The notes beneath the pieces are model-generated. The model saw only the letters and a list, made by a program, of their open reading frames with translations, had not been told where the DNA came from and did no database searches. This document shows positions 1 through 64,000 of a stretch of DNA of 64,000 bases, in pieces; positions within the stretch are counted from its first letter, which is position 1, and the number at the start of each line of letters is the position of its first letter. This DNA is from Hugenholtzia roseola DSM 9546 (GTDB lineage Bacteria > Bacteroidota > Bacteroidia > Cytophagales > Bernardetiaceae). The translations under genes were made by a program, and so were the position numbers. The DNA is taken from positions 1 through 64,000 of the forward strand of contig NZ_KE383880.1 of NCBI RefSeq assembly GCF_000422585.1, written 5' to 3'.

Positions 1-234
1 CCCCCGTTGGGCGTAGTCTCCGACTACGACCTATCAGTGCGGCAAATCTTTGATTTGCGTTGTAAGATACTGCAAAAATAGCAAAAAACAAGTACAAAAT
101 GCTATTTTGTCTATGTTTTAATAGTAGCAGCCCTGCAAAGCTAAGATTTGCGGAATTGATAAGTCTTAGTCGCAGACTAAGCCTAACATTTAGTTTTGTT
201 TTTTAATTATGGGAACACTACGCACAGCAGAGGG
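1..234. mobile_element. MITE-like repeat, family A, copy 1 (may extend left of the window); begins CCCCCGTTGGGCGTA, ends with a degenerate TACGCACAGCAGAGGG
   Basis: About 90% identical to 773..1004 and 1808..1939. Internal hairpins include GTAGTCtccGACTAC, GCAAATCTtAGATTTGC and CTTAGTCgcaGACTAAG. Confidence 0.6.
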
Positions 235-249
235 CTATGACCAGCAAAG

Positions 250-711
250 CTAATAAAAACGTCGCTTTGTTTTAGCCTCTTCATAAGGTAAAAGCCAATT
301 TTTAGGGAAACATCTATAATGAATGTCTTCTATTTTTCCTAAATAACAAAATTTTCCACCAAGCGCACCAAGCGCACGCCAAAGTAACACCTCCATGTAA
401 CCCATTTTCATTGGATTGAAATACCTTAAATCTAGTATTGTGTTTTTGTTATAATAAACTATTGAAGCATAACTTTTAGTTTGATTTGATATAAATTCTA
501 TCGCAATCTTATTTTTTTCAAGAAAAATATTAGACCAATCTTCTGGCAATTTTTCTATGATAGAATATGCTTCTTCACTATACTTAGCTTCTTGGCAAAT
601 AATCTGCATACCTGATAGCTCTTCCATTTTACTTCTAAGAGTAAAAGGGTCTGGTGCTCCTTCTTCAAACCAAACAGCATCAACTATATCTGTAGGAGGT
701 AGGTCGTTCAT
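250..711 (-). CDS. hypothetical protein, 153 aa, AT-rich orphan gene between MITE copies
   Basis: Intact ORF in the six-frame track. Low GC compared with the flanking housekeeping genes. I recognise no motif. Confidence 0.5.
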   Translation of the reverse strand: MNDLPPTDIVDAVWFEEGAPDPFTLRSKMEELSGMQIICQEAKYSEEAYSIIEKLPEDWSNIFLEKNKIAIEFISNQTKSYASIVYYNKNTILDLRYFNPMKMGYMEVLLWRALGALGGKFCYLGKIEDIHYRCFPKNWLLPYEEAKTKRRFY

Positions 712-772
712 GATTTTTTAAGTTTATTGTTGTTTAAACCATTCAAAAAGAAGTTTTGGAACTTGATGTACT

Positions 773-1004
773 CCCCGTTGGGCGTAGTCTCCGACTACGA
801 CCTATCAGTGCGGCAAATCTTAGATTTGCGTTGTAAGATACTGCAAAAATAGCAAAAAACAAATACAAAATGCTATTTTGTAGATGTTTTAATAGCAGCA
901 GCCCTGCAAATCTAAGATTTGCTGGATTGATAAGTCTTAGTCGCAGACTAAGACTAACATTTGGGCTATTTTTTGGTTATGGGAATAATACGCACAACGG
1001 GGGG
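773..1004. mobile_element. MITE-like repeat, family A, copy 2 (complete, 232 bp) with 14-16-bp terminal inverted repeats CCCCGTTGGGCGTA / TACGCACAACGGGG
   Basis: Both termini are readable directly and are reverse complements apart from one mismatch. A TATTTTTG motif (Bacteroidetes -7 type) inside the element is oriented toward the minus-strand genes. Confidence 0.65.
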
Positions 1005-1041
1005 AGTAGTTATTCATAAACTTTAATTTATGATATTAAAA

Positions 1042-1665
1042 CTAATCTTCTCCCTCCCAACCCTTTGAAGGCACTCTCCACGAGCCAAAGTCAGGCGGAT
1101 TTTCTCTTAAGTATTTTCTTTCAGTATACCCGTGATTGAATAGGCTATTATTAAAGCCACGAGTTTGCTCTCGCCAGCCGAAAGTAATAACTTCTATAAC
1201 TTCAGGGTCTTCGGTGTCTGAAATTATGTAATAGGGAGTACGAGGGTCTAAGGTAAAGCCCTTTATGCGTTTTGTAGTTTGAACAATAGTATCGCTACCT
1301 ATTACATAGGTAGAAACAACTGTATCTTCGCCTACATTATAAGAGCGTATAAGTATAGATTCTCCAACATATTTATCGTTTTCTTTGGCGACCTCCTTGT
1401 CTTCATAGTTTTTAAATATAAAGGCAGCAAGAGGAGTATAACCATGATAAATATCATGGCTATATAAATAGTATTTTTTTTGACTATTTTTCCACTTGCG
1501 CAATTCTCTGACCCTATATGCAGGATATTTTTTTGTATCCACTTCATAGGAGTAATACTTGCTTTCACAAGATGTAAAAATAATAATTAAACCTAATAGT
1601 ATTAGGTTTTGTTTTATCAAATAGTTGATAATATTATTAATTTTGTGGTTTATCTCTTTGTCCAT
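1042..1665 (-). CDS. hypothetical lipoprotein (ORF runs to 1722; likely start at the Met of MDKEINHK); lipobox-like LIIIFTSC
   Basis: Hydrophobic N-terminal segment followed by Cys (SpII-type signal). AT-rich. No family recognised. Confidence 0.5.
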   Translation of the reverse strand: MDKEINHKINNIINYLIKQNLILLGLIIIFTSCESKYYSYEVDTKKYPAYRVRELRKWKNSQKKYYLYSHDIYHGYTPLAAFIFKNYEDKEVAKENDKYVGESILIRSYNVGEDTVVSTYVIGSDTIVQTTKRIKGFTLDPRTPYYIISDTEDPEVIEVITFGWREQTRGFNNSLFNHGYTERKYLRENPPDFGSWRVPSKGWEGED

Positions 1666-1807
1666 AATTTTTAGCTCTGTGTTTGTATTTTCCTGATTCC
1701 CAATAAGGAGAATGTGTATCATCCCGTTTATTATATTGAGAGTAAACCGTTATCCTTCTTTTGGGATTTTCGTTTCTGTTTGGTGTAACAATAGAGAAAT
1801 TTCCCCT

Positions 1808-1939
1808 CCCCCGTTGGGCGTAGTCTCCGACTACGACCTATCAGTGCGGCAAATCTTAGATTTGCGTTGTAAGATACTGCAAAAATAGCAAAAAACAAAT
1901 ACAAAATGCTGTTTTTTAGATGTTTTAATAGTAGCAGCC
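1808..1939. mobile_element. MITE-like repeat, family A, copy 3 (3'-truncated), followed at 1942..1952 by a second fragment of the left TIR (CCCCGTTGGG)
   Basis: First ~130 bp nearly identical to copies 1 and 2, then diverges. Confidence 0.55.
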
Positions 1940-2000
1940 TTCCCCGTTGGGTACAGCAATGTATAAGTTCTACAAAAAGCCTTGTTTTGTCAAATTAGAA

Positions 2001-2110
2001 ACAAAATAAAATTTGGTTTTGACACCCTCCCTTTGGAGGAGGGCAGGGTGGGGTTCATTCCTTTTTTATTTCAATCCAACTTCGGAAAAGGCAATGCCTT
2101 GTCCCTACAA
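2001..2110. repeat. partial copy of MITE family B (left TIR-like AAATAAAATTTGG, a GGGCAGGGTGGGGTTCATTCC core and a REP half-site GGCAATGCCTTGTCCCTACA)
   Basis: Shares >80 bp with 27600..27700 and shorter blocks with 25797..25890 and 37265..37480. Confidence 0.55.
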
Positions 2111-2217
2111 ATGTCCGCAATTTTTAAAAAGTCCTGACAAAGAAAACCACCTAACCAACCCTATTTCTATTTCACTATTTCACAATGCCCTGCATCATTT
2201 GAGCGCAAATCAAAGCC

Positions 2218-3432
2218 CTATACGTACCCAAAGCGTACCCCAAGACCGCCAAAAGTGCGCCCACAGGAGCAAGAGCAGGGTGAAAAGCCGAGGCAACCAC
2301 AGGCGCGGAAGCCGCCCCCCCCAATATTCGCCTGACTGCCCACCGCCACAAAAAAGAACGGAGCGCGTATGAGATATGCCGTAAGCAAAAGAACAAGAAT
2401 ATGCACCAACATCCAAATAAGCCCCAAACTAATTACCCCCCAATTTTTGGCTACCTCGCCCAAATCCATCTTCATGCCGATACTTGCTACTAAAATATAA
2501 ATAAAAATACTACCAACTTTTGAAGCACCTGCCCCTTCGAGCTTGCGAATAGGTGAAAAGGAATAAAGGACACCGATTGTTGTTGCCAAAACGACAAGCC
2601 AAAAGAAACCATCGGCAAACGTTGTGAGTCGCCACTGTGAAAGGGTCTCGATGTGAGTCTGCATATAGGGAGCAATCAGGTCTGCGCCCCAATGCGAAAG
2701 AGCCGTTGCACCAAAGGCTGCCGCCAAAATCTGGAAGTAGTCGGTAGTAGTCGGATTTTTCGCCACCTGCTTTTGATAATTCGTCAGGTCGGCTTTCAAA
2801 GACTCAATGGCACTGTTATCAGCTTTTAGCCAACGGTCTATTTTGTCGCTAATGCTTGCCCCATACAAGACCACTCCCATCCAGATATTCGCCACAAAGA
2901 CATCGACGACTATCATAGCGGCAAAAAGATTATCGCTCGCCTGATAAATTTCCTTCATAGCCGCCTGATTTGCGCCCCCTCCAATCCAACTACCTGCAAT
3001 CGTCGCCATGCCACGCCAAAGTTCCGTACCACCCGCCTGCTCTACCACTTCGGGAAAAAAAGCGTGCATTACCCAAAGCGAAATAGGTCCTCCTATCATC
3101 ACACTGACCGTTCCTGCCAAAAACATCACAATAGCACGCCAGCCCAAATTGAGAACGCCTTTCAAATCGATGCCAATGCAAAGCAGCACCAAAGCCGCAG
3201 GAAGCAGGTAGCGCGAACTCACAAAATAGAGTTTAGAACTTTCGCCTGAAATGACATTAAAATAGGTGAGCAAGGCAGGCAAGAAATAACAAAGTACCAA
3301 GGCAGGCACAAACTTGTAAAACTTCTGAAAGATAGGATGTTGGCTGCGTTCTGTGGTGAAAATGAAGGCTAAAATTGTTATCAAAATTCCAAGAACGATA
3401 GCGTCGTTGGTAAAATAAGGTTGATTTTCCAT
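2218..3432 (-). CDS. DUF819-family integral membrane protein
   Basis: 404 aa with multiple predicted TM segments and an N-terminus typical of DUF819 proteins. The Gly/Cys-rich C-terminal tail is unusual and could hide a frameshift. Confidence 0.55.
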   Translation of the reverse strand: MENQPYFTNDAIVLGILITILAFIFTTERSQHPIFQKFYKFVPALVLCYFLPALLTYFNVISGESSKLYFVSSRYLLPAALVLLCIGIDLKGVLNLGWRAIVMFLAGTVSVMIGGPISLWVMHAFFPEVVEQAGGTELWRGMATIAGSWIGGGANQAAMKEIYQASDNLFAAMIVVDVFVANIWMGVVLYGASISDKIDRWLKADNSAIESLKADLTNYQKQVAKNPTTTDYFQILAAAFGATALSHWGADLIAPYMQTHIETLSQWRLTTFADGFFWLVVLATTIGVLYSFSPIRKLEGAGASKVGSIFIYILVASIGMKMDLGEVAKNWGVISLGLIWMLVHILVLLLTAYLIRAPFFFVAVGSQANIGGGGFRACGCLGFSPCSCSCGRTFGGLGVRFGYV

Positions 3433-3676
3433 TTTTTCTAAAAAAGGGGCGCGGCAGAAAGCCTATGTTTAGGGTGTTGTTGGGTTAGATTTCAAAGTAA
3501 GAAATTTTTTTAACAATAAGCAAGCCTTCACAAAAAAAAGTGCGCTCGGATATGATTTTTTTTTGAGTTGTGATGAAAAAGTCGTTTTTTATTTGGCATA
3601 GACAGAAAAACAAGGGGTTATTTCCGTGTGTATTAGATGCTGGTCTACCTGAAACTAATAAGGAGATTGCTTTTTA

Positions 3677-5350
3677 TCAAAATTTCCAGCGATTTACAGC
3701 AAAATCTATCAACTCTTTATTTCTTATATTTATTTGATTGTCATCCCAATTTTTATATTGTATAAGGTCGTGTTCAATAATAAGTTTTGATTTTTTGTAA
3801 ATTTCTTTTTTTATGTTAAATTCTTTATTTGAAAGCACAGAATTATCATAGGTAATGGTGAGATTGCCCAACTTATGTAAATTTTTGGAAGGTTCTCGAT
3901 TGAGTGGATTTTGTGGTTCTATGTGTTCAACACTTAATTTTTTAGTCTTAAAATCATTACAAAAATCAGTAAAACTAAAAGGAAAAAAGTCAGAGTTTTT
4001 ATATTTATGTAAGTAACATTCATACTCAAAAAAGAAATATGCTATTTCATCACTTTGTTGGTCATTAGCAAAATTGATACTTTGTAATGCCAGCCTAAAA
4101 TTTTGAGTTGTGGCATATTCATTATTACATAGCAGTTCCTTTATGGTTTTTAACTCAGCCTTTTGAGAGTAGATTTGAAAGGCTAATTTATGAAAAATTG
4201 TCTGGGCGGCTTGCCCTTTTCTATTTCCTATTTTGTAAACTCTAAAAGAAAAAACTTCTAATATACGCAATATTTCCAATAATTCTATTTCTTTATATCT
4301 ACTAAATAAAGAAATTAATAAAGGAATAAAATTTGTATCATTTCCAAGCCATGTAATTTTGCTTACAATATTTTTAACTTCTTCACTATGAAATTCCTTT
4401 CTTATTATTTTAGAATAAAAAGATGTAACATTAAATAAAAAATCTACGTAATTTTTTACATCATTCTTAGTACAGTTGTCTTTTATATTTAAATCTGATT
4501 TAATTTGTGCATGAATATCTGAATCATTAACACCTTTATATATAATATAAGAATATCGTAGTATATCATTTTCTGTTGTTGGAGTAGCTTTAATTCGCAT
4601 CATTTCTTTAAATATATTTCCAAATGTATTATTTATATAATATGATAAATTTTCATCTTGTAATCTTGCTGAAAGAAATATAAGATAGTTTTTAACTTTA
4701 TCTATTTGAGTTAAAGGTAGTCCTCTATTATTCATAGTTTCAAAAACCACTCCTACATCAGAATCTTTTGCTAAAGTATAAAAATTAACTTTAAATTTTG
4801 TCATCAAACAACTATAGAATTTTTGCAATTTTGTTATATCTTTATGACTTTCTAAAAAACGACTAATTTGCTTTTTAGCTTCGGCAAGATTTTCTTGAGA
4901 TTTATTTTCATACTTATTTGGTAAATTAGAAACAGTGTTATTAATTATGTATTTTTTATAAAAATCATCACTATCACTATTCAAAGTTAGTATAGGATTA
5001 TTCTGATATATAATATTTTTTAGTATATCTTCTAAAACGTCTTTATCTACTTTTAATGCGTTAAATCTATTATAGATGGCTTGAACAAAAATAGTAAATG
5101 TTGTAAATCTTTGCTGTCCATCAACTACATCAAATAGTTTAAATGTTTTTGGAAAAATCTCTCTACTCCCTTTTTCAATCAAGGTAATTGTCCCAGTGTA
5201 GTGTTCCTTAACCTTGTCGTCTTCTGCCGCTTCTTGCAAATCTTCCAAAAACTCTTTAACTTGTTGTGCCTGCCAAGCATAACCACGCTGATAGTTAGGA
5301 ACATTAAACATTCCTTGTTGAAAAAATGCCTGTACTGTTATTAAATCCAT
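3677..5350 (-). CDS. DUF262/DUF1524 two-domain endonuclease (GmrSD-like type IV restriction enzyme family)
   Basis: N-terminal DGQQR motif (VVDGQQRFTTF). C-terminal His-Me finger DUF1524 signature (SVEHIEPQNP...HKLGNLTI). Markedly AT-rich compared with its neighbours. Confidence 0.8.
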   Translation of the reverse strand: MDLITVQAFFQQGMFNVPNYQRGYAWQAQQVKEFLEDLQEAAEDDKVKEHYTGTITLIEKGSREIFPKTFKLFDVVDGQQRFTTFTIFVQAIYNRFNALKVDKDVLEDILKNIIYQNNPILTLNSDSDDFYKKYIINNTVSNLPNKYENKSQENLAEAKKQISRFLESHKDITKLQKFYSCLMTKFKVNFYTLAKDSDVGVVFETMNNRGLPLTQIDKVKNYLIFLSARLQDENLSYYINNTFGNIFKEMMRIKATPTTENDILRYSYIIYKGVNDSDIHAQIKSDLNIKDNCTKNDVKNYVDFLFNVTSFYSKIIRKEFHSEEVKNIVSKITWLGNDTNFIPLLISLFSRYKEIELLEILRILEVFSFRVYKIGNRKGQAAQTIFHKLAFQIYSQKAELKTIKELLCNNEYATTQNFRLALQSINFANDQQSDEIAYFFFEYECYLHKYKNSDFFPFSFTDFCNDFKTKKLSVEHIEPQNPLNREPSKNLHKLGNLTITYDNSVLSNKEFNIKKEIYKKSKLIIEHDLIQYKNWDDNQINIRNKELIDFAVNRWKF

Positions 5351-5536
5351 TTTAAGTATTTGAGTTAATTAAACTGAGTTGAAATAGTAACGTTAGAACA
5401 TAATCTTTATGCAAGTTACAACCATTATCTCATTATTCCAAATAAAAAATCTAAAAGCCTCAACCCTGCTCGAAAGTAGCATTTTCGAAGAGGATTGAGG
5501 CAATTTTATTAAAATTTTAAAAACTTATGATTTTGT

Positions 5537-7240
5537 TTATTCTAATCTATTTTTTAAATCTAAATCAAACCTTTCAGCATAGTTTTGCGCAATTTCATAA
5601 CCAGCATCTGCATGGCGGATAACGCCCATAGCAGGGTCGTTGTGCAACACTCTTTTAAGGCGTTTTTTGGCTTCCTTTGTGCCATCTGCCAAAATGACCA
5701 TGCCTGCATGAATCGAGTAACCCATACCGACTCCGCCGCCATGATGCAAAGAAACCCAAGTTGCGCCGCCTGCGGTATTGATAAGGGCATTTAGCACTGC
5801 CCAGTCTGCAATCGCATCAGAGCCGTCCTTCATGGCTTCGGTTTCGCGGTTAGGTGAAGCTACCGAGCCTGTATCGAGGTGGTCGCGCCCAATGACAATC
5901 GGGGCTTTCACAATTCCCTTTTTCACGAGCTTGTTCAAAGCCAAAGCCGCCTTCTGACGCTCCCCCATGCGCAGCCAACAGATACGCGCAGGAAGCCCCT
6001 GAAAGGCAATGCGCTCCTGTGCCATTTTTATCCAACGGTGCAAAGACTCATCTTCGGGGAAAAGTTCTAATAGCACTTTATCACATTCGTAGATATCCTG
6101 TGGGTCGCCTGAAAGGGCTGCAAAGCGGAAAGGACCCTTGCCCTCACAAAAGAGGGGGCGAATGTAGGCAGGCACAAAGCCGGGGAAAGCAAAGGCATTG
6201 TCGATGTGGCGTTGGTCGTGCGCTTGTCCGCGTAGGTTGTTGCCATAGTCGAAGACCACAGCTCCCCTTTTTTGCAATTCTACCATCTGCAAGACGTGAC
6301 GCGCCATTGTATCCAAAGAGAGTTTGACATATTGCTGCGGATTTTCATTTCGCAAAACTGCTGCCTGCTCTACACTGATATTTTCGGGAAAATAGCCATT
6401 CAGTGGGTCGTGAGCGGAAGTCTGGTCGGTAAGCACATCGGGGGTGAGATTTCTATCTAAAAGACGCTGTAGCAAATCCACAATATTGCAAACTACCCCA
6501 ATAGAAAGGGCTTCGCCGTTGGCTTTTGCAGCTAAGGCAGCATCAATGGCAGCATCTATGTCGTGTATTTTTTGGTCTAAATAGCGCGTTTCAAGGCGTT
6601 TATCGATGCGCCACTCTTCCATTTCGGCTGCCAAACATACGCCGCCATTCATCGTAACGGCTAAGGGTTGCGCTCCGCCCATACCTCCTAAACCTGCCGT
6701 AACGCTTAGTGTATTTTTAAGGCTGCCGCCAAAATGCTGCTGCGCAACGGCAGCAAAGGTTTCATACGTGCCTTGCACAATTCCCTGCGAACCAATATAA
6801 ATCCACGAGCCTGCCGTCATCTGACCATACATAATCAGCCCTTTTTTATCTAATTCGTGAAAAGTGTCCCAATTTGCCCATCTTGGCACGAGCATAGAAT
6901 TAGAAATCAAGACACGCGGCGCGTTTTTATGAGTAGGCAAAATCGCAACAGGCTTGCCCGACTGTATCAATAAAGTTTCGTCATCTTCTAAATCTTTGAG
7001 TGCCTTGACTATCAAATCAAAAGCCTCCCAGTTGCGTGCCGCCTTTCCAATGCCGCCATAAACGATAAGGTCTTCGGGTTTTTCGGCAACTTCGGGGTCT
7101 AAGTTATTGTAAAGCATGCGCAGGGCAGCCTCCTGCTGCCAACCTTTGGTATTGAGCAGATTGCCTTTTGGGGTCGCACCCATTTTAGAGATGTCGGTGA
7201 TAGTATTCGAATCTAATTTTGAATCTAAGGTAGTGTCCAT
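5537..7240 (-). CDS. hutU: urocanate hydratase
   Basis: Strong family-level similarity over the full length ([13 protein letters not shown]-binding region). The track ORF extends to 7378, but the Met at 7240 gives the canonical ~567-aa length. Confidence 0.9.
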
Positions 7241-7432
7241 TTGTTTGTGGTGTGAATGGGTTTTGGAATCTAAATTTTGGAATAGCCAAAAATACACATT
7301 TTCATTCGAACCCTCAAAATAGCGCAAAAGTTTTCCTACTGCACCCCAAAAGCCGAAACGCCTCCCAAAGCCCTGCAATCGGGTTTAGGAGGCATCTTCT
7401 TGTTTGCTTTTGTAAGAAACGCTAATCAAGTC

Positions 7433-8299
7433 TTACTTTTTAAAAGTTTTGGCAAACCACAGTTGCGCCTTCGAAGGCTTGTTTTCGGGTCTTAAAAGCG
7501 GCTCCTGCTCTAAGGCAGCTTGTTCGGTCAGGTTGCTCACTTTGGGCATCAAAAGCCAAAGTAAAAGATAAACAGGCAGCGTCGCACCTTTCACCAAAAG
7601 CCCCCCTAAGAAAAGCGCACGTACTAAGGTTTCATCTATCCCTAAATATTTTGCCAAGCCCGAAGCTACTCCTGCAATTTTGCTATCTGTGGCACTGCGG
7701 CGCAATCGCTTGACATTGAAATCGCCCAAATCGGCAGAGGAAGGCGCAGCCATCCAAGCTACCAAATACGCCAATAGTGCGAAGCCCCCTGTCATAAATA
7801 GCCCTCCCACAAAGGCGAGGCGCGTCCAGAGCGGGTCTATTCCCAAATAGTGCGCCAGACCAGAGGCTACGCCGCCCAACTTTTTATGGCTTCGGTCTAA
7901 ATAAAATTTGGTATTTTGTCGCATAGGCTTTGAATATGCCTGCTGACTGTTTATCGCTTGTTTGCCTTTCCATTGACGTTGTCTTTCAAAATAGAGCGCG
8001 TCTAAATCTATGCCTTCTGATAGGGCAATTTCGCGCGGCGTGCCTACCTGCAAAATCATCAATTCTATATCCTGCGCATCGATGGTGTATTTGGGCGGAT
8101 TGAGGCGCAAAAGGAAAATTTCGGCGATACGGTTTTCCAAATCTTCCAGAATATTATCCAAATCTCCGCCTTGCGAGCCTTCGATTTTTTGGAAGGCTTG
8201 TTGTAGGCTAAAAAGATAGTTTTTGAGCGTTTCGTAATCGCGTGGCTCTATGTAAAAAGTGATGCCACCAATTTGAATTTCGTAGGGCGTAGCGTCCAT
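7433..8299 (-). CDS. PspC-domain membrane protein (two PspC repeats)
   Basis: Two copies of the motif KxxGVASGLAxYLGID followed by a TM helix. Likely start at MDATPYE (8299). Confidence 0.7.
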   Translation of the reverse strand: MDATPYEIQIGGITFYIEPRDYETLKNYLFSLQQAFQKIEGSQGGDLDNILEDLENRIAEIFLLRLNPPKYTIDAQDIELMILQVGTPREIALSEGIDLDALYFERQRQWKGKQAINSQQAYSKPMRQNTKFYLDRSHKKLGGVASGLAHYLGIDPLWTRLAFVGGLFMTGGFALLAYLVAWMAAPSSADLGDFNVKRLRRSATDSKIAGVASGLAKYLGIDETLVRALFLGGLLVKGATLPVYLLLWLLMPKVSNLTEQAALEQEPLLRPENKPSKAQLWFAKTFKK

Positions 8300-8582
8300 A
8301 AAAGAAGGGGAATGAGAGGTAGTAATGAGAGGTAGTGAGGAAAAAGAGTGTGAGAACTTTTTTTGGAATAAGTAGAGAAAAAAAGATTTTCTTACAAAGG
8401 GCAATTTTTTTATCCGAAATAGCGCACAAAAAAGCAAAAACGATAAATTGTTTGTTTTTTTTGGGCTTTCACCTAATTTTCTACTTCGAAGAAGGCTAAT
8501 TGAAGCTCGACTTTAAACCGAATTTTATCCTAAAATTTAGCCTAAAATTCAAGCCAAAATCCTACTTAGTTTTGGGTCAGAT

Positions 8583-8996
8583 TTAAGATGCAAACTTAGC
8601 CGCTCTTTCAGTGCTTGGTTCGCTTGCCGTTTGAGGGGTCAGAATTTGAGCGGTAGCATTTTGAAGTTGTGTCCAACTTTGCAGCAACCCCAGATATACG
8701 GCTCTGCCCTGCGGCGTAATTTGGTAATATTTGCGCGGCGGTGCGCCTACGGCTTCGCGCCAAGCGTATGTGAGCAAGCCTGCCTTTTGCAGCCGATTGA
8801 GCAATGGATAAAGCGTGCCTTCCACCACAATTAGCGTCGCTGCCTTCAATTCTACGAGCATATCACCTGCATAAGTTTCCTGTCGCGCCAAGATTGATAA
8901 GACACACAGTTCTAAAATGCCTTTGCGCATCTGCACTTGCGCATTTTCTAAGGTGTTTAGATTGGTGTTTAGGTTCGTCGGTTCGGTTGTGTTCAT
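8583..8996 (-). CDS. PadR-family transcriptional regulator
   Basis: Winged-HTH PadR signature (ILELCVLSIL...GTLYPLLNRLQKAGLL). Sits upstream of the PspC-domain gene, a common pairing. Confidence 0.8.
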   Translation of the reverse strand: MNTTEPTNLNTNLNTLENAQVQMRKGILELCVLSILARQETYAGDMLVELKAATLIVVEGTLYPLLNRLQKAGLLTYAWREAVGAPPRKYYQITPQGRAVYLGLLQSWTQLQNATAQILTPQTASEPSTERAAKFAS

Positions 8997-9163
8997 AAAA
9001 AAGAAAGGACAAAAGGTAGAGTAAGAAGGTGCGAAAAGCAAAGCCCCTTGCATTTTTGTACGCAACCTTGTATAAAAAGTTACTTGGCAATACAAGGTAG
9101 TGAAATTTTTTTTCTCTTTTTTTTGTTTTGATAAAAAAAGCTGCTACCTTTGCAGAACCAAAA

Positions 9164-9237
<74 letters not shown>

Positions 9238-9257
9238 CTCTTTTAAATAAACTGAAA

Positions 9258-9300
9258 AAACTTCTTTTTTAGCTCCAAAGGCAAAAAAGAAGTTTTTTTT
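9258..9300. terminator. bidirectional intrinsic terminator (AAACTTCTTTTTT...AAAAAAGAAGTTT hairpin followed by T8) between tRNA-Ala and the convergent vault-protein gene
   Basis: Inverted repeat and T-run read directly. Confidence 0.6.
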
Positions 9301-9388
9301 ATGACTTTTTCCAAAGTTTTTTTCCAAAAATTAGGTACAAATGTAGGGACAAGGCACTGCCTTGTCCCTACAATACATTTGCGAAAAG

Positions 9389-19160: not shown

Positions 19161-20249
19161 ATGCAAGCCATTCTCGAAACTTTTCAAAAAGTAGTCATTC
19201 AAATCGCAACCCCCTACGGCGCAGGGACGGGGTTTTATTTAGCCGATTTTGAACTTATCGTAACCAACTATCACGTAGTAGCAGGCTGTCGGCAGGTGGC
19301 AATCAGTGGTAAGTATCTGAAAAAGAGCTTGGCAGAGGTAGTTTTTATCAATGTGGGGAAGGATTTGGCGTTTATTAAGATGCCAGAAGAAACCCGCTAT
19401 GACTTTCCCAAAGTAGAATTGGCACATAAAAACGTGCAAGATGGGGACACCATTACGGCTATCGGACACCCCTACGGGCTTAGTTTTACGGCAACGCGCG
19501 GCATTGTTTCGAAGGCGAAACGTTTATACAAAAATACATACTACATTCAATTAGATGCGGCTATCAATCCGGGCAATAGTGGCGGTCCCTTAGTGAATGA
19601 GGCGGGAGAGATTGTAGGCGTAAATACTTTTATTTTGTCGGAAGGGAAAGATTTGGGTTTTGCCCTGCATGCGCAATATTTAAAAGAAGACCTCGAAGAG
19701 TTTGTCAAATTAGAAAGAAAGGAGAGTTTGCGTTGCCCCTCTTGTGCCAATATGGTGGTAGAAGCTACGCTTACGAATGATTATTGTCCGCATTGTGGCA
19801 CAGCCCTAACACGCCTAAGTCAGGAGGATTTTCAGCCCACAGGCGTTGCCAAAATTATAGAAGATTTGCTCTATGAGTTGGGTAAAAATGCCGTTTTAGC
19901 GCGTGTAGGCGCAAATCGTTGGGAAATTGTAGAAGGCAGTGCCAAGATATTTCTGCACTATCAGCCCGAAACAGGCTATATCTTTGCCGACTCTCAACTT
20001 TGCAGCCTGCCCAAATCGAATATCAGCGATATTTATAGCTACCTTTTGCACGAAAATTATCAGTTACAGGGCTTGCGTTTTAGCGTGCATGAGCAAGATG
20101 TTGTGCTTTCGATGGCTCTTTTTGCCCAATATCTCGAACCTGCATCGGCGCGTAAGCAGTTGTATTATCTAATCAAAAAGTCAGACGAATACGATAACAT
20201 CTTGGTACAAGACTACGGTGCGTCTTGGCGCGAATCGGAAGTCTTTTAA
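19161..20249 (+). CDS. trypsin-like (S1) serine peptidase with a C-terminal zinc-ribbon/uncharacterised domain
   Basis: His in TNYHVV, Ser in GNSGGPL, and a CPSC...CPHC motif. Confidence 0.65.
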   Translation: MQAILETFQKVVIQIATPYGAGTGFYLADFELIVTNYHVVAGCRQVAISGKYLKKSLAEVVFINVGKDLAFIKMPEETRYDFPKVELAHKNVQDGDTITAIGHPYGLSFTATRGIVSKAKRLYKNTYYIQLDAAINPGNSGGPLVNEAGEIVGVNTFILSEGKDLGFALHAQYLKEDLEEFVKLERKESLRCPSCANMVVEATLTNDYCPHCGTALTRLSQEDFQPTGVAKIIEDLLYELGKNAVLARVGANRWEIVEGSAKIFLHYQPETGYIFADSQLCSLPKSNISDIYSYLLHENYQLQGLRFSVHEQDVVLSMALFAQYLEPASARKQLYYLIKKSDEYDNILVQDYGASWRESEVF

Positions 20250-20458
20250 AGGGTGCTGGGCAGGGAAATTTGAAAATAAGGGTTAAAAAAGGGGTTTTCA
20301 GACCTTTTAAGGTACGTTATACGATTTTATTTGCTAATTTTGCCAAAGGTCTGATTTAGCACCTTGCGCCTGCAATTTTGCGCACTATGTTTTATAGAAA
20401 AATTTTGCTGCTTTTGCCTCTTTATTTGCCGAGTCCATTTCCAAACATCTTTACTCGA

Positions 20459-21100
20459 ATGCGATACCTGCCCTATTTTGGCTTTGCGCTCTTGCTTATT
20501 CTTGCCGACCAAGCCCTCAAACTCTACATTCATTTCAATATTCCCTTAGATGGGGAGATTCCTGTTTTTGGCGACTGGTTCAAATTGCACCACACCCTAA
20601 ACCCTGGCATGGCGTTTGGCATCGAATTGGGTTCGGAATATGGGAAATTGGGGCTTACGCTTTTTCGCACGCTGGCAGTCTTGGTCATTGGTTATTTCTT
20701 GGCACGTGCCGTCAGGGAAAAGCAGCCGCGCGGCTTGCTTGTGTCGGGCGCAGCGATTTGGGGCGGCGCGTTGGGCAATGTCGTAGATAGCACTTTTTAT
20801 GGTGTTTTCATCGAGGGCAATGCCACACCAATCGGCGCGATAGAACCCCCTTTCTATCCTTGGTTTCATGGGCAGGTGATAGATATGTTCTATTTTGATA
20901 TATGGAAAGGTTATTTTCCTGAATATGTACCCCTTTGGGGCGGCAAATACTTCTCTTTTTTCCCTATCTTCAATATCGCTGATGCGGCTATCTTCTGTGG
21001 CGTAGTGGCGGTGCTAATTTGGCACAAAAAGTTTTTCCCACACGTAACGGAAGAGGAGGAACGAAAAAAAGAAAATCAGCCCACACAAGAGGTAGAATAG
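20459..21100 (+). CDS. lspA: lipoprotein signal peptidase II
   Basis: LspA family motifs (NPGMAFGI, FNIADAAI) and 4 TM segments. The track ORF begins at 20378. Confidence 0.8.
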   Translation: MRYLPYFGFALLLILADQALKLYIHFNIPLDGEIPVFGDWFKLHHTLNPGMAFGIELGSEYGKLGLTLFRTLAVLVIGYFLARAVREKQPRGLLVSGAAIWGGALGNVVDSTFYGVFIEGNATPIGAIEPPFYPWFHGQVIDMFYFDIWKGYFPEYVPLWGGKYFSFFPIFNIADAAIFCGVVAVLIWHKKFFPHVTEEEERKKENQPTQEVE

Positions 21101-21242
21101 AATTTGAAACCGCCATTTGAAAAAAGCATAGAAGCCTACAATCCTTCTGTGCTTTTTTCGAGCTATGCTTTTTTCGAGTTTGAAGCCCCAAAGACCGTTT
21201 TTTCAGATGTTATGATATTTTTACGCTTTTTCTTTTAAAAAG

Positions 21243-24200
21243 ATGATAAAATATTTTTTCCTTTGCACGTTGTTTCTTTTGATGATGCCACTTTCGGCAC
21301 AGCAATATCTTTTTAAAGAATACGGTTTGGGGCATGGGCTGCCTCAATCGGAACTTCCAAGCCCACAGGCGATTTGTGTAGATAGTCAGGGGCGCATTTG
21401 GGTCGTAACCAATGGGGGCGGCATGGCAATTTTAGAACAAGAAAAGTATCGCCTCTTCAAAGAAAAAGACGGACTCAATAGCAACCTTTTAATGGGACTT
21501 ATAGAAAGCCCTGAAAAAGAACTTTGGATACTTTCACAAAACAAAAGCATTTCCCGATATGATGGGCATAACTTTTATTCCTACCCCGAATTAGAGGGCA
21601 AATTGCGCTTAGGTGGCACTCTCGCCTGCGATAAAAGAGGCAATGTTTGGGTCTTGGTCTTTGGTGGAGGCGTGGGTATCAATCAGACGCTCTATTGGAA
21701 ACCGCGCCAAAGTCAGACCTTCGTACCTTTCGAGCAAGCCGATTCGCTTACTGCCCCTTCGCCTACGTTGGGTCTGACACATACCTTAGATTATGACCCA
21801 ATTTTGTCGCAAAACGGGAAATTATATGCTTTTGATGGGAAAGTTTTTGTAGAAAAAAAATACCCTTCCGATTCGCTTCTGGTAGGCAAAAACCTGTTTT
21901 TCAATTACAAAGACTTCGAGGGAAATGAATGGCTCACCGCCATAGACCCTAACACAGGCAATGCGCACCTTCTTTTTTTCGAGGTAAGAAAAAAGCGTTT
22001 CACAAAAATTGAAGTGCCGCAGCCTTTTATTTGGGGTTTGGGGTGGCAGGTACGCTATTTTACAAATAAAAAATTGTATTTAGTAAATCCAAACCTAAAC
22101 CAAATTTTAATATATCAAAACAAAAAATTTGTCAAATCTTATGGCTTTGCCAATGGTTTGCAGGGCGCACTAACGGGCTGTGGAGCAGTAGTGGAAGATT
22201 CGGTAGGCTCGGTTTGGGTAGGAACGCGCGGCGCAGGACTTATTAAATTGCCCAACGATTATTTTAGCAATTTTACCCAACAAGATGGCTTGCAAGGCAA
22301 TATGACTTTTGGTATCTATGAAGATAGCAAAAAAAGAGTGTGGCTTGGCAGCAGTGCCGCAGGCATTACGCTTTACGAAGGCGGCAGGCTCAAAACCGTC
22401 CTTGCCAGCAACCAGCAAGCCGCCGTAGGGCGCGTATCGCATTTTTTTGAAAAGGGCGACACCATTTTTGCCGCCACAGGAGGAGGTATTATTTCAATTA
22501 TAGAATCAGAAAAAGACAAATTTTCTTGGCAATTCAGCCATCAAAGGTTTCATATTCCTGCGGGCTATTACAGAACCATCAGGCGCATAGATGATATTGT
22601 TTGGTTTTGTTCGCAAGCAAATGGCGTTTTTGGGTACGATATAGTCGCCGATAGTTTGTTGTATCAATTCAATTTGAATGAAGTGGGTTCGAGTACGATA
22701 CTCGATGTCAAGAAAGATAAAAAAGGCAACTATTGGTTTGCTACCTTCAACGGACTTAGCAAATGGGACGGCAAAAAGTTTGAACTTTTCAATACCAAAC
22801 AAGGGCTTAAAAATAATTTTATCCTCCAAATTCATATCGATAGGAAAGACCACATCTGGGCAGTGGCTTACAATGGTGGCTTGGCGCGTTTCGATGGCAA
22901 AAATTTTACTACCTATCAAAGCGGCGAAGGGCTTTCTTCGGATATTATTTACTCTATTCTGCCCGTTTCGAAGGTTCAAAATCAATATTGGATAGGCACA
23001 CAAAGAGGCTTAGACAAAGCCACTTTCGACGACAGAGGCAATCTCGTCAAAGTAGAATATTTCAACAAAGAACTTGGCTATTTGGGTGAAGAATCAAACG
23101 GCAAGGCGATAATGGAAGATAGCGAAGGCGGCATTTGGGTTGGGCATCTTACAGGGGTTACGAGGTGCGATTTTGGCTCTGCCGTTGCTCCAAAAGCTCA
23201 CAAGACTTTTATCACTGCCGTCAATTTGTCGCTTAATCAGACCAACTGGCGCGATTCTACCTATCAGAAATGGTATGAAAGTCTGACCACTTGGGAAAAT
23301 CTACCCCAAAAGTTGCGCCTGCCTGCCGAAGAAAATTCGCTCGTCATTCGTTTCTACACCACAGACTTTTCTAACCCCAAAGGCGCAACCTATCAATGGC
23401 AATTAGAAGGACTGCACAGCGATTTCCAACCGCCTACCTACCGCTCGGAAGCCAACTTTTCAAACCTGCCCGCAGGCACTTACACCTTCAAAGTGCGCTC
23501 TCGTGTGCAGGAGAATCAGGCTTGGAGTCAAACGGCTACTTTTGAGTTTGAGGTCTTGCCGAAATGGTGGCAAAAAATTGAGGTGCAGATAATTGGCTTT
23601 CTGTTCTCAACTTTGATGATTTTTGGTCTTATCAAATGGCGTACTAAGAGTTTGGAAGCCAGCAAGATTGCCTTAGAAAAGTTGGTAAAGGAGCGCACCC
23701 AAGAGGTAGTCAGACAAAAAGATGAGATTTTAGAAAAAAATAAGACCTTAGAAGTGCAGCAAGAGAAACTTTCACAGGCTTATGACGAAATTCAAGAGAA
23801 AAATCAGAACATTACGGCGAGCATTACCTACGCCAAGCGCATACAAGAGGCGATGCTACCTTCGCAGGAGCGCATTTGGCGCATTTTGCCACAAAGTTTC
23901 GTCTTTTATCAGCCGCGCGACATTGTTTCAGGAGATTTTTATTGGCTTTCCGAAATCGACCATCAGATTATTATTGCAGCCGTAGATTGCACAGGGCATG
24001 GCGTGCCGGGGGCGTTTATGTCGGTCATTGGTAGCAATATTTTGTATGAAGTCATTGAAAGTCAGCGCATTTTAGAGCCTGCCGCTATTTTATACGCCCT
24101 GCACGAAAATGTGCGCCGCCACCTCAATCAAGACCAAACACACAACCGCGACGGCATGGACATCGCCCTTTGTATCATCGACAAAAACGAGCGGTTGCTA

Positions 24201-24563
24201 CATTTTGCAGGGGCAAAAAATCCGCTCTTGCATGTGCGCCAGGGCAGTTTTGAACTTATCAAAGGCAGCAAATATCCCATTGGCGGCATTGGCAGCAGCC
24301 AGAATCCTATCTTTACACAAAAATCTATTCCGATAGCCGAAGATAGCACCTTTTACATCTATTCAGACGGTTTTCAAGACCAATTTGGCGGCAAAGAGGG
24401 GCGCAAGTACATGTCCCAACGCTTTCAAGCCCTTTTGGTGAGCCTATCAAAGCGTCCGCTACAAGCGCAAAAAGAAGCATTGGCAGAAGAACTCACGCTT
24501 TGGCAGCAGGCAGGCAAAGAAGAACAGGTAGATGATATTTTGGTGATAGGGTTTAAATTTTAA
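21243..24563 (+). CDS. sensor protein: periplasmic two-component-regulator beta-propeller repeats plus a Y_Y_Y-like domain, a TM segment, a coiled coil and a C-terminal PP2C/SpoIIE serine phosphatase
   Basis: Repeated W-x-G-T/S motifs and a TM near residue 780 (IIGFLFSTLMIFGLI). The PP2C region reads SGDFYW...DCTGHGVPGAFM...YSDGF. Confidence 0.7.
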   Translation: MIKYFFLCTLFLLMMPLSAQQYLFKEYGLGHGLPQSELPSPQAICVDSQGRIWVVTNGGGMAILEQEKYRLFKEKDGLNSNLLMGLIESPEKELWILSQNKSISRYDGHNFYSYPELEGKLRLGGTLACDKRGNVWVLVFGGGVGINQTLYWKPRQSQTFVPFEQADSLTAPSPTLGLTHTLDYDPILSQNGKLYAFDGKVFVEKKYPSDSLLVGKNLFFNYKDFEGNEWLTAIDPNTGNAHLLFFEVRKKRFTKIEVPQPFIWGLGWQVRYFTNKKLYLVNPNLNQILIYQNKKFVKSYGFANGLQGALTGCGAVVEDSVGSVWVGTRGAGLIKLPNDYFSNFTQQDGLQGNMTFGIYEDSKKRVWLGSSAAGITLYEGGRLKTVLASNQQAAVGRVSHFFEKGDTIFAATGGGIISIIESEKDKFSWQFSHQRFHIPAGYYRTIRRIDDIVWFCSQANGVFGYDIVADSLLYQFNLNEVGSSTILDVKKDKKGNYWFATFNGLSKWDGKKFELFNTKQGLKNNFILQIHIDRKDHIWAVAYNGGLARFDGKNFTTYQSGEGLSSDIIYSILPVSKVQNQYWIGTQRGLDKATFDDRGNLVKVEYFNKELGYLGEESNGKAIMEDSEGGIWVGHLTGVTRCDFGSAVAPKAHKTFITAVNLSLNQTNWRDSTYQKWYESLTTWENLPQKLRLPAEENSLVIRFYTTDFSNPKGATYQWQLEGLHSDFQPPTYRSEANFSNLPAGTYTFKVRSRVQENQAWSQTATFEFEVLPKWWQKIEVQIIGFLFSTLMIFGLIKWRTKSLEASKIALEKLVKERTQEVVRQKDEILEKNKTLEVQQEKLSQAYDEIQEKNQNITASITYAKRIQEAMLPSQERIWRILPQSFVFYQPRDIVSGDFYWLSEIDHQIIIAAVDCTGHGVPGAFMSVIGSNILYEVIESQRILEPAAILYALHENVRRHLNQDQTHNRDGMDIALCIIDKNERLLHFAGAKNPLLHVRQGSFELIKGSKYPIGGIGSSQNPIFTQKSIPIAEDSTFYIYSDGFQDQFGGKEGRKYMSQRFQALLVSLSKRPLQAQKEALAEELTLWQQAGKEEQVDDILVIGFKF

Positions 24564-24636
24564 TTTTTTTATTTTTTAAAATTTGTTTTTGAAAATACTT
24601 AATTAAAATCTTTTTTTCACTTTAAAAAGACAAAAT

Positions 24637-25668
24637 ATGACCACTATCACCGAACTAAAACGTCCGAATTGGTATCTTGCTATCGGAATCCCCTTGCTTA
24701 TCGCCATCAGTAGCTTTTGTATCACCCAAACAGAGGCTTTTAGCAACAACGCCGAACTACTTTCCCAAGCCATCTTGGTTGATATGCTCCTGCTTGCGCC
24801 TTTTCTCTACTACCTTGTGATAAGAAAAAGTACGGCAGGCAAGCATACCTTGTTAAGGCTTTGGTTGCTTAGTTTGTTGGTCTTAGAATTGATTTTAGGC
24901 AATCAGGCAGGAGAAAACCTAACGGCTTGGCAATATGTGAAAACTTTTGTCTATCCGCTACTCGAAATCGGCTTGCTGCTTTGGTTAGGATATAGTTTTT
25001 ATGTGGCAAGGAAAGAGCTAAAAACGCAACAAGTAGATTTTCCAAATCTGACGCGCCAGATGTTGGGCAAAATTATGGGTCAGAGTAAAGCCACTAATTT
25101 TGTCGCTGCCGAAATAATTTGCCTCTACTACGTTTTTGCGTGGGAAAAAAAGGCAAAACCAAATTATCAAACCTCTTTTAGCACCTACCAAGAAAGTGGC
25201 GGTATCGGACTTTTGTATGGCTTACTCTTTATTTTGCTGGTGGAAACGCTTGTCCTGCACCTGCTTTTGGCACAGTGGAATCCAACAGTGGCGTGGGTTG
25301 CGACAGGGCTAAGTCTTTATGCTTGCTTGCAAATTTTTGCACACACAAGGGCTATCAAGATGCGCCCGATTGTTTTGGATACCAATAACCTACAAATTTA
25401 CAACGGACTTGCTGCGGAAGCCATTTTTAGTTATGATAAAATAGAAAAAGTAGAACTTTCAAATGAAACTCCTTCTGACAAAAAAGCAATAAAAATGGTG
25501 CTGCTGCCTGATTTAGAAACCCATAATTGCGCTATTTTTCTCAAAGAGGAAGTAGCGGTAAGCAAGTTTTTTGGCATCAAACAGAAAACAAACCTGCTAC
25601 TTTTTTATACCGACCGCCCCCAAGATTTTCTTCATCAGCTTGCACTTAGGAAAGCACAGATTTTGTAA
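24637..25668 (+). CDS. hypothetical polytopic membrane protein
   Basis: 343 aa with multiple hydrophobic segments. No family assigned. Confidence 0.45.
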   Translation: MTTITELKRPNWYLAIGIPLLIAISSFCITQTEAFSNNAELLSQAILVDMLLLAPFLYYLVIRKSTAGKHTLLRLWLLSLLVLELILGNQAGENLTAWQYVKTFVYPLLEIGLLLWLGYSFYVARKELKTQQVDFPNLTRQMLGKIMGQSKATNFVAAEIICLYYVFAWEKKAKPNYQTSFSTYQESGGIGLLYGLLFILLVETLVLHLLLAQWNPTVAWVATGLSLYACLQIFAHTRAIKMRPIVLDTNNLQIYNGLAAEAIFSYDKIEKVELSNETPSDKKAIKMVLLPDLETHNCAIFLKEEVAVSKFFGIKQKTNLLLFYTDRPQDFLHQLALRKAQIL

Positions 25669-25673
25669 AGTGG

Positions 25674-25774
25674 CGTTGTTACAACGGTCAGAATGTCAAA
25701 AAACGGGGTTTTGTGCTTCGCGCAAACCTCCTGAACCCCCACCCTGCCCCAGTGATGTTAAGTTCTGTGAAAAG
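25674..25774. repeat. left arm of a ~100-bp imperfect inverted repeat (partner at 27797..27893)
   Basis: Its reverse complement matches the right arm at about 85% identity, including the CACCCTGCCCCAG core and a GTTACAACGGTCAGA end. Confidence 0.6.
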
Positions 25775-25796
25775 TCTTGTTTTATCAAATTTGACA

Positions 25797-25890
25797 CGAA
25801 ATAAAATTTGGACTGAACCCTATTTTTGGGTCTGAAAATTCTTTTTTATTTCAATCTCACTACGGACAAGGCAATGCCTTGTCCCCACAA
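25797..25890. repeat. partial MITE family B copy (starts with TIR CGAAATAAAATTTGG, ends at a REP palindrome)
   Basis: The sequence shares the 15-bp TIR and the TTTTTTATTTCAATC...CGGACAAGGCAATGCCTTGTCCC segment with 27600..27763. Confidence 0.55.
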
Positions 25891-26121
25891 CGGTAGCGCG
25901 AAGCTCCAGATTCGCCTTTGTACTGTGTTTTTTGGCATCTTCCCGTTTTGGGGCTTTTTAGAGAAGTGCCTAAAAGTTGAAATCGTAAATATTCGCCCCT
26001 TTATCGACAAATGCAGTGCCTTCATCTTTATGCCCTGATTTTGAGCAAAGAATTTGAAAAGAAGGGTACAACACTATCCTATCAATTCATTCCTTCTTTC
26101 AAACCTCAACTTTGCAGGACA

Positions 26122-27465
26122 ATGAACGCGACACAAAAAATCCAAGAAATAGAAAATTACTTAGGCAGTCTATTTTTCAATCCTTATCGCCGCAAAAGCT
26201 ATGCTTACGCTCACGACTACCAAGAACTTTTGGCAGCCATCGAGCTACACCTTGCACAGGGCAAGCGACACGCCAAAGCGCGTAATTGGCAGGCTGCTAT
26301 TCACGAATACGACACCATCTTGCTTTGGCAACGCAATCATACAGAGGCACTTTTTTTGTTAGCCGATGCCTATAAAAACCGTTGGCTCGACTACGGAAAC
26401 AAGCGCGACAAAGAGAAATCGCTTGCTTATGCACAACACTGTTTGCAGGTAGCACCCCACCATGCAGAAGCCAATGAGCTTGTCCATCAGATTTATACCA
26501 CCAGTCAGCTCGAAAACATTTGGGAAAGCAAGCATACCTACCAAGTTGCGTTTGCCACACTTATTGCTACGGCGATGCTTGCCTGCGGCGTTTGGGCGTA
26601 TCATTATTTCGGCTTCCAACTTTATCAAACAGAAAGCGCACCCCTGACTTTTTCTGCCTTAGACTTGATTCAGCAAGAGCCTGCCGCCCCCAACAACCAA
26701 AACACGTGGCTGCCCACCGAAGCCACACAAGCGGCACAGCGCACAATGCAGCAAGTTCCCGTAGAGTTTTTGTATCAGCATCAAAATCAGCACTTACAAC
26801 TGCACCTAAGCGTAGAACAATCTTTGTATCGCGCCTATCAGGAAGCCTATTCCTACAATCTTTTGGCAGATGTGGCGGTGCAGGGCGCAAATGTTGCCCT
26901 TCTCAAACTCAAAGTGGATTTAGTTGATGCCGCAGGTACGATTTTGCGCACCGATTGGATAGACTTAGTGCAGCCACACGAGCAATTAGCACACGCTGGC
27001 GAGGTCTTGCCCTTGCATTATTTGGAATACGAAGAAGGGCAAAATTTAGACTTGGCAAAGATTCAGATTACAGTTGCCGAAATACAATGGATAGAGCAAA
27101 ACGAAACGGCTTTCATACAAGAGAAAGAATTGCTTTGGCAGACAGCACCACTTGAAGGAACAGAAATTGTTATCAAAGAGCGCAAAAATGAGCTACTCGA
27201 TGCTCAAGGCGATGGCACTTATCACCATATCGAGTGGCAAATCGGCAACAAAGGCGAAAATCCTGTTCAGTCCTTGCAAGTAGAAATTGCTTGGTACAAT
27301 CAGAAGGGGCAAATTGTAGAAGCGCGTACTACCTACCTGACGCACTCCTCACAGCCGAGTTTGAAAAGCAAGCAAAAGCGTAGTGAAAATCGTACCTACC
27401 GCTTGGCAAACATCAAAGCCGAAGACATCGCAACTTACACCCTAACGGTGATAGATGCCCATTAA
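26122..27465 (+). CDS. hypothetical protein with an N-terminal TPR-like helical region and one central TM helix (AFATLIATAMLACGVWAYHYF)
   Basis: Intact ORF that lies wholly inside the inverted-repeat-bounded module. Track ORF from 26011. Confidence 0.45.
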   Translation: MNATQKIQEIENYLGSLFFNPYRRKSYAYAHDYQELLAAIELHLAQGKRHAKARNWQAAIHEYDTILLWQRNHTEALFLLADAYKNRWLDYGNKRDKEKSLAYAQHCLQVAPHHAEANELVHQIYTTSQLENIWESKHTYQVAFATLIATAMLACGVWAYHYFGFQLYQTESAPLTFSALDLIQQEPAAPNNQNTWLPTEATQAAQRTMQQVPVEFLYQHQNQHLQLHLSVEQSLYRAYQEAYSYNLLADVAVQGANVALLKLKVDLVDAAGTILRTDWIDLVQPHEQLAHAGEVLPLHYLEYEEGQNLDLAKIQITVAEIQWIEQNETAFIQEKELLWQTAPLEGTEIVIKERKNELLDAQGDGTYHHIEWQIGNKGENPVQSLQVEIAWYNQKGQIVEARTTYLTHSSQPSLKSKQKRSENRTYRLANIKAEDIATYTLTVIDAH

Positions 27466-27599
27466 AAGCGTCCTTTTTGGTTTGTTGTCTTGTGATATAC
27501 CGTTTTTTTAGATAGTTTTTAGGATAGGATAACAGAAACGCTACCCTCTTTGAGGGTAGTGTTTCTCTTTTTTAAGCCCTTTTCAGAAAACTACAAAAA

Positions 27600-27763
27600 C
27601 GAAATAAAATTTGGTTTTGACACCCTCGCTTTGGGGGAGGGCAGGGTGGGGTTCATTCCTTTTTTATTTCAATCGTACTGCGGACAAGGCAATGCCTTGT
27701 TCTATGCCCCAAACCCTAAGGGTCTTGAAGACCCTTAGGGTTTAAGTCCAAATTTTATTTCGT
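27600..27763. mobile_element. MITE family B, complete 164-bp copy with perfect 15-bp TIRs (CGAAATAAAATTTGG / CCAAATTTTATTTCG) and an internal perfect 14-bp-stem hairpin (AAACCCTAAGGGTC ttgaa GACCCTTAGGGTTT)
   Basis: TIRs and hairpin read directly. Partial relatives occur at 2001, 25797 and 37265-37480. Confidence 0.65.
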
Positions 27764-27796
27764 TCCTAATTTTACAAGACAAGTCCTTTCACAGAA

Positions 27797-27893
27797 CTTA
27801 ACATTACTGGGGCAGGGTGGGGGTTCAGTGGATTTGCGCAAAGCACAAAACCCTGCTTTTTAAACTTCTGACCGTTACAACGCTTGTTTGAAT
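27797..27893. repeat. right arm of the ~100-bp inverted repeat (partner at 25674..25774)
   Basis: See the left arm. Confidence 0.6.
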
Positions 27894-27927
27894 TTGAAAA
27901 ATAAAACGGTTGTAGCACTTTATGGCA

Positions 27928-29616
27928 CTACTGAAAAACCTTTGTGAAGTCAAATTTTTGTCCATCAAAAAGCCCTTTGTCGCTCATTTTCAGATAGGGA
28001 ATAACCAAAAGTGCCATAAAAGAAAGGGTCATGAAGGGTGCACGTAAAGGCGGGTGACAAAGATTTTTAGCATACGTATCGATTTGTGTGTATGCCTGCG
28101 CTACCGATAAGCCATCTTTATCCGACATCAAACCTGCAATAGGCAAAGGCAATACCTGCGGCTTTTCAAAAGGTGAAACGGCTGCAATGCCCCCCTGCGT
28201 TTCTATCAGCAAATTGATAACCTCTGCCAAACTTTCGTCGCTTGTCCCGACGGCGATAAGATTGTGCGAATCGTGTGCGACAGTGGAAGCGATTGCCCCT
28301 TTTTTCAGACCAAAATTCTTGACATAGCCTATCGCAATCGGCGCATCTTCTACATAACGGTTCAAGACCACTATTTTGAGAATGTCCTCAAAAAGTATTG
28401 CCTCGAAGTTATCGCCATTTTTCAAGCCCGTCATTTGTCTTATTTTTTTCATTTTATAGACCAAACTGCGCGTAATCAGCTCGCCATCAAGGACTTCAAT
28501 TACCTGCAAGCGGCGCACCCATTTCGGAATAGGAAAGGCAAAATCTTCTGCTTTTCTTTTTCGGGCTTTAAAAGAATTAAGTTGGGAAACAACCTCCTTT
28601 TCCAGCGGTTTGGCATTTAGAAAGGTCTCTTTTTGGGCTTTGTCATAGACCAAATTGCCTTCGATATAAGTCTGCAAGACTTCAAAGTTTTCCAAATCCT
28701 CGACGATAATAAAATCCGCCGCCTTTCCTACCTCCAAGCCGCCTACAGATAAGCCATAATGCGCAATCGGATTCAGACAAGCTACCTGCAAGACCTTAAA
28801 CAAATCGAGTCCCTTTTTTACGGCACGGCTCACTAATTGATTGATATGTCCAAGGGCTAAATCGTCGGGGTGTTTATCGTCCGAACAGAACATCATATTG
28901 GGATAGTGCGCGTCTAAAAGTCCGATAAGGGCTTCAAAATTTTTAGCCGCGCTTCCTTCGCGTATCAAGATTTTCATACCCAAAGCCAACTTTTCGGCTG
29001 CCTCCTCCTCTGTAAAGGCTTCGTGGTCGGTATAAATGCCTGCCTCTATGTATTTTTTCAAATCCGCGCCGCGCAAGGCAGGGGCATGCCCATCTACGGG
29101 TTTTCCCAAACGGTGTGCCTGCTCTATTTTCGCCATCACCTCTGGTTGGCGGGCAATGACGGCAGGGAAATTCATCATTTCAGCCAAATACAAAACTTCG
29201 GGCAGGGCTAATAATTGGGCTACTTCTTCTACTCCCAAAGTCGCGCCTGCGGTTTCGAAGGGCGTGGCAGGCACACAACTGGGCGCACCGAAGTAGAATT
29301 TTAAAGGCGTTTGTTTGGCGTTTTCTATCATAAAAAGCACCCCTTTGATGCCCAAGACGTTGGCTATCTCGTGTGGGTCGGAAACGGTCGCGACAGTGCC
29401 TTGTGCCAAAGCCAAGGGCGCAAAACTGCTCGGCACTAACATCGAACTTTCTATATGCACGTGTGCATCTATAAAGCCAGAGAGGGCAAAATGTGCCACT
29501 CGCGCCTCTTTTTCAAGTGGCTTCAAAGCGGCAATCTTTCCGTTTTCTATCAGAATTTCAACGGGGTAGATGCGCTTTTCCGCAATATTTACTAAGTTTG
29601 TGCGTATTGTAGTCAT
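27928..29616 (-). CDS. ade: adenine deaminase
   Basis: Amidohydrolase motifs (FIDAHVHIESS, DPHEIAN) and adenine-deaminase-family length of 562 aa. Confidence 0.8.
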   Translation of the reverse strand: MTTIRTNLVNIAEKRIYPVEILIENGKIAALKPLEKEARVAHFALSGFIDAHVHIESSMLVPSSFAPLALAQGTVATVSDPHEIANVLGIKGVLFMIENAKQTPLKFYFGAPSCVPATPFETAGATLGVEEVAQLLALPEVLYLAEMMNFPAVIARQPEVMAKIEQAHRLGKPVDGHAPALRGADLKKYIEAGIYTDHEAFTEEEAAEKLALGMKILIREGSAAKNFEALIGLLDAHYPNMMFCSDDKHPDDLALGHINQLVSRAVKKGLDLFKVLQVACLNPIAHYGLSVGGLEVGKAADFIIVEDLENFEVLQTYIEGNLVYDKAQKETFLNAKPLEKEVVSQLNSFKARKRKAEDFAFPIPKWVRRLQVIEVLDGELITRSLVYKMKKIRQMTGLKNGDNFEAILFEDILKIVVLNRYVEDAPIAIGYVKNFGLKKGAIASTVAHDSHNLIAVGTSDESLAEVINLLIETQGGIAAVSPFEKPQVLPLPIAGLMSDKDGLSVAQAYTQIDTYAKNLCHPPLRAPFMTLSFMALLVIPYLKMSDKGLFDGQKFDFTKVFQ

Positions 29617-29719
29617 AGGGCTTTTAAAAAAAGTGAGCAGCCGTAGTTTCTACGCGCTCGGATAAAGGTCATAGACAAAAGTAACATAAAAAATTGTACC
29701 TCAAAAATCTTACAAACTC

Positions 29720-29896
29720 ATGAAATTTCGCCTCATCGCGCTTCTAATTTGTGTCCTTGCTTTTTTTAGCTTCGAATCTTGTATTCACGCGCCGCGTCAG
29801 GCTTGGACACCCAAAAATGACAAAGTAAAATTGGCACGCTCAAAGCCTAAAAATCCGAAAGAAGAGAAGAAGATTCATCACGTAAAGGCTTGGTAG
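29720..29896 (+). pseudogene. mini-lipoprotein paralogue 1, frameshifted at a T7 homopolymer (29761..29767). The ATG at 29719 gives MKFRLIALLICVLAFF then a stop; the +1 frame continues SFESCIHAPRQAWTPK...KAW. With T6 instead of T7 the reading frame would be intact.
   Basis: Hand translation of both frames. Paralogues 2 and 3 are intact. Confidence 0.5.
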
Positions 29897-29952
29897 CAAT
29901 CCCTATTTTGGCACTACTTTTGTCTATTCTATCTTAAAAAAATACTAATTCC

Positions 29953-30102
29953 GATGAAAAAAATACGTTCCCACGCCTCTAAATGGGTGCTTTTTCTCCT
30001 ATTCCTTTGGTTTGGCAGCCTTGTGAGCAGTTGTATTCACTCGCCCAAGCAGCCTTGGACACCCAAATACAAGAGCTATAAACAATCTAAAAAGAAAAAA
30101 TA
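29953..30102 (+). CDS. mini-lipoprotein paralogue 2 (49 aa; below the size cut-off of the ORF track)
   Basis: MKKIRSHASKWVLFLLFLWFGSLVSSCIHSPKQPWTPKYK..., a signal peptide plus Cys with a Lys-rich tail. It shares the SCIH(A/S)P(R/K)QxWTPK motif with paralogue 1. Confidence 0.55.
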
Positions 30103-30132
30103 GACCTCTCTCTTTTTCACCAAGTTTATTTC

Positions 30133-30309
30133 ATGATGCGATTGCTGCCCCAATTTTTCACGTTCCGATTGGCACGCCTACTGTGTTTGGTAGGACTCTT
30201 GCTGCTCCCTTTGTTTCTTGTATCCTGTCAGAGCCACAAGCCCAAATACGGAAAAGGCAAGACCATGAAGCGTGGAAAGGCGATTCCTTGCCCGATGAAA
30301 GACTGTTAG
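30133..30309 (+). CDS. mini-lipoprotein paralogue 3 (58 aa)
   Basis: MMRLLPQFFTFRLARLLCLVGLLLLPLFLVSCQSHKPKYGKGK..., a signal peptide plus Cys with a basic tail. Confidence 0.5.
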   Translation: MMRLLPQFFTFRLARLLCLVGLLLLPLFLVSCQSHKPKYGKGKTMKRGKAIPCPMKDC

Positions 30310-30414
30310 GGTTTGAAGTGGTTTAGAAAACAAGCAAATAACTAACAGTTATTTGAAAACTGTTAGTTATGATAACTCATTTTTTCGCCGTTGTCTTTGC
30401 ACATAGGCAAGATA

Positions 30415-31140
30415 CTATCTACATTTTTGTATATAAACCACCTTTATTTCTTTATTTTCTACACTATCCATATAAATTTCGTTTTCATTCGTTTCGTCAG
30501 TAGGAACATTGAAAAAATTATCCCTATTAAAACTTACATAAGTTGTTTTTTTGTTTTCGCTTGTTTTATTTTTTTGCACAATTTTAGGCACTACCGTATC
30601 AAATAGGGTTATGATTGTATCTAAATCTTGAACAGTATACTTATAACCGTACTCTAACACAGGAAAAGCACCCAAAGAAATGTGCCTGAAACACTCCTCT
30701 TTATTTTCAGGGTTTTCAAAGAAAAAATGTATTTCTGGAACGTACCCTTTTTTGTAAAAATCAATTCCCCTTGAAGAATTATGATAAATCACATGAATAT
30801 AAAAGTCATTTTTCTTGTAAATATTTGTTACTTTTAAAGAGTCTATTTTTTTACCCATTTTTATTTCATTTTTACTTATTTTGGGATATCGAGGAGGAAT
30901 AACTGTATGAAGACTTCGCATATCTATTACTGTATTTCTATTGTTTGTTATTTGAAAATTAGAGTTTTCATTGTGTACGCTTTTTATTTCCCAATGCGGA
31001 GGCATTTTAAAAGAAAAGTAAGGATGCTCGATATGACACCAGTTGTCTGTATTGATGTTTTGAATGTTTAGATTTTGTTCTTCTGCTGAATTGCAGGCAG
31101 TTAGGAGTATTACGATAAATAATACAATATTTTTTTTCAT
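30415..31140 (-). CDS. hypothetical lipoprotein in a strongly AT-rich islet
   Basis: N-terminal MKKNIVLFIVILLTAC lipobox. Its composition is clearly lower in GC than the flanks. Confidence 0.55.
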   Translation of the reverse strand: MKKNIVLFIVILLTACNSAEEQNLNIQNINTDNWCHIEHPYFSFKMPPHWEIKSVHNENSNFQITNNRNTVIDMRSLHTVIPPRYPKISKNEIKMGKKIDSLKVTNIYKKNDFYIHVIYHNSSRGIDFYKKGYVPEIHFFFENPENKEECFRHISLGAFPVLEYGYKYTVQDLDTIITLFDTVVPKIVQKNKTSENKKTTYVSFNRDNFFNVPTDETNENEIYMDSVENKEIKVVYIQKCR

Positions 31141-31342
31141 TTTTTTTCATTTTCCATGAAGTTGTCATAACAATTTTTGGCTTATCCTTTCTACCCTACA
31201 AAGATAAAAAATTATCTTGAAAATGCTTGTGTTTTGAGTGCTTTTTTTGAGATTTATTTTATGCCTGTGTAATACAGGCAAGGGCAAGCAGTAGCCACTA
31301 ATTTAAGCGTATAAATAAAAAAGAAAACAGCAAACTCTTTTT

Positions 31343-31954
31343 CTACGCCATCGAGGAAGCGATTAAAATTTGATGCAAAGCCGCCACTTGCGCCTTGATG
31401 TCTGCCCAAGGGCTGTTATCGAGATGATAGGTTGCCAACTTTTCTTTCTCTGCATCAGGCATCTGCTTGGCGATGATGGCTAAAATCTGCTCCCTTGTTC
31501 GATGGGGGTCTCTTTTCTGCACACGCTCAAGGCGCGTTTCGAGCGGCGCACTTACCAAAATGGTTGCATCTAATTGTAAATACGACCCTGTTTCGAAAAG
31601 CAATGCAGCCTCCTTCAAAACATAGGGCGCAGCCTTTTGTGAAGCCACCCAAGCGGCATAGTCGCGTGCGACGGCAGGGTGTACCAAATTCTCTAATTGT
31701 TTTATTTTTGAAGTCTGATTGAAAACTACTTCGGCTAAGTAGGCGCGATTGAGCTTTCCCTCGTCGATGTAAGATTTTGAGCCAAAAAGAGAAATTATAG
31801 CCGCCTTCAAGTCTGAATCTTCTTCCATCACCTGATGAGCGCGTTTATCGGCTTCGTAAATAGGTATCTGATAGGCAGCAAAAAGTTGGCATACATAACT
31901 TTTACCACTACCAATACCGCCCGTAATGCCAATTTGTCGTGGCTTTGTCTTCAT
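31343..31954 (-). CDS. coaE: dephospho-CoA kinase
   Basis: P-loop GITGGIGSGKS and CoaE family length. Confidence 0.85.
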   Translation of the reverse strand: MKTKPRQIGITGGIGSGKSYVCQLFAAYQIPIYEADKRAHQVMEEDSDLKAAIISLFGSKSYIDEGKLNRAYLAEVVFNQTSKIKQLENLVHPAVARDYAAWVASQKAAPYVLKEAALLFETGSYLQLDATILVSAPLETRLERVQKRDPHRTREQILAIIAKQMPDAEKEKLATYHLDNSPWADIKAQVAALHQILIASSMA

Positions 31955-32407
31955 AAAAACAATGGGGATAGAAAAGGAATTGAAAAATAGAATTTTGAAG
32001 GGCTTTCCTACAAAAGTAAGGAAAATATTTCTTTTTTTCCAAACTTCGAAAACTTTTTTAGCAGGCTACAAAAATGACCAAAGGTCAGTTTCTTTCTGAT
32101 GGTTTTTTGTGCATTTGAAACCTGCATTTGCAAAACATGTTCAAATAGGATTTTTTTTAGGATAAGATAGACAAAAAATAGATTTTAGATTTTTTATGAA
32201 AACAATATAAACTACTGCCTTTTTGCGTTTTTTCGGAATAAAATTCTAAAAAAACGAATTTGAAGGCATACAAAAAGAGTATTCACGATTTTTTAACACA
32301 GAAAACCAAATTAGGATAGTGGGCTTAGTGCCTGATTTTCAAGGTATAAGGTTTGGAGTTGTGTTTTTTTTCCTAATTTTGCACCCATTCACCAACAAGT
32401 TCTTTGA

Positions 32408-33169
32408 ATGGATACATTTCACAAGCGACTTCTTTTGCCTACTCTGTTGCTCTGTCTATGCGTTTTTGGTGCTTTCCAAAGTCCTAATTGGGCAGAAGTT
32501 CGTTCTGCTTTGCACCAAACCTTTACGCCCGATTCGCTTTTAGCAGATACCCTATCTGAAAGCGAAGCCCTTGCAACAGCCAGCGAAGAAGCACAGTTTT
32601 CGTGGGAGGATTTGAAAGATTATATTCGCGCCCATGAAACGCTGCTTACCAAACCGCGTGCTTGTTCGGGCGGTTATATGAGTATCGGCTACGGACATGT
32701 GCTAACGGCAAAAGACAAAGCCCTTTACAAAGGGATTACAGCCGCACAAGCCGACTCACTCTTGGAGCATGACCTTGGCTTGGCTCGCTCTTGGGTAGAA
32801 AGTCAGTTAGACCTTGCCCCACAGGAGCTAATGGCAATCACACACTTTTGTTATGCCTTTGGTTCGAGCAAATTGCGCAAGAGTACCTTGTTTCAGAAGC
32901 TCAAAAATGGAGAGCCAATAGAGCAAGAGTTAGCCCGTTGGGTGCATGTCAATGGACGACCCAATGCGTATTTGAAAAAACAACGCGAATTTGAGGCGAA
33001 TCTCTTTTATGGGCGTATGCCCAAGCCGCTGCGCCCTGTCGAGCCTTTGCTTGATGAGCAGGACGGTATGCAAGAAGAGCAGACCCAAAGCCAAGCAGCT
33101 GCCGAAGACACAGAAAAGGCAGACTCGCTGGAAACGACGCAAGCACAAATGCTTGACAACAAGCACTAA
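32408..33169 (+). CDS. secreted lysozyme-like glycoside hydrolase (GH24/T4-lysozyme-like motif E-x8-GGYMSIGYGH)
   Basis: Signal peptide. The catalytic-region motif resembles phage-type lysozymes. The C-terminal acidic/Gln-rich tail looks disordered. Confidence 0.5.
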   Translation: MDTFHKRLLLPTLLLCLCVFGAFQSPNWAEVRSALHQTFTPDSLLADTLSESEALATASEEAQFSWEDLKDYIRAHETLLTKPRACSGGYMSIGYGHVLTAKDKALYKGITAAQADSLLEHDLGLARSWVESQLDLAPQELMAITHFCYAFGSSKLRKSTLFQKLKNGEPIEQELARWVHVNGRPNAYLKKQREFEANLFYGRMPKPLRPVEPLLDEQDGMQEEQTQSQAAAEDTEKADSLETTQAQMLDNKH

Positions 33170-33272
33170 TAGCCCTTCGCTCTACAACGAAAAAGCGAAG
33201 CAGAGGCACAAAAAAGGTGCGATACAAGTAGATTTTTAGTTTAGAAAGGGCTTTTCCAAATTGCCCACCCAC

Positions 33273-33308
33273 TGCCTCTTTTTTCGGAAAGAGGCAGTTT
33301 TTTTGTGT
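33273..33308 (+). terminator. intrinsic terminator (ACTGCCTCTTTT ttcg GAAAGAGGCAGT followed by T7)
   Basis: Read directly. It lies downstream of the lysozyme-like gene. Confidence 0.65.
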
Positions 33309-33994
33309 TCCAAATTTATGCCGCCTTGAAAATAAAAATAAAAAAGACCCGATTTGCCTAACAAGTGTAAGTTTTTTCGAATTTCTGCCAAAAAAATTGC
33401 GTATCAAGAAGGGAAATCGTATCTTTGTGGCACAGTTTTCTATCTAAAAAGCCAAAAGACGCATCTTTGCCTTTATAGGCTACCCTTGTACCTTTTCGAG
33501 GTTGTGATTTGCCACATGACGGCTTTTTAGAAGCAATCTGAACCTTAGAAAAAAAACTTGCTACCACCTTTTTGCTTTACTTCAAAAAAAATAGAGATAA
33601 AATGGCGTGGTGCTGCCCCCTAACTTGACAATTACAAGATTAGGTCTTATCTTGTGTAGCGTTTTGGGCGGAAGGTCTGATTTGAGCGTCTTTGCGCCTC
33701 TCTTCTCTCGATAAGCCGCTGCCCAAAGTCTTTATCTTTTCACACGCAATCTTGTTGTATCTGAAACGCTATTATTCTTTTATTCTTTCATCTGCTATTC
33801 CCTCATCTGTTATTCTCTTTTATACCATTTCCTCTTCGCCTCTTTTTTGCAAGTAGAGAGCCGCTAAAAAGCCCCCAAACTATTGGGATATGTTGCAATT
33901 TCTCTATTTGTTTTGGATACAAAGGGCAACTACCTTCTCTTGGTTTCGTCCTTTTATCCCCAATCTTTTTCATTCACAAAAAAGCCAAAACAAT

Positions 33995-35335
33995 ATGAAC
34001 TGGAAAATATGCCTTCTTTTACCTCTCCTAAGCCTTTCCTTTTCGGTGTTTGCGCAAACTGCCTTAGACGACTTTGTAAAAGGTAAGAACCTCCGCAGCC
34101 AAAGGCAGTATAAACAAGCCATCGAGCAATTTGACATCGCCATCTCAAAAGATGCCTCCGTTCCCAACTATCATTACGAAAAGGCACTCTGCCACATGAT
34201 GATGCAGCAGGGCGACCAAGCTATCGCAAGTTTCGAAAAGACGGTTGCTTTGAAACCCGACTATGTAGATGCTCATTCGCGTTTGGCTGTTCTTTACAAA
34301 AAAAATAAGCAATACGACCAAGCCATCGTCGCCTACGACAACGCCTACAAGCACGAAACTGATGCCAATAAGCGACTTTCTTACAAGCTCAATATCATCA
34401 CCATTTTGGCACGCAACCGCAAAATTCAGGAAGCAGGGCAGCATATCGCTGATGCTAAAAAAATTGCGCCCGAAGATTTGCAGGTCTTGTATTTTGATGC
34501 TAAATACAATAACACCGTCAATAAGTACGAGGAGGCTAAAAATAGCGCACTCAAAGCCGTAGGCAAACTGACCAGCGACGCACCACAGGACATCGCACGC
34601 TATTATTTCGAATTGGGATATGCCTATCACTACTTAGCCAAGTATGACGAAAAAGAAGAAGCCTTCAAAAAAGCACAATGGGGACCTTATGTAAAGCCTA
34701 TCATCGAGCTTTCGCCCCAGTTCTATCACGCCATTGCCCTTTCTTATTTCAAAATCTATGAAATGGACAAAAGCAAGGAATTGGTAGAAACGGCATTGAA
34801 GATGCGCAAAGACTTCCCACAAGCACACGACCTTTTGGTGAAAATTGCCTCCTCTTCTACTGATAAATCTGCCGTTATTGAACACCAAAAAACGGCGATT
34901 CAGACCGAACCCAACGCCATCAAACGCGCCTACAAGTTTGCAGACTTAGCAGAATTAGAGCTTGAATCAGGACGCTATGAAGATGCCATCAAGTCGGCAG
35001 ACGAATGTTTGCAACAGCAGCCTAAAAACTATGCCGTTGTCTTTATCAAAGCCATTGCCCAGCACAAGCTCAAAAATACGGCGCAGTCTATCAAAACCTT
35101 AGACGAACTCTTGCAGTTTCCCGGCATCGACCCCGAAACAAAGGCGCAGTACAACTTTGCAATGGGCGTTTTCTTCGAGAAAATCAACGAGAAAGACAAA
35201 GCCTTAGAAGCCTACAAACGCGCCGTATATGGCACTTATAAATACGCTTCTTTGCAGCAAATAGACCGCCTCAAGCCCGCAGACCAGCCAGACGAAACAA
35301 CACCTGACACCAAAGATGCGGTAGGTGAAGAATAG
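33995..35335 (+). CDS. secreted tetratricopeptide-repeat protein
   Basis: Signal peptide MNWKICLLLPLLSLSFSVFA and repeated TPR-like A/Y/L spacing. Track ORF from 33890. Confidence 0.6.
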   Translation: MNWKICLLLPLLSLSFSVFAQTALDDFVKGKNLRSQRQYKQAIEQFDIAISKDASVPNYHYEKALCHMMMQQGDQAIASFEKTVALKPDYVDAHSRLAVLYKKNKQYDQAIVAYDNAYKHETDANKRLSYKLNIITILARNRKIQEAGQHIADAKKIAPEDLQVLYFDAKYNNTVNKYEEAKNSALKAVGKLTSDAPQDIARYYFELGYAYHYLAKYDEKEEAFKKAQWGPYVKPIIELSPQFYHAIALSYFKIYEMDKSKELVETALKMRKDFPQAHDLLVKIASSSTDKSAVIEHQKTAIQTEPNAIKRAYKFADLAELELESGRYEDAIKSADECLQQQPKNYAVVFIKAIAQHKLKNTAQSIKTLDELLQFPGIDPETKAQYNFAMGVFFEKINEKDKALEAYKRAVYGTYKYASLQQIDRLKPADQPDETTPDTKDAVGEE

Positions 35336-35427
35336 GTCATAGGTCAAGAATAAGCGAGGAATAGGTCAGAAAAAACGCCTTGAACCTCTCCTTATTCCTA
35401 CCCTTTCACAGTTTTGCTTAGAATTTG

Positions 35428-35466
35428 AATCTCCAAAACGCTTGCAACTAAATACTGCAAGCGTTT
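35428..35466 (+). terminator. intrinsic terminator (AAACGCTTGCA ... TGCAAGCGTTT followed by T7)
   Basis: Read directly. Confidence 0.65.
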
Positions 35467-35562
35467 TTTTGTTCGAATTGGCTCGCCGACTTGTTTTTTC
35501 GTTTTTTTTCGTATCTTTTGCTTTCAAATTAAAATAGCTCACCTTTTTTATCTCCCTGCCAC

Positions 35563-36888
35563 ATGCTGGACGCAAATCTGCCTGCTGCCCCTAAAAATCA
35601 ACCCAAAGTTTTGAACGCTTGGGCTTCTTTTGATTGGGCAAATTCGGTTTATAATTTGGTGATTACCACTACCATTTTTCCCATTTTCTTCAACCAAGCC
35701 TCGCGTGCTGCCTATGGTAGTGACGTAGTTTCCTTTTTTGGCTTTTCGGTAGAAAATACCGTCTTGTACTCTTACGCGCTTTCGGTAGCCTATCTTTTCA
35801 TTACCTTGCTTTCGCCCTTTCTTTCAGGCATTGCCGATTATGGCGGCAAGAAGAAGTTTTTTATGCAGTTTTTCACCTATTTAGGTGCGTTTTCTTGTAT
35901 GATTTTGTTTTTCTTCAAAGGTAGCAATGTCGAGCTTGCAATTATTTCAGCCGCCCTTGCCAGCATTGGCTATGCAGGAGGCATGGTCTTTTACAATGCC
36001 TTTTTACCAGAAATTGCAACCGAAGACCGCTATGATAGCGTCAGTGCGCGTGGCTTTGCGATGGGCTATATCGGGAGTGTGATTTTGCAAATCGTCAATA
36101 TTTTAATGGTGGAAAAGCCCGAATGGTTTGGCATAGAAGATGCTGCTATGGGTGCGCGTTATTCCTTTCTGACAGTAGGCGTTTGGTGGCTTGTTTTTTC
36201 TCAAATTGCCTTTTTCTACCTACGCGACACGCGCCACACCTTAGAAAGTTTGGGCAGCGTCGCCAAAAGAGGCATAGAAGAACTCAAAGAAGTAGGGCGG
36301 CTTATTTTGAAGATGCCACGCCTATTGCGCTTTCTTATCGCCTTTTCTTTCTACAACATGGGCGTGCAAACAGTGATGTTTATGGCTTCGCTTTTTGGTG
36401 AGAAAGAGCTACAACTACCTACTTCCGAGCTTATCGGGATTATTTTGGTGATACAATTAGTGGCGGCGATTGGTGCTTTTGTGTTTTCTAAAATTTCGGC
36501 ACGTTTTGGCAACTTATCCGCCCTTCTGATAATGGTCGTGATGTGGATAGGCATCTGTGTAGCCGCTTATTTTGTGCGCAAAGGCACGTATGATTTCCAC
36601 ATCTTGGCAATATGGGTCGGGCTGATTATGGGGGGCATACAATCCCTTTCGCGCTCTACATTTTCTAAGTATTTACCCGAAGATACGGCAAATACCGCTT
36701 CTTTTTTTAGCTTTTTCAACATTGCCGAAAGATTTTCTACCTCCTTGGGCATGCTTGCCTACGGACTCATCGAGCAACTTACAGGCAATATGCGCAACTC
36801 CGCTATCGGTTTGATGCTCTTTTTCTTGGTCGGATTGGTCGCTTTGTGGAGCTTGCGAAAGGTAAGCCGCGAGGGAAGTCCGCAATAA
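35563..36888 (+). CDS. MFS-family transporter
   Basis: About 12 hydrophobic segments, 441 aa, MFS-like loop motifs. Confidence 0.65.
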   Translation: MLDANLPAAPKNQPKVLNAWASFDWANSVYNLVITTTIFPIFFNQASRAAYGSDVVSFFGFSVENTVLYSYALSVAYLFITLLSPFLSGIADYGGKKKFFMQFFTYLGAFSCMILFFFKGSNVELAIISAALASIGYAGGMVFYNAFLPEIATEDRYDSVSARGFAMGYIGSVILQIVNILMVEKPEWFGIEDAAMGARYSFLTVGVWWLVFSQIAFFYLRDTRHTLESLGSVAKRGIEELKEVGRLILKMPRLLRFLIAFSFYNMGVQTVMFMASLFGEKELQLPTSELIGIILVIQLVAAIGAFVFSKISARFGNLSALLIMVVMWIGICVAAYFVRKGTYDFHILAIWVGLIMGGIQSLSRSTFSKYLPEDTANTASFFSFFNIAERFSTSLGMLAYGLIEQLTGNMRNSAIGLMLFFLVGLVALWSLRKVSREGSPQ

Positions 36889-37134
36889 GCCTTTTAGCAG
36901 ACCAAACAATACCAAACGCAAACGCTTCTTTTTCAGACCTTTAATAGCCAGACTTGCTTTTTTTTGAAAAAAAACGGAAAATAAGTTTGGAGGGTTGAAA
37001 AAAAAAGCCTACCTTTGTATCGCTTTCTAACGGAAGCAAGCGCACTACACTTGTAACTCTATACTGATTGTTAGCACTTCACAGTTCGACAATTTCGTCA
37101 AAACTGGTTCTAACGCATCAGGTTTGACACAAAA

Positions 37135-37205
37135 GGTTACGTGGCCGAGTGGCTAGGCAAGGCTCTGCAAAAGCCTGTACAGCGGTTCGAATCCGCTCGT
37201 AACCT
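37135..37205 (+). tRNA. tRNA-Cys (anticodon GCA)
   Basis: Acceptor GGTTACG/CGTAACC, anticodon stem AGGCT/AGCCT with loop CTGCAAA, T-arm AGCGG TTCGAAT CCGCT. Confidence 0.8.
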
Positions 37206-37227
37206 CTTGTTTTCATAAGCATAGATT

Positions 37228-37258
37228 AAGACACCTGCTTTTTAGTAGGTGTTTTTTT
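37228..37258 (+). terminator. intrinsic terminator after tRNA-Cys (ACACCT gctttttagt AGGTGT followed by T8)
   Basis: Read directly. Confidence 0.6.
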
Positions 37259-37615
37259 TGTGAAAAATAAAAAAAGTAGGCGAAAGTCCCGTTTTGAGTC
37301 TGAAAACCCTTTTTATTTCAATTTCACTACATTGTAGCGTGAAGCTCCAGCTTCGCGCGTTTGATTGCAGCAAAGTAATATTAAGTTCTGTGGAAAATCT
37401 TACATTTTAAATTTTAAACAAAATAAGATTTGGCAAAAGTCCCGTTTTGAGTCAAGGCAATACCTTGTCCCTACATTTTCCTTTTTTTTAGCATTTAACT
37501 TAACATCATTGGAATTTGGGTGGGTTGCGTTTCAGACTTTTGCAACAAAGCCAAACGCAACCCCTTTGATACCACAAAACTTATTTAGAAAGGCTATTTT
37601 ATCGTACCTAAAAAA

Positions 37616-39358
37616 TTACTTTCCAAATCGCCTTTTTCGCACGCCATACCAAATCAGACCAAAGCAAAGAATGACAATTAGGGGCAAAACTAAGTTGAAG
37701 GTCTGCCAAAAAAGTTGGTCATCTTGCACCTGAAAGGGGTCTAATTGGCGAATGACAATTTCTTTTGAGCGTGCTGCAATGATACCTTCGGCATCAAGCA
37801 TATAGGCTAAAACATTGAGCAGCAAATCTTTATGACTATAAGTCTGTCCGCTAATGGGTTCATAGCCCAAAGGCAACGGATTGCCCGTTTTCTTATCCAT
37901 TTCGCTCAATAGGACATCGCCGTCGGCACAAATAAAGACCTTTCCGTATTGCCCCTTTTCTATAAAATCGTCCTTCGAAAAAGGCTCTGGTGGGAAACGC
38001 CCTGCAAAAGCAGAGTTAAAATTGCCCTCTAAAAGGTAAGCGAGCGGCAGATGAGGCGTTTGGTATAATTCAGGGACAAGGTCGGATTTTAGCTCTTCGA
38101 GCGAAATAAGGGTAGGAGCGCGTTTGATACGACTGTATTCGGAAGAAAAAATAAGGGGCGTTTTTTGGATAGGGGCAGCCGTTCGGACGGTATCCAAACT
38201 GCCTGCAAAGCGCAAATAAACCGCTCCTAAATTTTTAGTAATTGGGTGGTCTTCAAATTTGTTCGCGACAACGTAATAAGGGAAAGGCACGCGCTGCAAG
38301 TTGGGGCGGTTTCCGATATTTCCTACATTGACCACAATATTGCCCGATTGCACATCTTGTACCATGTCCTGATTGAGGCGCACGCCATAGCGGAAGACCA
38401 TCTCCAAAAGTTTTAAATCATAAGCAAAAGCATACGTACCTTCGAGGGCAATGCTATCGAGGTTCATCTGGATTTGGTCTATAAAAAGGAGCAGATTTCC
38501 GCCCTGCATCAGGTATTGGTCTAAAAGGTAGGTTTCCTTTTCAGAAAAGGCTTTTTTGGGCTGCGCCAAGATAATGGCATCATACTCTTGTAGGGCAGCC
38601 TTCTGTTCGAAACGGCTTAGATTGAGCCTTTCTACGGCATAAAATTCGGATAGACTGCGCTCGGCATCAATCATCTGGGTAGGGCTAAGTTCGTCGTGTC
38701 CTTCGATAATGCCTATGAGTTGCTTCTGTTTTTGGCTCATCTTTTTGATGGCAGCCATCAATTCATATTCCAAATTTTCTATGGACTGATTGAGCTGCTC
38801 CTGCGGACTTGCATTTTGATTGCCCTTTAAAAGTAATACGCCTGTTTCTTTGTTTTTGTAGGAAAGAATGGCACCGGGAAAGATGATTTTCTGTATTTTC
38901 TTGCCGTCTTGGGTATCGAAAAGGTTGGTAGGGGGAACGCCTCTACGCGCTAAATCGCTATAAAATTGATTTTTATCGTCGGGCGCAATGCTTTCGGGGT
39001 CTATAAAGCGAAATTGTATCTTGCTGCCTGCATGGGTTTTAAATTCTTCTAAGGTTTCTTTCAAGTTTTTTTGCAGCCTTTTGAAAGAGGCATTTAGGTC
39101 GCCTTCCAAATAAACATCAATATAAACAGGCTCTTCCAAGTTTTCCAAAATCTGAATAGAAGCCTGACTAAGGGTATAGCGTTTCTCCTGCGTGAGGTCT
39201 ATTCTAAAAAAATAACGCTGCGCCGCTAAGTTTAGCAAAATCAAAACCAAAATCAGAACCAAAATTTCTAAAAAGGCTTCCCATTTCAGTTTTTGAGAGA
39301 GTTGCATAAGGCTTTTTTTTAGGGTCGTTTGAAAGTTTTTGATAGTGGGCGATAGCAA
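37616..39358 (-). CDS. GldG-like gliding-motility-associated ABC-transporter auxiliary protein (N- and C-terminal TM anchors, large periplasmic domain)
   Basis: Topology and length match GldG (TM near residue 30 and another at the extreme C-terminus). This is a family-level impression only. Confidence 0.45.
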   Translation of the reverse strand: MLSPTIKNFQTTLKKSLMQLSQKLKWEAFLEILVLILVLILLNLAAQRYFFRIDLTQEKRYTLSQASIQILENLEEPVYIDVYLEGDLNASFKRLQKNLKETLEEFKTHAGSKIQFRFIDPESIAPDDKNQFYSDLARRGVPPTNLFDTQDGKKIQKIIFPGAILSYKNKETGVLLLKGNQNASPQEQLNQSIENLEYELMAAIKKMSQKQKQLIGIIEGHDELSPTQMIDAERSLSEFYAVERLNLSRFEQKAALQEYDAIILAQPKKAFSEKETYLLDQYLMQGGNLLLFIDQIQMNLDSIALEGTYAFAYDLKLLEMVFRYGVRLNQDMVQDVQSGNIVVNVGNIGNRPNLQRVPFPYYVVANKFEDHPITKNLGAVYLRFAGSLDTVRTAAPIQKTPLIFSSEYSRIKRAPTLISLEELKSDLVPELYQTPHLPLAYLLEGNFNSAFAGRFPPEPFSKDDFIEKGQYGKVFICADGDVLLSEMDKKTGNPLPLGYEPISGQTYSHKDLLLNVLAYMLDAEGIIAARSKEIVIRQLDPFQVQDDQLFWQTFNLVLPLIVILCFGLIWYGVRKRRFGK

Positions 39359-39520
39359 GCCCTATCCAAGCAAAGTTTTTTTGTAGGAAAACGGCTTGTT
39401 GTCTATTTTCGAAACACAAAGATAAGCAAACATAGAACACCCTGCACTCTTTGAAACTCACTTTTGCGGCGGCAAATTTGAGGCAGAGGGCAGGGTGCTT
39501 ATTAAAGACAAGGGAAAGGC

Positions 39521-40432
39521 TTAGTTTTCCCAAAGGTTGCTTTCGTACTCGATTTGCTTGTATTCGTACTGCTCACTTCCGATAAGCGAACGCTGTGTAT
39601 CGCCGTCGTTCATGTCGATAATCATTTCGTCGTCTAAGTTATCGTACTTGATGATTTTGCCTGTAAAGAGGCGCAAGTCGAAGGCTTCTTCGAGGTTTCT
39701 ATGATGTGCGTTGTTGTTGGTATTGTACCAGATGGCTTTTGGGTTGTCGCGGAAAAGGTTAGAAACCAATTCTTTGTAGCTAAAGAAAGCCAAAGGTTTT
39801 TCCATACCTGTCTTGGTGTCGAGTTCGGCAGGAATCCAGAAACCGATAGACTGAATGTCGTGAATCATGCGCGAGCGTTTTTTATCAAAAAGCAAATCTT
39901 CGCGGATTTCCATGATAGAAATTTGCTGTGGCATAAATTCTGCCGCTTCGGGAGCTGCCGAGCCACCGCCGCCATCGCCGCCGCCCCAATCGCCGCCGCT
40001 ACCCCAGTCGTCGCCGCCGCCGCCGCCGCCCCAACCGAGGTCGTCTGCGCCGAAGCCCATCGCGATTTCTTCTTCGGTAAGTTCGGGTCCGTCAGAAGGG
40101 ATTTTGAGCTTTTCTAAGAAGGTTTCTGTAGACATGCGCGTGGTGAGCGAATCGTTTTCGTAAGGTCTGATGATGCCCATTTTGGCAGCTTCAAAGATTA
40201 CCTTCGTAATTTCGTTGGCGCGAGCGAAGAAAGGCTTGTTTTGCTTTTCTTTGAGCAAGACTTTAAACCAGAGGGTCTTTTTATACATAATCTGCGACTC
40301 GTGAATCGGGCGCAAAGAGTTGTGATTATAGCCGTCGTTGGCAAACTCCATGCCGTATTCCTGCGCCTGCACCGATAAGGCTATCAGCGAAAAAAAGGCA
40401 ATAGAAAAGAGATGCAAGAGGTTTTTTTTCAT
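39521..40432 (-). CDS. secreted hypothetical protein with a Gly/Asp/Trp-rich low-complexity linker (GWGGGGGGDDWGSGGDWGGGDGGGG)
   Basis: Signal peptide MKKNLLHLFSIAFFSLIALSVQA. It sits immediately downstream of the GldG-like gene. Confidence 0.45.
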   Translation of the reverse strand: MKKNLLHLFSIAFFSLIALSVQAQEYGMEFANDGYNHNSLRPIHESQIMYKKTLWFKVLLKEKQNKPFFARANEITKVIFEAAKMGIIRPYENDSLTTRMSTETFLEKLKIPSDGPELTEEEIAMGFGADDLGWGGGGGGDDWGSGGDWGGGDGGGGSAAPEAAEFMPQQISIMEIREDLLFDKKRSRMIHDIQSIGFWIPAELDTKTGMEKPLAFFSYKELVSNLFRDNPKAIWYNTNNNAHHRNLEEAFDLRLFTGKIIKYDNLDDEMIIDMNDGDTQRSLIGSEQYEYKQIEYESNLWEN

Positions 40433-40958
40433 AATCTCTTAGGATTTATTAGATTGGAATTGAGAAGTTTCGTTTTCCTTCCAGGCGAAAGGAAAGCGTT
40501 ATGGTATTGATGCCTTTTAGGGCAAAGTTCCACATTTTTTTTCAGTTTTTTTAGATTTCTTTCAAGCGTATCTCTATGTTCTGTTAGTTGCCATCAATTG
40601 GGGCTTATCTTATACGGATTCAGACCACTATTAGCAGATGGCGATTGGTAGAGCGCAACTTGCAAGCAAAAGCAAAGCCTTTGCAAAAGTAACGTTTTTG
40701 TTCTAATCAAATTGTTTGAAGGTGAAAAAAAGTGAAAGGGCAGTAAGCATGCAATAAGATAGTAGGGCAATTTTAATCGCTAAACGCTTGATTTTGAAAC
40801 CATAGGCATAAGTAAGCGGCGCGGCAGTAGAAAGAAACTGTGCGCTTGCGCGAAAAAAATATTGGGGAAGTCTGTGAAAAGGGTTATATTGCCTCCAAAT
40901 TGGGAAAGGGCTGTCTTCTACCCTTTACAAAAACGGTGCTTTCCCCTGATTTTAGACT

Positions 40959-43052
40959 ATGCAAGCGACTACATCACGACAGGTAATCAAATATACTGCT
41001 TTCTTAGGGGCTTTTCTGGGCTGGTGTTTGCTCGTCGGCTATGAAACCTTAGAGATTTATTATTGGACAAACGGACAGAGTGAAAAAGGGCTTCCTTTTT
41101 TTTTAAAGGGACTTTTTCTCAATCTCTTTATCTTAGGTGCTTGGCTCTTTACCCACAAATCGGATACGCAACAAGCCCATGACGAAGATTTCTACGGGCG
41201 GATTCATAAGACCTTTGCGATTACGACCTTTTGTGGCATTTTTTCGCTTATCCTACGTGGCATGCTCTGGATGACGAGCCGCTTTTGGCTCGAACACATT
41301 TTTCTCTACAATGTGCTATATCACCTCGACTTGGCACTTTTTAGCATCTTCCTAATTACTATGTTTTTCAAATGGCGGCACATGATTTTATACAAATCAA
41401 ACCGCCTCAATCGCCGTATTTGGCGCGGCTTTTATACGCTGCTGCTTATTTCTACGGTGATGCACTTGGCGCGTCCGCAGCAAGTACCGCCGCTATTGAG
41501 CCTTCTGCTTTTGGTGGTCTTAATTATCGGTTTTTTGCCCTTAGTGGTCAATCTCAAATGGATAGCCATTCTTAGCTACCAACACAAACTCAATAGTTTG
41601 GCTTATCTGGGTATTACGCTGCTGATACAATCTTATTTTGTCTATGAAATTCTTTCCTACCAACAAATTGGCACAGACCGCATAGAGGAAGTTTCTACCC
41701 TCATCACCAACTTAGAACGCAGCGTCTTTTTTATCGGACTCTATCTCTTTACGGCTCTTTATGGCTTATCTGCCTTTTTTGCCATTCTTTTTAATTTGCC
41801 CACTGCTTCGGTCTTTGAAAAAAAGATGGGCGAATTAGACAAGGTACAACAACTTTCCGCCGCCATTTCAGGGGGCGACAACGAACAGCAAATCTATCGC
41901 CTGCTCCTCAATAGTGCGCAACAAATTTTGGGTACAGATGCCGCTTGGATAGAAGTAGAAGACCAAGAAGACAAGCTCATTCTGCACAATATTTCATACG
42001 AAAAAGCCCTCCGCTACCAAAGAGGCTTAGAACTTAAAAACCTGCACAGCCAAGACGACCCCTTCAAAGCGCGAAAGTTTCAAGCCAAACAGCTTTTCGA
42101 AACGCCCACAACACAAATGGAATATCATTCCTTGCTCTCCATTCCACTTGAAAATCAGCGGCAGCGTTTGGGTACGCTCGTCCTGCTCAAAAGACAAGAA
42201 AATGCTTTCGATGGTTTGGCTTTGGCTACCCTGCACCCTTTTGTTTCGCAGGCAAGTGTTACGCTCCACAATTTCAAACTCTTGGCAGAGGCAGTAAAGG
42301 TACAACAGTATAAAAATGAGCTTGAATTGGCGCGAAAGGTAAAAAACAGACTCCTGCCCAAACGCTTAGAACAAAATGAAGCCTTCGACATCTTTGCCCT
42401 TACAGGCTCTTCGAGCGAAGTAGGCGGCGATTATTACGACTTTTATCAGGTCAATCCTACAAAATACGTCGTCATGATTGCAGACGTGGCAGGGCATGGC
42501 ACTTCGGTAGCCTTCTACGTGGCACAGGTAAAAGGCGTATTTCAGAGTTTGGTGCAAATGGACTTAGCCCCCGACTTATTTATGGAATATGCCAATATCG
42601 CCCTTTCCAGCTGCTTAGAGCGCGGCATCTTTGTTTCGGCTACCTATCTGACCATCGATACCGAAAAAAAATCTATCTATCAGGCGCGAGCAGGACACTG
42701 CCCTACCATTTTCTACAAAAATTTAGACTACCAGACCGAACTTTGGGAGGGAAAGGGCTTAGGTTTGAATATTCTCAAAAGCAACCTATACAATCAGCAT
42801 ATAGAAACTACCTACCACGAATTTGAAGAAGAGGACATCTTACTGCTTTATACTGATGGCATCATAGAGGCGCGAAACCCCGTTTCGGGTGAAGAATACG
42901 GCACAGAACGCCTGCGCGAAGTCCTGACCGATAGCGTGCATTGTTCGGCTTTGCAGCAAATCGCTGAAACAATTTTAGCCAACGTCAATGACTTTACCGA
43001 TGATGTAGATTTTAAAGACGATTACACGCTTTTGCTCATCCGCTTTTTCTAA
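40959..43052 (+). CDS. membrane sensor: N-terminal polytopic (about 7-TM) region, GAF-like middle, C-terminal PP2C/SpoIIE phosphatase
   Basis: Multiple TM helices. PP2C motifs GGDYYDF, ADVAGHG, YTDGI. Confidence 0.65.
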   Translation: MQATTSRQVIKYTAFLGAFLGWCLLVGYETLEIYYWTNGQSEKGLPFFLKGLFLNLFILGAWLFTHKSDTQQAHDEDFYGRIHKTFAITTFCGIFSLILRGMLWMTSRFWLEHIFLYNVLYHLDLALFSIFLITMFFKWRHMILYKSNRLNRRIWRGFYTLLLISTVMHLARPQQVPPLLSLLLLVVLIIGFLPLVVNLKWIAILSYQHKLNSLAYLGITLLIQSYFVYEILSYQQIGTDRIEEVSTLITNLERSVFFIGLYLFTALYGLSAFFAILFNLPTASVFEKKMGELDKVQQLSAAISGGDNEQQIYRLLLNSAQQILGTDAAWIEVEDQEDKLILHNISYEKALRYQRGLELKNLHSQDDPFKARKFQAKQLFETPTTQMEYHSLLSIPLENQRQRLGTLVLLKRQENAFDGLALATLHPFVSQASVTLHNFKLLAEAVKVQQYKNELELARKVKNRLLPKRLEQNEAFDIFALTGSSSEVGGDYYDFYQVNPTKYVVMIADVAGHGTSVAFYVAQVKGVFQSLVQMDLAPDLFMEYANIALSSCLERGIFVSATYLTIDTEKKSIYQARAGHCPTIFYKNLDYQTELWEGKGLGLNILKSNLYNQHIETTYHEFEEEDILLLYTDGIIEARNPVSGEEYGTERLREVLTDSVHCSALQQIAETILANVNDFTDDVDFKDDYTLLLIRFF

Positions 43053-43259
43053 AAAAAACGCCCACAGAGGACATTCTGAACCCATAAGCCGCCGATTTGC
43101 TGACGTTTGTCATTTTTTGCTTTGCCCAAATAAGGCTAACTTTGCAGCCACAAAATCTTGCGCAAATCTGGACGAGGATTTTATGCTTGTAATTTTGTTA
43201 TCGTTTTAAGTTTTTTATAACTTTCTAACCACTTAGTAGAACCTAAGAACGGAATTTTT

Positions 43260-44282
43260 ATGAACACAACCCCTAATCTTTCGCCCTCACTCGAAAGTGA
43301 GCCGCTGCCCTATCGCGTCTTGCTCTACTACTGTTTCACCCCCATCGAAGACCCCACTGCGCTACGCAACGAGCAACATGCCCTCTGCATCGAACTCAAT
43401 TTGCGCGGCAGGATTATCGTCGCTTCCGAAGGACTCAACGGAACGGTATCAGGTACGATTGCCGACTGTGAAGCCTACATGGAGCGCGTAAGCCAAGACC
43501 CACGTTTTAAGGGCATCGATTTTAAAATTGAAGGTGCGCAAGGGCATACCTTCCGAAAAATCAACGTGCGCGTCAAAGAGGAAATCGTCCATGCGGGATT
43601 GCCTCATTTGAAGCCCTACCAAAAAACAGGCAAGCATCTGACCCCTGCCGAATTTAAGAGTCTGATGCAAAACGACCCCAACGTCGTTGTGGTAGATATG
43701 CGCTCGAACTACGAACACAATTTAGGCAAATTTAAAAATGCCCTCACCTTCGACATGGAAAATTTCAGGGAGCTGCCAGAACACCTCGCCGAAATTGAAC
43801 ACCTAAAAGATAAAAAAATCCTGACCTACTGCACAGGCGGAATCAAATGCGAAAAAGCAACCGCCCTGCTGCTCGAAGCAGGCTTCCAAGACGTGTATCA
43901 ACTTCATGGCGGCATCATCAAATACGGGGCAGAAGCAGGTGGCGAAGACTTTGAAGGCAAGTGTTACGTCTTCGACGGGCGGGTAGCCGTAGATGTCAAT
44001 CAGGTAAATCCTACCATTCTGACCGAATGTTATGTCTGTGGTACAAAATCGGATAACATGGTGAATTGTGCCAATCCTACCTGCAACCGACATACCGTTA
44101 TTTGTCAGACTTGTCTGGAAAATCTTGACGGCGGCTGCTCGATAGAATGTAAGACGCACCCCGAAAAACGCCCCTATGATGGCAGCGGCAAATATGAGCG
44201 CGTTTCAAATGGCTATAATCCAGAGATAGGATTTAGGCAGCAGGCTCGCGAATTGCGAAAAAGCAAGGAAGAAACACATTAA
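43260..44282 (+). CDS. trhO: rhodanese-domain tRNA U34 hydroxylase (YceA/TrhO family)
   Basis: UPF0176 N-terminal domain, rhodanese CTGGIKCEK active-site loop, and a C-terminal Cys-rich tail. Confidence 0.75.
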   Translation: MNTTPNLSPSLESEPLPYRVLLYYCFTPIEDPTALRNEQHALCIELNLRGRIIVASEGLNGTVSGTIADCEAYMERVSQDPRFKGIDFKIEGAQGHTFRKINVRVKEEIVHAGLPHLKPYQKTGKHLTPAEFKSLMQNDPNVVVVDMRSNYEHNLGKFKNALTFDMENFRELPEHLAEIEHLKDKKILTYCTGGIKCEKATALLLEAGFQDVYQLHGGIIKYGAEAGGEDFEGKCYVFDGRVAVDVNQVNPTILTECYVCGTKSDNMVNCANPTCNRHTVICQTCLENLDGGCSIECKTHPEKRPYDGSGKYERVSNGYNPEIGFRQQARELRKSKEETH

Positions 44283-44398
44283 ATTAAACTTTTTTTGTAG
44301 GGACAAGGCATTGTCTTGTCCCTATCTTTACTTCTAATTTTTAGAACTTAGCACCAATAAGTTTTAAGTCGTATAATTTTAGGCGACAATTCGCCACG

Positions 44399-46294
44399 CT
44401 ATACCGCCGCTTCTACTTCCAAATCCTTCTCTACCTTTAAGTTATCGATAATAAAACGCTGACGGTCGGTCGTATTTTTACCCATGTAGTAAGCAAGCAA
44501 ATCCTGAATAGAGGTATTTTTGCTCAAAATAATGGGTTGTAGGCGCATGTCCTCGCCAATAAAACGCCCAAACTCGTCGGGTGAAATTTCGCCTAACCCT
44601 TTGAAGCGGGTAATCTCGTAGCCCTTGCCAAGTTTGCGCATCGCTTTCTGCTTTTCTTCTTCCGAATAGCAATAAATGGTATCTTTTTTATTGCGTACCC
44701 TAAAAAGTGGCGTTTCTAAGATATAAACGTGTCCTTTTTTGACTAAATCGGGGAAAAAGTGTAAGAAAAAAGTCATCAGCAGCAAACGAATGTGCATGCC
44801 ATCTACGTCGGCATCAGTAGCGATAACGACGCGGTGGTAACGTAAATTTTCAATTCCCTCCTCGATATTGAGGGCATGCTGCAAAAGGTTGAACTCCTCG
44901 TTTTCATACACTACCTTTTTGGTCAGGTTGAAGCAATTAAGCGGCTTTCCACGCAAACTAAAAACGGCTTGCGTTTGCACATCACGCGCTTTGGTAAGAC
45001 TACCACTTGCCGAATCGCCCTCGGTGATAAAAATAGTAGTTCGTTTTCTGATAATTTCGTCGCCCTTTTCGTCGTTGGCATGTACCCTACAATCACGCAA
45101 CTTTTTGTTGTGAAGGTTCGCTTTTTTGGCGCGTTCATTGGCTATTTTTTTGATACCTGCCATGTCCTTGCGCTCGCGTTCCGACTGCATGATGCGTTTG
45201 AGCAGAGCCTCCGCCACTTGCGGATTTTTGTGTAGGTAGTTATCTAATTCTGTTTTTAAAAAGTCATTGATAAAGCTACGCACCGTTGGGCTATTGGGGT
45301 CGGGTGCGATATGGGTAGAGCCTAATTTGGTCTTGGTTTGCGATTCGAAGACAGGCTCCTGCACTTTCAAAGAAACCGCCGCCACAATGGACTGTCGGAT
45401 GTCGGCAGCCTCGAAATTTTTGCCATAAAAATCGCGCACCGTCTTGACTACCGCCTCGCGAAACGCCGCCAAATGCGTGCCGCCCTGTGTGGTATATTGC
45501 CCATTGACGAAAGAATAATAATCCTCGCCATACTCGTCGTTGTGGCTCAAAGCCACTTCGATATCCTGACTTTTGAGATGAATGATAGGGTAGCGCAATT
45601 TTTCTTCATCTACCTTTCGGAGCAATAAATCATAAAGCCCTCGCTCGGAAACATACTTTTGCCCATTGTAAATCAGGGCAAGCCCTGCATTCAAAAAGGC
45701 ATAGTTCCAAAGTTGCTCCTCTAAAAATTCGGGGATAAAGCGATAATTTTTAAAAATGCTATTATCAGGCTCGAAAATGACAAGCGTACCATTTTTTTCA
45801 TTGGTAGCGGCAAGGGGCTGCTCCTCGCGCAATTCGCCCTTTTCAAAGATGGCTACTTTGGTCTGCCCCTCCCGAAAAGATTGCACACGAAAATAAGTAG
45901 AGAGCGCATTGACCGCCTTTGTACCCACGCCGTTGAGTCCGACGGCTTTTTTAAAGGCTTCGGAGTCGTATTTTGCCCCTGTATTGATTTTCGAAACGCA
46001 GTCGATGACTTTGCCCAAGGGAATCCCCCTGCCATAGTCGCGCACCGTAACGCGGTGTTTTTCAATCTGGATTTCGATTTTTTTGCCGTTGCCCATCACA
46101 AATTCATCGATGGAGTTGTCTAAAATTTCCTTGACCAAGACATAGATGCCGTCGTCGGCAGCCGAGCCATCGCCTAACTTACCGATATACATGCCGGGAC
46201 GCAAACGGATATGTTCGCGCCAATCGAGCGAGCGTATGCTATCTTCGTCATAAGAAACGCCTTGATTGGGCGCAAGAGGCTGATTTTCTGCCAT
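44399..46294 (-). CDS. parE: DNA topoisomerase IV subunit B (type IIA topoisomerase ATPase/TOPRIM subunit, short ParE-type)
   Basis: GHKL ATPase motifs ([15 protein letters not shown]), a TOPRIM region, and 631 aa, which fits ParE rather than GyrB. Confidence 0.8.
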
Positions 46295-46580
46295 ATTTTT
46301 CAGTTTTTTTTCAGATTTTTTTCAGATTCGGGGGAGATGCGGTAAAAACCAAAGCAAGTTCGCATTTTTTGGGCAGAAAAACAATTTCTGGTCGGGGGCA
46401 GCCCCAAAAATGTCAAAAAAAATAGCAAGTGCAAGATTTTATTGCGCAAACAAAGGATTTTAAGACTCTGCCTTGTCTGCTATCTTTAAAAAAACTTAAA
46501 ATCATATTTGGGCAATCCCTATTTTCTTGCTAAATTGCCCTACCTTTTCCTGATTTTCAGACTTGTCCTGATTTTCAGAT

Positions 46581-48860
46581 TTGGTGGGTACTACTTTTAG
46601 GGTTGGCAATATGAGGATTGTAAAGAAAAGGAAAAGAACGAGTTTGAGCAGTTTTTGTTGGGTTTGGTTACTCCTTTTGGGGCTTGGCTGCACTTTTCAA
46701 AAGGCGGCATGGGCGCAGCAGCCCAATTTGAGTGAGAAATTTGTCGCAGAATTGGCAGAGCAAGAGGTACGCATTTACAGTAAGAGTTGGCGCGTTTTAT
46801 TAGATTCCTTAGAAAAAGGTACATCAGAAACGCGACACCTTTATCTACAAAAATTTGAAAATCTGACCCAAAAAAAAGACCTAAATCCTTCTTTGAAGAA
46901 AAAAATTGCCTTTTATTTTTTTATCTATGAAGCGCGAAAAAAGCTATTGCAGGATACCGCTGTGGTCGGTTTATTGGTGGAAGCCAAAGAGCGATTGCAC
47001 ACGATAGAAAGTGCAGGCGAAGCGGCAACAGAGGTTTATGGCTTGTATGAAAGAGGGACTTTGTACGCGCTTTTAGGCAATATTTTAGTGAAAATGTTGA
47101 AAGAAGAAGAAGCCATTACTTATTATTTGCAAGCGGCAGAAATGTACCAGCAGGCAGGTTGTTTGTATGAATTAGCCTATCAGTATGATGAAATTGGTAC
47201 GATTTATTGGCGCATCAAAGATTGGCAGAGGGCTGCCTATTACTTTGAAAAAGAGCTACTTATCGCCGAAAACATCAAAGACCTTTGGCTTACTATGCAT
47301 GCGCACCTCAATTTTGGACTTGCCAAAGAAAGACAAGGCGCACATCAAATTGCACTTCAACATTTTCATATTGGATTAGAATATGCACAAAAAAGGAAAG
47401 ATTCGGCTGCCATCGGACTCTTGGTAGGCAATATTGGGGCTGTGTATATCAAAGAAAAAGAATATGAAAAAGCCAAAACTTTTTTAGAGCAAGATTATCT
47501 CCTAAGCCGCCGCTTTGGAGAGGTCAAGAGTGCCATCAATGCCCTCAATGCCTTAGTGGAAATTGCTATCATAGAAGGCGATTGGAAGCGTGCCGAACTT
47601 TTGGGCGATAGTGCCTTAGTATTGGCAGAAAAGTATGCCGAATTAGAAGTTTCGCGTGCAATCGCTTATAAAAACTTACATCTGCTTTATGCGCAACAAA
47701 AAAACTTCGAGAAAGCCTACCACTACCTTCTCATGCACGATAGTTTGTATGAAAATCGCCTCAAAAATCAGAACCACGCCAAGATATACAACGCCGAAGC
47801 CGCCTATAATTTGGGCAAAAAAACCACAGAAAACGAACTTTTAAAGGAAAAAAATCAGAATAAAATTATCGTTATTGTCTGTATTTTGATAGGCGCAGCC
47901 CTGCTTTTTTTCTTGGCTTATATCCTGCATAAAAGCAACAGCGAAAAAGCACAACTTAATGCGATTTTATTACAAAAAACAAAAGAAATAGAGCTTCAAA
48001 ATAATGCTTTAATAGAAAAAAATGCAGAAATTTTAAGCCAAAACGAAGAAGTAGAGCTTCTAAACGAACAACTTTCTATCCTCAACAACAACTTAGAACA
48101 GACCATTTATGAGCGAACACAGGAATTAGAAAAAACAGTAGGCAAACTTTCGCAAACGCAAAACGAACTCGAAACCTTTATGTATAATGCCGCCCACGAC
48201 TTGCGTGCGCCTATCCTGCGGATTTTGGGCTTGGTGCGTATCGGGCGCATGGAATTGCAAACGGCAACAGGGGAAAACCTGCCCGAACCCTATTTTTTGT
48301 CGCATTTCGAGGAAACTGCCCACCATTTGGATAGGCTCATTCGCAAACTTATCGCCATACACGAAATTCTGACCGCCGAGCCGCACCACGAACCGCTCGA
48401 AGCCAAAACCCTGATGGAGGCATTGGCGCATTTTTACGAAAAAAATCCGCTCAAATCGCCCTACATTCAGTTTGCGCTTCACGACTACACCTACCGCCCT
48501 TTTTTGGCAGACGAAAAACTTTTGCTCATGGCACTTTTTGCACTATTAGAAAATGCCCTACTTTTTAGAAGCACGCACCACCAGACCCAAGTGACGCTCA
48601 ACCTCAAACAAGATAAGACTGCTACCTATTTTGAAGTATCGAGCAATGGCGCAACGATAGAAACCGCGCTACACGAAAAGATTTTTGAGATGTTTTTTAG
48701 AGGCTCACTCGAACACAAAAACGGACATGGCTTGGGGCTTTATATGGTAAAAAAAATTGCCGAACAATTAGGTGCGACCATCAGCCTACAAGTGCAGGGT
48801 CAGAAAAACATCTTCCTTTTCACCCTCTTAGAAAAAGAGCGCGAGGAAAGCCTAAGATAA
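46581..48860 (+). CDS. TPR-repeat sensor histidine kinase
   Basis: TPR region, one TM, a coiled coil, an H-box FMYNAAHDLRAPI and a HATPase G-box GHGLGLYMV. Confidence 0.75.
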   Translation: MVGTTFRVGNMRIVKKRKRTSLSSFCWVWLLLLGLGCTFQKAAWAQQPNLSEKFVAELAEQEVRIYSKSWRVLLDSLEKGTSETRHLYLQKFENLTQKKDLNPSLKKKIAFYFFIYEARKKLLQDTAVVGLLVEAKERLHTIESAGEAATEVYGLYERGTLYALLGNILVKMLKEEEAITYYLQAAEMYQQAGCLYELAYQYDEIGTIYWRIKDWQRAAYYFEKELLIAENIKDLWLTMHAHLNFGLAKERQGAHQIALQHFHIGLEYAQKRKDSAAIGLLVGNIGAVYIKEKEYEKAKTFLEQDYLLSRRFGEVKSAINALNALVEIAIIEGDWKRAELLGDSALVLAEKYAELEVSRAIAYKNLHLLYAQQKNFEKAYHYLLMHDSLYENRLKNQNHAKIYNAEAAYNLGKKTTENELLKEKNQNKIIVIVCILIGAALLFFLAYILHKSNSEKAQLNAILLQKTKEIELQNNALIEKNAEILSQNEEVELLNEQLSILNNNLEQTIYERTQELEKTVGKLSQTQNELETFMYNAAHDLRAPILRILGLVRIGRMELQTATGENLPEPYFLSHFEETAHHLDRLIRKLIAIHEILTAEPHHEPLEAKTLMEALAHFYEKNPLKSPYIQFALHDYTYRPFLADEKLLLMALFALLENALLFRSTHHQTQVTLNLKQDKTATYFEVSSNGATIETALHEKIFEMFFRGSLEHKNGHGLGLYMVKKIAEQLGATISLQVQGQKNIFLFTLLEKEREESLR

Positions 48861-49032
48861 TCATTTAAAGATAATTTTTTGAAGACGGCACTCTTAAAAA
48901 AGCCTAAAAGCAAATAAACTTTGCTTTCAAACGCCCCTGCCATGACTTTTTTCGCAAAAAAAATCGTATCTTGCCCCTACAAAGCGAAAAGCTATTTGGT
49001 TATGACTTCCTAACTTCAAACTCTTTATTAAA

Positions 49033-50106
49033 ATGATTTCAACTGCTCCTTCTCTTGAAATAGAGATTACCCCCACTGCGTCTTCGCGTCTGCCACACGT
49101 TAATTTTCAGGAATTAGGGTTCGGAAAAATCTTTTCCGACCACATGTTGGTAGCCGAATATAAACAAGGGGCATGGCAGAAACCACAAATCCTGCCTTAT
49201 GGAAATATTCCCATGAGTCCTGCTATGGCAACTTTGCACTATGCACAGGCAATATTTGAAGGTTTGAAATGTTTTTACAATAAAGAAGGCGAATTGGTTG
49301 TCTTTCGCCCCGAAGAAAACTACAACCGTCTGATACGCTCTTCCGAGCGCATGTGTATCCCCACACTGCCAAAGGAAATTTTTATGCAGGGCATGCACGA
49401 ACTTATCAAATTGGATAGAGATTGGGTGCCACAAGAGGCAGGCGGCTCTCTCTACATTCGTCCTTTTATCTTTGCCTCTGAAGCCTTTTTGGGAGTACGC
49501 CCTGCCGAGGAGTACAAGTTTATCATCATTACCTCGCCTGTAGGTGCGTATTATTCCGAACCCGTCAAAGTAAAAATTGAAGATTATTACACACGCGCCG
49601 CTTCTGGAGGCGTAGGCAATGCCAAAACGTCGGGCAATTATGCCGCTTCGCTCTACCCTGCACAGATGGCACGCAAAGATGGCTACCACCAACTTGTTTG
49701 GACAGATGCCAAAAAGCACGAATTTATAGAGGAGTCGGGAACGATGAACATTATGTTTGTCATAAACGACACCCTTATCACGCCTCCTGTGGGCGATTCT
49801 ATCTTAGATGGTATCACGCGCAAAAGTTTGCTTGTCTTGGCGCAAGATTTGGGTATCAAAGTAGAAGAACGCCCGATTTCGGTAGCAGAAATTATGACCG
49901 CCCTTGAAAACAACCAACTTCAAGAGGTCTTTGGCGTAGGAACGGCTGCCGTCATCTCTCAAATTGTATTGATGCACTACAACGGCAAAGATTACCACCT
50001 GCCTGCCCTTGAAACGCGCAAAATAAGTGCTGCACTTTTGGCGCAGTTGCAGGGTATCCGCACAGGCGAACTGCCCGATACGCACCATTGGCTTTACAAG
50101 ATTTAA
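49033..50106 (+). CDS. ilvE: branched-chain amino acid aminotransferase
   Basis: Class IV aminotransferase similarity throughout (for example EGLKCFYN, GGVGNAKTSGNY). Confidence 0.85.
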   Translation: MISTAPSLEIEITPTASSRLPHVNFQELGFGKIFSDHMLVAEYKQGAWQKPQILPYGNIPMSPAMATLHYAQAIFEGLKCFYNKEGELVVFRPEENYNRLIRSSERMCIPTLPKEIFMQGMHELIKLDRDWVPQEAGGSLYIRPFIFASEAFLGVRPAEEYKFIIITSPVGAYYSEPVKVKIEDYYTRAASGGVGNAKTSGNYAASLYPAQMARKDGYHQLVWTDAKKHEFIEESGTMNIMFVINDTLITPPVGDSILDGITRKSLLVLAQDLGIKVEERPISVAEIMTALENNQLQEVFGVGTAAVISQIVLMHYNGKDYHLPALETRKISAALLAQLQGIRTGELPDTHHWLYKI

Positions 50107-50264
50107 ACCCCATTTAAAAGCCTTTCAAACGCTTTTGCAAGGTTTTGAAAAATGAGGATAAAAACGATACAACCCAAGACTAACAGTTCGCTATGAACTG
50201 TTAGTTTTATTTTTTGTAAGTTTTTTTGAAAATAGTGGGAATAAAATTGCGAAAAAATAAAACG

Positions 50265-50864
50265 CTATCCCTGTTCTTCGTCTAAATCTGCCAAACACTG
50301 ACCCAATTCAGCTACCAAATCGCCGTAAATTTTTTTAATGTACCATTTGAAGAAAAAACCAAAAAGCACCACCAAAGGCGAAATAATGGCAATATAAATA
50401 AGCCAAAATTTGACTTCAAAGAGTAAATCTGCCTCTTTGACCACAAAAAGCAGGGGCAAAAAAAAGGAAAGCAGCACAAAGCCCATGCCACTATAAAAGT
50501 AAAGACGCAGATATTGCTTCATAGCCCTGATACTTTGGCTAAGGATACTACGCAGGTCTTTGTCGGGCAAAATTTTAAACTGACGAAGTTGATAGTATTT
50601 GATTACATAAAGTGCAATAAAAAAGAAAGTAATAAAAGAAATTAACTCTATTTCATAGGGAATTTGCTCGAAAAAGTGGCGTTTCCAAAAAATAAATCCC
50701 AAGAAAACGAAACTGGCAAAGGCTTCCAATATCAAATTGCGCTTAAACTTATCTAAAAGGCTGCTCGCCTTTCCACTAAGCATGCGACGGATTTCAGCCT
50801 CTGCTAAGGGCGGCGTAGAAGAAGTCTGATTTTGCCAAATCTCTTTGAAGTCGTCCAGATTCAT
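50265..50864 (-). CDS. membrane protein downstream of the ECF sigma gene (probable anti-sigma/partner)
   Basis: Four hydrophobic segments. 42-bp gap to the sigma factor on the same strand. Confidence 0.45.
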   Translation of the reverse strand: MNLDDFKEIWQNQTSSTPPLAEAEIRRMLSGKASSLLDKFKRNLILEAFASFVFLGFIFWKRHFFEQIPYEIELISFITFFFIALYVIKYYQLRQFKILPDKDLRSILSQSIRAMKQYLRLYFYSGMGFVLLSFFLPLLFVVKEADLLFEVKFWLIYIAIISPLVVLFGFFFKWYIKKIYGDLVAELGQCLADLDEEQG

Positions 50865-50906
50865 AAAAGGGAAAACGGGGTAAGAAGGGTGGATAAGGGT
50901 CGGCTT

Positions 50907-51398
50907 TTAATCTTGTTGTTGTTCAACACTTGTTTTAAGTTTTTTCTTGATACGGTTGATTTTTACCCCTACGTTTGTCTTGGAAATACCAATAATTTCG
51001 GCGATTTCATCATAGCTTTTGTCTTCTAAATACAACATAATAATCGCACGTTCTACCTTAGAGAGCAGTCGAATAGCGGCATAGAGTATTGCCAATCGCT
51101 CCTCGCGCTCTTTCTCGGAGGTGTCTTCAGCAATTTGTAGGGTCTGTTCGGAAAGTGGGGTATCCGAAATTTGTCGTTTGCTCTTGCGTAACCTTGCAAT
51201 GGCGGTATTAAGCGCAATGCGGTACATCCAAGTTGTGATTTTGGCTTCAGCACGAAAGGAGGGGAAAGAACGCCAAAGTTGGAGGGTTATCTCCTGAAAG
51301 AGGTCGCGGCGGTCTTCTTCTTCTTCACAATAAAGACGACAAATTTTGTGAATAATACCCTGATTATTTTGGATAAGTTCGATAAACTTCTGTTCCAA
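50907..51398 (-). CDS. RNA polymerase ECF-type sigma-70 factor
   Basis: Region 2 (DLFQEITLQLWRS) and region 4 HTH (YDEIAEIIGISKTNVGVKINR). Confidence 0.8.
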   Translation of the reverse strand: MEQKFIELIQNNQGIIHKICRLYCEEEEDRRDLFQEITLQLWRSFPSFRAEAKITTWMYRIALNTAIARLRKSKRQISDTPLSEQTLQIAEDTSEKEREERLAILYAAIRLLSKVERAIIMLYLEDKSYDEIAEIIGISKTNVGVKINRIKKKLKTSVEQQQD

Positions 51399-51558
51399 GG
51401 GCGTATCAAGTAGAGAGGCTTTGAAAAGATAAGTAGGGCAAAGATGCTAAAAATTACAAGCAAGACAAAAAAGCCTGCCTTAAAAAAGAAAAAACTTAGC
51501 AAGACGAAAAGGCTTACTAAGTTTTCAGTTTTCAGAGAAGTGTGAATATCCAAAAAGA

Positions 51559-51864
51559 CTACACGCGGATTTCTACGTCTACGCCGCTTGGCAATTCAAG
51601 TTTCATCAAAGCATCTACCGTCTTGGGGCTATTCGAGTGAATATCGATAAGACGCTTGTAGGTAGCTAATTGAAACTGCTCACGCGATTTTTTATTCACG
51701 TGTGGTGAGCGAAGGACAGTATAGTATTCCTTTTTTGTAGGAAGTGGAATAGGACCACTGATAACTGCGCCCGCTGCTTTTACCGCCTTTACGATTTTTT
51801 CGGCAGACTTATCGACCAAATTGTGGTCGTAAGATTTCAATTTGATGCGGATTTTTTGATTCAT
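51559..51864 (-). CDS. rpsJ: 30S ribosomal protein S10
   Basis: Canonical S10 sequence. True start at [10 protein letters not shown] (the track ORF over-extends). Confidence 0.9.
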
Positions 51865-52021
51865 AATGTATCGGAAAATGGCAAAATCGCTTCTGCCCAA
51901 ATGAGAGGACTACTTTGTAAGAAAGAGATTAGACAAAGAGAAGTTGAGAAACGGGGTTTCCCAACTTTTCTTTTATTTTTGACTTTGAAAGCCTATTCTT
52001 TCGAGTGGGCTTCAAATAGAC

Positions 52022-54169
52022 TTAGGCAGTCGCGCCTTTCATAGCCTTGACAACATCATTGGCGATATTAGAAGGCACTTCTGAATAGTGCGAGAAAGTA
52101 AGCGTAGCTGCACCGCGTCCAGAGGTGATAGTACGCAAAGAAGTTACATAACCAAAGAGTTCAGAAAGTGGCACGTCTGCTTTGATAACGACCCCTGTTC
52201 CTTTGATTTGCTGTCCTTTTGGCATACCACGACGGCGGTTCAAGTCGCCGATAACAGCACCTGTAAATTCGTCAGGGCAAACTACCTCTACGTCCATGAT
52301 AGGTTCGAGGAGTTTCGGATTTGCCTTTCTACCTGCTTCTTTGAAGCCATTGCGAGCTGCTAATTCAAAAGAAAGCGCGTCAGAGTCAACAGAGTGGAAA
52401 GAACCAAAGAATAAGCGAATACGCGTACCCAAGACAGGGAAGCCCGCCAAAACGCCTTGTTTGAGAGCCTCTTCAAAGCCTTTCTTGATGGCAGGGATAA
52501 ATTCTTTTGGAATAACACCACCTTTGATTTCATCAACGAACTCTAAGTAGCCTTCGCGTGCGTTGGCAGTATCCGAAACGGGGCTTAATTCAAACTGAAT
52601 GTCAGCAAATTTACCTTTACCACCTGTTTGCTTCTTGTAAGTTTCACGGTGTTCTACCGAACCAGTGAAGGCTTCTTTGTAAGCAACCTGCGGTGCGCCT
52701 TGGTTGATTTCTACCTTAAATTCGCGCTTCAAACGGTCGATGATAATCTCCAAGTGAAGTTCGCCCATACCGCGCAAGATGGTTTGTCCTGTTTCTTGGT
52801 CAGTATTGACGCGAAGGGTAGGGTCTTCTTCTACCAATTTAGCAATCGCCATGCCGAGTTTGTCTTGGTCGGCTTGCTTCTTAGGCTCGATGGCGTAGCC
52901 GATAACAGGCTCAGGGAACACCATTTCTTCTAAGATAAGCGGATTGTTTTCCAAAGTAAGGGTATCACCTGTCTTGATGTCTTTAAAACCAACACCTGCA
53001 CAGATGTCGCCTGCTTCTACTCTTTCGATAGGATTTTGGCGATTGGCGTGCATTTGCATAAGGCGCGAGATACGCTCCTTTTTGCCTGTACGGTTATTGA
53101 GGATATAAGAACCACCATCAAGCGCACCCGAATAAACGCGAATAAAGCAAAGACGACCTACATAAGGGTCTGTTGCAATCTTGAACGCCAAAGCGGTGAA
53201 AGGGTCTTCTACCGTAGGGCGGCGCGTTTCCTCTGCACCTGAATCAGGGTTTGTACCCTTTACAGGAGGAAGGTCTAATGGAGAAGGTAAGAAAGAGCAA
53301 ACGCCATCTAATACCGCCTGTACGCCTTTGTTTTTGAAGGCACTTCCGCAGAAGATGGGGAAAATTTGCATCTCTACCGTAGCCTTGCGGACGGCAGCAC
53401 GCACTTCTTCGGGCGTGATAGAAGCAGGGTCATCAGCAAACTTCATAAAGAGTTCTTCGTCTGTAACGGCGATTTCCTCTAAAAGATTGTTGCGATACTG
53501 TTCGGCTTCTTCTTTCAAATCAGCAGGGATTTCGATGTAATCGAACTTCATACCTTGTGAGGCTTCGTCCCAAATTACGCCCTTCATTTCGATAAGGTCG
53601 ATAACGCCTTTGAAGCCTTCTTCTGCACCAATAGGAATTTGAAGCGGCACACCGTTAGCTCCTAATTTCTCTTTGATGTCTTTGACCACGTAATAAAAAT
53701 CCGCACCTGCTCTGTCCATCTTGTTGATGAAGCAAAGACGTGGCACTTTGTACTTATCGGCTTGTCTCCAAACTGTTTCCGACTGCGGCTCTACCCCAGA
53801 AACGGCACAAAACAAAGCGACAGCTCCGTCGAGTACGCGCAAAGAACGCTCTACCTCTACGGTAAAGTCTACGTGTCCGGGGGTGTCAATCAAATTGATT
53901 TGATAAGAGTTGGTTTGTCCTTCGATGGCTTCACCTTGGGTGTCGGTAGGATAATTCCAGTTGGTAGTAGTAGCAGCAGAGGTAATGGTAATGCCTCGCT
54001 CCTGCTCTTGCTCCATCCAGTCCATAGTAGCGGCACCATCGTGTACTTCACCAATTTTGTGAGTCAGACCAGTGTAGTAGAGAATGCGCTCACTCGTTGT
54101 GGTTTTTCCCGCATCGATGTGCGCCATGATGCCGATGTTCCTGCGGTATTTAAGGTCTTTCTTTGACAT
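52022..54169 (-). CDS. fusA: elongation factor G
   Basis: GTPase motifs [21 protein letters not shown]. Start at MSKKDLKY. Confidence 0.95.
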
Positions 54170-54304
54170 TGTTGTAGAGAAGATAAATAAAATGAAAGAG
54201 CTAAGGGGGAAGCCCATAGCGATTTGGATAGCCAAACGGCTTTCCTATCAACCGCTATTTGCTTCCATAAATTCCCTTGGTAGGTTTCGTTGAGAAAAAG
54301 AATA

Positions 54305-54787
54305 TTAGAAGCGGAAATGCGAGAAGGCTTTGTTTGCCTCTGCCATACGGTGCGTATCGTCTTTTTTCTTCACCGCCGCGCCTTCACCTTTTGAAGCGGC
54401 AATGATTTCATTTGCCAACTTATCCATCATAGTACGCTCGTTACGACGGCGTGCATACAAGATAAGCCATTTCATAGCCAAAGACTGCTTGCGTTCGGGA
54501 CGCACTTCGGTAGGCACTTGGAAGTTAGCTCCCCCTACGCGACGGCTCTTTACCTCTACGGCAGGCGTAACGTTTGCTAAGGCTTTTTTGAAGATTTCCA
54601 AACCGCTGATGGTAGGGTCGTCTTTGCGAAGTTTTTCCTCGGCACGCTCTAAGGCACTATAAAAAATAGAGTAGGCAATACTCTTTTTGCCTGATTCCAT
54701 CAAATTGTTGACGAATTTGGTAACGACCATGTCGCCAAATTTTGGGTCGGGAAGGATTTCCCTCTTTTTTGGTTTTCTCTTTCTCAT
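54305..54787 (-). CDS. rpsG: 30S ribosomal protein S7
   Basis: Canonical S7 sequence. Confidence 0.9.
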
Positions 54788-54981
54788 TATTGATAGAGCT
54801 TAAAAGAATTCAATTGAAATGAAGATTTTAAGTTCGGCTGCTGACTGCATAGCCTTAGCCTGTCTATAAACCTGTTTGGGAACAAGTAAATTTGCATCTG
54901 TTTGAAACCCAAACGATTTAACAGGCAAAATTGTGGTCAAGATAAGCGATAAGACAAAAGGCGCGATATAGCGGCTTAGGC

Positions 54982-55410
54982 TTACTTCTTCTTACCTTTT
55001 GCGGGTGCGCCTTTGCCTTTTGCGGCAGGTGCTGCGCCCGGCTTAGGACGTTTTGTACCGTATTTAGAGCGTGATTGCTTACGACCTTCTACACCAGAAG
55101 TATCCAAAGCACCGCGCACGATGTGATAGCGCACACCGGGAAGGTCTTTCACACGACCGCCACGAATCAAGACGATAGAGTGTTCCTGCAAATTGTGTCC
55201 TTCGCCGGGGATATAGGCGATAACTTCGGTTTGATTGGTAAGGCGCACTTTGGCAACTTTACGCATCGCCGAATTTGGCTTCTTAGGCGTAGTGGTATAA
55301 ACCTTCGTGCAAACGCCGCGTCTTTGCGGGCAGCTATCCAAAGCAGGCGATTTTGATTTCTTGATAATCTCGACGCGCCCTTTACGAACTAACTGTTGAA
55401 TAGTAGGCAT
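54982..55410 (-). CDS. rpsL: 30S ribosomal protein S12 (with a Lys/Ala/Gly-rich C-terminal extension)
   Basis: Canonical S12 core ([13 protein letters not shown]...) followed by the tail ...[20 protein letters not shown]. Confidence 0.9.
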
Positions 55411-55780
55411 TGAACAAACAATTTTGAGCTAATAAAACGCTTTTAGAAAGCGAAGAAAAGGTAGTCAGCAACGGTATTTCTAATGAGAAAGATGCAAAGA
55501 AAGTGCGTAGGAAGGCGGCTTATTCTCTTTAAAAAGCAAAGCGAGGACGAGCTTTCAGAGATTTTGAGCGGCGTTTTTCAAAATGACACCACGCTTTCAT
55601 ACCTGATTTTGAGCCAGATACGGGATAGAATCCATAAGTCCACACTGCCCCTTACACGATTTTTCTATCTTACCCAATTTTTTAGAGTTGCAAAGTTAGA
55701 GAAACAAGCGCAGTTTCCAAAATTTTTTCTGCTTTTTTTTTCAAAATGGCTACCGCCTTTCGGATTTTAAGGCTTGAAAA

Positions 55781-56356
55781 TTAGGGAGTTGATAAAAGGT
55801 GGTCTATTGCGCCCCAAAGTGGTAGGTAAAGCGGCTCTATAAAAAGTTGGGACTTAAAAAAAGGTTGCTCTTTTTGATAAGTATGAAGGCGTTTTTTGTT
55901 TTTCTGATATGAATAAGCTACATTAGCAAGTCTATCGCAGAGTTTGACAAAGGTTGCGCCTTCTGTTTGGCGAATCCCTGCATAATAGCCAACGCCAGCA
56001 CGCTCGGAGCGCGTTCTGCCCTTTTCTTGCGTCAGGGCGTAGGTAATTTGAGCCACTTGCTCGCCACATTGCGCCGCAATATCGCCATAAGTCTGCCTAC
56101 AATCTTCTATCAAGTCGTGCGTCCAGGCAGCACATAAGACGCTACCTTGCAACTGCCTTTCCACCATATCAAGGCACTGAAAGGCATACTCAAAGACCAT
56201 CAAGAGGTGAAATTCATACGGCTCTTCGCCATAGAAATGTTGCGTCTGACGGTGAGAAAGAACGGCATATCGAGCGGCAGCCAAGACCTGCTCACGCTCT
56301 AAGGCAGTAGCCTGCCAATTTTCTATGTGTCTTTCTAAGATAGAAAACGTTTGCAT
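55781..56356 (-). CDS. HD-domain hydrolase-like protein
   Basis: H...HD motif (AWTHDLIED). Confidence 0.5.
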   Translation of the reverse strand: MQTFSILERHIENWQATALEREQVLAAARYAVLSHRQTQHFYGEEPYEFHLLMVFEYAFQCLDMVERQLQGSVLCAAWTHDLIEDCRQTYGDIAAQCGEQVAQITYALTQEKGRTRSERAGVGYYAGIRQTEGATFVKLCDRLANVAYSYQKNKKRLHTYQKEQPFFKSQLFIEPLYLPLWGAIDHLLSTP

Positions 56357-56482
56357 CAAAGTTAAAATTTAAACACTACATTTGGATACTAAATTTAAAA
56401 ACGAACTTCTCTCCCTGCTCGGCTTCAAACAAAAAGACGCGCCTCTGGTTTTTAAATTGCCCTTCTTTGCCCTTTTTCCCTT

Positions 56483-57604
56483 TTGCGAATGACTCATTTT
56501 TCATACCTCCAAAAAATCGGCACTGCCGCCGCCCCCTTTGCCGTTTCACAAAATAAGATTTGCGAATTTATGGTGCATTATTTAGCTCAAAATGAAGCCG
56601 AAAAGCGCAAAATTCGCCTCTTTTATACAGCCACACGCATCGAAAAACGTCATTCGGTTGTTCCCGATTTTGGTTTTTTTGGAGAAGATACGGCTTCTGA
56701 TTTAGAACTTTTCAAAGAAATTACACAAAATTCTGCACACTCCAGAAGCGAACCCTCTACCGCTTTACGCCTACAAATTTACAAAGAAAAAGCACACGAT
56801 TTGGCACAAGAGGCGATAAAAGATGCCGTAGGTAAAGATTTTGATTTTCAGACCATTACGCACCTTATTACCGTTTCCTGCACAGGCTTTTATGCCCCAA
56901 GTTGGGATATAGAGTTGGTAGAAAGCCTCGCTTTGAAGCCCGAAGTGGAGCGCACGCATATCGGTTTTATGGGTTGTTATGCTGCCTTCAATGCCCTTAA
57001 AATTGCAGATTATATCGTCAGGGCAAACCCTATGGCGCAGGTCTTGGTCGTCAATCTCGAACTTTGCACCCTGCACCTACAAAGAAGCCTTGATGACGAA
57101 CAACTTTTGGCGGGTGCAATTTTTGCAGATGGCGCAAGTGCCATGCTCATTGGCGCAAAGCCACTACCTAATAGTCTGAAAATCAAGCAATTTTATAGCG
57201 AATTTATACCCGCAGGCAAAACTGAAATGGGTTGGCATATCGGCGATACAGGCTTCGAAATGCAACTTAGTTCGCAGGTTGCGCCGCTTATTGCAGAAAA
57301 TATCACTACAATTTTAGAAAAATCGCCTTTTGCCCAAACCGCTTTTGATGAATATGCTATCCACCCAGGCGGCAAAAAAATTTTAGCAGTGGTAGAAAAA
57401 GGGCTACACATTTCGAACCAACAAAACCGTTTTGCACATCAAATTTGGCAGCAATACGGCAATATGTCTTCGGCTACGATTGTCTTTGTGTGGAAAATGT
57501 TTTTAGAAAATTATCAAAATCATACCGAAAATATAAACCTACTTAGTATGGGTTTCGGACCGGGACTAACCGTAGAGATGGCAGCAATGGAGCGCATTGT
57601 CTAA
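56483..57604 (+). CDS. type III polyketide synthase (chalcone/stilbene synthase family)
   Basis: Active-site Cys context FMGCYAAFNAL and a C-terminal GFGPGLTVE. 373 aa. Confidence 0.7.
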   Translation: MRMTHFSYLQKIGTAAAPFAVSQNKICEFMVHYLAQNEAEKRKIRLFYTATRIEKRHSVVPDFGFFGEDTASDLELFKEITQNSAHSRSEPSTALRLQIYKEKAHDLAQEAIKDAVGKDFDFQTITHLITVSCTGFYAPSWDIELVESLALKPEVERTHIGFMGCYAAFNALKIADYIVRANPMAQVLVVNLELCTLHLQRSLDDEQLLAGAIFADGASAMLIGAKPLPNSLKIKQFYSEFIPAGKTEMGWHIGDTGFEMQLSSQVAPLIAENITTILEKSPFAQTAFDEYAIHPGGKKILAVVEKGLHISNQQNRFAHQIWQQYGNMSSATIVFVWKMFLENYQNHTENINLLSMGFGPGLTVEMAAMERIV

Positions 57605-57827
57605 CTTTGAAATAATTTTCATAGTTATTTCTAATCATTTTTTCTAAAAAATATTTTAATCACTGCACAGAAAAGGCTACACTATCCATCAGTTTTTTTA
57701 CGCATTAGAAGGCAAAAACCCCTTCCGAAAACAATTCGCAAGGGGTCTTTGAAAGGCTTTTTTAAAAAGAGTTTTCAAGAGTCTTTTTGAGTCGGAAAAA
57801 GAACAAGTTTGAAACGGCTAAACTTAA

Positions 57828-58712
57828 TTAGAACAATCCTGTTTTAGTTAGGATAGCCAAGTATTTGTCTTGCCAAAAAGAGTTTGAGTTCGTTACGTTG
57901 AGATAAACCACGCCGCCCTCTTCGGTAATGGTGTAAGAGCCGCTCGGACGGGCAGGCACTAATTTTACGTTCTTCGCCTTTACCTCGCTGCTGCTGCCTA
58001 CTCTGATTTGGCTCACGTTGCGCTTATCGATAGAAGTGAAGTAACTTGCGCTTCGCGCGTCGGGCTTGAAGCCTTTTTTATCATTTACGATAATGTTTTG
58101 TTTCTTCAATTCTTTTTCTGTGCCGACAATATAAAATACGGTATTCAATTCGGTGCGGGTGTCATCTAAAACTACGCTGGTAGAATCGAGGGCGTATTCA
58201 GTAGCGGCAACTTTGGTTTTCAAACCTTCTACTTCCTGCTCCAATTCTGCTACACGACCGCGCAAGAGCGTAATTTCGGCTTCTTTGTCTTCTACGGTCT
58301 TTTTGAGCATCTCAATTTGCTTGGCTAAAAGTGCATTTTGAGAATTAGACTCCTTGTATTTTTTTTCTAATTCGCGAATCATAGCTTTGTTTTCACGCAT
58401 CTGACGCTCGATTTCTTCTAAGTTTTGGTCTATGCCCAAACCTGCTGCATCTGCCGAAACGCGCTTTCCGCGAATGTCTGCCGTAATTTGGCGGATTTTT
58501 TCCTCTGCCTTACGCATAGAGTCCAATTTATTATAGACCATGTCCATCTCTTGGGTCAGACCGCTGATATAAACACTGTCTTTTTCTTTGGCACGCTTAA
58601 ACTCTTCAAGTTCGAGGCGTAATTTTTTCTCTTCTTCGCTCATGCCACCTGTGCAGCTATAAAAAGCGAGCATTAGGCAAGAGAGTATAGTCAAATAAAG
58701 TAATTTCTTCAT
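57828..58712 (-). CDS. coiled-coil lipoprotein, hypothetical
   Basis: Lipobox LTILSCLMLAFYSC, then a long heptad-rich segment. Track ORF to 58781. Confidence 0.5.
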   Translation of the reverse strand: MKKLLYLTILSCLMLAFYSCTGGMSEEEKKLRLELEEFKRAKEKDSVYISGLTQEMDMVYNKLDSMRKAEEKIRQITADIRGKRVSADAAGLGIDQNLEEIERQMRENKAMIRELEKKYKESNSQNALLAKQIEMLKKTVEDKEAEITLLRGRVAELEQEVEGLKTKVAATEYALDSTSVVLDDTRTELNTVFYIVGTEKELKKQNIIVNDKKGFKPDARSASYFTSIDKRNVSQIRVGSSSEVKAKNVKLVPARPSGSYTITEEGGVVYLNVTNSNSFWQDKYLAILTKTGLF

Positions 58713-58978
58713 AAAACGATTGTGAAAAGGGTTAGGGTTCAAGATGCTAAAAAAAGCAAAATCGCGCACAAAGTTAAACACTTTTTAAAGATGCAAGCTA
58801 TTTTCGCCCTACAAAATGCAAAGAAAATGCGGCGAGCAGCAACTTAGGTCTTTCTTCGCGCAATTTGACTTGTTAAAAGTACATTTTTTCGCGCTCTTAC
58901 ACAAGTTTTGGTAAAATTTATCGAACTATGGCAACTTTTTGAATAATTTTCAGTGCCAAAGGAAGCCCAATTTTACAC

Positions 58979-59407
58979 TTAACAAGAAATTTTGGCGACT
59001 CTATTTTGGTGTCTGCCCCCTGCAAAAGGCGTTTCGAGAAACGCCACTACCATAGCCGCTGCGGTTTCAAAATCGACAAAACGGGCAGGAATACAAAGCA
59101 CGTTGGCATCATTATGCTCACGCGCCAAAGTTGCCAATTCTACATTCCAACACAAAGCCGCACGAATTTGAGCATATTTATTGGCAGTAATGGCTACCCC
59201 ATTGCCGCTACCACAGATAAGGATTCCGAAAGTCGCATTTCCTTCTACTACGGCTTTCGCTGTCGGGTGTGCAAAGTCGGGATAATCCACTGAATCTGCG
59301 CCGTCAGTGCCAAAATTGAGGACTTCGATGCCTTTTTCTGCCAAAAGAGCCGCGATTTTTGTTTTATAGTCTGTGCCTGCGTGGTCGTTTCCGATTGCTA
59401 ATTTCAT
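58979..59407 (-). CDS. rpiB: ribose-5-phosphate isomerase B
   Basis: RpiB/LacAB family: GNDHAG, the active-site Cys in ICGSGNG, 142 aa. Confidence 0.85.
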   Translation of the reverse strand: MKLAIGNDHAGTDYKTKIAALLAEKGIEVLNFGTDGADSVDYPDFAHPTAKAVVEGNATFGILICGSGNGVAITANKYAQIRAALCWNVELATLAREHNDANVLCIPARFVDFETAAAMVVAFLETPFAGGRHQNRVAKISC

Positions 59408-59471
59408 GGAAAAAGGAATTTGAGATGAGAAAATGTAGGCACAAAGTTAGGGAAAGTAGGCTACATGTGGC

Positions 59472-59981
59472 TCAAAAATCTATGCGCATGCCATGATAAT
59501 TTTCGGCATTTCGGTAGTCTTTTCGCAAAGGAAAACCCTCCCAATCTTCGGGCATCAGGATACGGCGCAAATCGGGGTGCGCCTCGAAGCGGATTCCAAA
59601 AAGGTCGTATATTTCGCGCTCCTGCCAATCGGCAGTCTTGAAAAAAGCCGCCACAGAGGGCAAGGCAAAGGCTGCTTCGCCTTCTTTTTTGGGAATTTGC
59701 ACCAAAATAGAAAAATCATACGCATACACAACCGAACGCCATTGATAGACAAGCTCGAAATGCGAAACGACATCTACGCCAATTTGTGCCACCAAAAAAT
59801 CTACATAAAAGGCTTCCTCTTGACGTAAGATTTTTGCCACTTCTGCTATTTTTTGAGGAAAAAGCAGGTGCAGATGGGGCGTTTTTTGCTCAAAATAAGA
59901 CGAAGACTGCGGGGCATTTTGTTGTAATTTGGCTTCTAAGGCTTCTGCAAGTGAGGCAAGTGAATGGAAAGGCGTTTGCAT
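59472..59981 (-). CDS. NADH-quinone oxidoreductase subunit C-like (30-kDa subunit family), stand-alone
   Basis: C-terminal [36 protein letters not shown] is the NuoC/Nqo5 signature. No other nuo genes are adjacent. Confidence 0.65.
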
Positions 59982-60045
59982 TTTTTATGATAATTTTATT
60001 ATTTTAAACTTTTATTGATGATTTTTTATTTGTGATTTTTGTTGA

Positions 60046-64000: not shown

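Follow-up and report, generated by a model that had tools for sequence, protein, structure and literature searches.

A solitary HEC-06-like nuclease gene of the GmrSD superfamily in an AT-rich islet of Hugenholtzia roseola

Between the genes for a DUF819 membrane protein and for urocanate hydratase (hutU), Hugenholtzia roseola DSM 9546 carries a complete gene for a two-domain NTPase-nuclease. This gene probably encodes a single-polypeptide restriction enzyme of the GmrSD superfamily, from its HEC-06-like branch, and was probably acquired horizontally as a one-gene islet. It lies in a stretch of 64,000 nucleotides at the start of contig NZ_KE383880.1 (assembly GCF_000422585.1), which is referred to as the window in the following. 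An earlier note, made from the letters of the window alone, had drawn attention to the gene, and the coordinates that it gave for the open reading frame are exact; the frame lies on the minus strand and encodes 557 residues (Table 1). The product is 100% identical to the NCBI entry ‘DUF262 domain-containing protein [Hugenholtzia roseola]’; NCBI thus has the gene on record already, under this generic name only.

Table 1. Position of the nuclease gene, its domains and motifs, and its surroundings in the window
Feature	Position	Strand	Basis
DUF819 gene (membrane protein)	2218..3432	-	Pfam PF05684, 1e-69
AT-rich islet, 1,987 bp, GC 0.265	3550..5536	.	No counterpart beside either flank in the nearest sampled relative
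GmrSD-family (HEC-06-like) NTPase-nuclease gene, complete	3677..5350	-	ORF: ATG start, 557 aa
C-terminal DUF1524 His-Me finger nuclease domain, residues 415-549	3704..4108	-	Pfam PF07510
His-Me finger Asn: N496, N503, N508	3827..3865	-	Invariant in 32 aligned members
EHIEPQ, residues 475-480, with catalytic E475/H476 closing strand beta-1	3911..3928	-	Alignment
All-helical linker, residues 224-414	4109..4681	-	DSSP on AlphaFold2 model
N-terminal DUF262 / ParB-like NTPase (sensor) domain, residues 11-223	4682..5320	-	Pfam PF03235
FxxxN motif, F203 E T M N207	4730..4744	-	F203 and N207 invariant in 32 aligned members
DGQQR nucleotide-hydrolysis motif, D77 G78 Q79 Q80 R81	5108..5122	-	Invariant in 32 aligned members
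YQR motif, Y20 Q21 R22	5285..5293	-	Invariant in 32 aligned members
Strong hairpin followed by a T-run, 36 nt past the hutU stop codon	5457..5501	-	Folding
hutU, urocanate hydratase	5537..7378	-	TIGR01228, 930 bits

Both domains that the first reading had proposed were matched in a Pfam profile search, and on the same polypeptide. The N-terminal GmrSD_N/DUF262 domain scores 114.6 bits (8.3e-33) against a cut-off of 33.2, and the C-terminal GmrSD_C/DUF1524 domain 58.6 bits (7.9e-16) against a cut-off of 23. We assessed motif conservation in an alignment of 32 family members, the query and 31 homologues that are 29-81% identical to it, and verified the coordinates of all motifs in the window by translation. 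The DGQQR and His-Me finger motifs noticed at the outset hold on this alignment without exception. In the N-terminal domain, P18 is invariant as well, and the YQR motif is part of a larger P-x-YQR signature (P18, Y20, Q21, R22), the tyrosine of which aligns with Y25 of DndI and Y30 of SspE (PMC11662687). In the nuclease motif, E475, H476 and Q480 are invariant and P479 almost so.

The reading frame, complete in length, aligns co-linearly with homologues of 554-557 residues. Compared with its homologues, the gene shows a dN/dS of 0.04-0.07 at saturated dS, which indicates purifying selection and shows that the sampled copies were not recently transferred among each other.

An AlphaFold2 model built on the homologue alignment reaches a pLDDT of 91.4 (about 90 for the N-terminal domain) and a pTM of 0.86. 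It predicts an alpha/beta fold for the N-terminal domain, followed by a long linker, with helices alone across residues 215-468 by DSSP, and a C-terminal beta-beta-alpha element at residues 473-506. In the latter, H476 closes the first strand (473-476), N496 immediately precedes the second (497-500), N503 lies within the helix (503-506) and N508 follows it, so that the modelled element has the layout of a His-Me finger. In a Foldseek search of the PDB, the model matches DndI (9JFL, 2.4e-16), SspE (6JIV, 9e-8; 7DRI, 1e-4) and BrxU (7P9K, 3.4e-4), and nothing outside the GmrSD superfamily is matched at E <= 1e-3.

Within this superfamily, the best PADLOC match is the HEC-06 model PDLC04157 (3.4e-68, 228.6 bits, 12-556 of 558), ahead of a second group of models named ‘Orf5’ (1e-54), which might conceivably resemble DndI in length. 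For the SspE and mREase_IV models, the match is confined to the first ~100 residues (4-98 for mREase_IV). All of the 32 aligned members match HEC-06 models, with a best E-value of 3.7e-81, the lowest among the families. A phmmer search against PDB sequences aligns residues 9-555 of the query with residues 14-593 of DndI (9JFL, 3.7e-11) and residues 12-97 with SspE (2.2e-5), and it returns no match to BrxU at E <= 1. Given the PADLOC ranking and the phmmer result, with DndI found and BrxU absent, the protein belongs to a HEC-06/DndI-like branch of the GmrSD superfamily and is not close kin of the canonical, glucosyl-hmC-cutting GmrSD/BrxU enzymes. The earlier description as a GmrSD-like DUF262-DUF1524 enzyme thus stands at the level of the superfamily, with the refinement that the branch is HEC-06-like and DndI the nearest solved structure.

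What such a protein may do is best approached through its published relatives. The preprint on HEC-06 (Hma-embedded candidate 06; Payne et al.) describes it as a lone protein that guards Escherichia coli from phages, and reports that the mutations Q79A, R80A, E471A and H472A each abolish defence (bioRxiv 10.1101/2024.01.29.577857). The equivalents of these essential residues in the H. roseola protein, Q80, R81, E475 and H476, are all invariant across the 32 aligned members. A Bacteroides homologue, HEC-06_Bact, blocks T-even phages, fails against T4-GT7, whose cytosines are unmodified, and was classed as modification-dependent by its authors (bioRxiv 10.1101/2025.02.28.640651). From these homologues, we infer that the protein acts against phages, does so on its own and depends on modified DNA; by this analogy, the product is most probably a type IV-like, modification-dependent anti-phage enzyme.

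A plausible mechanism follows the domain order. The N-terminal ParB-like DUF262 domain, with its YQR, DGQQR and FxxxN motifs, would bind and hydrolyse NTP and sense the chemical state of the DNA. The helical linker would relay the resulting licence to the C-terminal DUF1524 nuclease, whose His-Me finger (E475/H476, N496 and N503/N508) would then cleave or nick DNA that bears a foreign modification on its bases. Hypermodified phages would be restricted in this way and the unmodified host chromosome would be spared, for which reason a cognate methyltransferase would not be needed.

Consistent with the claim in the earlier note that the gene is solitary, with no modification gene nearby, a Pfam search of the ORFs of at least 120 residues in the 64-kb window, 3.6 kb of which lie downstream of the gene, brought up neither a DNA methyltransferase nor any dnd or ssp gene. 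PADLOC, applied to 15 further ORFs including all those near the gene, gave a single weak match, to the C-terminus of DdmD at 63157..63786, some 58 kb away, and none for the ORFs flanking the nuclease gene. Likewise, we found no methyltransferase, dnd or ssp genes beside six homologues in other genomes (L081, L084, L087 and L171-L173).

This solitary state bears directly on a different reading of the same architecture, in which the protein is an effector of the DndI/SspE type: its DUF262 domain would sense a self modification, such as a phosphorothioation specified by genes elsewhere, and its nuclease would attack DNA that lacks it. Several results point this way. DndI is the best match in the PDB both by sequence, at full length, and by fold, with SspE next, and the ‘Orf5’ and SspE models of PADLOC match as well. 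Moreover, phosphorothioate DNA stimulates the ATPase of DndI by way of a cavity with P23, Y25 and Q26 (PMC11662687), and these residues correspond to P18, Y20 and Q21 of the H. roseola protein, which are invariant in the alignment. As they also belong to the general DUF262 signature P-x-YQR, these three residues would, however, not discriminate for phosphorothioate sensing, and the HEC-06 models score above the ‘Orf5’ and SspE models. Furthermore, the genes for DndI and SspE adjoin those for the respective modification (PMC11662687), whereas no dnd or ssp gene accompanies the gene among the window ORFs of at least 120 residues, nor its six homologues, including the one on the plasmid described below. 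Finally, DndI harms its host when phosphorothioate is missing (PMC11662687), a poor fit to a gene that spreads alone. On this evidence, which for the gene context covers the window and six homologue loci, we consider an effector of this type unlikely.

To a similar degree, we doubt a reading in which a nuclease of this fold serves in defence but responds to a trigger other than a base modification, be it a phage protein or a DNA structure, and acts in abortive infection or as a general nickase. The available text of the HEC-06 preprint contains no statement on what HEC-06 recognizes (bioRxiv 10.1101/2024.01.29.577857), and the read-outs within the superfamily are diverse, as GmrSD, BrxU, SspE, DndI and TgvAB illustrate. 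Against such a trigger speaks the behaviour of HEC-06_Bact, a member of the HEC-06 family that is ineffective on T4-GT7 and yet blocks the modified T-even phages; furthermore, all characterized full-length DUF262-DUF1524 enzymes read DNA modification. A modification-dependent enzyme of the HEC-06-like branch remains the reading that we prefer.

The second part of this reading, the acquisition of the gene as a one-gene islet, is a matter of composition and context. At a GC content of 0.261 and a GC3 of 0.172, the gene is the lowest of the 43 window ORFs, about 3.1 standard deviations below their mean (GC 0.433, sd 0.055; GC3 ~0.47). Its conspicuously low GC relative to both neighbours, stressed in the earlier note, is evident from the values for the DUF819 gene (0.473) and hutU (0.479), and the profile searches in Table 1 bear out the identity of these flanking genes.

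The hairpin between hutU and the nuclease gene has a folding energy of -28.1 kcal/mol (z -4.55), and none of 200 shuffled sequences was equally stable. It is likely the hutU terminator, and the nuclease gene is thus probably transcribed from a promoter of its own within the ~90 nt upstream of its ATG (5351-5440). No promoter was identified there: a scan for sigma-70 sites showed no enrichment (19 against 13.3 +/- 4.0), and the region upstream of the gene contains no TAnnTTTG motif. Downstream of the gene, there is no significant structure (z 0.05). Direct or inverted repeats flanking the gene amount to AT-rich, low-complexity chance matches only, Pfam finds no mobility gene (integrase or transposase), and no tRNA is adjacent, the nearest lying 3.8 kb away; this tRNA is also the only Rfam family in positions 1-12000. 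The small intergenic ORFs are short and of low complexity.

The earlier note had named universal synteny of the gene in its lineage as a refuting outcome. With the DUF819 protein as query, we collected 160 loci from genome and metagenome contigs, and in none of these (0/160) did hutU or a GmrSD gene lie near the DUF819 gene within flanks of up to 10 kb per side. At <= 62% identity, however, all of these loci represent distant relatives, too far removed for an empty-site comparison. A closer relative was found in a larger protein database, in the JGI metagenomes 3300044993/4/8, with a DUF819 protein 88% and a HutU 95% identical to those of H. roseola. In this nearest sampled relative, the nuclease gene is absent both beside the DUF819 gene and beside hutU, and universal synteny can be set aside.

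The DUF819 gene of the relative is preceded by homologues of the window genes at 26011..27465 and 27928..29616, while its hutU is found in yet another neighbourhood; hutU and the DUF819 gene are not neighbours in any relative that we found. On the DUF819 side, nucleotide homology between the window and the relative runs from 2174 to 3549 and then ends; on the hutU side, it runs from 7333 to 5537, the hutU stop codon, and ends there. As the nearest relative does not have the two flanking genes side by side, the segment 3550..5536 marks the junction of two rearranged blocks and not a clean empty site. The comparison of this intergenic space in related genomes, which the earlier note had proposed, thus yields absence of the gene beside either flank, but no precise empty site.

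The homologues are found in a variety of settings. One with 79% amino acid identity (L081) lies between a UbiA prenyltransferase gene and the gene for lipoyl synthase (lipA) on a 123-kb contig, and one with 81% (L084) in a variable region. A third, with 76% (L087), resides on a 16-kb contig together with Rep3, ParA, a resolvase and MobA/MobL, which identify this contig as a mobilisable plasmid. Among the more divergent homologues L171-L173 (36-50% amino acid identity), L171 is located between genes for a SPOUT methyltransferase and a thiolase, and no methyltransferase, dnd or ssp gene adjoins L172 or L173. The nucleotide similarity of 74-78% between the window and the loci of L081, L084 and L087 starts and stops within ~10 nt of the ends of the ORF, and the GC content of the homologous genes is below that of their surroundings in most of their hosts.

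The protein database contains no homologue between 81% and 100% identity. We considered one protein of equal length and 77% identity (P0007) as an orthologue from a sister lineage and rejected it, as it lies in DNA of 25-30% GC. With no closer homologue and with this match stemming from a host of such low GC content, no sister-lineage orthologue of the gene is evident. At a much greater distance, on Acinetobacter plasmids, full-length homologues of ~27% identity are neighbours of pglX in BREX loci, and others occur in Streptococcus suis prophages.

Horizontal acquisition is thus supported by the GC contrast, by the unrelated settings of the homologues, including a plasmid, by a similarity that is bound to the ORF and by its absence beside both flanking genes in the nearest relative. 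A relic, in decay or without a part in defence, is a very unlikely alternative, as is a native gene of long standing with a GC content that just happens to be low: the lack of flanking mobility genes or repeats and of an identified promoter would fit such an origin, but the ORF spans the whole length of its homologues in the same order, the dN/dS is low, the catalytic residues are invariant, the GC3 of 0.17 compares with ~0.47 in the host, and the gene is missing from both flanks in a relative with a 95% identical HutU.

More speculatively, the HEC-06-like subclade of the Bacteroidota may recognize a modification that is new to type IV restriction, carried by phages of Cytophagales or other Bacteroidota, and may spread as a bare, ORF-sized cassette. 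The notion of a bare cassette arises because homology ends within ~10 nt of the ORF in every comparison, because the setting amid housekeeping genes recurs and because the two flanking blocks are not adjacent in the nearest relative; taken as a whole, we regard this proposal as improbable. If it were true, such a cassette would represent an unrecognized way of moving single defence genes.

As a probable HEC-06-like restriction gene acquired on its own, the gene adds one stand-alone defence gene of the GmrSD/HEC-06 type from a poorly sampled lineage of the Cytophagales. It would illustrate clearly how a defence gene can move as a single ORF and land amid housekeeping genes, and its product could yield a modification-dependent nuclease of new specificity. 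Beyond this, it is an ordinary member of a known defence family and leaves the current understanding of the GmrSD/HEC-06 family unchanged.

Compared with known systems, the protein is closest to HEC-06, which is the best-scoring defined family in its placement via PADLOC profile models. The model lengths (558-569 residues) are similar to its own, and the numbering of the motifs is nearly equal, with Q79/R80 and E471/H472 in HEC-06 against Q80/R81 and E475/H476 here. HEC-06 is known to work alone as one protein, and the H. roseola gene likewise encodes a single polypeptide. The two differ in their genomic context: HEC-06 was discovered embedded in Hma or another multi-gene defence system, whereas the H. 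roseola gene stands solitary between hutU and the DUF819 gene, outside any Hma, BREX or type I RM cluster and in a host from the Cytophagales. The embedding in Hma is, however, the context in which HEC-06 was discovered and not a strict definition.

DndI from Salmonella Cerro 87 (PDB 9JFL; PMC11662687) has the closest solved structure, by sequence and by fold. Both proteins combine a DUF262 NTPase with a DUF1524 nickase, and the P/Y/Q residues of the cavity are kept, although the identity is just 18-19% in the fold alignment. DndI adjoins dndBCDE and senses phosphorothioate, whereas we found no dnd genes in the window or beside the homologues of the H. roseola gene. SspE (PDB 6JIV/7DRS) belongs to the same superfamily and resembles the protein in its N-terminal sequence and in its fold; yet at ~770 residues it is considerably longer, it is coupled to sspABCD, and its sequence alignment to the 557-residue protein is significant in the N-terminal stretch only. 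Lastly, BrxU, Eco94GmrSD and EcoCT GmrSD share the two-domain architecture, the DGQQR motif and the His-Me finger. These are the canonical type IV enzymes, which stand alone and cut DNA with modified cytosines. The fold match of BrxU reaches only the E-value given above, at a TM of ~0.3, and its RLFDS motif is reported to be missing from HEC-06 (bioRxiv 10.1101/2024.01.29.577857).

The gene order of this region was compared between 3550..25979 of the window and L175 and L179, two loci of the nearest relative. There, the homolog of window 25980-27573 is directly abutted by the DUF819 block, and hutU is located elsewhere. The order of about 22 kb of genes of native GC, among them hutU, PspC, PadR, the MVP-like gene and genes of the kynurenine pathway, differs between the two genomes, evidence of extensive rearrangement. 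An intergenic repeat of ~140 nt, with the palindrome GGACAAGGCAGTGCCTTGTCC inside, is common to both (see table). Given that copies of it adjoin the ends of synteny blocks, namely close to 25980 and immediately past the stop codon of DUF819, this repeat might have been involved in these rearrangements.

Features of the window and of locus L175 of the nearest relative
Feature	Position	Strand	Remark
Low-GC ORF	250..711	-	GC within 0.29-0.34
Low-GC ORF	1042..1722	-	GC within 0.29-0.34
Low-GC ORF	30415..31140	-	GC within 0.29-0.34
MVP-like ORF, 817 aa	9389..11842	-	Pfam MVP_shoulder, 4.9e-28
253-aa ORF	32408..33169	+	Phage_lysozyme domain, 2e-17
Second AT-rich stretch	61023..63786	-	GC ~0.32; end of window
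~140-nt repeat, window	1953-2111, 25750-25890, 27658-27809		
Hairpin part alone, window	9342-9372, 13391-13417, 37453-37475, 44296-44324		
~140-nt repeat, L175	16860-16995		

As listed mechanically, the hutU ORF (5537..7378, minus strand) begins with a TTG codon at 7378 and encodes 613 aa, whereas its homologs are 554-563 aa long. Since, in addition, protein homology to the nearest relative starts near 7228, the true start probably lies some 50 codons downstream.

Two of the three low-GC ORFs, 250..711 and 1042..1722, sit just past the DUF819 gene, which is therefore accompanied by AT-rich DNA on either side. None of the three has a match in Pfam, PHROGs or PADLOC, and these two, the only ones searched there, have none in NCBIfam either. 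The third is close to the Phage_lysozyme ORF, near which no further phage genes were seen. The AT-rich stretch at the end of the window may represent another foreign or defense islet: its 713-aa ORF has no match in Pfam, PHROG or PADLOC, and a 209-aa ORF that overlaps it shows a weak match (1.4e-9) to the C-terminal end of PADLOC's model for DdmD.

Lastly, the 817-aa ORF, which is adjoined by a tRNA-Ala gene and also matches Pfam Vault_3 under the cut-off (8.9e-6), looks from its domains like a bacterial major-vault-protein-like gene.

Follow-up and report, generated by a model that had tools for sequence, protein, structure and literature searches.

Two opposed copies of a dispersed repeat family probably flank a resident TPR-protein gene in Hugenholtzia roseola

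The window analysed here comprises 64,000 nt (64 kb) of Hugenholtzia roseola DSM 9546 (contig NZ_KE383880.1, positions 1 to 64,000), in which an inverted repeat surrounds a single gene. To the left of the repeat lies a forward-strand gene for a 343-aa multi-pass membrane protein (24637–25668, stop at 25668), which had no Pfam match and no close orthologue in the related species described below; its best non-self match, from Flavobacterium, was 50% identical. To the right lies ade (27928–29616, minus strand, stop at 27928), which was confirmed as an adenine deaminase gene (TIGR01178, 3.9e-187) and is convergent with the enclosed gene, as a first-pass annotation of the sequence had indicated.

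Read from its first ATG, the ORF of the enclosed gene spans 26011–27465 and encodes 484 aa, in agreement with the NCBI annotation. In the related species, in-frame stops are found upstream and the common ATG aligns with position 26122. Hence, 447 aa is the probable product and, based on this alignment, the true CDS is likely 26122–27465 (plus strand). The first-pass annotation had placed a 484-aa gene at these same coordinates, which are retained here, whereas the length is not, as 484 aa would begin at 26011. Its description of a TPR-like protein with a single TM segment was borne out: PDB profile matches to consensus TPR proteins (5e-9) back TPRs at residues ~35–120, and the predicted structure of the 447-aa protein (pLDDT 60) places, with low confidence, one TM segment inside a long helix that is followed by two beta-rich C-terminal domains. 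The GC content of the gene was like that of its neighbours, with no compositional anomaly, and only one copy was present in the protein database. Its native upstream region (25985–26121) and native intrinsic terminator (27534–27575, a 15-bp stem with a T-run), both on the plus strand, are kept in the related species, and conservation of the upstream region was stronger than that of the coding sequence.

The inverted repeat around this gene, first noted in the annotation, is real. A repeat search recovered gap-free arms of 143 nt at 25678–25820 and 27739–27881, 85% complementary and separated by 1918 nt, and this pair was also the top inverted repeat of the whole window. Arms of ~100 bp at 85% had been proposed; the identity was reproduced, while the arms are longer than that and the right end lies at 27883 rather than 27893, the outer ends of the repeat being 25673 and 27883. 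In a gapped alignment the arms agreed at 125 of 148 positions (84.5%), the longest uninterrupted match being 23 nt, and weaker collinearity ran on to ~25892 and ~27682, giving ~200 collinear nt in all. An identity of only 84.5% indicates that the arms are old and decaying. The two shared core sequences quoted in the annotation occurred at the arms and nowhere else in the 64 kb, with 0.05 occurrences expected. Unitigs (Logan, SRR896243) broke at 25704, 25915 and 27651.

The left arm lies on the plus strand and begins with an outer module, 'A-outer' (GCGTTGTTACAACGG...GAACCCCCACCCTGCCC), delimited by repeat search and alignment at 25673–25749. It is followed by a 17-nt terminal-repeat core (CAGTGATGTTAAGTTCT, 25750–25766), an inner, promoter-like module (TTG...N18...AAAATTTG, 25767–25811) directed at the 447-aa gene, and a continuation (25812–25892) made up of a variable hairpin body, a T-rich tract (CTTTTTTATTTCAAT) and a palindrome (GGACAAGGCAATGCCTTGTCC). 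A second repeated palindrome (GCGAAGCTCCAGATTCGC) is located at 25898–25915 on the same strand, with further copies at 37339–37356 and in the related species (L023 10239–10256). The right arm lies on the minus strand and consists of the outer module (27810–27883), from which 3 nt present in the left copy are deleted, the core (CAGTAATGTTAAGTTCT, 27793–27809) and an interior (27701–27792) that contains the inner promoter-like module (27748–27792) and a perfect 16-bp hairpin (27711–27743) and adjoins a shared palindrome (27682–27700). The two cores are correctly inverted and differ at one position. Each arm has one core only and no distal end of its own, both thus displaying a left-half architecture, which fits two elements and not one element with an insert.

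Downstream of the native terminator, a partial repeat unit of the 1999–2102 type (27598–27700, plus strand, 93% identical) carries an inner-module end, a G-rich hairpin body, a T-rich tract and the palindrome, without a terminal-repeat core. The motif AAAATTTGG was located at 25811, at 27748 (minus strand) and at 27614. The region 27600–27763 had been annotated as a complete family-B MITE with perfect terminal inverted repeats, accompanied by a partial copy at 25797–25890. The repeat search did find a perfect 17-nt inverted repeat (27598–27614 / 27748–27764), the perfect hairpin is present, and a partial direct copy occurs at 25796–25890, but the term 'complete' did not hold. A better reading of the stretch 27598–27764 is a pair of convergent partial units that belong to one family and share one palindrome, and the real terminal repeat of the family is CAGTGATGTTAAGTTCT, which lies inside the arms at 25750–25766 and 27793–27809.

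The family is assembled from a 75-nt outer module, the 17-nt core, the promoter-like module, a variable hairpin, the T-rich tract and the palindrome. In the window, the inner module was further found at 1956–2016 and 37374–37433, and together with body and palindrome it recurred at 1956–2112 and 37374–37478. The palindrome (GTAGGGACAAGGCAnTGCCTTGTCCCTAC) was present seven times in 64 kb, each time just 3' of a gene or tRNA and four times in convergent spacers, and was joined with other modules in variable combinations, as in a mosaic. Complete copies, defined by inverted core pairs 139–246 bp apart, numbered five: one in the window (37373–37511) and four in the related species (L002 1479–1706; L023 5850–6095, 10197–10428 and 10439–10664). 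In all, the window contains 4–5 copies and 41 kb of related-species sequence at least 6, and another 15 had been called as ORFs elsewhere. Small mis-called ORFs that are in fact family copies numbered at least 15 (0 of 15 in the window); P0017 and P0019 are named H. roseola, P0012 comes from a contig other than that of the window, and P0012, P0016, P0020 and P0023 include the outer module in translation. ORFs in the complete copies are artefacts, and the arm-to-arm substitutions are mostly non-synonymous. A coding remnant was likewise rejected for the arms: despite an open frame and an in-frame indel, the substitutions mostly change the amino acid.

Target-site duplications of at least 3–4 nt were absent from all copies, the sole exception being a tandem-duplication artefact in L023; old MITEs are known to lose such duplications by decay (PMC10969869). 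No RAYT (Y1 transposase) gene was found in the 64-kb window. Searches of Rfam gave nothing relevant at the gathering threshold or at E<=1, only a chance match to a plastid 3'UTR (E 0.17). A degenerate inner-module pattern, satisfied by all five known copies of that module, returned only chance matches without homology in unrelated taxa from genome and metagenome contigs, two collections that evidently do not contain H. roseola or its relatives. The family has two properties of MITEs, a non-coding unit of <500 bp and multiple dispersed, mostly intergenic copies. It is a dispersed, mosaic, MITE-like family that is common to both species and was previously undescribed.

The related species (~80% identity) is a single species, represented by four independent assemblies (L002–L005) together with L006. 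A 448-aa orthologue (80% aa identity) with the same upstream region and the same terminator was present in L002–L005 and in L006, with L002 9860–11464 corresponding to window positions 25980–27573. In L002, L003 and L006 it converges with ade, while L004 and L005 stop short of ade. The outer module and the terminal-repeat core were absent from both spacers beside the orthologue in these assemblies. The 447-aa gene, accompanied by a promoter region and a terminator of its own, still stands at its ancestral site beside ade. For the left arm, no clean empty site is available, because the one related species available lacks a close 343-aa orthologue; this arm lies where a 22.4-kb segment splitting an ancestral spacer has its right end, and the repeats are located at a synteny breakpoint between the species.

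We consider it likely that the locus consists of two old, independently placed and opposed repeat copies around a resident gene, and that the 2.2-kb 'module' is not a unit. The appearance of a long inverted repeat would then result from two family copies lying in opposite directions, both non-coding spacers beside the resident gene having been colonised separately by family members. On this reading, the locus is not a mobile gene-carrying element. Transposition in trans, or recombination between repeats, may have brought the copies to their sites, a mode of spread that we infer, as no target-site duplication or autonomous partner was found for any copy; the palindromes may act mainly as 3'-end hairpins or terminators. 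The first-pass annotation had offered two opposed MITE insertions enclosing a resident gene as one of its two readings, and this is essentially what the evidence shows. It had also named what would speak against a mobilised gene, namely a syntenic gene without the inverted repeat in all relatives, with the arms present elsewhere as intergenic repeats. In the one related species available, the gene is indeed syntenic and lacks the repeat, and the arms do recur elsewhere as ordinary intergenic repeats.

Within the window, the long outer module was found at the two arms only; the copies in L023 and among the ORF-called copies show that it, too, is dispersed. Both arms belong to the rarer long-outer-module subfamily, which makes pure coincidence somewhat less comfortable as an account of two separate copies. 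The idea that the outer module is a universal component of the terminal repeat was considered and rejected, as the flanks of L002 1479–1706 and L023 5850–6095 are unrelated beyond the 17-nt core. Its origin as the ancestral 3' flank of ade was also rejected, local alignment to the flank in the related species scoring within the range of shuffles. There is a slight possibility that the family inserts beside the conserved 75-nt outer module, using it as a specific docking site.

Among the alternatives to two independently placed copies, we regard it as unlikely that the arms are exapted regulatory cassettes that persist through a role for the neighbouring genes. They could serve the 343-aa gene and ade as hairpin terminators, contain an inward-facing promoter that yields short RNAs, or give rise to an antisense transcript that enters the 447-aa gene from its 3' end. 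The position of all seven window palindromes just 3' of genes or tRNAs, with four in convergent spacers, is consistent with such roles, as is the folding of the interior parts, which was far better than that of shuffled sequences (z -3.4 to -6.3); the outer module, however, folded no better than shuffles (z about -0.1 to -0.3) and gave no structure signal. The inner module resembles the -33/-7 promoter of Bacteroidota and is putatively promoter-like, although its -7 box is imperfect; a sigma-70 promoter scan is uninformative for this phylum. Correia, BrickBuilt and SPRITE elements are known examples of MITEs with internal promoters and terminators (PMC10969869, PMC4596501). Against exaptation, the Rfam search gave no match, the 447-aa gene has its own conserved terminator, and ade apparently has a hairpin with a T-run between its stop and the arm (a feature read from the sequence and missed by the terminator scan). 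Moreover, the related species manages without arms at both sites.

A nascent composite, in which opposed ends were placed in situ and a MITE-bounded unit of 2.06 kb became movable by some transposase, appears quite improbable. The geometry itself is suitable: two copies bracket the cargo with usable ends outward, at 25750–25766 (+) and 27793–27809 (-), the cores are correctly inverted with one position different, and neither arm has a competing inner end. It was also observed, counter to the two-copy reading, that the cores at 25750+ and 27809- face each other as they would in a single element or a composite. With facing cores and no second end in either arm, geometry alone would permit mobilisation. 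MITE pairs around cargo are furthermore documented in Acinetobacter (PMC10969869). The cargo, however, is neither absent from the orthologous site nor present in multiple contexts: the gene is at its ancestral site in the related species and single-copy in the protein database. Short direct repeats at the outer boundaries of the inverted repeat, which had been suggested as a check, were not found, there being none of at least 4 nt at the 25673/27883 or 25750/27809 boundaries with +/-4 nt allowed. Arms at 84.5% identity are old and decaying, no activity of the family has been demonstrated anywhere, and no transposase or recombinase domain was detected in the ORFs scanned across 64 kb (nearly all those of >=120 aa), in agreement with the first-pass annotation. 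That annotation's other reading, a composite element that had mobilised a passenger gene, finds no support, given the gene standing arm-free beside ade in the related species, its single copy, the lack of target-site duplications and arms only ~85% alike. Were the opposed single-ended copies still recognised by some transposase, the segment between the CAGTGATGTTAAGTTCT cores might represent a newborn bacterial 'Pack-MITE', for which we see slightly less room again.

Of similarly low probability to the 'Pack-MITE' is a local inverted duplication, in which a process such as template switching or recombination would have generated one arm from the other. The restriction of the long outer module to the two arms within the window, their distance of 2 kb and their collinearity over ~200 nt would agree with such an event. 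Comparison with other copies argues against it. Over outer module and core, the left arm matched the right arm at 81 of 94 positions and matched a copy in L023, which lies in the other species at an unrelated locus, equally well (81/94; both 86%); that copy (L023 10119–10213, 3' of an ArsA-like gene) aligned to window 25672–25766 at 86% (E 1e-25). For the inner module, the left arm was 85.5% identical to the right arm and 87.1% identical to L002-2786. P0012 was 84% identical in translation to the left arm and 76% to the right arm, and P0012, P0016 and P0018 all resembled the left arm more closely than the right arm does. The variable hairpin bodies also differ between the arms. By these measures, the arms do not appear to be sister copies, as their mutual similarity is no greater than that to copies elsewhere.

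An invertible segment, in which the arms would recombine and turn the gene around as a phase-variation switch, is suggested by the ~145-nt inverted repeat around a discrete gene but is highly improbable, as promoter region and terminator both lie inside and inversion would alter nothing obvious, the longest exact identity is 23 nt at 84.5% overall, and no site-specific recombinase was found in the window.

The repeat family, two opposed copies of which probably form the arms, shares features with several known systems. Like the Correia elements of Neisseria and the BrickBuilt elements of Porphyromonas gingivalis (Bacteroidota), its members are small, non-coding, multi-copy and strictly intergenic, with terminal inverted repeats in the complete copies (139–246 bp), and have stable hairpins, promoter-like and terminator-like inner parts and many partial copies (PMC10969869, PMC4596501). 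In contrast to both, it has no target-site duplication, no known cognate transposase and interiors that are swapped modularly between copies, and there is no sequence relationship; the 23-nt minisatellite on which BrickBuilt is built is absent from the Hugenholtzia family. A 3'-end palindrome combined with modules in variable order and orientation is also typical of the BIMEs of E. coli (REP plus other motifs) and of pneumococcal BOX, RUP and SPRITE elements, the clusters of which are likewise nested, abutting and gathered in convergent-gene spacers (PMC10969869). These differ in sequence and phylum, and the Hugenholtzia family has a defined 17-nt terminal-repeat core. As in the MITE-flanked class 1 integrons of Acinetobacter, two inverted non-autonomous copies bracket a gene-bearing segment (PMC10969869). 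There, the MITEs are identical, the structure occurs in different contexts and species and the cargo is adaptive (PMC10969869), whereas the arms here are truncated and 84.5% alike, and the cargo is single-copy, at its ancestral site and without target-site duplication.

With no sign of gene mobilisation, the locus carries little weight as a mobile element, and its only departure from the ordinary is that it documents a repeat family not described before. It serves as a caution that a long inverted repeat around a gene can be just two opposed copies of a common intergenic repeat. Repeats of this family also yield spurious small ORFs in annotation and fragment short-read assemblies. The value of the finding is descriptive, in that it defines a new mosaic MITE/REP-like family of Hugenholtzia (Bernardetiaceae), common to two species.

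The inverted repeat of about 85% complementarity described in the first-pass annotation was real. A repeat search of the window returned two arms of 143 nt (25678-25820 and 27739-27881), without gaps and 85% complementary, which is larger than the ~100 bp originally given. A gapped alignment gave 125/148 identical positions and no exact match longer than 23 nt; beyond the arms, collinearity is weaker and reaches about 25892 and 27682. The left arm begins 5-6 nt past the stop of the 343-aa membrane-protein gene, matching the earlier 6 bp, but the right arm ends 44 nt, not 35 bp, short of the stop (27928) of ade, a clear TIGR01178 adenine deaminase. The cores quoted earlier were indeed found at the two arms only within the 64 kb. 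The Logan unitigs of SRR896243 are interrupted at 25704, 25915 and 27651, which is consistent with repeat k-mers common to other loci and proves nothing.

One gene lies between the arms. The encoded protein matches a hypothetical protein of H. roseola at NCBI with 100% identity, and the first-ATG ORF comprises 484 aa, as in the NCBI annotation and as first reported. The related species has in-frame stops 5' of an ATG common to both species, and the coding sequence is therefore likely 26122-27465 (447 aa), the 37-residue N-terminal extension probably not being translated. At 26011-26121, where those stops fall in the related species, sequence conservation exceeds that of the coding sequence, as would be seen in a promoter or operator region. 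The 447-aa protein contains a TPR region (PDB profile matches, 5e-9) and a weak FxLYD match; its predicted structure, of low confidence, has one transmembrane helix and beta-rich C-terminal domains.

Based on alignment with other copies, each arm is built from modules in mosaic fashion: a 75-nt outer module (25673-25749 and 27810-27883), the 17-nt core CAGTGATGTTAAGTTCT (25750-25766 and 27793-27809), an inner module that looks like a Bacteroidota -33/-7 promoter and has AAATAAAATTTGG at its 3' end, a variable hairpin body, a T-rich tract (CTTTTTTATTTCAAT) and, last, a palindrome (GGACAAGGCAATGCCTTGTCC). The outer module gave no fold signal relative to shuffles (z about -0.1 to -0.3), and the arm interior, owing to its palindromes, folded much better than shuffled sequence. 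An Rfam search of the repeat returned nothing relevant. The region 27598-27764, first called a complete MITE, does carry a perfect 17-nt inverted repeat but more plausibly consists of two convergent partial units with one palindrome in common; the forward unit is 93% identical to 1999-2102, and the second is the right-arm interior on the minus strand.

The core was scanned on both strands of the window and of related-species contigs. Correctly inverted pairs, 139-246 bp in spacing, were present at five sites: 37373-37511 in the window, 1479-1706 on contig L002, and 5850-6095, 10197-10428 and 10439-10664 on contig L023. Each of these is a complete MITE-like element with an interchangeable interior. 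The sequence outside the core is variable (long outer module, short C-rich version or unrelated DNA), and the core, not the outer module, is therefore the common terminus of the family. No target-site duplication was found at any copy examined. The cores of the two arms point towards each other across 2,060 bp, and an own distal end was found for neither arm. Both arms have left-half architecture and are therefore two elements, not one element with an insert. The window element at 37373-37511 lies in a region (37252-37575) directly 3' of tRNA-Cys, is complete, TIR-bounded and 139 bp long, has the short outer-module version outside its right end, and is preceded by another partial unit and a GCGAAGCTCCAGCTTCGC palindrome.

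The repeat family is dispersed. Inner module, body and palindrome recur in the window at 1956-2112 and 37374-37478, and a pattern search placed the palindrome GTAGGGACAAGGCAnTGCCTTGTCCCTAC at seven loci, plus one diverged copy (2084-2104, 9347-9367, 13395-13415, 19052-19084, 25864-25884, 27682-27702, 37450-37470 and 44301-44321). These copies always follow the 3' end of a gene or tRNA directly, in many cases where two genes converge, and look like a REP-like bidirectional terminator hairpin; the constant position at gene ends suggests a role as terminator or 3' hairpin. A separate 202-nt direct repeat with internal 53-nt inverted repeats occurs at 2-203, 773-974 and 1809-2010 (93% and 69% identity to the first), interleaved with two small minus-strand ORFs (250-711 and 1042-1722) without Pfam match.

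Copies outside the window were sought by translating the arms, whose frame is open by chance, against protein databases containing mis-called ORFs. This returned 15 small "proteins" made of repeat modules, none of them in the window (0/15); 2/15 carried the name H. roseola and came from contigs of 187,010 and 288,068 bp, and the NCBI protein P0012 lies on a 360,203-bp contig. The outer module was present in P0012, P0016, P0020 and P0023. P0026, a 150-aa mis-called ORF, holds four tandem copies of a ERNRIWTQPYLNATVF piece, pointing to tandem amplification of the inner/body module at its source. Through P0027, a member of the P0023 cluster, the related-species locus L023 was reached, where outer module and core (10119-10213) match window 25672-25766 at 86% (E 1e-25) downstream of an ArsA-like gene, in an unrelated genomic context. 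The whole spacer there, between ArsA-like and DUF3857 genes (10119-10725), is packed with repeats: on the left is a long outer module, followed by a tandem pair of TIR-bounded elements whose 3' halves show 97% identity across 118 nt and, on the right, by a short outer module in inverted orientation.

The first-pass annotation stated that its reading would be refuted by a gene syntenic and free of the inverted repeat in all relatives, and the one related species read has such a locus. The comparison set 64 kb of H. roseola against about 60 kb from this species, represented by JGI metagenome and Logan contigs (L002-L006) and about 80% identical in protein and 78-84% in DNA. Its orthologue of the 447-aa gene shares upstream region and terminator with the H. 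roseola gene (L002 9860-11464, equivalent to window 25980-27573) and is convergent with ade in L002, L003 and L006, and outer module and core are absent from both spacers beside it. The 447-aa gene is resident. Hence, of the two origins first put forward, opposed MITE insertions around a resident gene are favored: the arms are probably two independent, old, truncated copies of a mosaic MITE/REP-like repeat in opposite orientation. Dispersed copies would have settled separately in the spacers on both sides of the gene, having spread through a transposase acting in trans or through recombination.

That the arms are exapted promoter, terminator or sRNA cassettes is compatible with this explanation and rather unlikely. 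A composite formed in situ around the gene, which could be mobilized, would fit the facing cores and missing distal ends but is improbable: neither candidate boundary pair of the 2.2-kb module has a target-site duplication (the short direct repeats once envisaged at its outer ends), the gene is single-copy in a 5.8-billion-protein database, no transposase or recombinase was found in the 64-kb window among the ORFs scanned, nearly all of those with at least 120 aa, as first stated for the module, and no compositional anomaly of the module was found. With all mobility tests negative and the gene resident in the related species, the proposed mobilization of a passenger gene is not supported. Local inverted duplication, as a source of two such similar arms, is quite improbable. 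The left arm is as close to the L023 copy as to the right arm over outer module and core (81/94 each), its inner module is closer to L002-2786 (87.1%) than to the right arm (85.5%), and P0012, P0016 and P0018 are nearer to it than the right arm is; the arms are thus not sister copies. An invertible switch, in which the arms flip the enclosed segment, is very improbable, as promoter region and terminator both lie inside that segment and exact identity between arms reaches only 23 nt.

No description of repeats in Hugenholtzia was found in the literature searched. The family resembles promoter/terminator-bearing prokaryotic MITEs (Correia and BrickBuilt) and mosaic repeat clusters such as BIMEs and BOX/RUP/SPRITE (PMC10969869, PMC4596501), and the two-arm arrangement recalls, by its geometry alone, the MITE-flanked integrons of Acinetobacter. 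The opposed-arm arrangement itself is ordinary.

Upstream of the orthologue lies a divergent DUF819 gene, and their 345-bp spacer is contiguous in four independent related-species assemblies. In H. roseola, where the DUF819 orthologue is at 2218-3432, this spacer is split by 22.4 kb of ordinary chromosomal genes (3550-25979: GmrSD, urocanase, PspC, PadR, tRNA-Ala, an MVP-shoulder/vault-like protein, 3-HAO, tRNA-Val, kynureninase, lspA, a Reg_prop/SpoIIE protein and the 343-aa membrane protein). The vault-like protein (817 aa, 9389-11842, minus strand) contains Major Vault Protein shoulder and Vault_3 repeat domains, a family unusual in a bacterium. Elsewhere, a low-GC patch (30100-31140, 29-36%) with a 241-aa minus-strand ORF (30415-31140) without Pfam match may be foreign DNA. 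No close orthologue of the 343-aa gene was found in the related species, and the left arm therefore has no clean empty site. The left arm is located at the right-hand end of the 22.4-kb block, and the repeats therefore mark a synteny breakpoint. In the related species, the spacer between the gene and ade is occupied by another module of this repeat system (L002 11538-11628); in both lineages, this spacer therefore acts as a sink for repeats of this kind.

What the first reader, a model, noticed from the sequence alone, without database searches (positions are those of the whole stretch)
29720..30309. Tandem array of three paralogous mini-lipoprotein genes missed by the 60-aa ORF cut-off; the first carries a frameshift in a T7 tract.
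Hand translation shows three consecutive plus-strand genes (49-58 aa). Each encodes a signal peptide ending in Cys followed by a short Lys-rich peptide. Genes 1 and 2 share SCIH(A/S)P(R/K)Q(A/P)WTPK. In gene 1 the frame breaks exactly at a run of seven T (29761..29767), and six T would restore it. That is the signature of slipped-strand phase variation, or of a homopolymer sequencing error. Small lipidated basic peptides in arrays could be membrane-active or surface-decorating.
Basis: seen in the sequence. Interest (0 to 1): 0.5.

Follow-up and report, generated by a model that had tools for sequence, protein, structure and literature searches.

The report
Conserved operon of three mini-lipoproteins
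The three tiny genes are real, intact and conserved across a group of gliding soil and water bacteria. They encode very short, positively charged, probably lipid-anchored peptides of unknown role, and the supposed frameshift in the first gene does not exist.

Summary
Window = Hugenholtzia roseola (Cytophagales). Three plus-strand ORFs are present: g1 29720-29896 (58 aa), g2 29954-30103 (49 aa) and g3 30133-30309 (58 aa). Each has a signal peptide ending in [S]-Cys followed by a Lys/Pro-rich tail.

The reported frameshift is wrong. With seven T the codons read GCT TTT TTT AGC (A-F-F-S) in frame. Six T would truncate the protein. An independent assembly is identical, and NCBI already lists all three as hypothetical proteins.

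The genes are not chance ORFs. The same trio, in the same order T1-T2-T3, occurs in 11 distinct loci of Bernardetiaceae, Thermoflexibacteraceae and metagenomes, usually divergent from adenine deaminase. dN/dS is 0.07-0.13.

g1 and g2 are true paralogues (motif C-x-[HY]-[AS]-P-x-x-x-W-T-P). g3 is not demonstrably related to them. It belongs to a wider family with an invariant C-terminus, IPCPxKDC. Elsewhere in Cytophagales that family usually sits directly upstream of cmk-ispH.

There is no Pfam, NCBIfam, PDB, Rfam or literature match.

Best reading: an operon of three 23-38-residue cationic lipopeptides that face the periplasm and act through short docking motifs. Their function is unknown. 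Phase variation is refuted.

The parts
29720..29896 (+). g1 (type 1 mini-lipoprotein), 58 aa, intact ORF. Predicted mature peptide CIHAPRQAWTPKNDKVKLARSKPKNPKEEKKIHHVKAW (38 aa, net charge +8).
   Evidence: ORF. Identical to NCBI/Logan protein P0002. Orthologues found in 10 other loci. dN/dS 0.09 within Bernardetia.
29761..29767 (+). T7 homopolymer inside g1. Reads GCT TTT TTT AGC = Ala-Phe-Phe-Ser, in frame. This is not a frameshift site.
   Evidence: a T6 version truncates at 35 aa; identical in the second assembly; 123 A/T runs of 7 or more in the window.
29780..29815 (+). g1 lipobox Cys21 codon (29780-29782) and the conserved motif C-I-H-A-P-R-Q-A-W-T-P-K.
   Evidence: Invariant C, P and W-T-P in alignments A2/A6. 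Family logo.
29954..30103 (+). g2 (type 2 mini-lipoprotein), 49 aa. Predicted mature peptide CIHSPKQPWTPKYKSYKQSKKKK (23 aa, net +8).
   Evidence: P0003; orthologues P0006, P0007, P0010-P0014. dN/dS 0.07.
30032..30067 (+). g2 lipobox Cys27 codon (30032-30034) and the motif C-I-H-S-P-K-Q-P-W-T-P-K.
30133..30309 (+). g3 (type 3 mini-lipoprotein), 58 aa. Lipobox Cys32 is at 30226-30228. Predicted mature peptide CQSHKPKYGKGKTMKRGKAIPCPMKDC (27 aa, net +7).
   Evidence: P0001. 55 family members at 90% clustering and 38 metagenome loci. dN/dS 0.13.
30283..30306 (+). Family-invariant C-terminal octapeptide I-P-C-P-M-K-D-C, followed immediately by the stop codon at 30307-30309.
   Evidence: Invariant columns I51 P52 C53 P54 K56 D57 C58 in 43 sequences. 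Encoded by varied synonymous codons and all three stop codons in 11 loci.
30338..30370 (.). Perfect 13-bp inverted repeat (ATAACTAACAGTT-N7-AACTGTTAGTTAT) between the convergent g3 and the 241-aa ORF. It resembles a bidirectional terminator and marks the end of the g1-g3 unit.
   Evidence: terminator-like site. (-20.6 kcal/mol, z = -3.07).
29915..29922 (+). TACTTTTG, a match to the Bacteroidetes -7 promoter element TAnnTTTG, 32 nt upstream of g2. Other matches lie at 29593-29600 (+, upstream of g1) and 29676-29683 (-, upstream of ade). These are consensus matches only.
   Evidence: 103 matches in the window against 76 +/- 8.5 expected.
27928..29616 (-). Adenine deaminase gene, the conserved divergent neighbour of the trio.
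   Evidence: Pfam PF13382/PF01979. The same divergent arrangement is seen in L082, L084, L086, L087, L088, L090, L099, L104, L109, L126 and, with a type-2-like gene, in L058.
20378..21100 (+). lspA (signal peptidase II). It is not part of the locus but is the enzyme expected to process the three precursors, and it is present in the same window.
   Evidence: PF01252 Peptidase_A8, E = 3e-32.

Best explanation
g1, g2 and g3 are three intact, separately conserved protein-coding genes. They form one co-oriented unit, probably an operon that ends at the hairpin at 30338-30370. Each encodes a lipoprotein-type precursor with a basic N-region, a hydrophobic core and [S/A/G]-Cys.

Inferred processing: after Sec export, Lgt, LspA (encoded at 20378-21100) and N-acylation would leave very short lipid-anchored peptides of 38, 23 and 27 residues. 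These peptides are strongly cationic (net +7 to +8), Pro-rich and without a predicted fold.

They lack the acidic lipoprotein export signal that Bacteroidota use for surface display. They are therefore most likely to stay on a periplasm-facing membrane leaflet.

The parts under the strongest constraint are short linear motifs. In g1 and g2 this is C-x-[HY]-[AS]-P-x-x-x-W-T-P directly after the lipidated Cys, and g1 additionally ends in [KR]-x-W. In g3 it is the invariant C-terminal I-P-C-P-x-K-D-C-COOH, whose two Cys probably form a 6-residue disulfide loop or a metal/ligand site.

The most likely mode of action is therefore as membrane-tethered docking or accessory peptides. They would bind a specific envelope partner or anionic envelope polymer, in the manner of small accessory lipoproteins such as LptM. 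They are unlikely to be enzymes, toxins or switches.

Shown: the genes are intact, conserved, syntenic and under purifying selection at the amino-acid level. Inferred: lipidation, topology and the docking role.

There is no frameshift and no evidence of phase variation.
For: Intact ORFs. The same proteins are found in NCBI and in a Logan assembly that is 100% identical over 7.8 kb.

Homologues were found by exhaustive HMMER and by profile searches. The trio occurs in the fixed order T1-T2-T3 in 11 distinct loci from Bernardetiaceae, Thermoflexibacteraceae and metagenomes, often with overlapping stop/start codons.

Nei-Gojobori dN/dS is 0.09, 0.07 and 0.13 at dS 1.1-1.5 between two Bernardetia genomes. 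The invariant IPCPxKDC is written with different synonymous codons and all three stop codons.

Lipobox position -1 is S, A or G and +1 is Cys in 73 of 73 homologues. Mature lengths are 22-38 aa, net charge is +4 to +10, and no D/E occurs at +2 to +5. PF08139 (lipoprotein lipid attachment site) hits 4 of 43 family members. lspA lies in the window.

AlphaFold2 with family alignments gives only the signal-peptide helix. The mature parts are coil at pLDDT about 60.

The surface export signal in Bacteroidota is K-(D/E)2 or S-D-D-D next to the Cys (PMC5080379) and is absent here. The chance expectation for three lipobox ORFs in the gap is about zero. No RNA family matches the region.
Against: No expression, proteomic or lipidation data exist for any member. 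No dedicated SPII predictor (SignalP/LipoP) was available, so the lipoprotein call rests on a PROSITE-style rule and on conservation.

g1 has Glu at lipobox position -2 and fails the strict PROSITE pattern; it passes only a relaxed rule. Its orthologues also have polar or small residues there (E/Q/A/G, plus one Phe).

No partner is known. The conserved neighbours (adenine deaminase, and for g3-type genes cmk and ispH) are cytoplasmic housekeeping enzymes that give no functional clue. The tight coupling of g3-type genes to cmk in other lineages leaves room for a regulatory (leader-peptide) role there.
Confidence: 0.7

Rival explanations
1. One reading: gene 1 is frameshifted at the T7 tract. 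It is either a phase-variable contingency gene switched by slipped-strand mispairing or a dead duplicate or sequencing error.
For: A T7 homopolymer does lie inside the coding sequence at 29761-29767. In principle homopolymers can slip.
Against: The frame is intact with T7, and T6 destroys it. A second assembly is identical. NCBI and Logan both give the full 58-aa product. A/T runs of 7 or more occur 123 times in 64 kb. Orthologues have in-frame T6/T7 runs at Phe-Phe codons or none at all. g1 has its own orthologues under purifying selection, so it is not a dead duplicate.
Confidence: 0.02
2. The g3-type ORF, and perhaps the whole array, is mainly a cis-acting leader or monitoring peptide. Translation or export of the peptide would control expression of the next gene, in the way SecM, VemP and MifM control secA, secDF2 and yidC2.
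For: Outside the trio-bearing clade the g3-type gene sits directly upstream of cmk. It overlaps the start or lies up to about 110 nt away in 25 of 38 metagenome loci, and sits directly upstream of ispH in 4 more. Its architecture is a signal peptide plus an invariant Pro-containing C-terminal motif ending exactly at the stop codon.
Against: In H. roseola g3 is followed by a terminator-like hairpin and a convergent gene, so there is nothing downstream to regulate. In all 11 trio loci cmk is absent, yet IPCPxKDC stays invariant. The peptide is so short (40-60 aa in total) that the signal peptide would barely leave the ribosome tunnel before termination, which does not fit a pulling-force sensor. 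cmk and ispH have no link to secretion.
Confidence: 0.07
3. The peptides are lipidated RiPP precursors (DAG-RiPP-like). A cytoplasmic enzyme would modify the C-terminal Cys motif of g3 before export and lipidation, as for DybA and HymA of other Cytophagales.
For: The overall architecture matches published DAG-RiPPs: an SPII signal, a short linker and an invariant C-terminal Cys-Pro-containing motif. That work also reports an uncharacterised lipoprotein-signal cluster with a conserved CxxxxC motif (PMC13056109). g3 ends in C-P-x-K-D-C, which is a CxxxxC.
Against: No MNIO/DUF692 or other peptide-modifying gene lies near any of the loci examined. Neighbours are ade, cmk, ispH, nqr and others. None lies within about 10 kb in the window. 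The motif is not CPxCGxG. The string KDC was not found in the supplementary text held for the preprint, though that text may lack the sequence tables. g1 and g2 have no second Cys.
Confidence: 0.08
4. The peptides are structural tethers or membrane-active agents. They could be Lpp-like peptidoglycan anchors through C-terminal Lys, or entericidin-like bacteriolytic or antimicrobial lipopeptides.
For: They are small, lipid-anchored and very basic. g2 ends in KKKK. The tandem arrangement of small paralogous lipoprotein genes recalls ecnAB (own knowledge).
Against: A C-terminal Lys is not conserved in type 2: Rhodoflexus ends in ...DVYPR and Thermoflexibacter in ...KTRH. No coiled coil or amphipathic helix is predicted. 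No Pfam hit to Lpp or entericidin families was found at E <= 1. Strong purifying selection on specific short motifs, rather than on bulk charge, argues for specific recognition.
Confidence: 0.06
5. The ORFs are spurious: chance reading frames in a long intergenic region or in a non-coding RNA.
For: They are short, have no Pfam/NCBIfam family and have no expression data.
Against: Simulation gives about 0.011 lipobox ORFs expected against 3 observed. There are homologues in several genera with dN/dS of about 0.1, synonymous-codon variation under an invariant peptide and no Rfam hit.
Confidence: 0.01

Closest known systems
DAG-RiPPs / chryseobasin-like lipidated peptides (DybA, HymA; PMC13056109)
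   Same: They are short precursors from Cytophagales and other Bacteroidota. Each has an SPII lipoprotein signal, a short linker and an invariant Cys-Pro-containing motif at the extreme C-terminus. The mature product is a lipid-anchored mini-peptide of unknown function.
   Different: DAG-RiPPs are defined by an adjacent MNIO enzyme and the CPxCGxG motif, and many carry an acidic KDD surface/OMV signal after the Cys. g3 has C-P-x-K-D-C, a basic linker and no modifying enzyme nearby. g1 and g2 have no second Cys at all.
LptM (YifL), small accessory lipoprotein of the LptDE translocon (PMC10567701)
   Same: It is a small (about 6 kDa) lipoprotein. The conserved part is a short motif right after the lipidated Cys, which docks into a membrane-embedded partner, and the rest is short and poorly structured. 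This is the best model for how g1 and g2 might work.
   Different: LptM carries Pfam PF13627 and is proteobacterial, whereas none of g1-g3 hits PF13627 at E <= 1. The motifs are unrelated (CGLKGPLY... against CxHAPxQAWTP). The mature peptides here are even shorter and far more basic.
Entericidin EcnA/EcnB (own knowledge)
   Same: Adjacent paralogous genes encode lipoproteins of about 40-50 aa.
   Different: Entericidins are amphipathic-helix toxin/antidote peptides of Enterobacteria. Here no helix is predicted, there is no sequence or Pfam similarity, and there are three genes of two unrelated types.
Braun's lipoprotein Lpp (own knowledge)
   Same: It is a small, abundant envelope lipoprotein with a functionally important C-terminal Lys. 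g2 ends in Lys.
   Different: Lpp is a 58-residue trimeric coiled coil cross-linked to peptidoglycan. The peptides here are 23-38 residues, Pro-rich and non-helical, and the terminal Lys is not conserved.
SecM/VemP/MifM-type monitoring leader peptides (own knowledge)
   Same: They have a signal sequence and a conserved C-terminal motif and sit directly upstream of another gene, as g3-type genes do upstream of cmk in other Cytophagales.
   Different: The downstream genes here (cmk, ispH) are unrelated to secretion. The motif is retained where no downstream gene exists, as in this window. The peptide is too short for co-translational force sensing.

Membership tests
Bacterial lipoprotein precursor (SPII substrate; PROSITE PS51257-type rule) | Basic n-region, uncharged hydrophobic h-region, then a lipobox [LVI..]-x-[GAS]-Cys with the Cys at position 15-35. 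| tested here: met
   g2 and g3 pass the strict PROSITE-style pattern. g1 passes only with position -2 relaxed, because it has Glu there. Position -1 is S/A/G and +1 is Cys in 73 of 73 homologues. PF08139 hits 4 of 43 type-3 members.
Bacterial lipoprotein precursor (SPII substrate) | Actual diacylglyceryl modification, LspA cleavage and N-acylation. | not testable with these tools
   The only available evidence is that lspA is present in the window. Confirmation needs MS or globomycin experiments.
Phase-variable contingency gene | A repeat tract whose length puts the ORF in or out of frame, with length heterogeneity between or within strains. | tested here: not met
   The ORF is in frame with T7. 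Two assemblies are identical. The tract is ordinary for this genome.
Bacteroidota surface-exposed lipoprotein | Lipoprotein export signal: K-(D/E)2, Q-A-(D/E)2 or S-D-D-D at +2 to +6 after the Cys (PMC5080379). | tested here: not met
   No Asp or Glu occurs at +2 to +5 in any of 73 homologues.
LptM (YifL) | Pfam PF13627 motif spanning the lipobox and the first mature residues. | tested here: not met
   No Pfam hit at E <= 1 for g1-g3. PF13627 is not among the families hit by the 43 type-3 members.
DAG-RiPP (MNIO-modified lipidated peptide) | A neighbouring MNIO (DUF692) or other RiPP-modifying gene. | tested here: not met
   No such gene appears among the called genes of 15 or more loci or within about 10 kb in the window.
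DAG-RiPP (MNIO-modified lipidated peptide) | C-terminal CPxCGxG (or EGKCG) core motif. | tested here: not met
   g3 ends in IPCPMKDC, and g1 and g2 have no second Cys. Whether g3 belongs to the paper's 'Cluster X' (CxxxxC) could not be checked.
Entericidin / Lpp / phage o-spanin | Sequence membership in the respective Pfam/PHROG families. For spanins, also an adjacent i-spanin/holin/endolysin cassette. | tested here: not met
   No Pfam hits and no PHROG hits for g1 and g3. g2 has only a 0.11 E-value hit to an unknown family. The GH24 lysozyme gene at 32408-33169 is 2 kb away, behind two unrelated genes.
Type 1/2 family (defined here) | SPII signal followed by C-x-[HY]-[AS]-P-x-x-x-W-T-P, in a gene pair lying upstream of a type-3 gene. 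| tested here: met
   g1 and g2 both carry the motif. hhalign T1 versus T2 gives 97.6%. The order T1-T2-T3 holds in 11 loci.
Type 3 family (defined here) | SPII signal, a basic linker of 13-20 residues, then an invariant I-P-C-P-x-K-D-C at the C-terminus. | tested here: met
   g3 has KAIPCPMKDC-stop. The invariant columns hold across 43 sequences.

The most novel reading that the evidence does not exclude
g3 would represent an undescribed, Cytophagales-wide class of lipid-anchored peptides of about 25 residues. Its invariant C-terminal C-P-x-K-D-C would be a functional 'warhead': a redox-active disulfide loop, a Cys-Pro heme- or metal-binding site, or the target of an unlinked modifying enzyme. 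In most lineages it would be co-expressed with the envelope-precursor genes cmk and ispH. In Bernardetiaceae and Thermoflexibacteraceae it would have recruited two further paralogous mini-lipoproteins (W-T-P motif), forming a dedicated three-peptide envelope module.
Probability: 0.15. Interest if true: 0.65.

Novelty: new variant of a known kind. Interest (0 to 1): 0.38.

Why it matters
Small proteins are routinely lost or left as 'hypothetical'. Here three of them turn out to be two conserved, previously undescribed families of extremely short lipoproteins.

One family is a fixed three-gene operon in two Cytophagales families. The other has more than 55 sequence clusters across Cytophagales and usually sits as the first cistron of a cmk-ispH operon.

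Both offer a clean, testable entry into how minimal lipid-anchored peptides function in the Bacteroidota envelope. That field has only recently produced LptM and the lipidated RiPPs.

The result also corrects a tempting but wrong call of phase variation.

Tried and rejected
- Frameshift or phase variation: rejected by direct translation, a T6 test, a second assembly and homopolymer statistics.
- Non-coding RNA: Rfam at E <= 1 gave only two chance-level hits outside the genes.
- Known protein families: Pfam, NCBIfam and PHROGs gave nothing for g1-g3. PDB sequence profiles gave only signal-peptide-level noise.
- Synteny through adenine deaminase homologues in 80 genomes: these were too distant (54-58% identity, mostly Chitinophagaceae). 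None carried the small genes except Rhodocytophaga L058.
- Homology of g3 to g1/g2: not significant by tblastn or hhalign. Only a weak shared P-K-Y-K patch and positional equivalence were found, with a type-2-like gene in Rhodocytophaga occupying the slot that type 3 occupies in Adhaeribacter.
- P0004 (836 aa), which hit the first profile: judged spurious. It is a repeat protein with RQAWIAKQDSIK units.
- Structure prediction: only the signal-peptide helix was confident, so no fold search was run.
- Prophage lysis cassette (o-spanin idea): rejected on context and PHROGs.
- Literature: no hit for the motif, and only one taxonomy paper for the organism. The supplements of the DAG-RiPP paper did not contain the motif or were not held.
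Full report
**What is in the sequence**

The 798-nt gap lies between the adenine deaminase gene (27928-29616, minus strand; PF13382/PF01979) and a 241-aa minus-strand ORF (30415-31140). It contains exactly three ATG-started ORFs of at least 45 aa, all on the plus strand:
- g1, 29720-29896, 58 aa: MKFRLIALLICVLAFFSFES|CIHAPRQAWTPKNDKVKLARSKPKNPKEEKKIHHVKAW
- g2, 29954-30103, 49 aa: MKKIRSHASKWVLFLLFLWFGSLVSS|CIHSPKQPWTPKYKSYKQSKKKK
- g3, 30133-30309, 58 aa: MMRLLPQFFTFRLARLLCLVGLLLLPLFLVS|CQSHKPKYGKGKTMKRGKAIPCPMKDC

In 5000 first-order Markov simulations of the gap, the mean number of lipobox-positive ORFs of at least 45 aa was 0.011, and none had two or more. Three are observed.

**The frameshift is not there**

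The T7 run at 29761-29767 reads GCT TTT TTT AGC = Ala-Phe-Phe-Ser. That is the same frame as the ATG at 29720 and the SCIHAPRQAWTPK motif.

The ORF lister, the NCBI protein (P0002, 100% identity over 58 aa) and the gene caller on an independent Logan assembly of SRR896243 all give the uninterrupted 58-aa protein. That assembly is base-for-base identical to window 27799-35616.

A/T runs of 7 or more occur 123 times in the 64-kb window. Orthologues of g1 have in-frame T6/T7 runs at Phe-Phe codons or none at all. Phase variation is therefore unsupported.

**Organism and annotation status**

Source names identify the window as Hugenholtzia roseola (Cytophagales, Bernardetiaceae). All three genes already exist at NCBI as 'hypothetical protein'. 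They were 'missed' only by a 60-aa filter.

**The genes are conserved**

A word-indexed search found only self-hits. An exhaustive HMMER scan of 1.84 billion representatives then found remote relatives, and profile searches extended them. Fetching the encoding contigs showed that the array is syntenic.

Loci with the order type 1 - type 2 - type 3 on one strand, divergent from adenine deaminase:
- a Bernardetiaceae MAG (L082)
- Bernardetia sp. (L084)
- a 3-Mb ENA contig (L086, with an insertion between types 1 and 2)
- Rhodoflexus caldus (L087)
- a Thermoflexibacter MAG (L088)
- metagenome contigs L099, L104, L109 and L126

L095 has the trio without ade. With the window this makes 11 distinct loci with the same order, often with overlapping stop/start codons. 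That pattern indicates an operon.

Each of g1, g2 and g3 has its own orthologous group:
- Type 1: 54-64 aa, motif C-x-[HY]-[AS]-P-x-x-x-W-T-P, and a C-terminal [KR]-x-W.
- Type 2: 45-52 aa, the same motif followed by PKYKSYK.SKKK[KR] in Bernardetiaceae.
- Type 3: C-terminal K-x-G-x-x-I-P-C-P-x-K-D-C.

Between two Bernardetia genomes dN/dS is 0.09, 0.07 and 0.13 at dS 1.1-1.5. In more distant pairs synonymous sites are saturated, yet the peptides remain alignable.

**Paralogy**

The mature parts of types 1 and 2 are clearly homologous (hhalign 97.6%, E 3e-12; tblastn E about 1e-4). Type 3 is not significantly related to them.

A weak hint of common origin remains. There is a shared [WY]-x-P-K-Y-K patch. 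In addition, a type-2-like gene occupies the same slot in Rhodocytophaga (ade <-> gene -> cmk; L058) that type 3 occupies in Adhaeribacter (L090). 'Three paralogues' is therefore only two-thirds demonstrated.

**The type 3 family is much wider**

One search returned 55 clusters, including Bernardetia, Rhodoflexus, Thermoflexibacter, Cyclobacteriaceae and Adhaeribacter. In a 43-sequence alignment, I-P-C-P-x-K-D-C and the lipobox Cys are invariant. Mature peptides are only 22-29 residues.

The invariant octapeptide is encoded with varied synonymous codons and all three stop codons. Selection therefore acts on the peptide, not on the nucleotide sequence.

A metagenome scan gave 38 more loci. Their contexts break down as follows:
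- cytidylate kinase (cmk) starts between -1 and about +110 nt after the type-3 stop: 25 loci
- ispH follows directly: 4 loci
- the trio with ade: 4 loci
- no recognised neighbour, or the contig ends too soon: 4 loci
- no strict motif match on re-scan: 1 locus (L114)

Contigs found through exact proteins show the same type 3 -> cmk (-> ispH) arrangement, with 1-2-nt gaps or an ATGA overlap.

**Lipoprotein inference**

All 73 homologues have S, A or G at position -1 and Cys at +1 after a hydrophobic core with a basic N-terminus. g2 and g3 pass a strict PROSITE-type lipobox rule. g1 passes only if position -2 (Glu) is relaxed, and type-1 orthologues also carry E/Q/A/G, and in one case Phe, there.

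PF08139 matches 4 of 43 type-3 members. Signal peptidase II is encoded in the same window at 20378-21100.

No Asp or Glu occurs at +2 to +5 in any member. The Bacteroidota surface-export signal is K-(D/E)2 or S-D-D-D at those positions (PMC5080379). I therefore infer a periplasm-facing location.

AlphaFold2 with the family alignments predicts only the signal-peptide helix. The mature parts are coil at pLDDT about 60. That fits short linear-motif peptides rather than folded domains.

**Mechanism**

Shown: the genes are intact, translated-frame conserved, operonic and under purifying selection concentrated on short motifs.

Inferred: they are lipidated and periplasm-facing. They act as tethered docking or accessory peptides, through the motif abutting the lipid anchor (g1, g2) or through a C-terminal two-Cys loop (g3). 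The best functional model is LptM, whose conserved residues next to the acylated Cys insert into LptD (PMC10567701). Membership in that family fails, since there is no PF13627 hit.

**Closest architectural relative of g3**

The closest published architecture is the recently described DAG-RiPP class. These have an SPII signal, a short linker and an invariant C-terminal Cys-Pro motif, in Dyadobacter, Hymenobacter and other Bacteroidota. The same work mentions an uncharacterised 'CxxxxC' cluster (PMC13056109).

The defining MNIO gene and the CPxCGxG motif are both absent here. The held supplementary text does not contain the motif.

**Rivals**

A leader or monitoring-peptide role is suggested by the tight coupling to cmk elsewhere. 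It cannot explain g3 in this window, which is followed by a terminator-like hairpin (30338-30370; -20.6 kcal/mol, z = -3.07) and a convergent gene. It also cannot explain why the motif is retained in all trio loci that lack cmk.

Lpp-like tethering is disfavoured because the terminal Lys of type 2 is not conserved. Entericidin-like and spanin-like roles lack any sequence, structural or contextual support.

**Verdict**

The locus is an ordinary-looking but previously undescribed conserved operon of three mini-lipoproteins belonging to two families. The frameshift and phase-variation claim is an error of hand translation.

Interest is moderate. The function is unknown. However, the families are well defined, taxonomically coherent and experimentally tractable, and g3's invariant C-terminal Cys loop and its cmk-ispH linkage are unexplained.

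Noticed in passing
window 30415-31140 (-): A 241-aa ORF with its own lipoprotein-type signal (…LLTAC|NSAEEQ) lies in a stretch of 29% GC, against 42-49% in the flanks. It has no Pfam or NCBIfam family. It occupies the position where relatives have unrelated genes, so it is probably a horizontally acquired insertion.
   Followed up: partly
L090 4001-4866; L091 4001-4847; L094 4001-4805; L097 4001-4833; 25 of L099-L136: In other Cytophagales the g3-type mini-lipoprotein gene is the first cistron directly upstream of cmk, usually followed by ispH. The stop and start codons are adjacent or overlapping. This widespread, unexplained operon links a ~25-residue lipopeptide to two housekeeping genes.
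   Followed up: partly
window 20378-21100 (+): lspA (signal peptidase II, PF01252) lies 9 kb upstream of the trio, next to a trypsin-like peptidase gene (19161-20249) and a 1106-aa Reg_prop/Y_Y_Y/SpoIIE phosphatase gene (21243-24563).
   Followed up: no
window 32408-33169 (+): A 253-aa protein has a GH24 phage-lysozyme domain (PF00959; PHROG 7 endolysin, E = 5e-23). It sits between coaE and a TPR gene, with no other phage genes nearby.
   Followed up: partly
window 30338-30370: A perfect 13-bp AT-rich inverted repeat lies between convergent genes. It folds at -20.6 kcal/mol (z = -3.07) and resembles a bidirectional terminator.
   Followed up: yes
L086 4480-4968: In one Bernardetia-like genome about 0.5 kb carrying small ORFs (57, 59 and 41 aa; for example MKILLDECVTRKVKNSLREFEV…) is inserted between the type 1 and type 2 genes. 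It may be a small toxin-antitoxin-like module. The trio order is otherwise kept.
   Followed up: no
window, whole: The Bacteroidetes -7 promoter element TAnnTTTG is over-represented: 103 matches against 76 +/- 8.5 in shuffles, with 0 of 100 shuffles reaching 103.
   Followed up: no
P0025, P0060: Two type-3 family members carry evidently wrong source names at JGI: 'ABC-type spermidine/putrescine transport system permease subunit II' and 'uncharacterized protein YceK'.
   Followed up: no
window 39521-40432 (-) and 37616-39358 (-): A gldN gliding-motility gene and an ABC_transp_aux/DUF7088 (GldG-like) gene lie about 8-10 kb downstream. This is consistent with a gliding Cytophagales genome.
   Followed up: no
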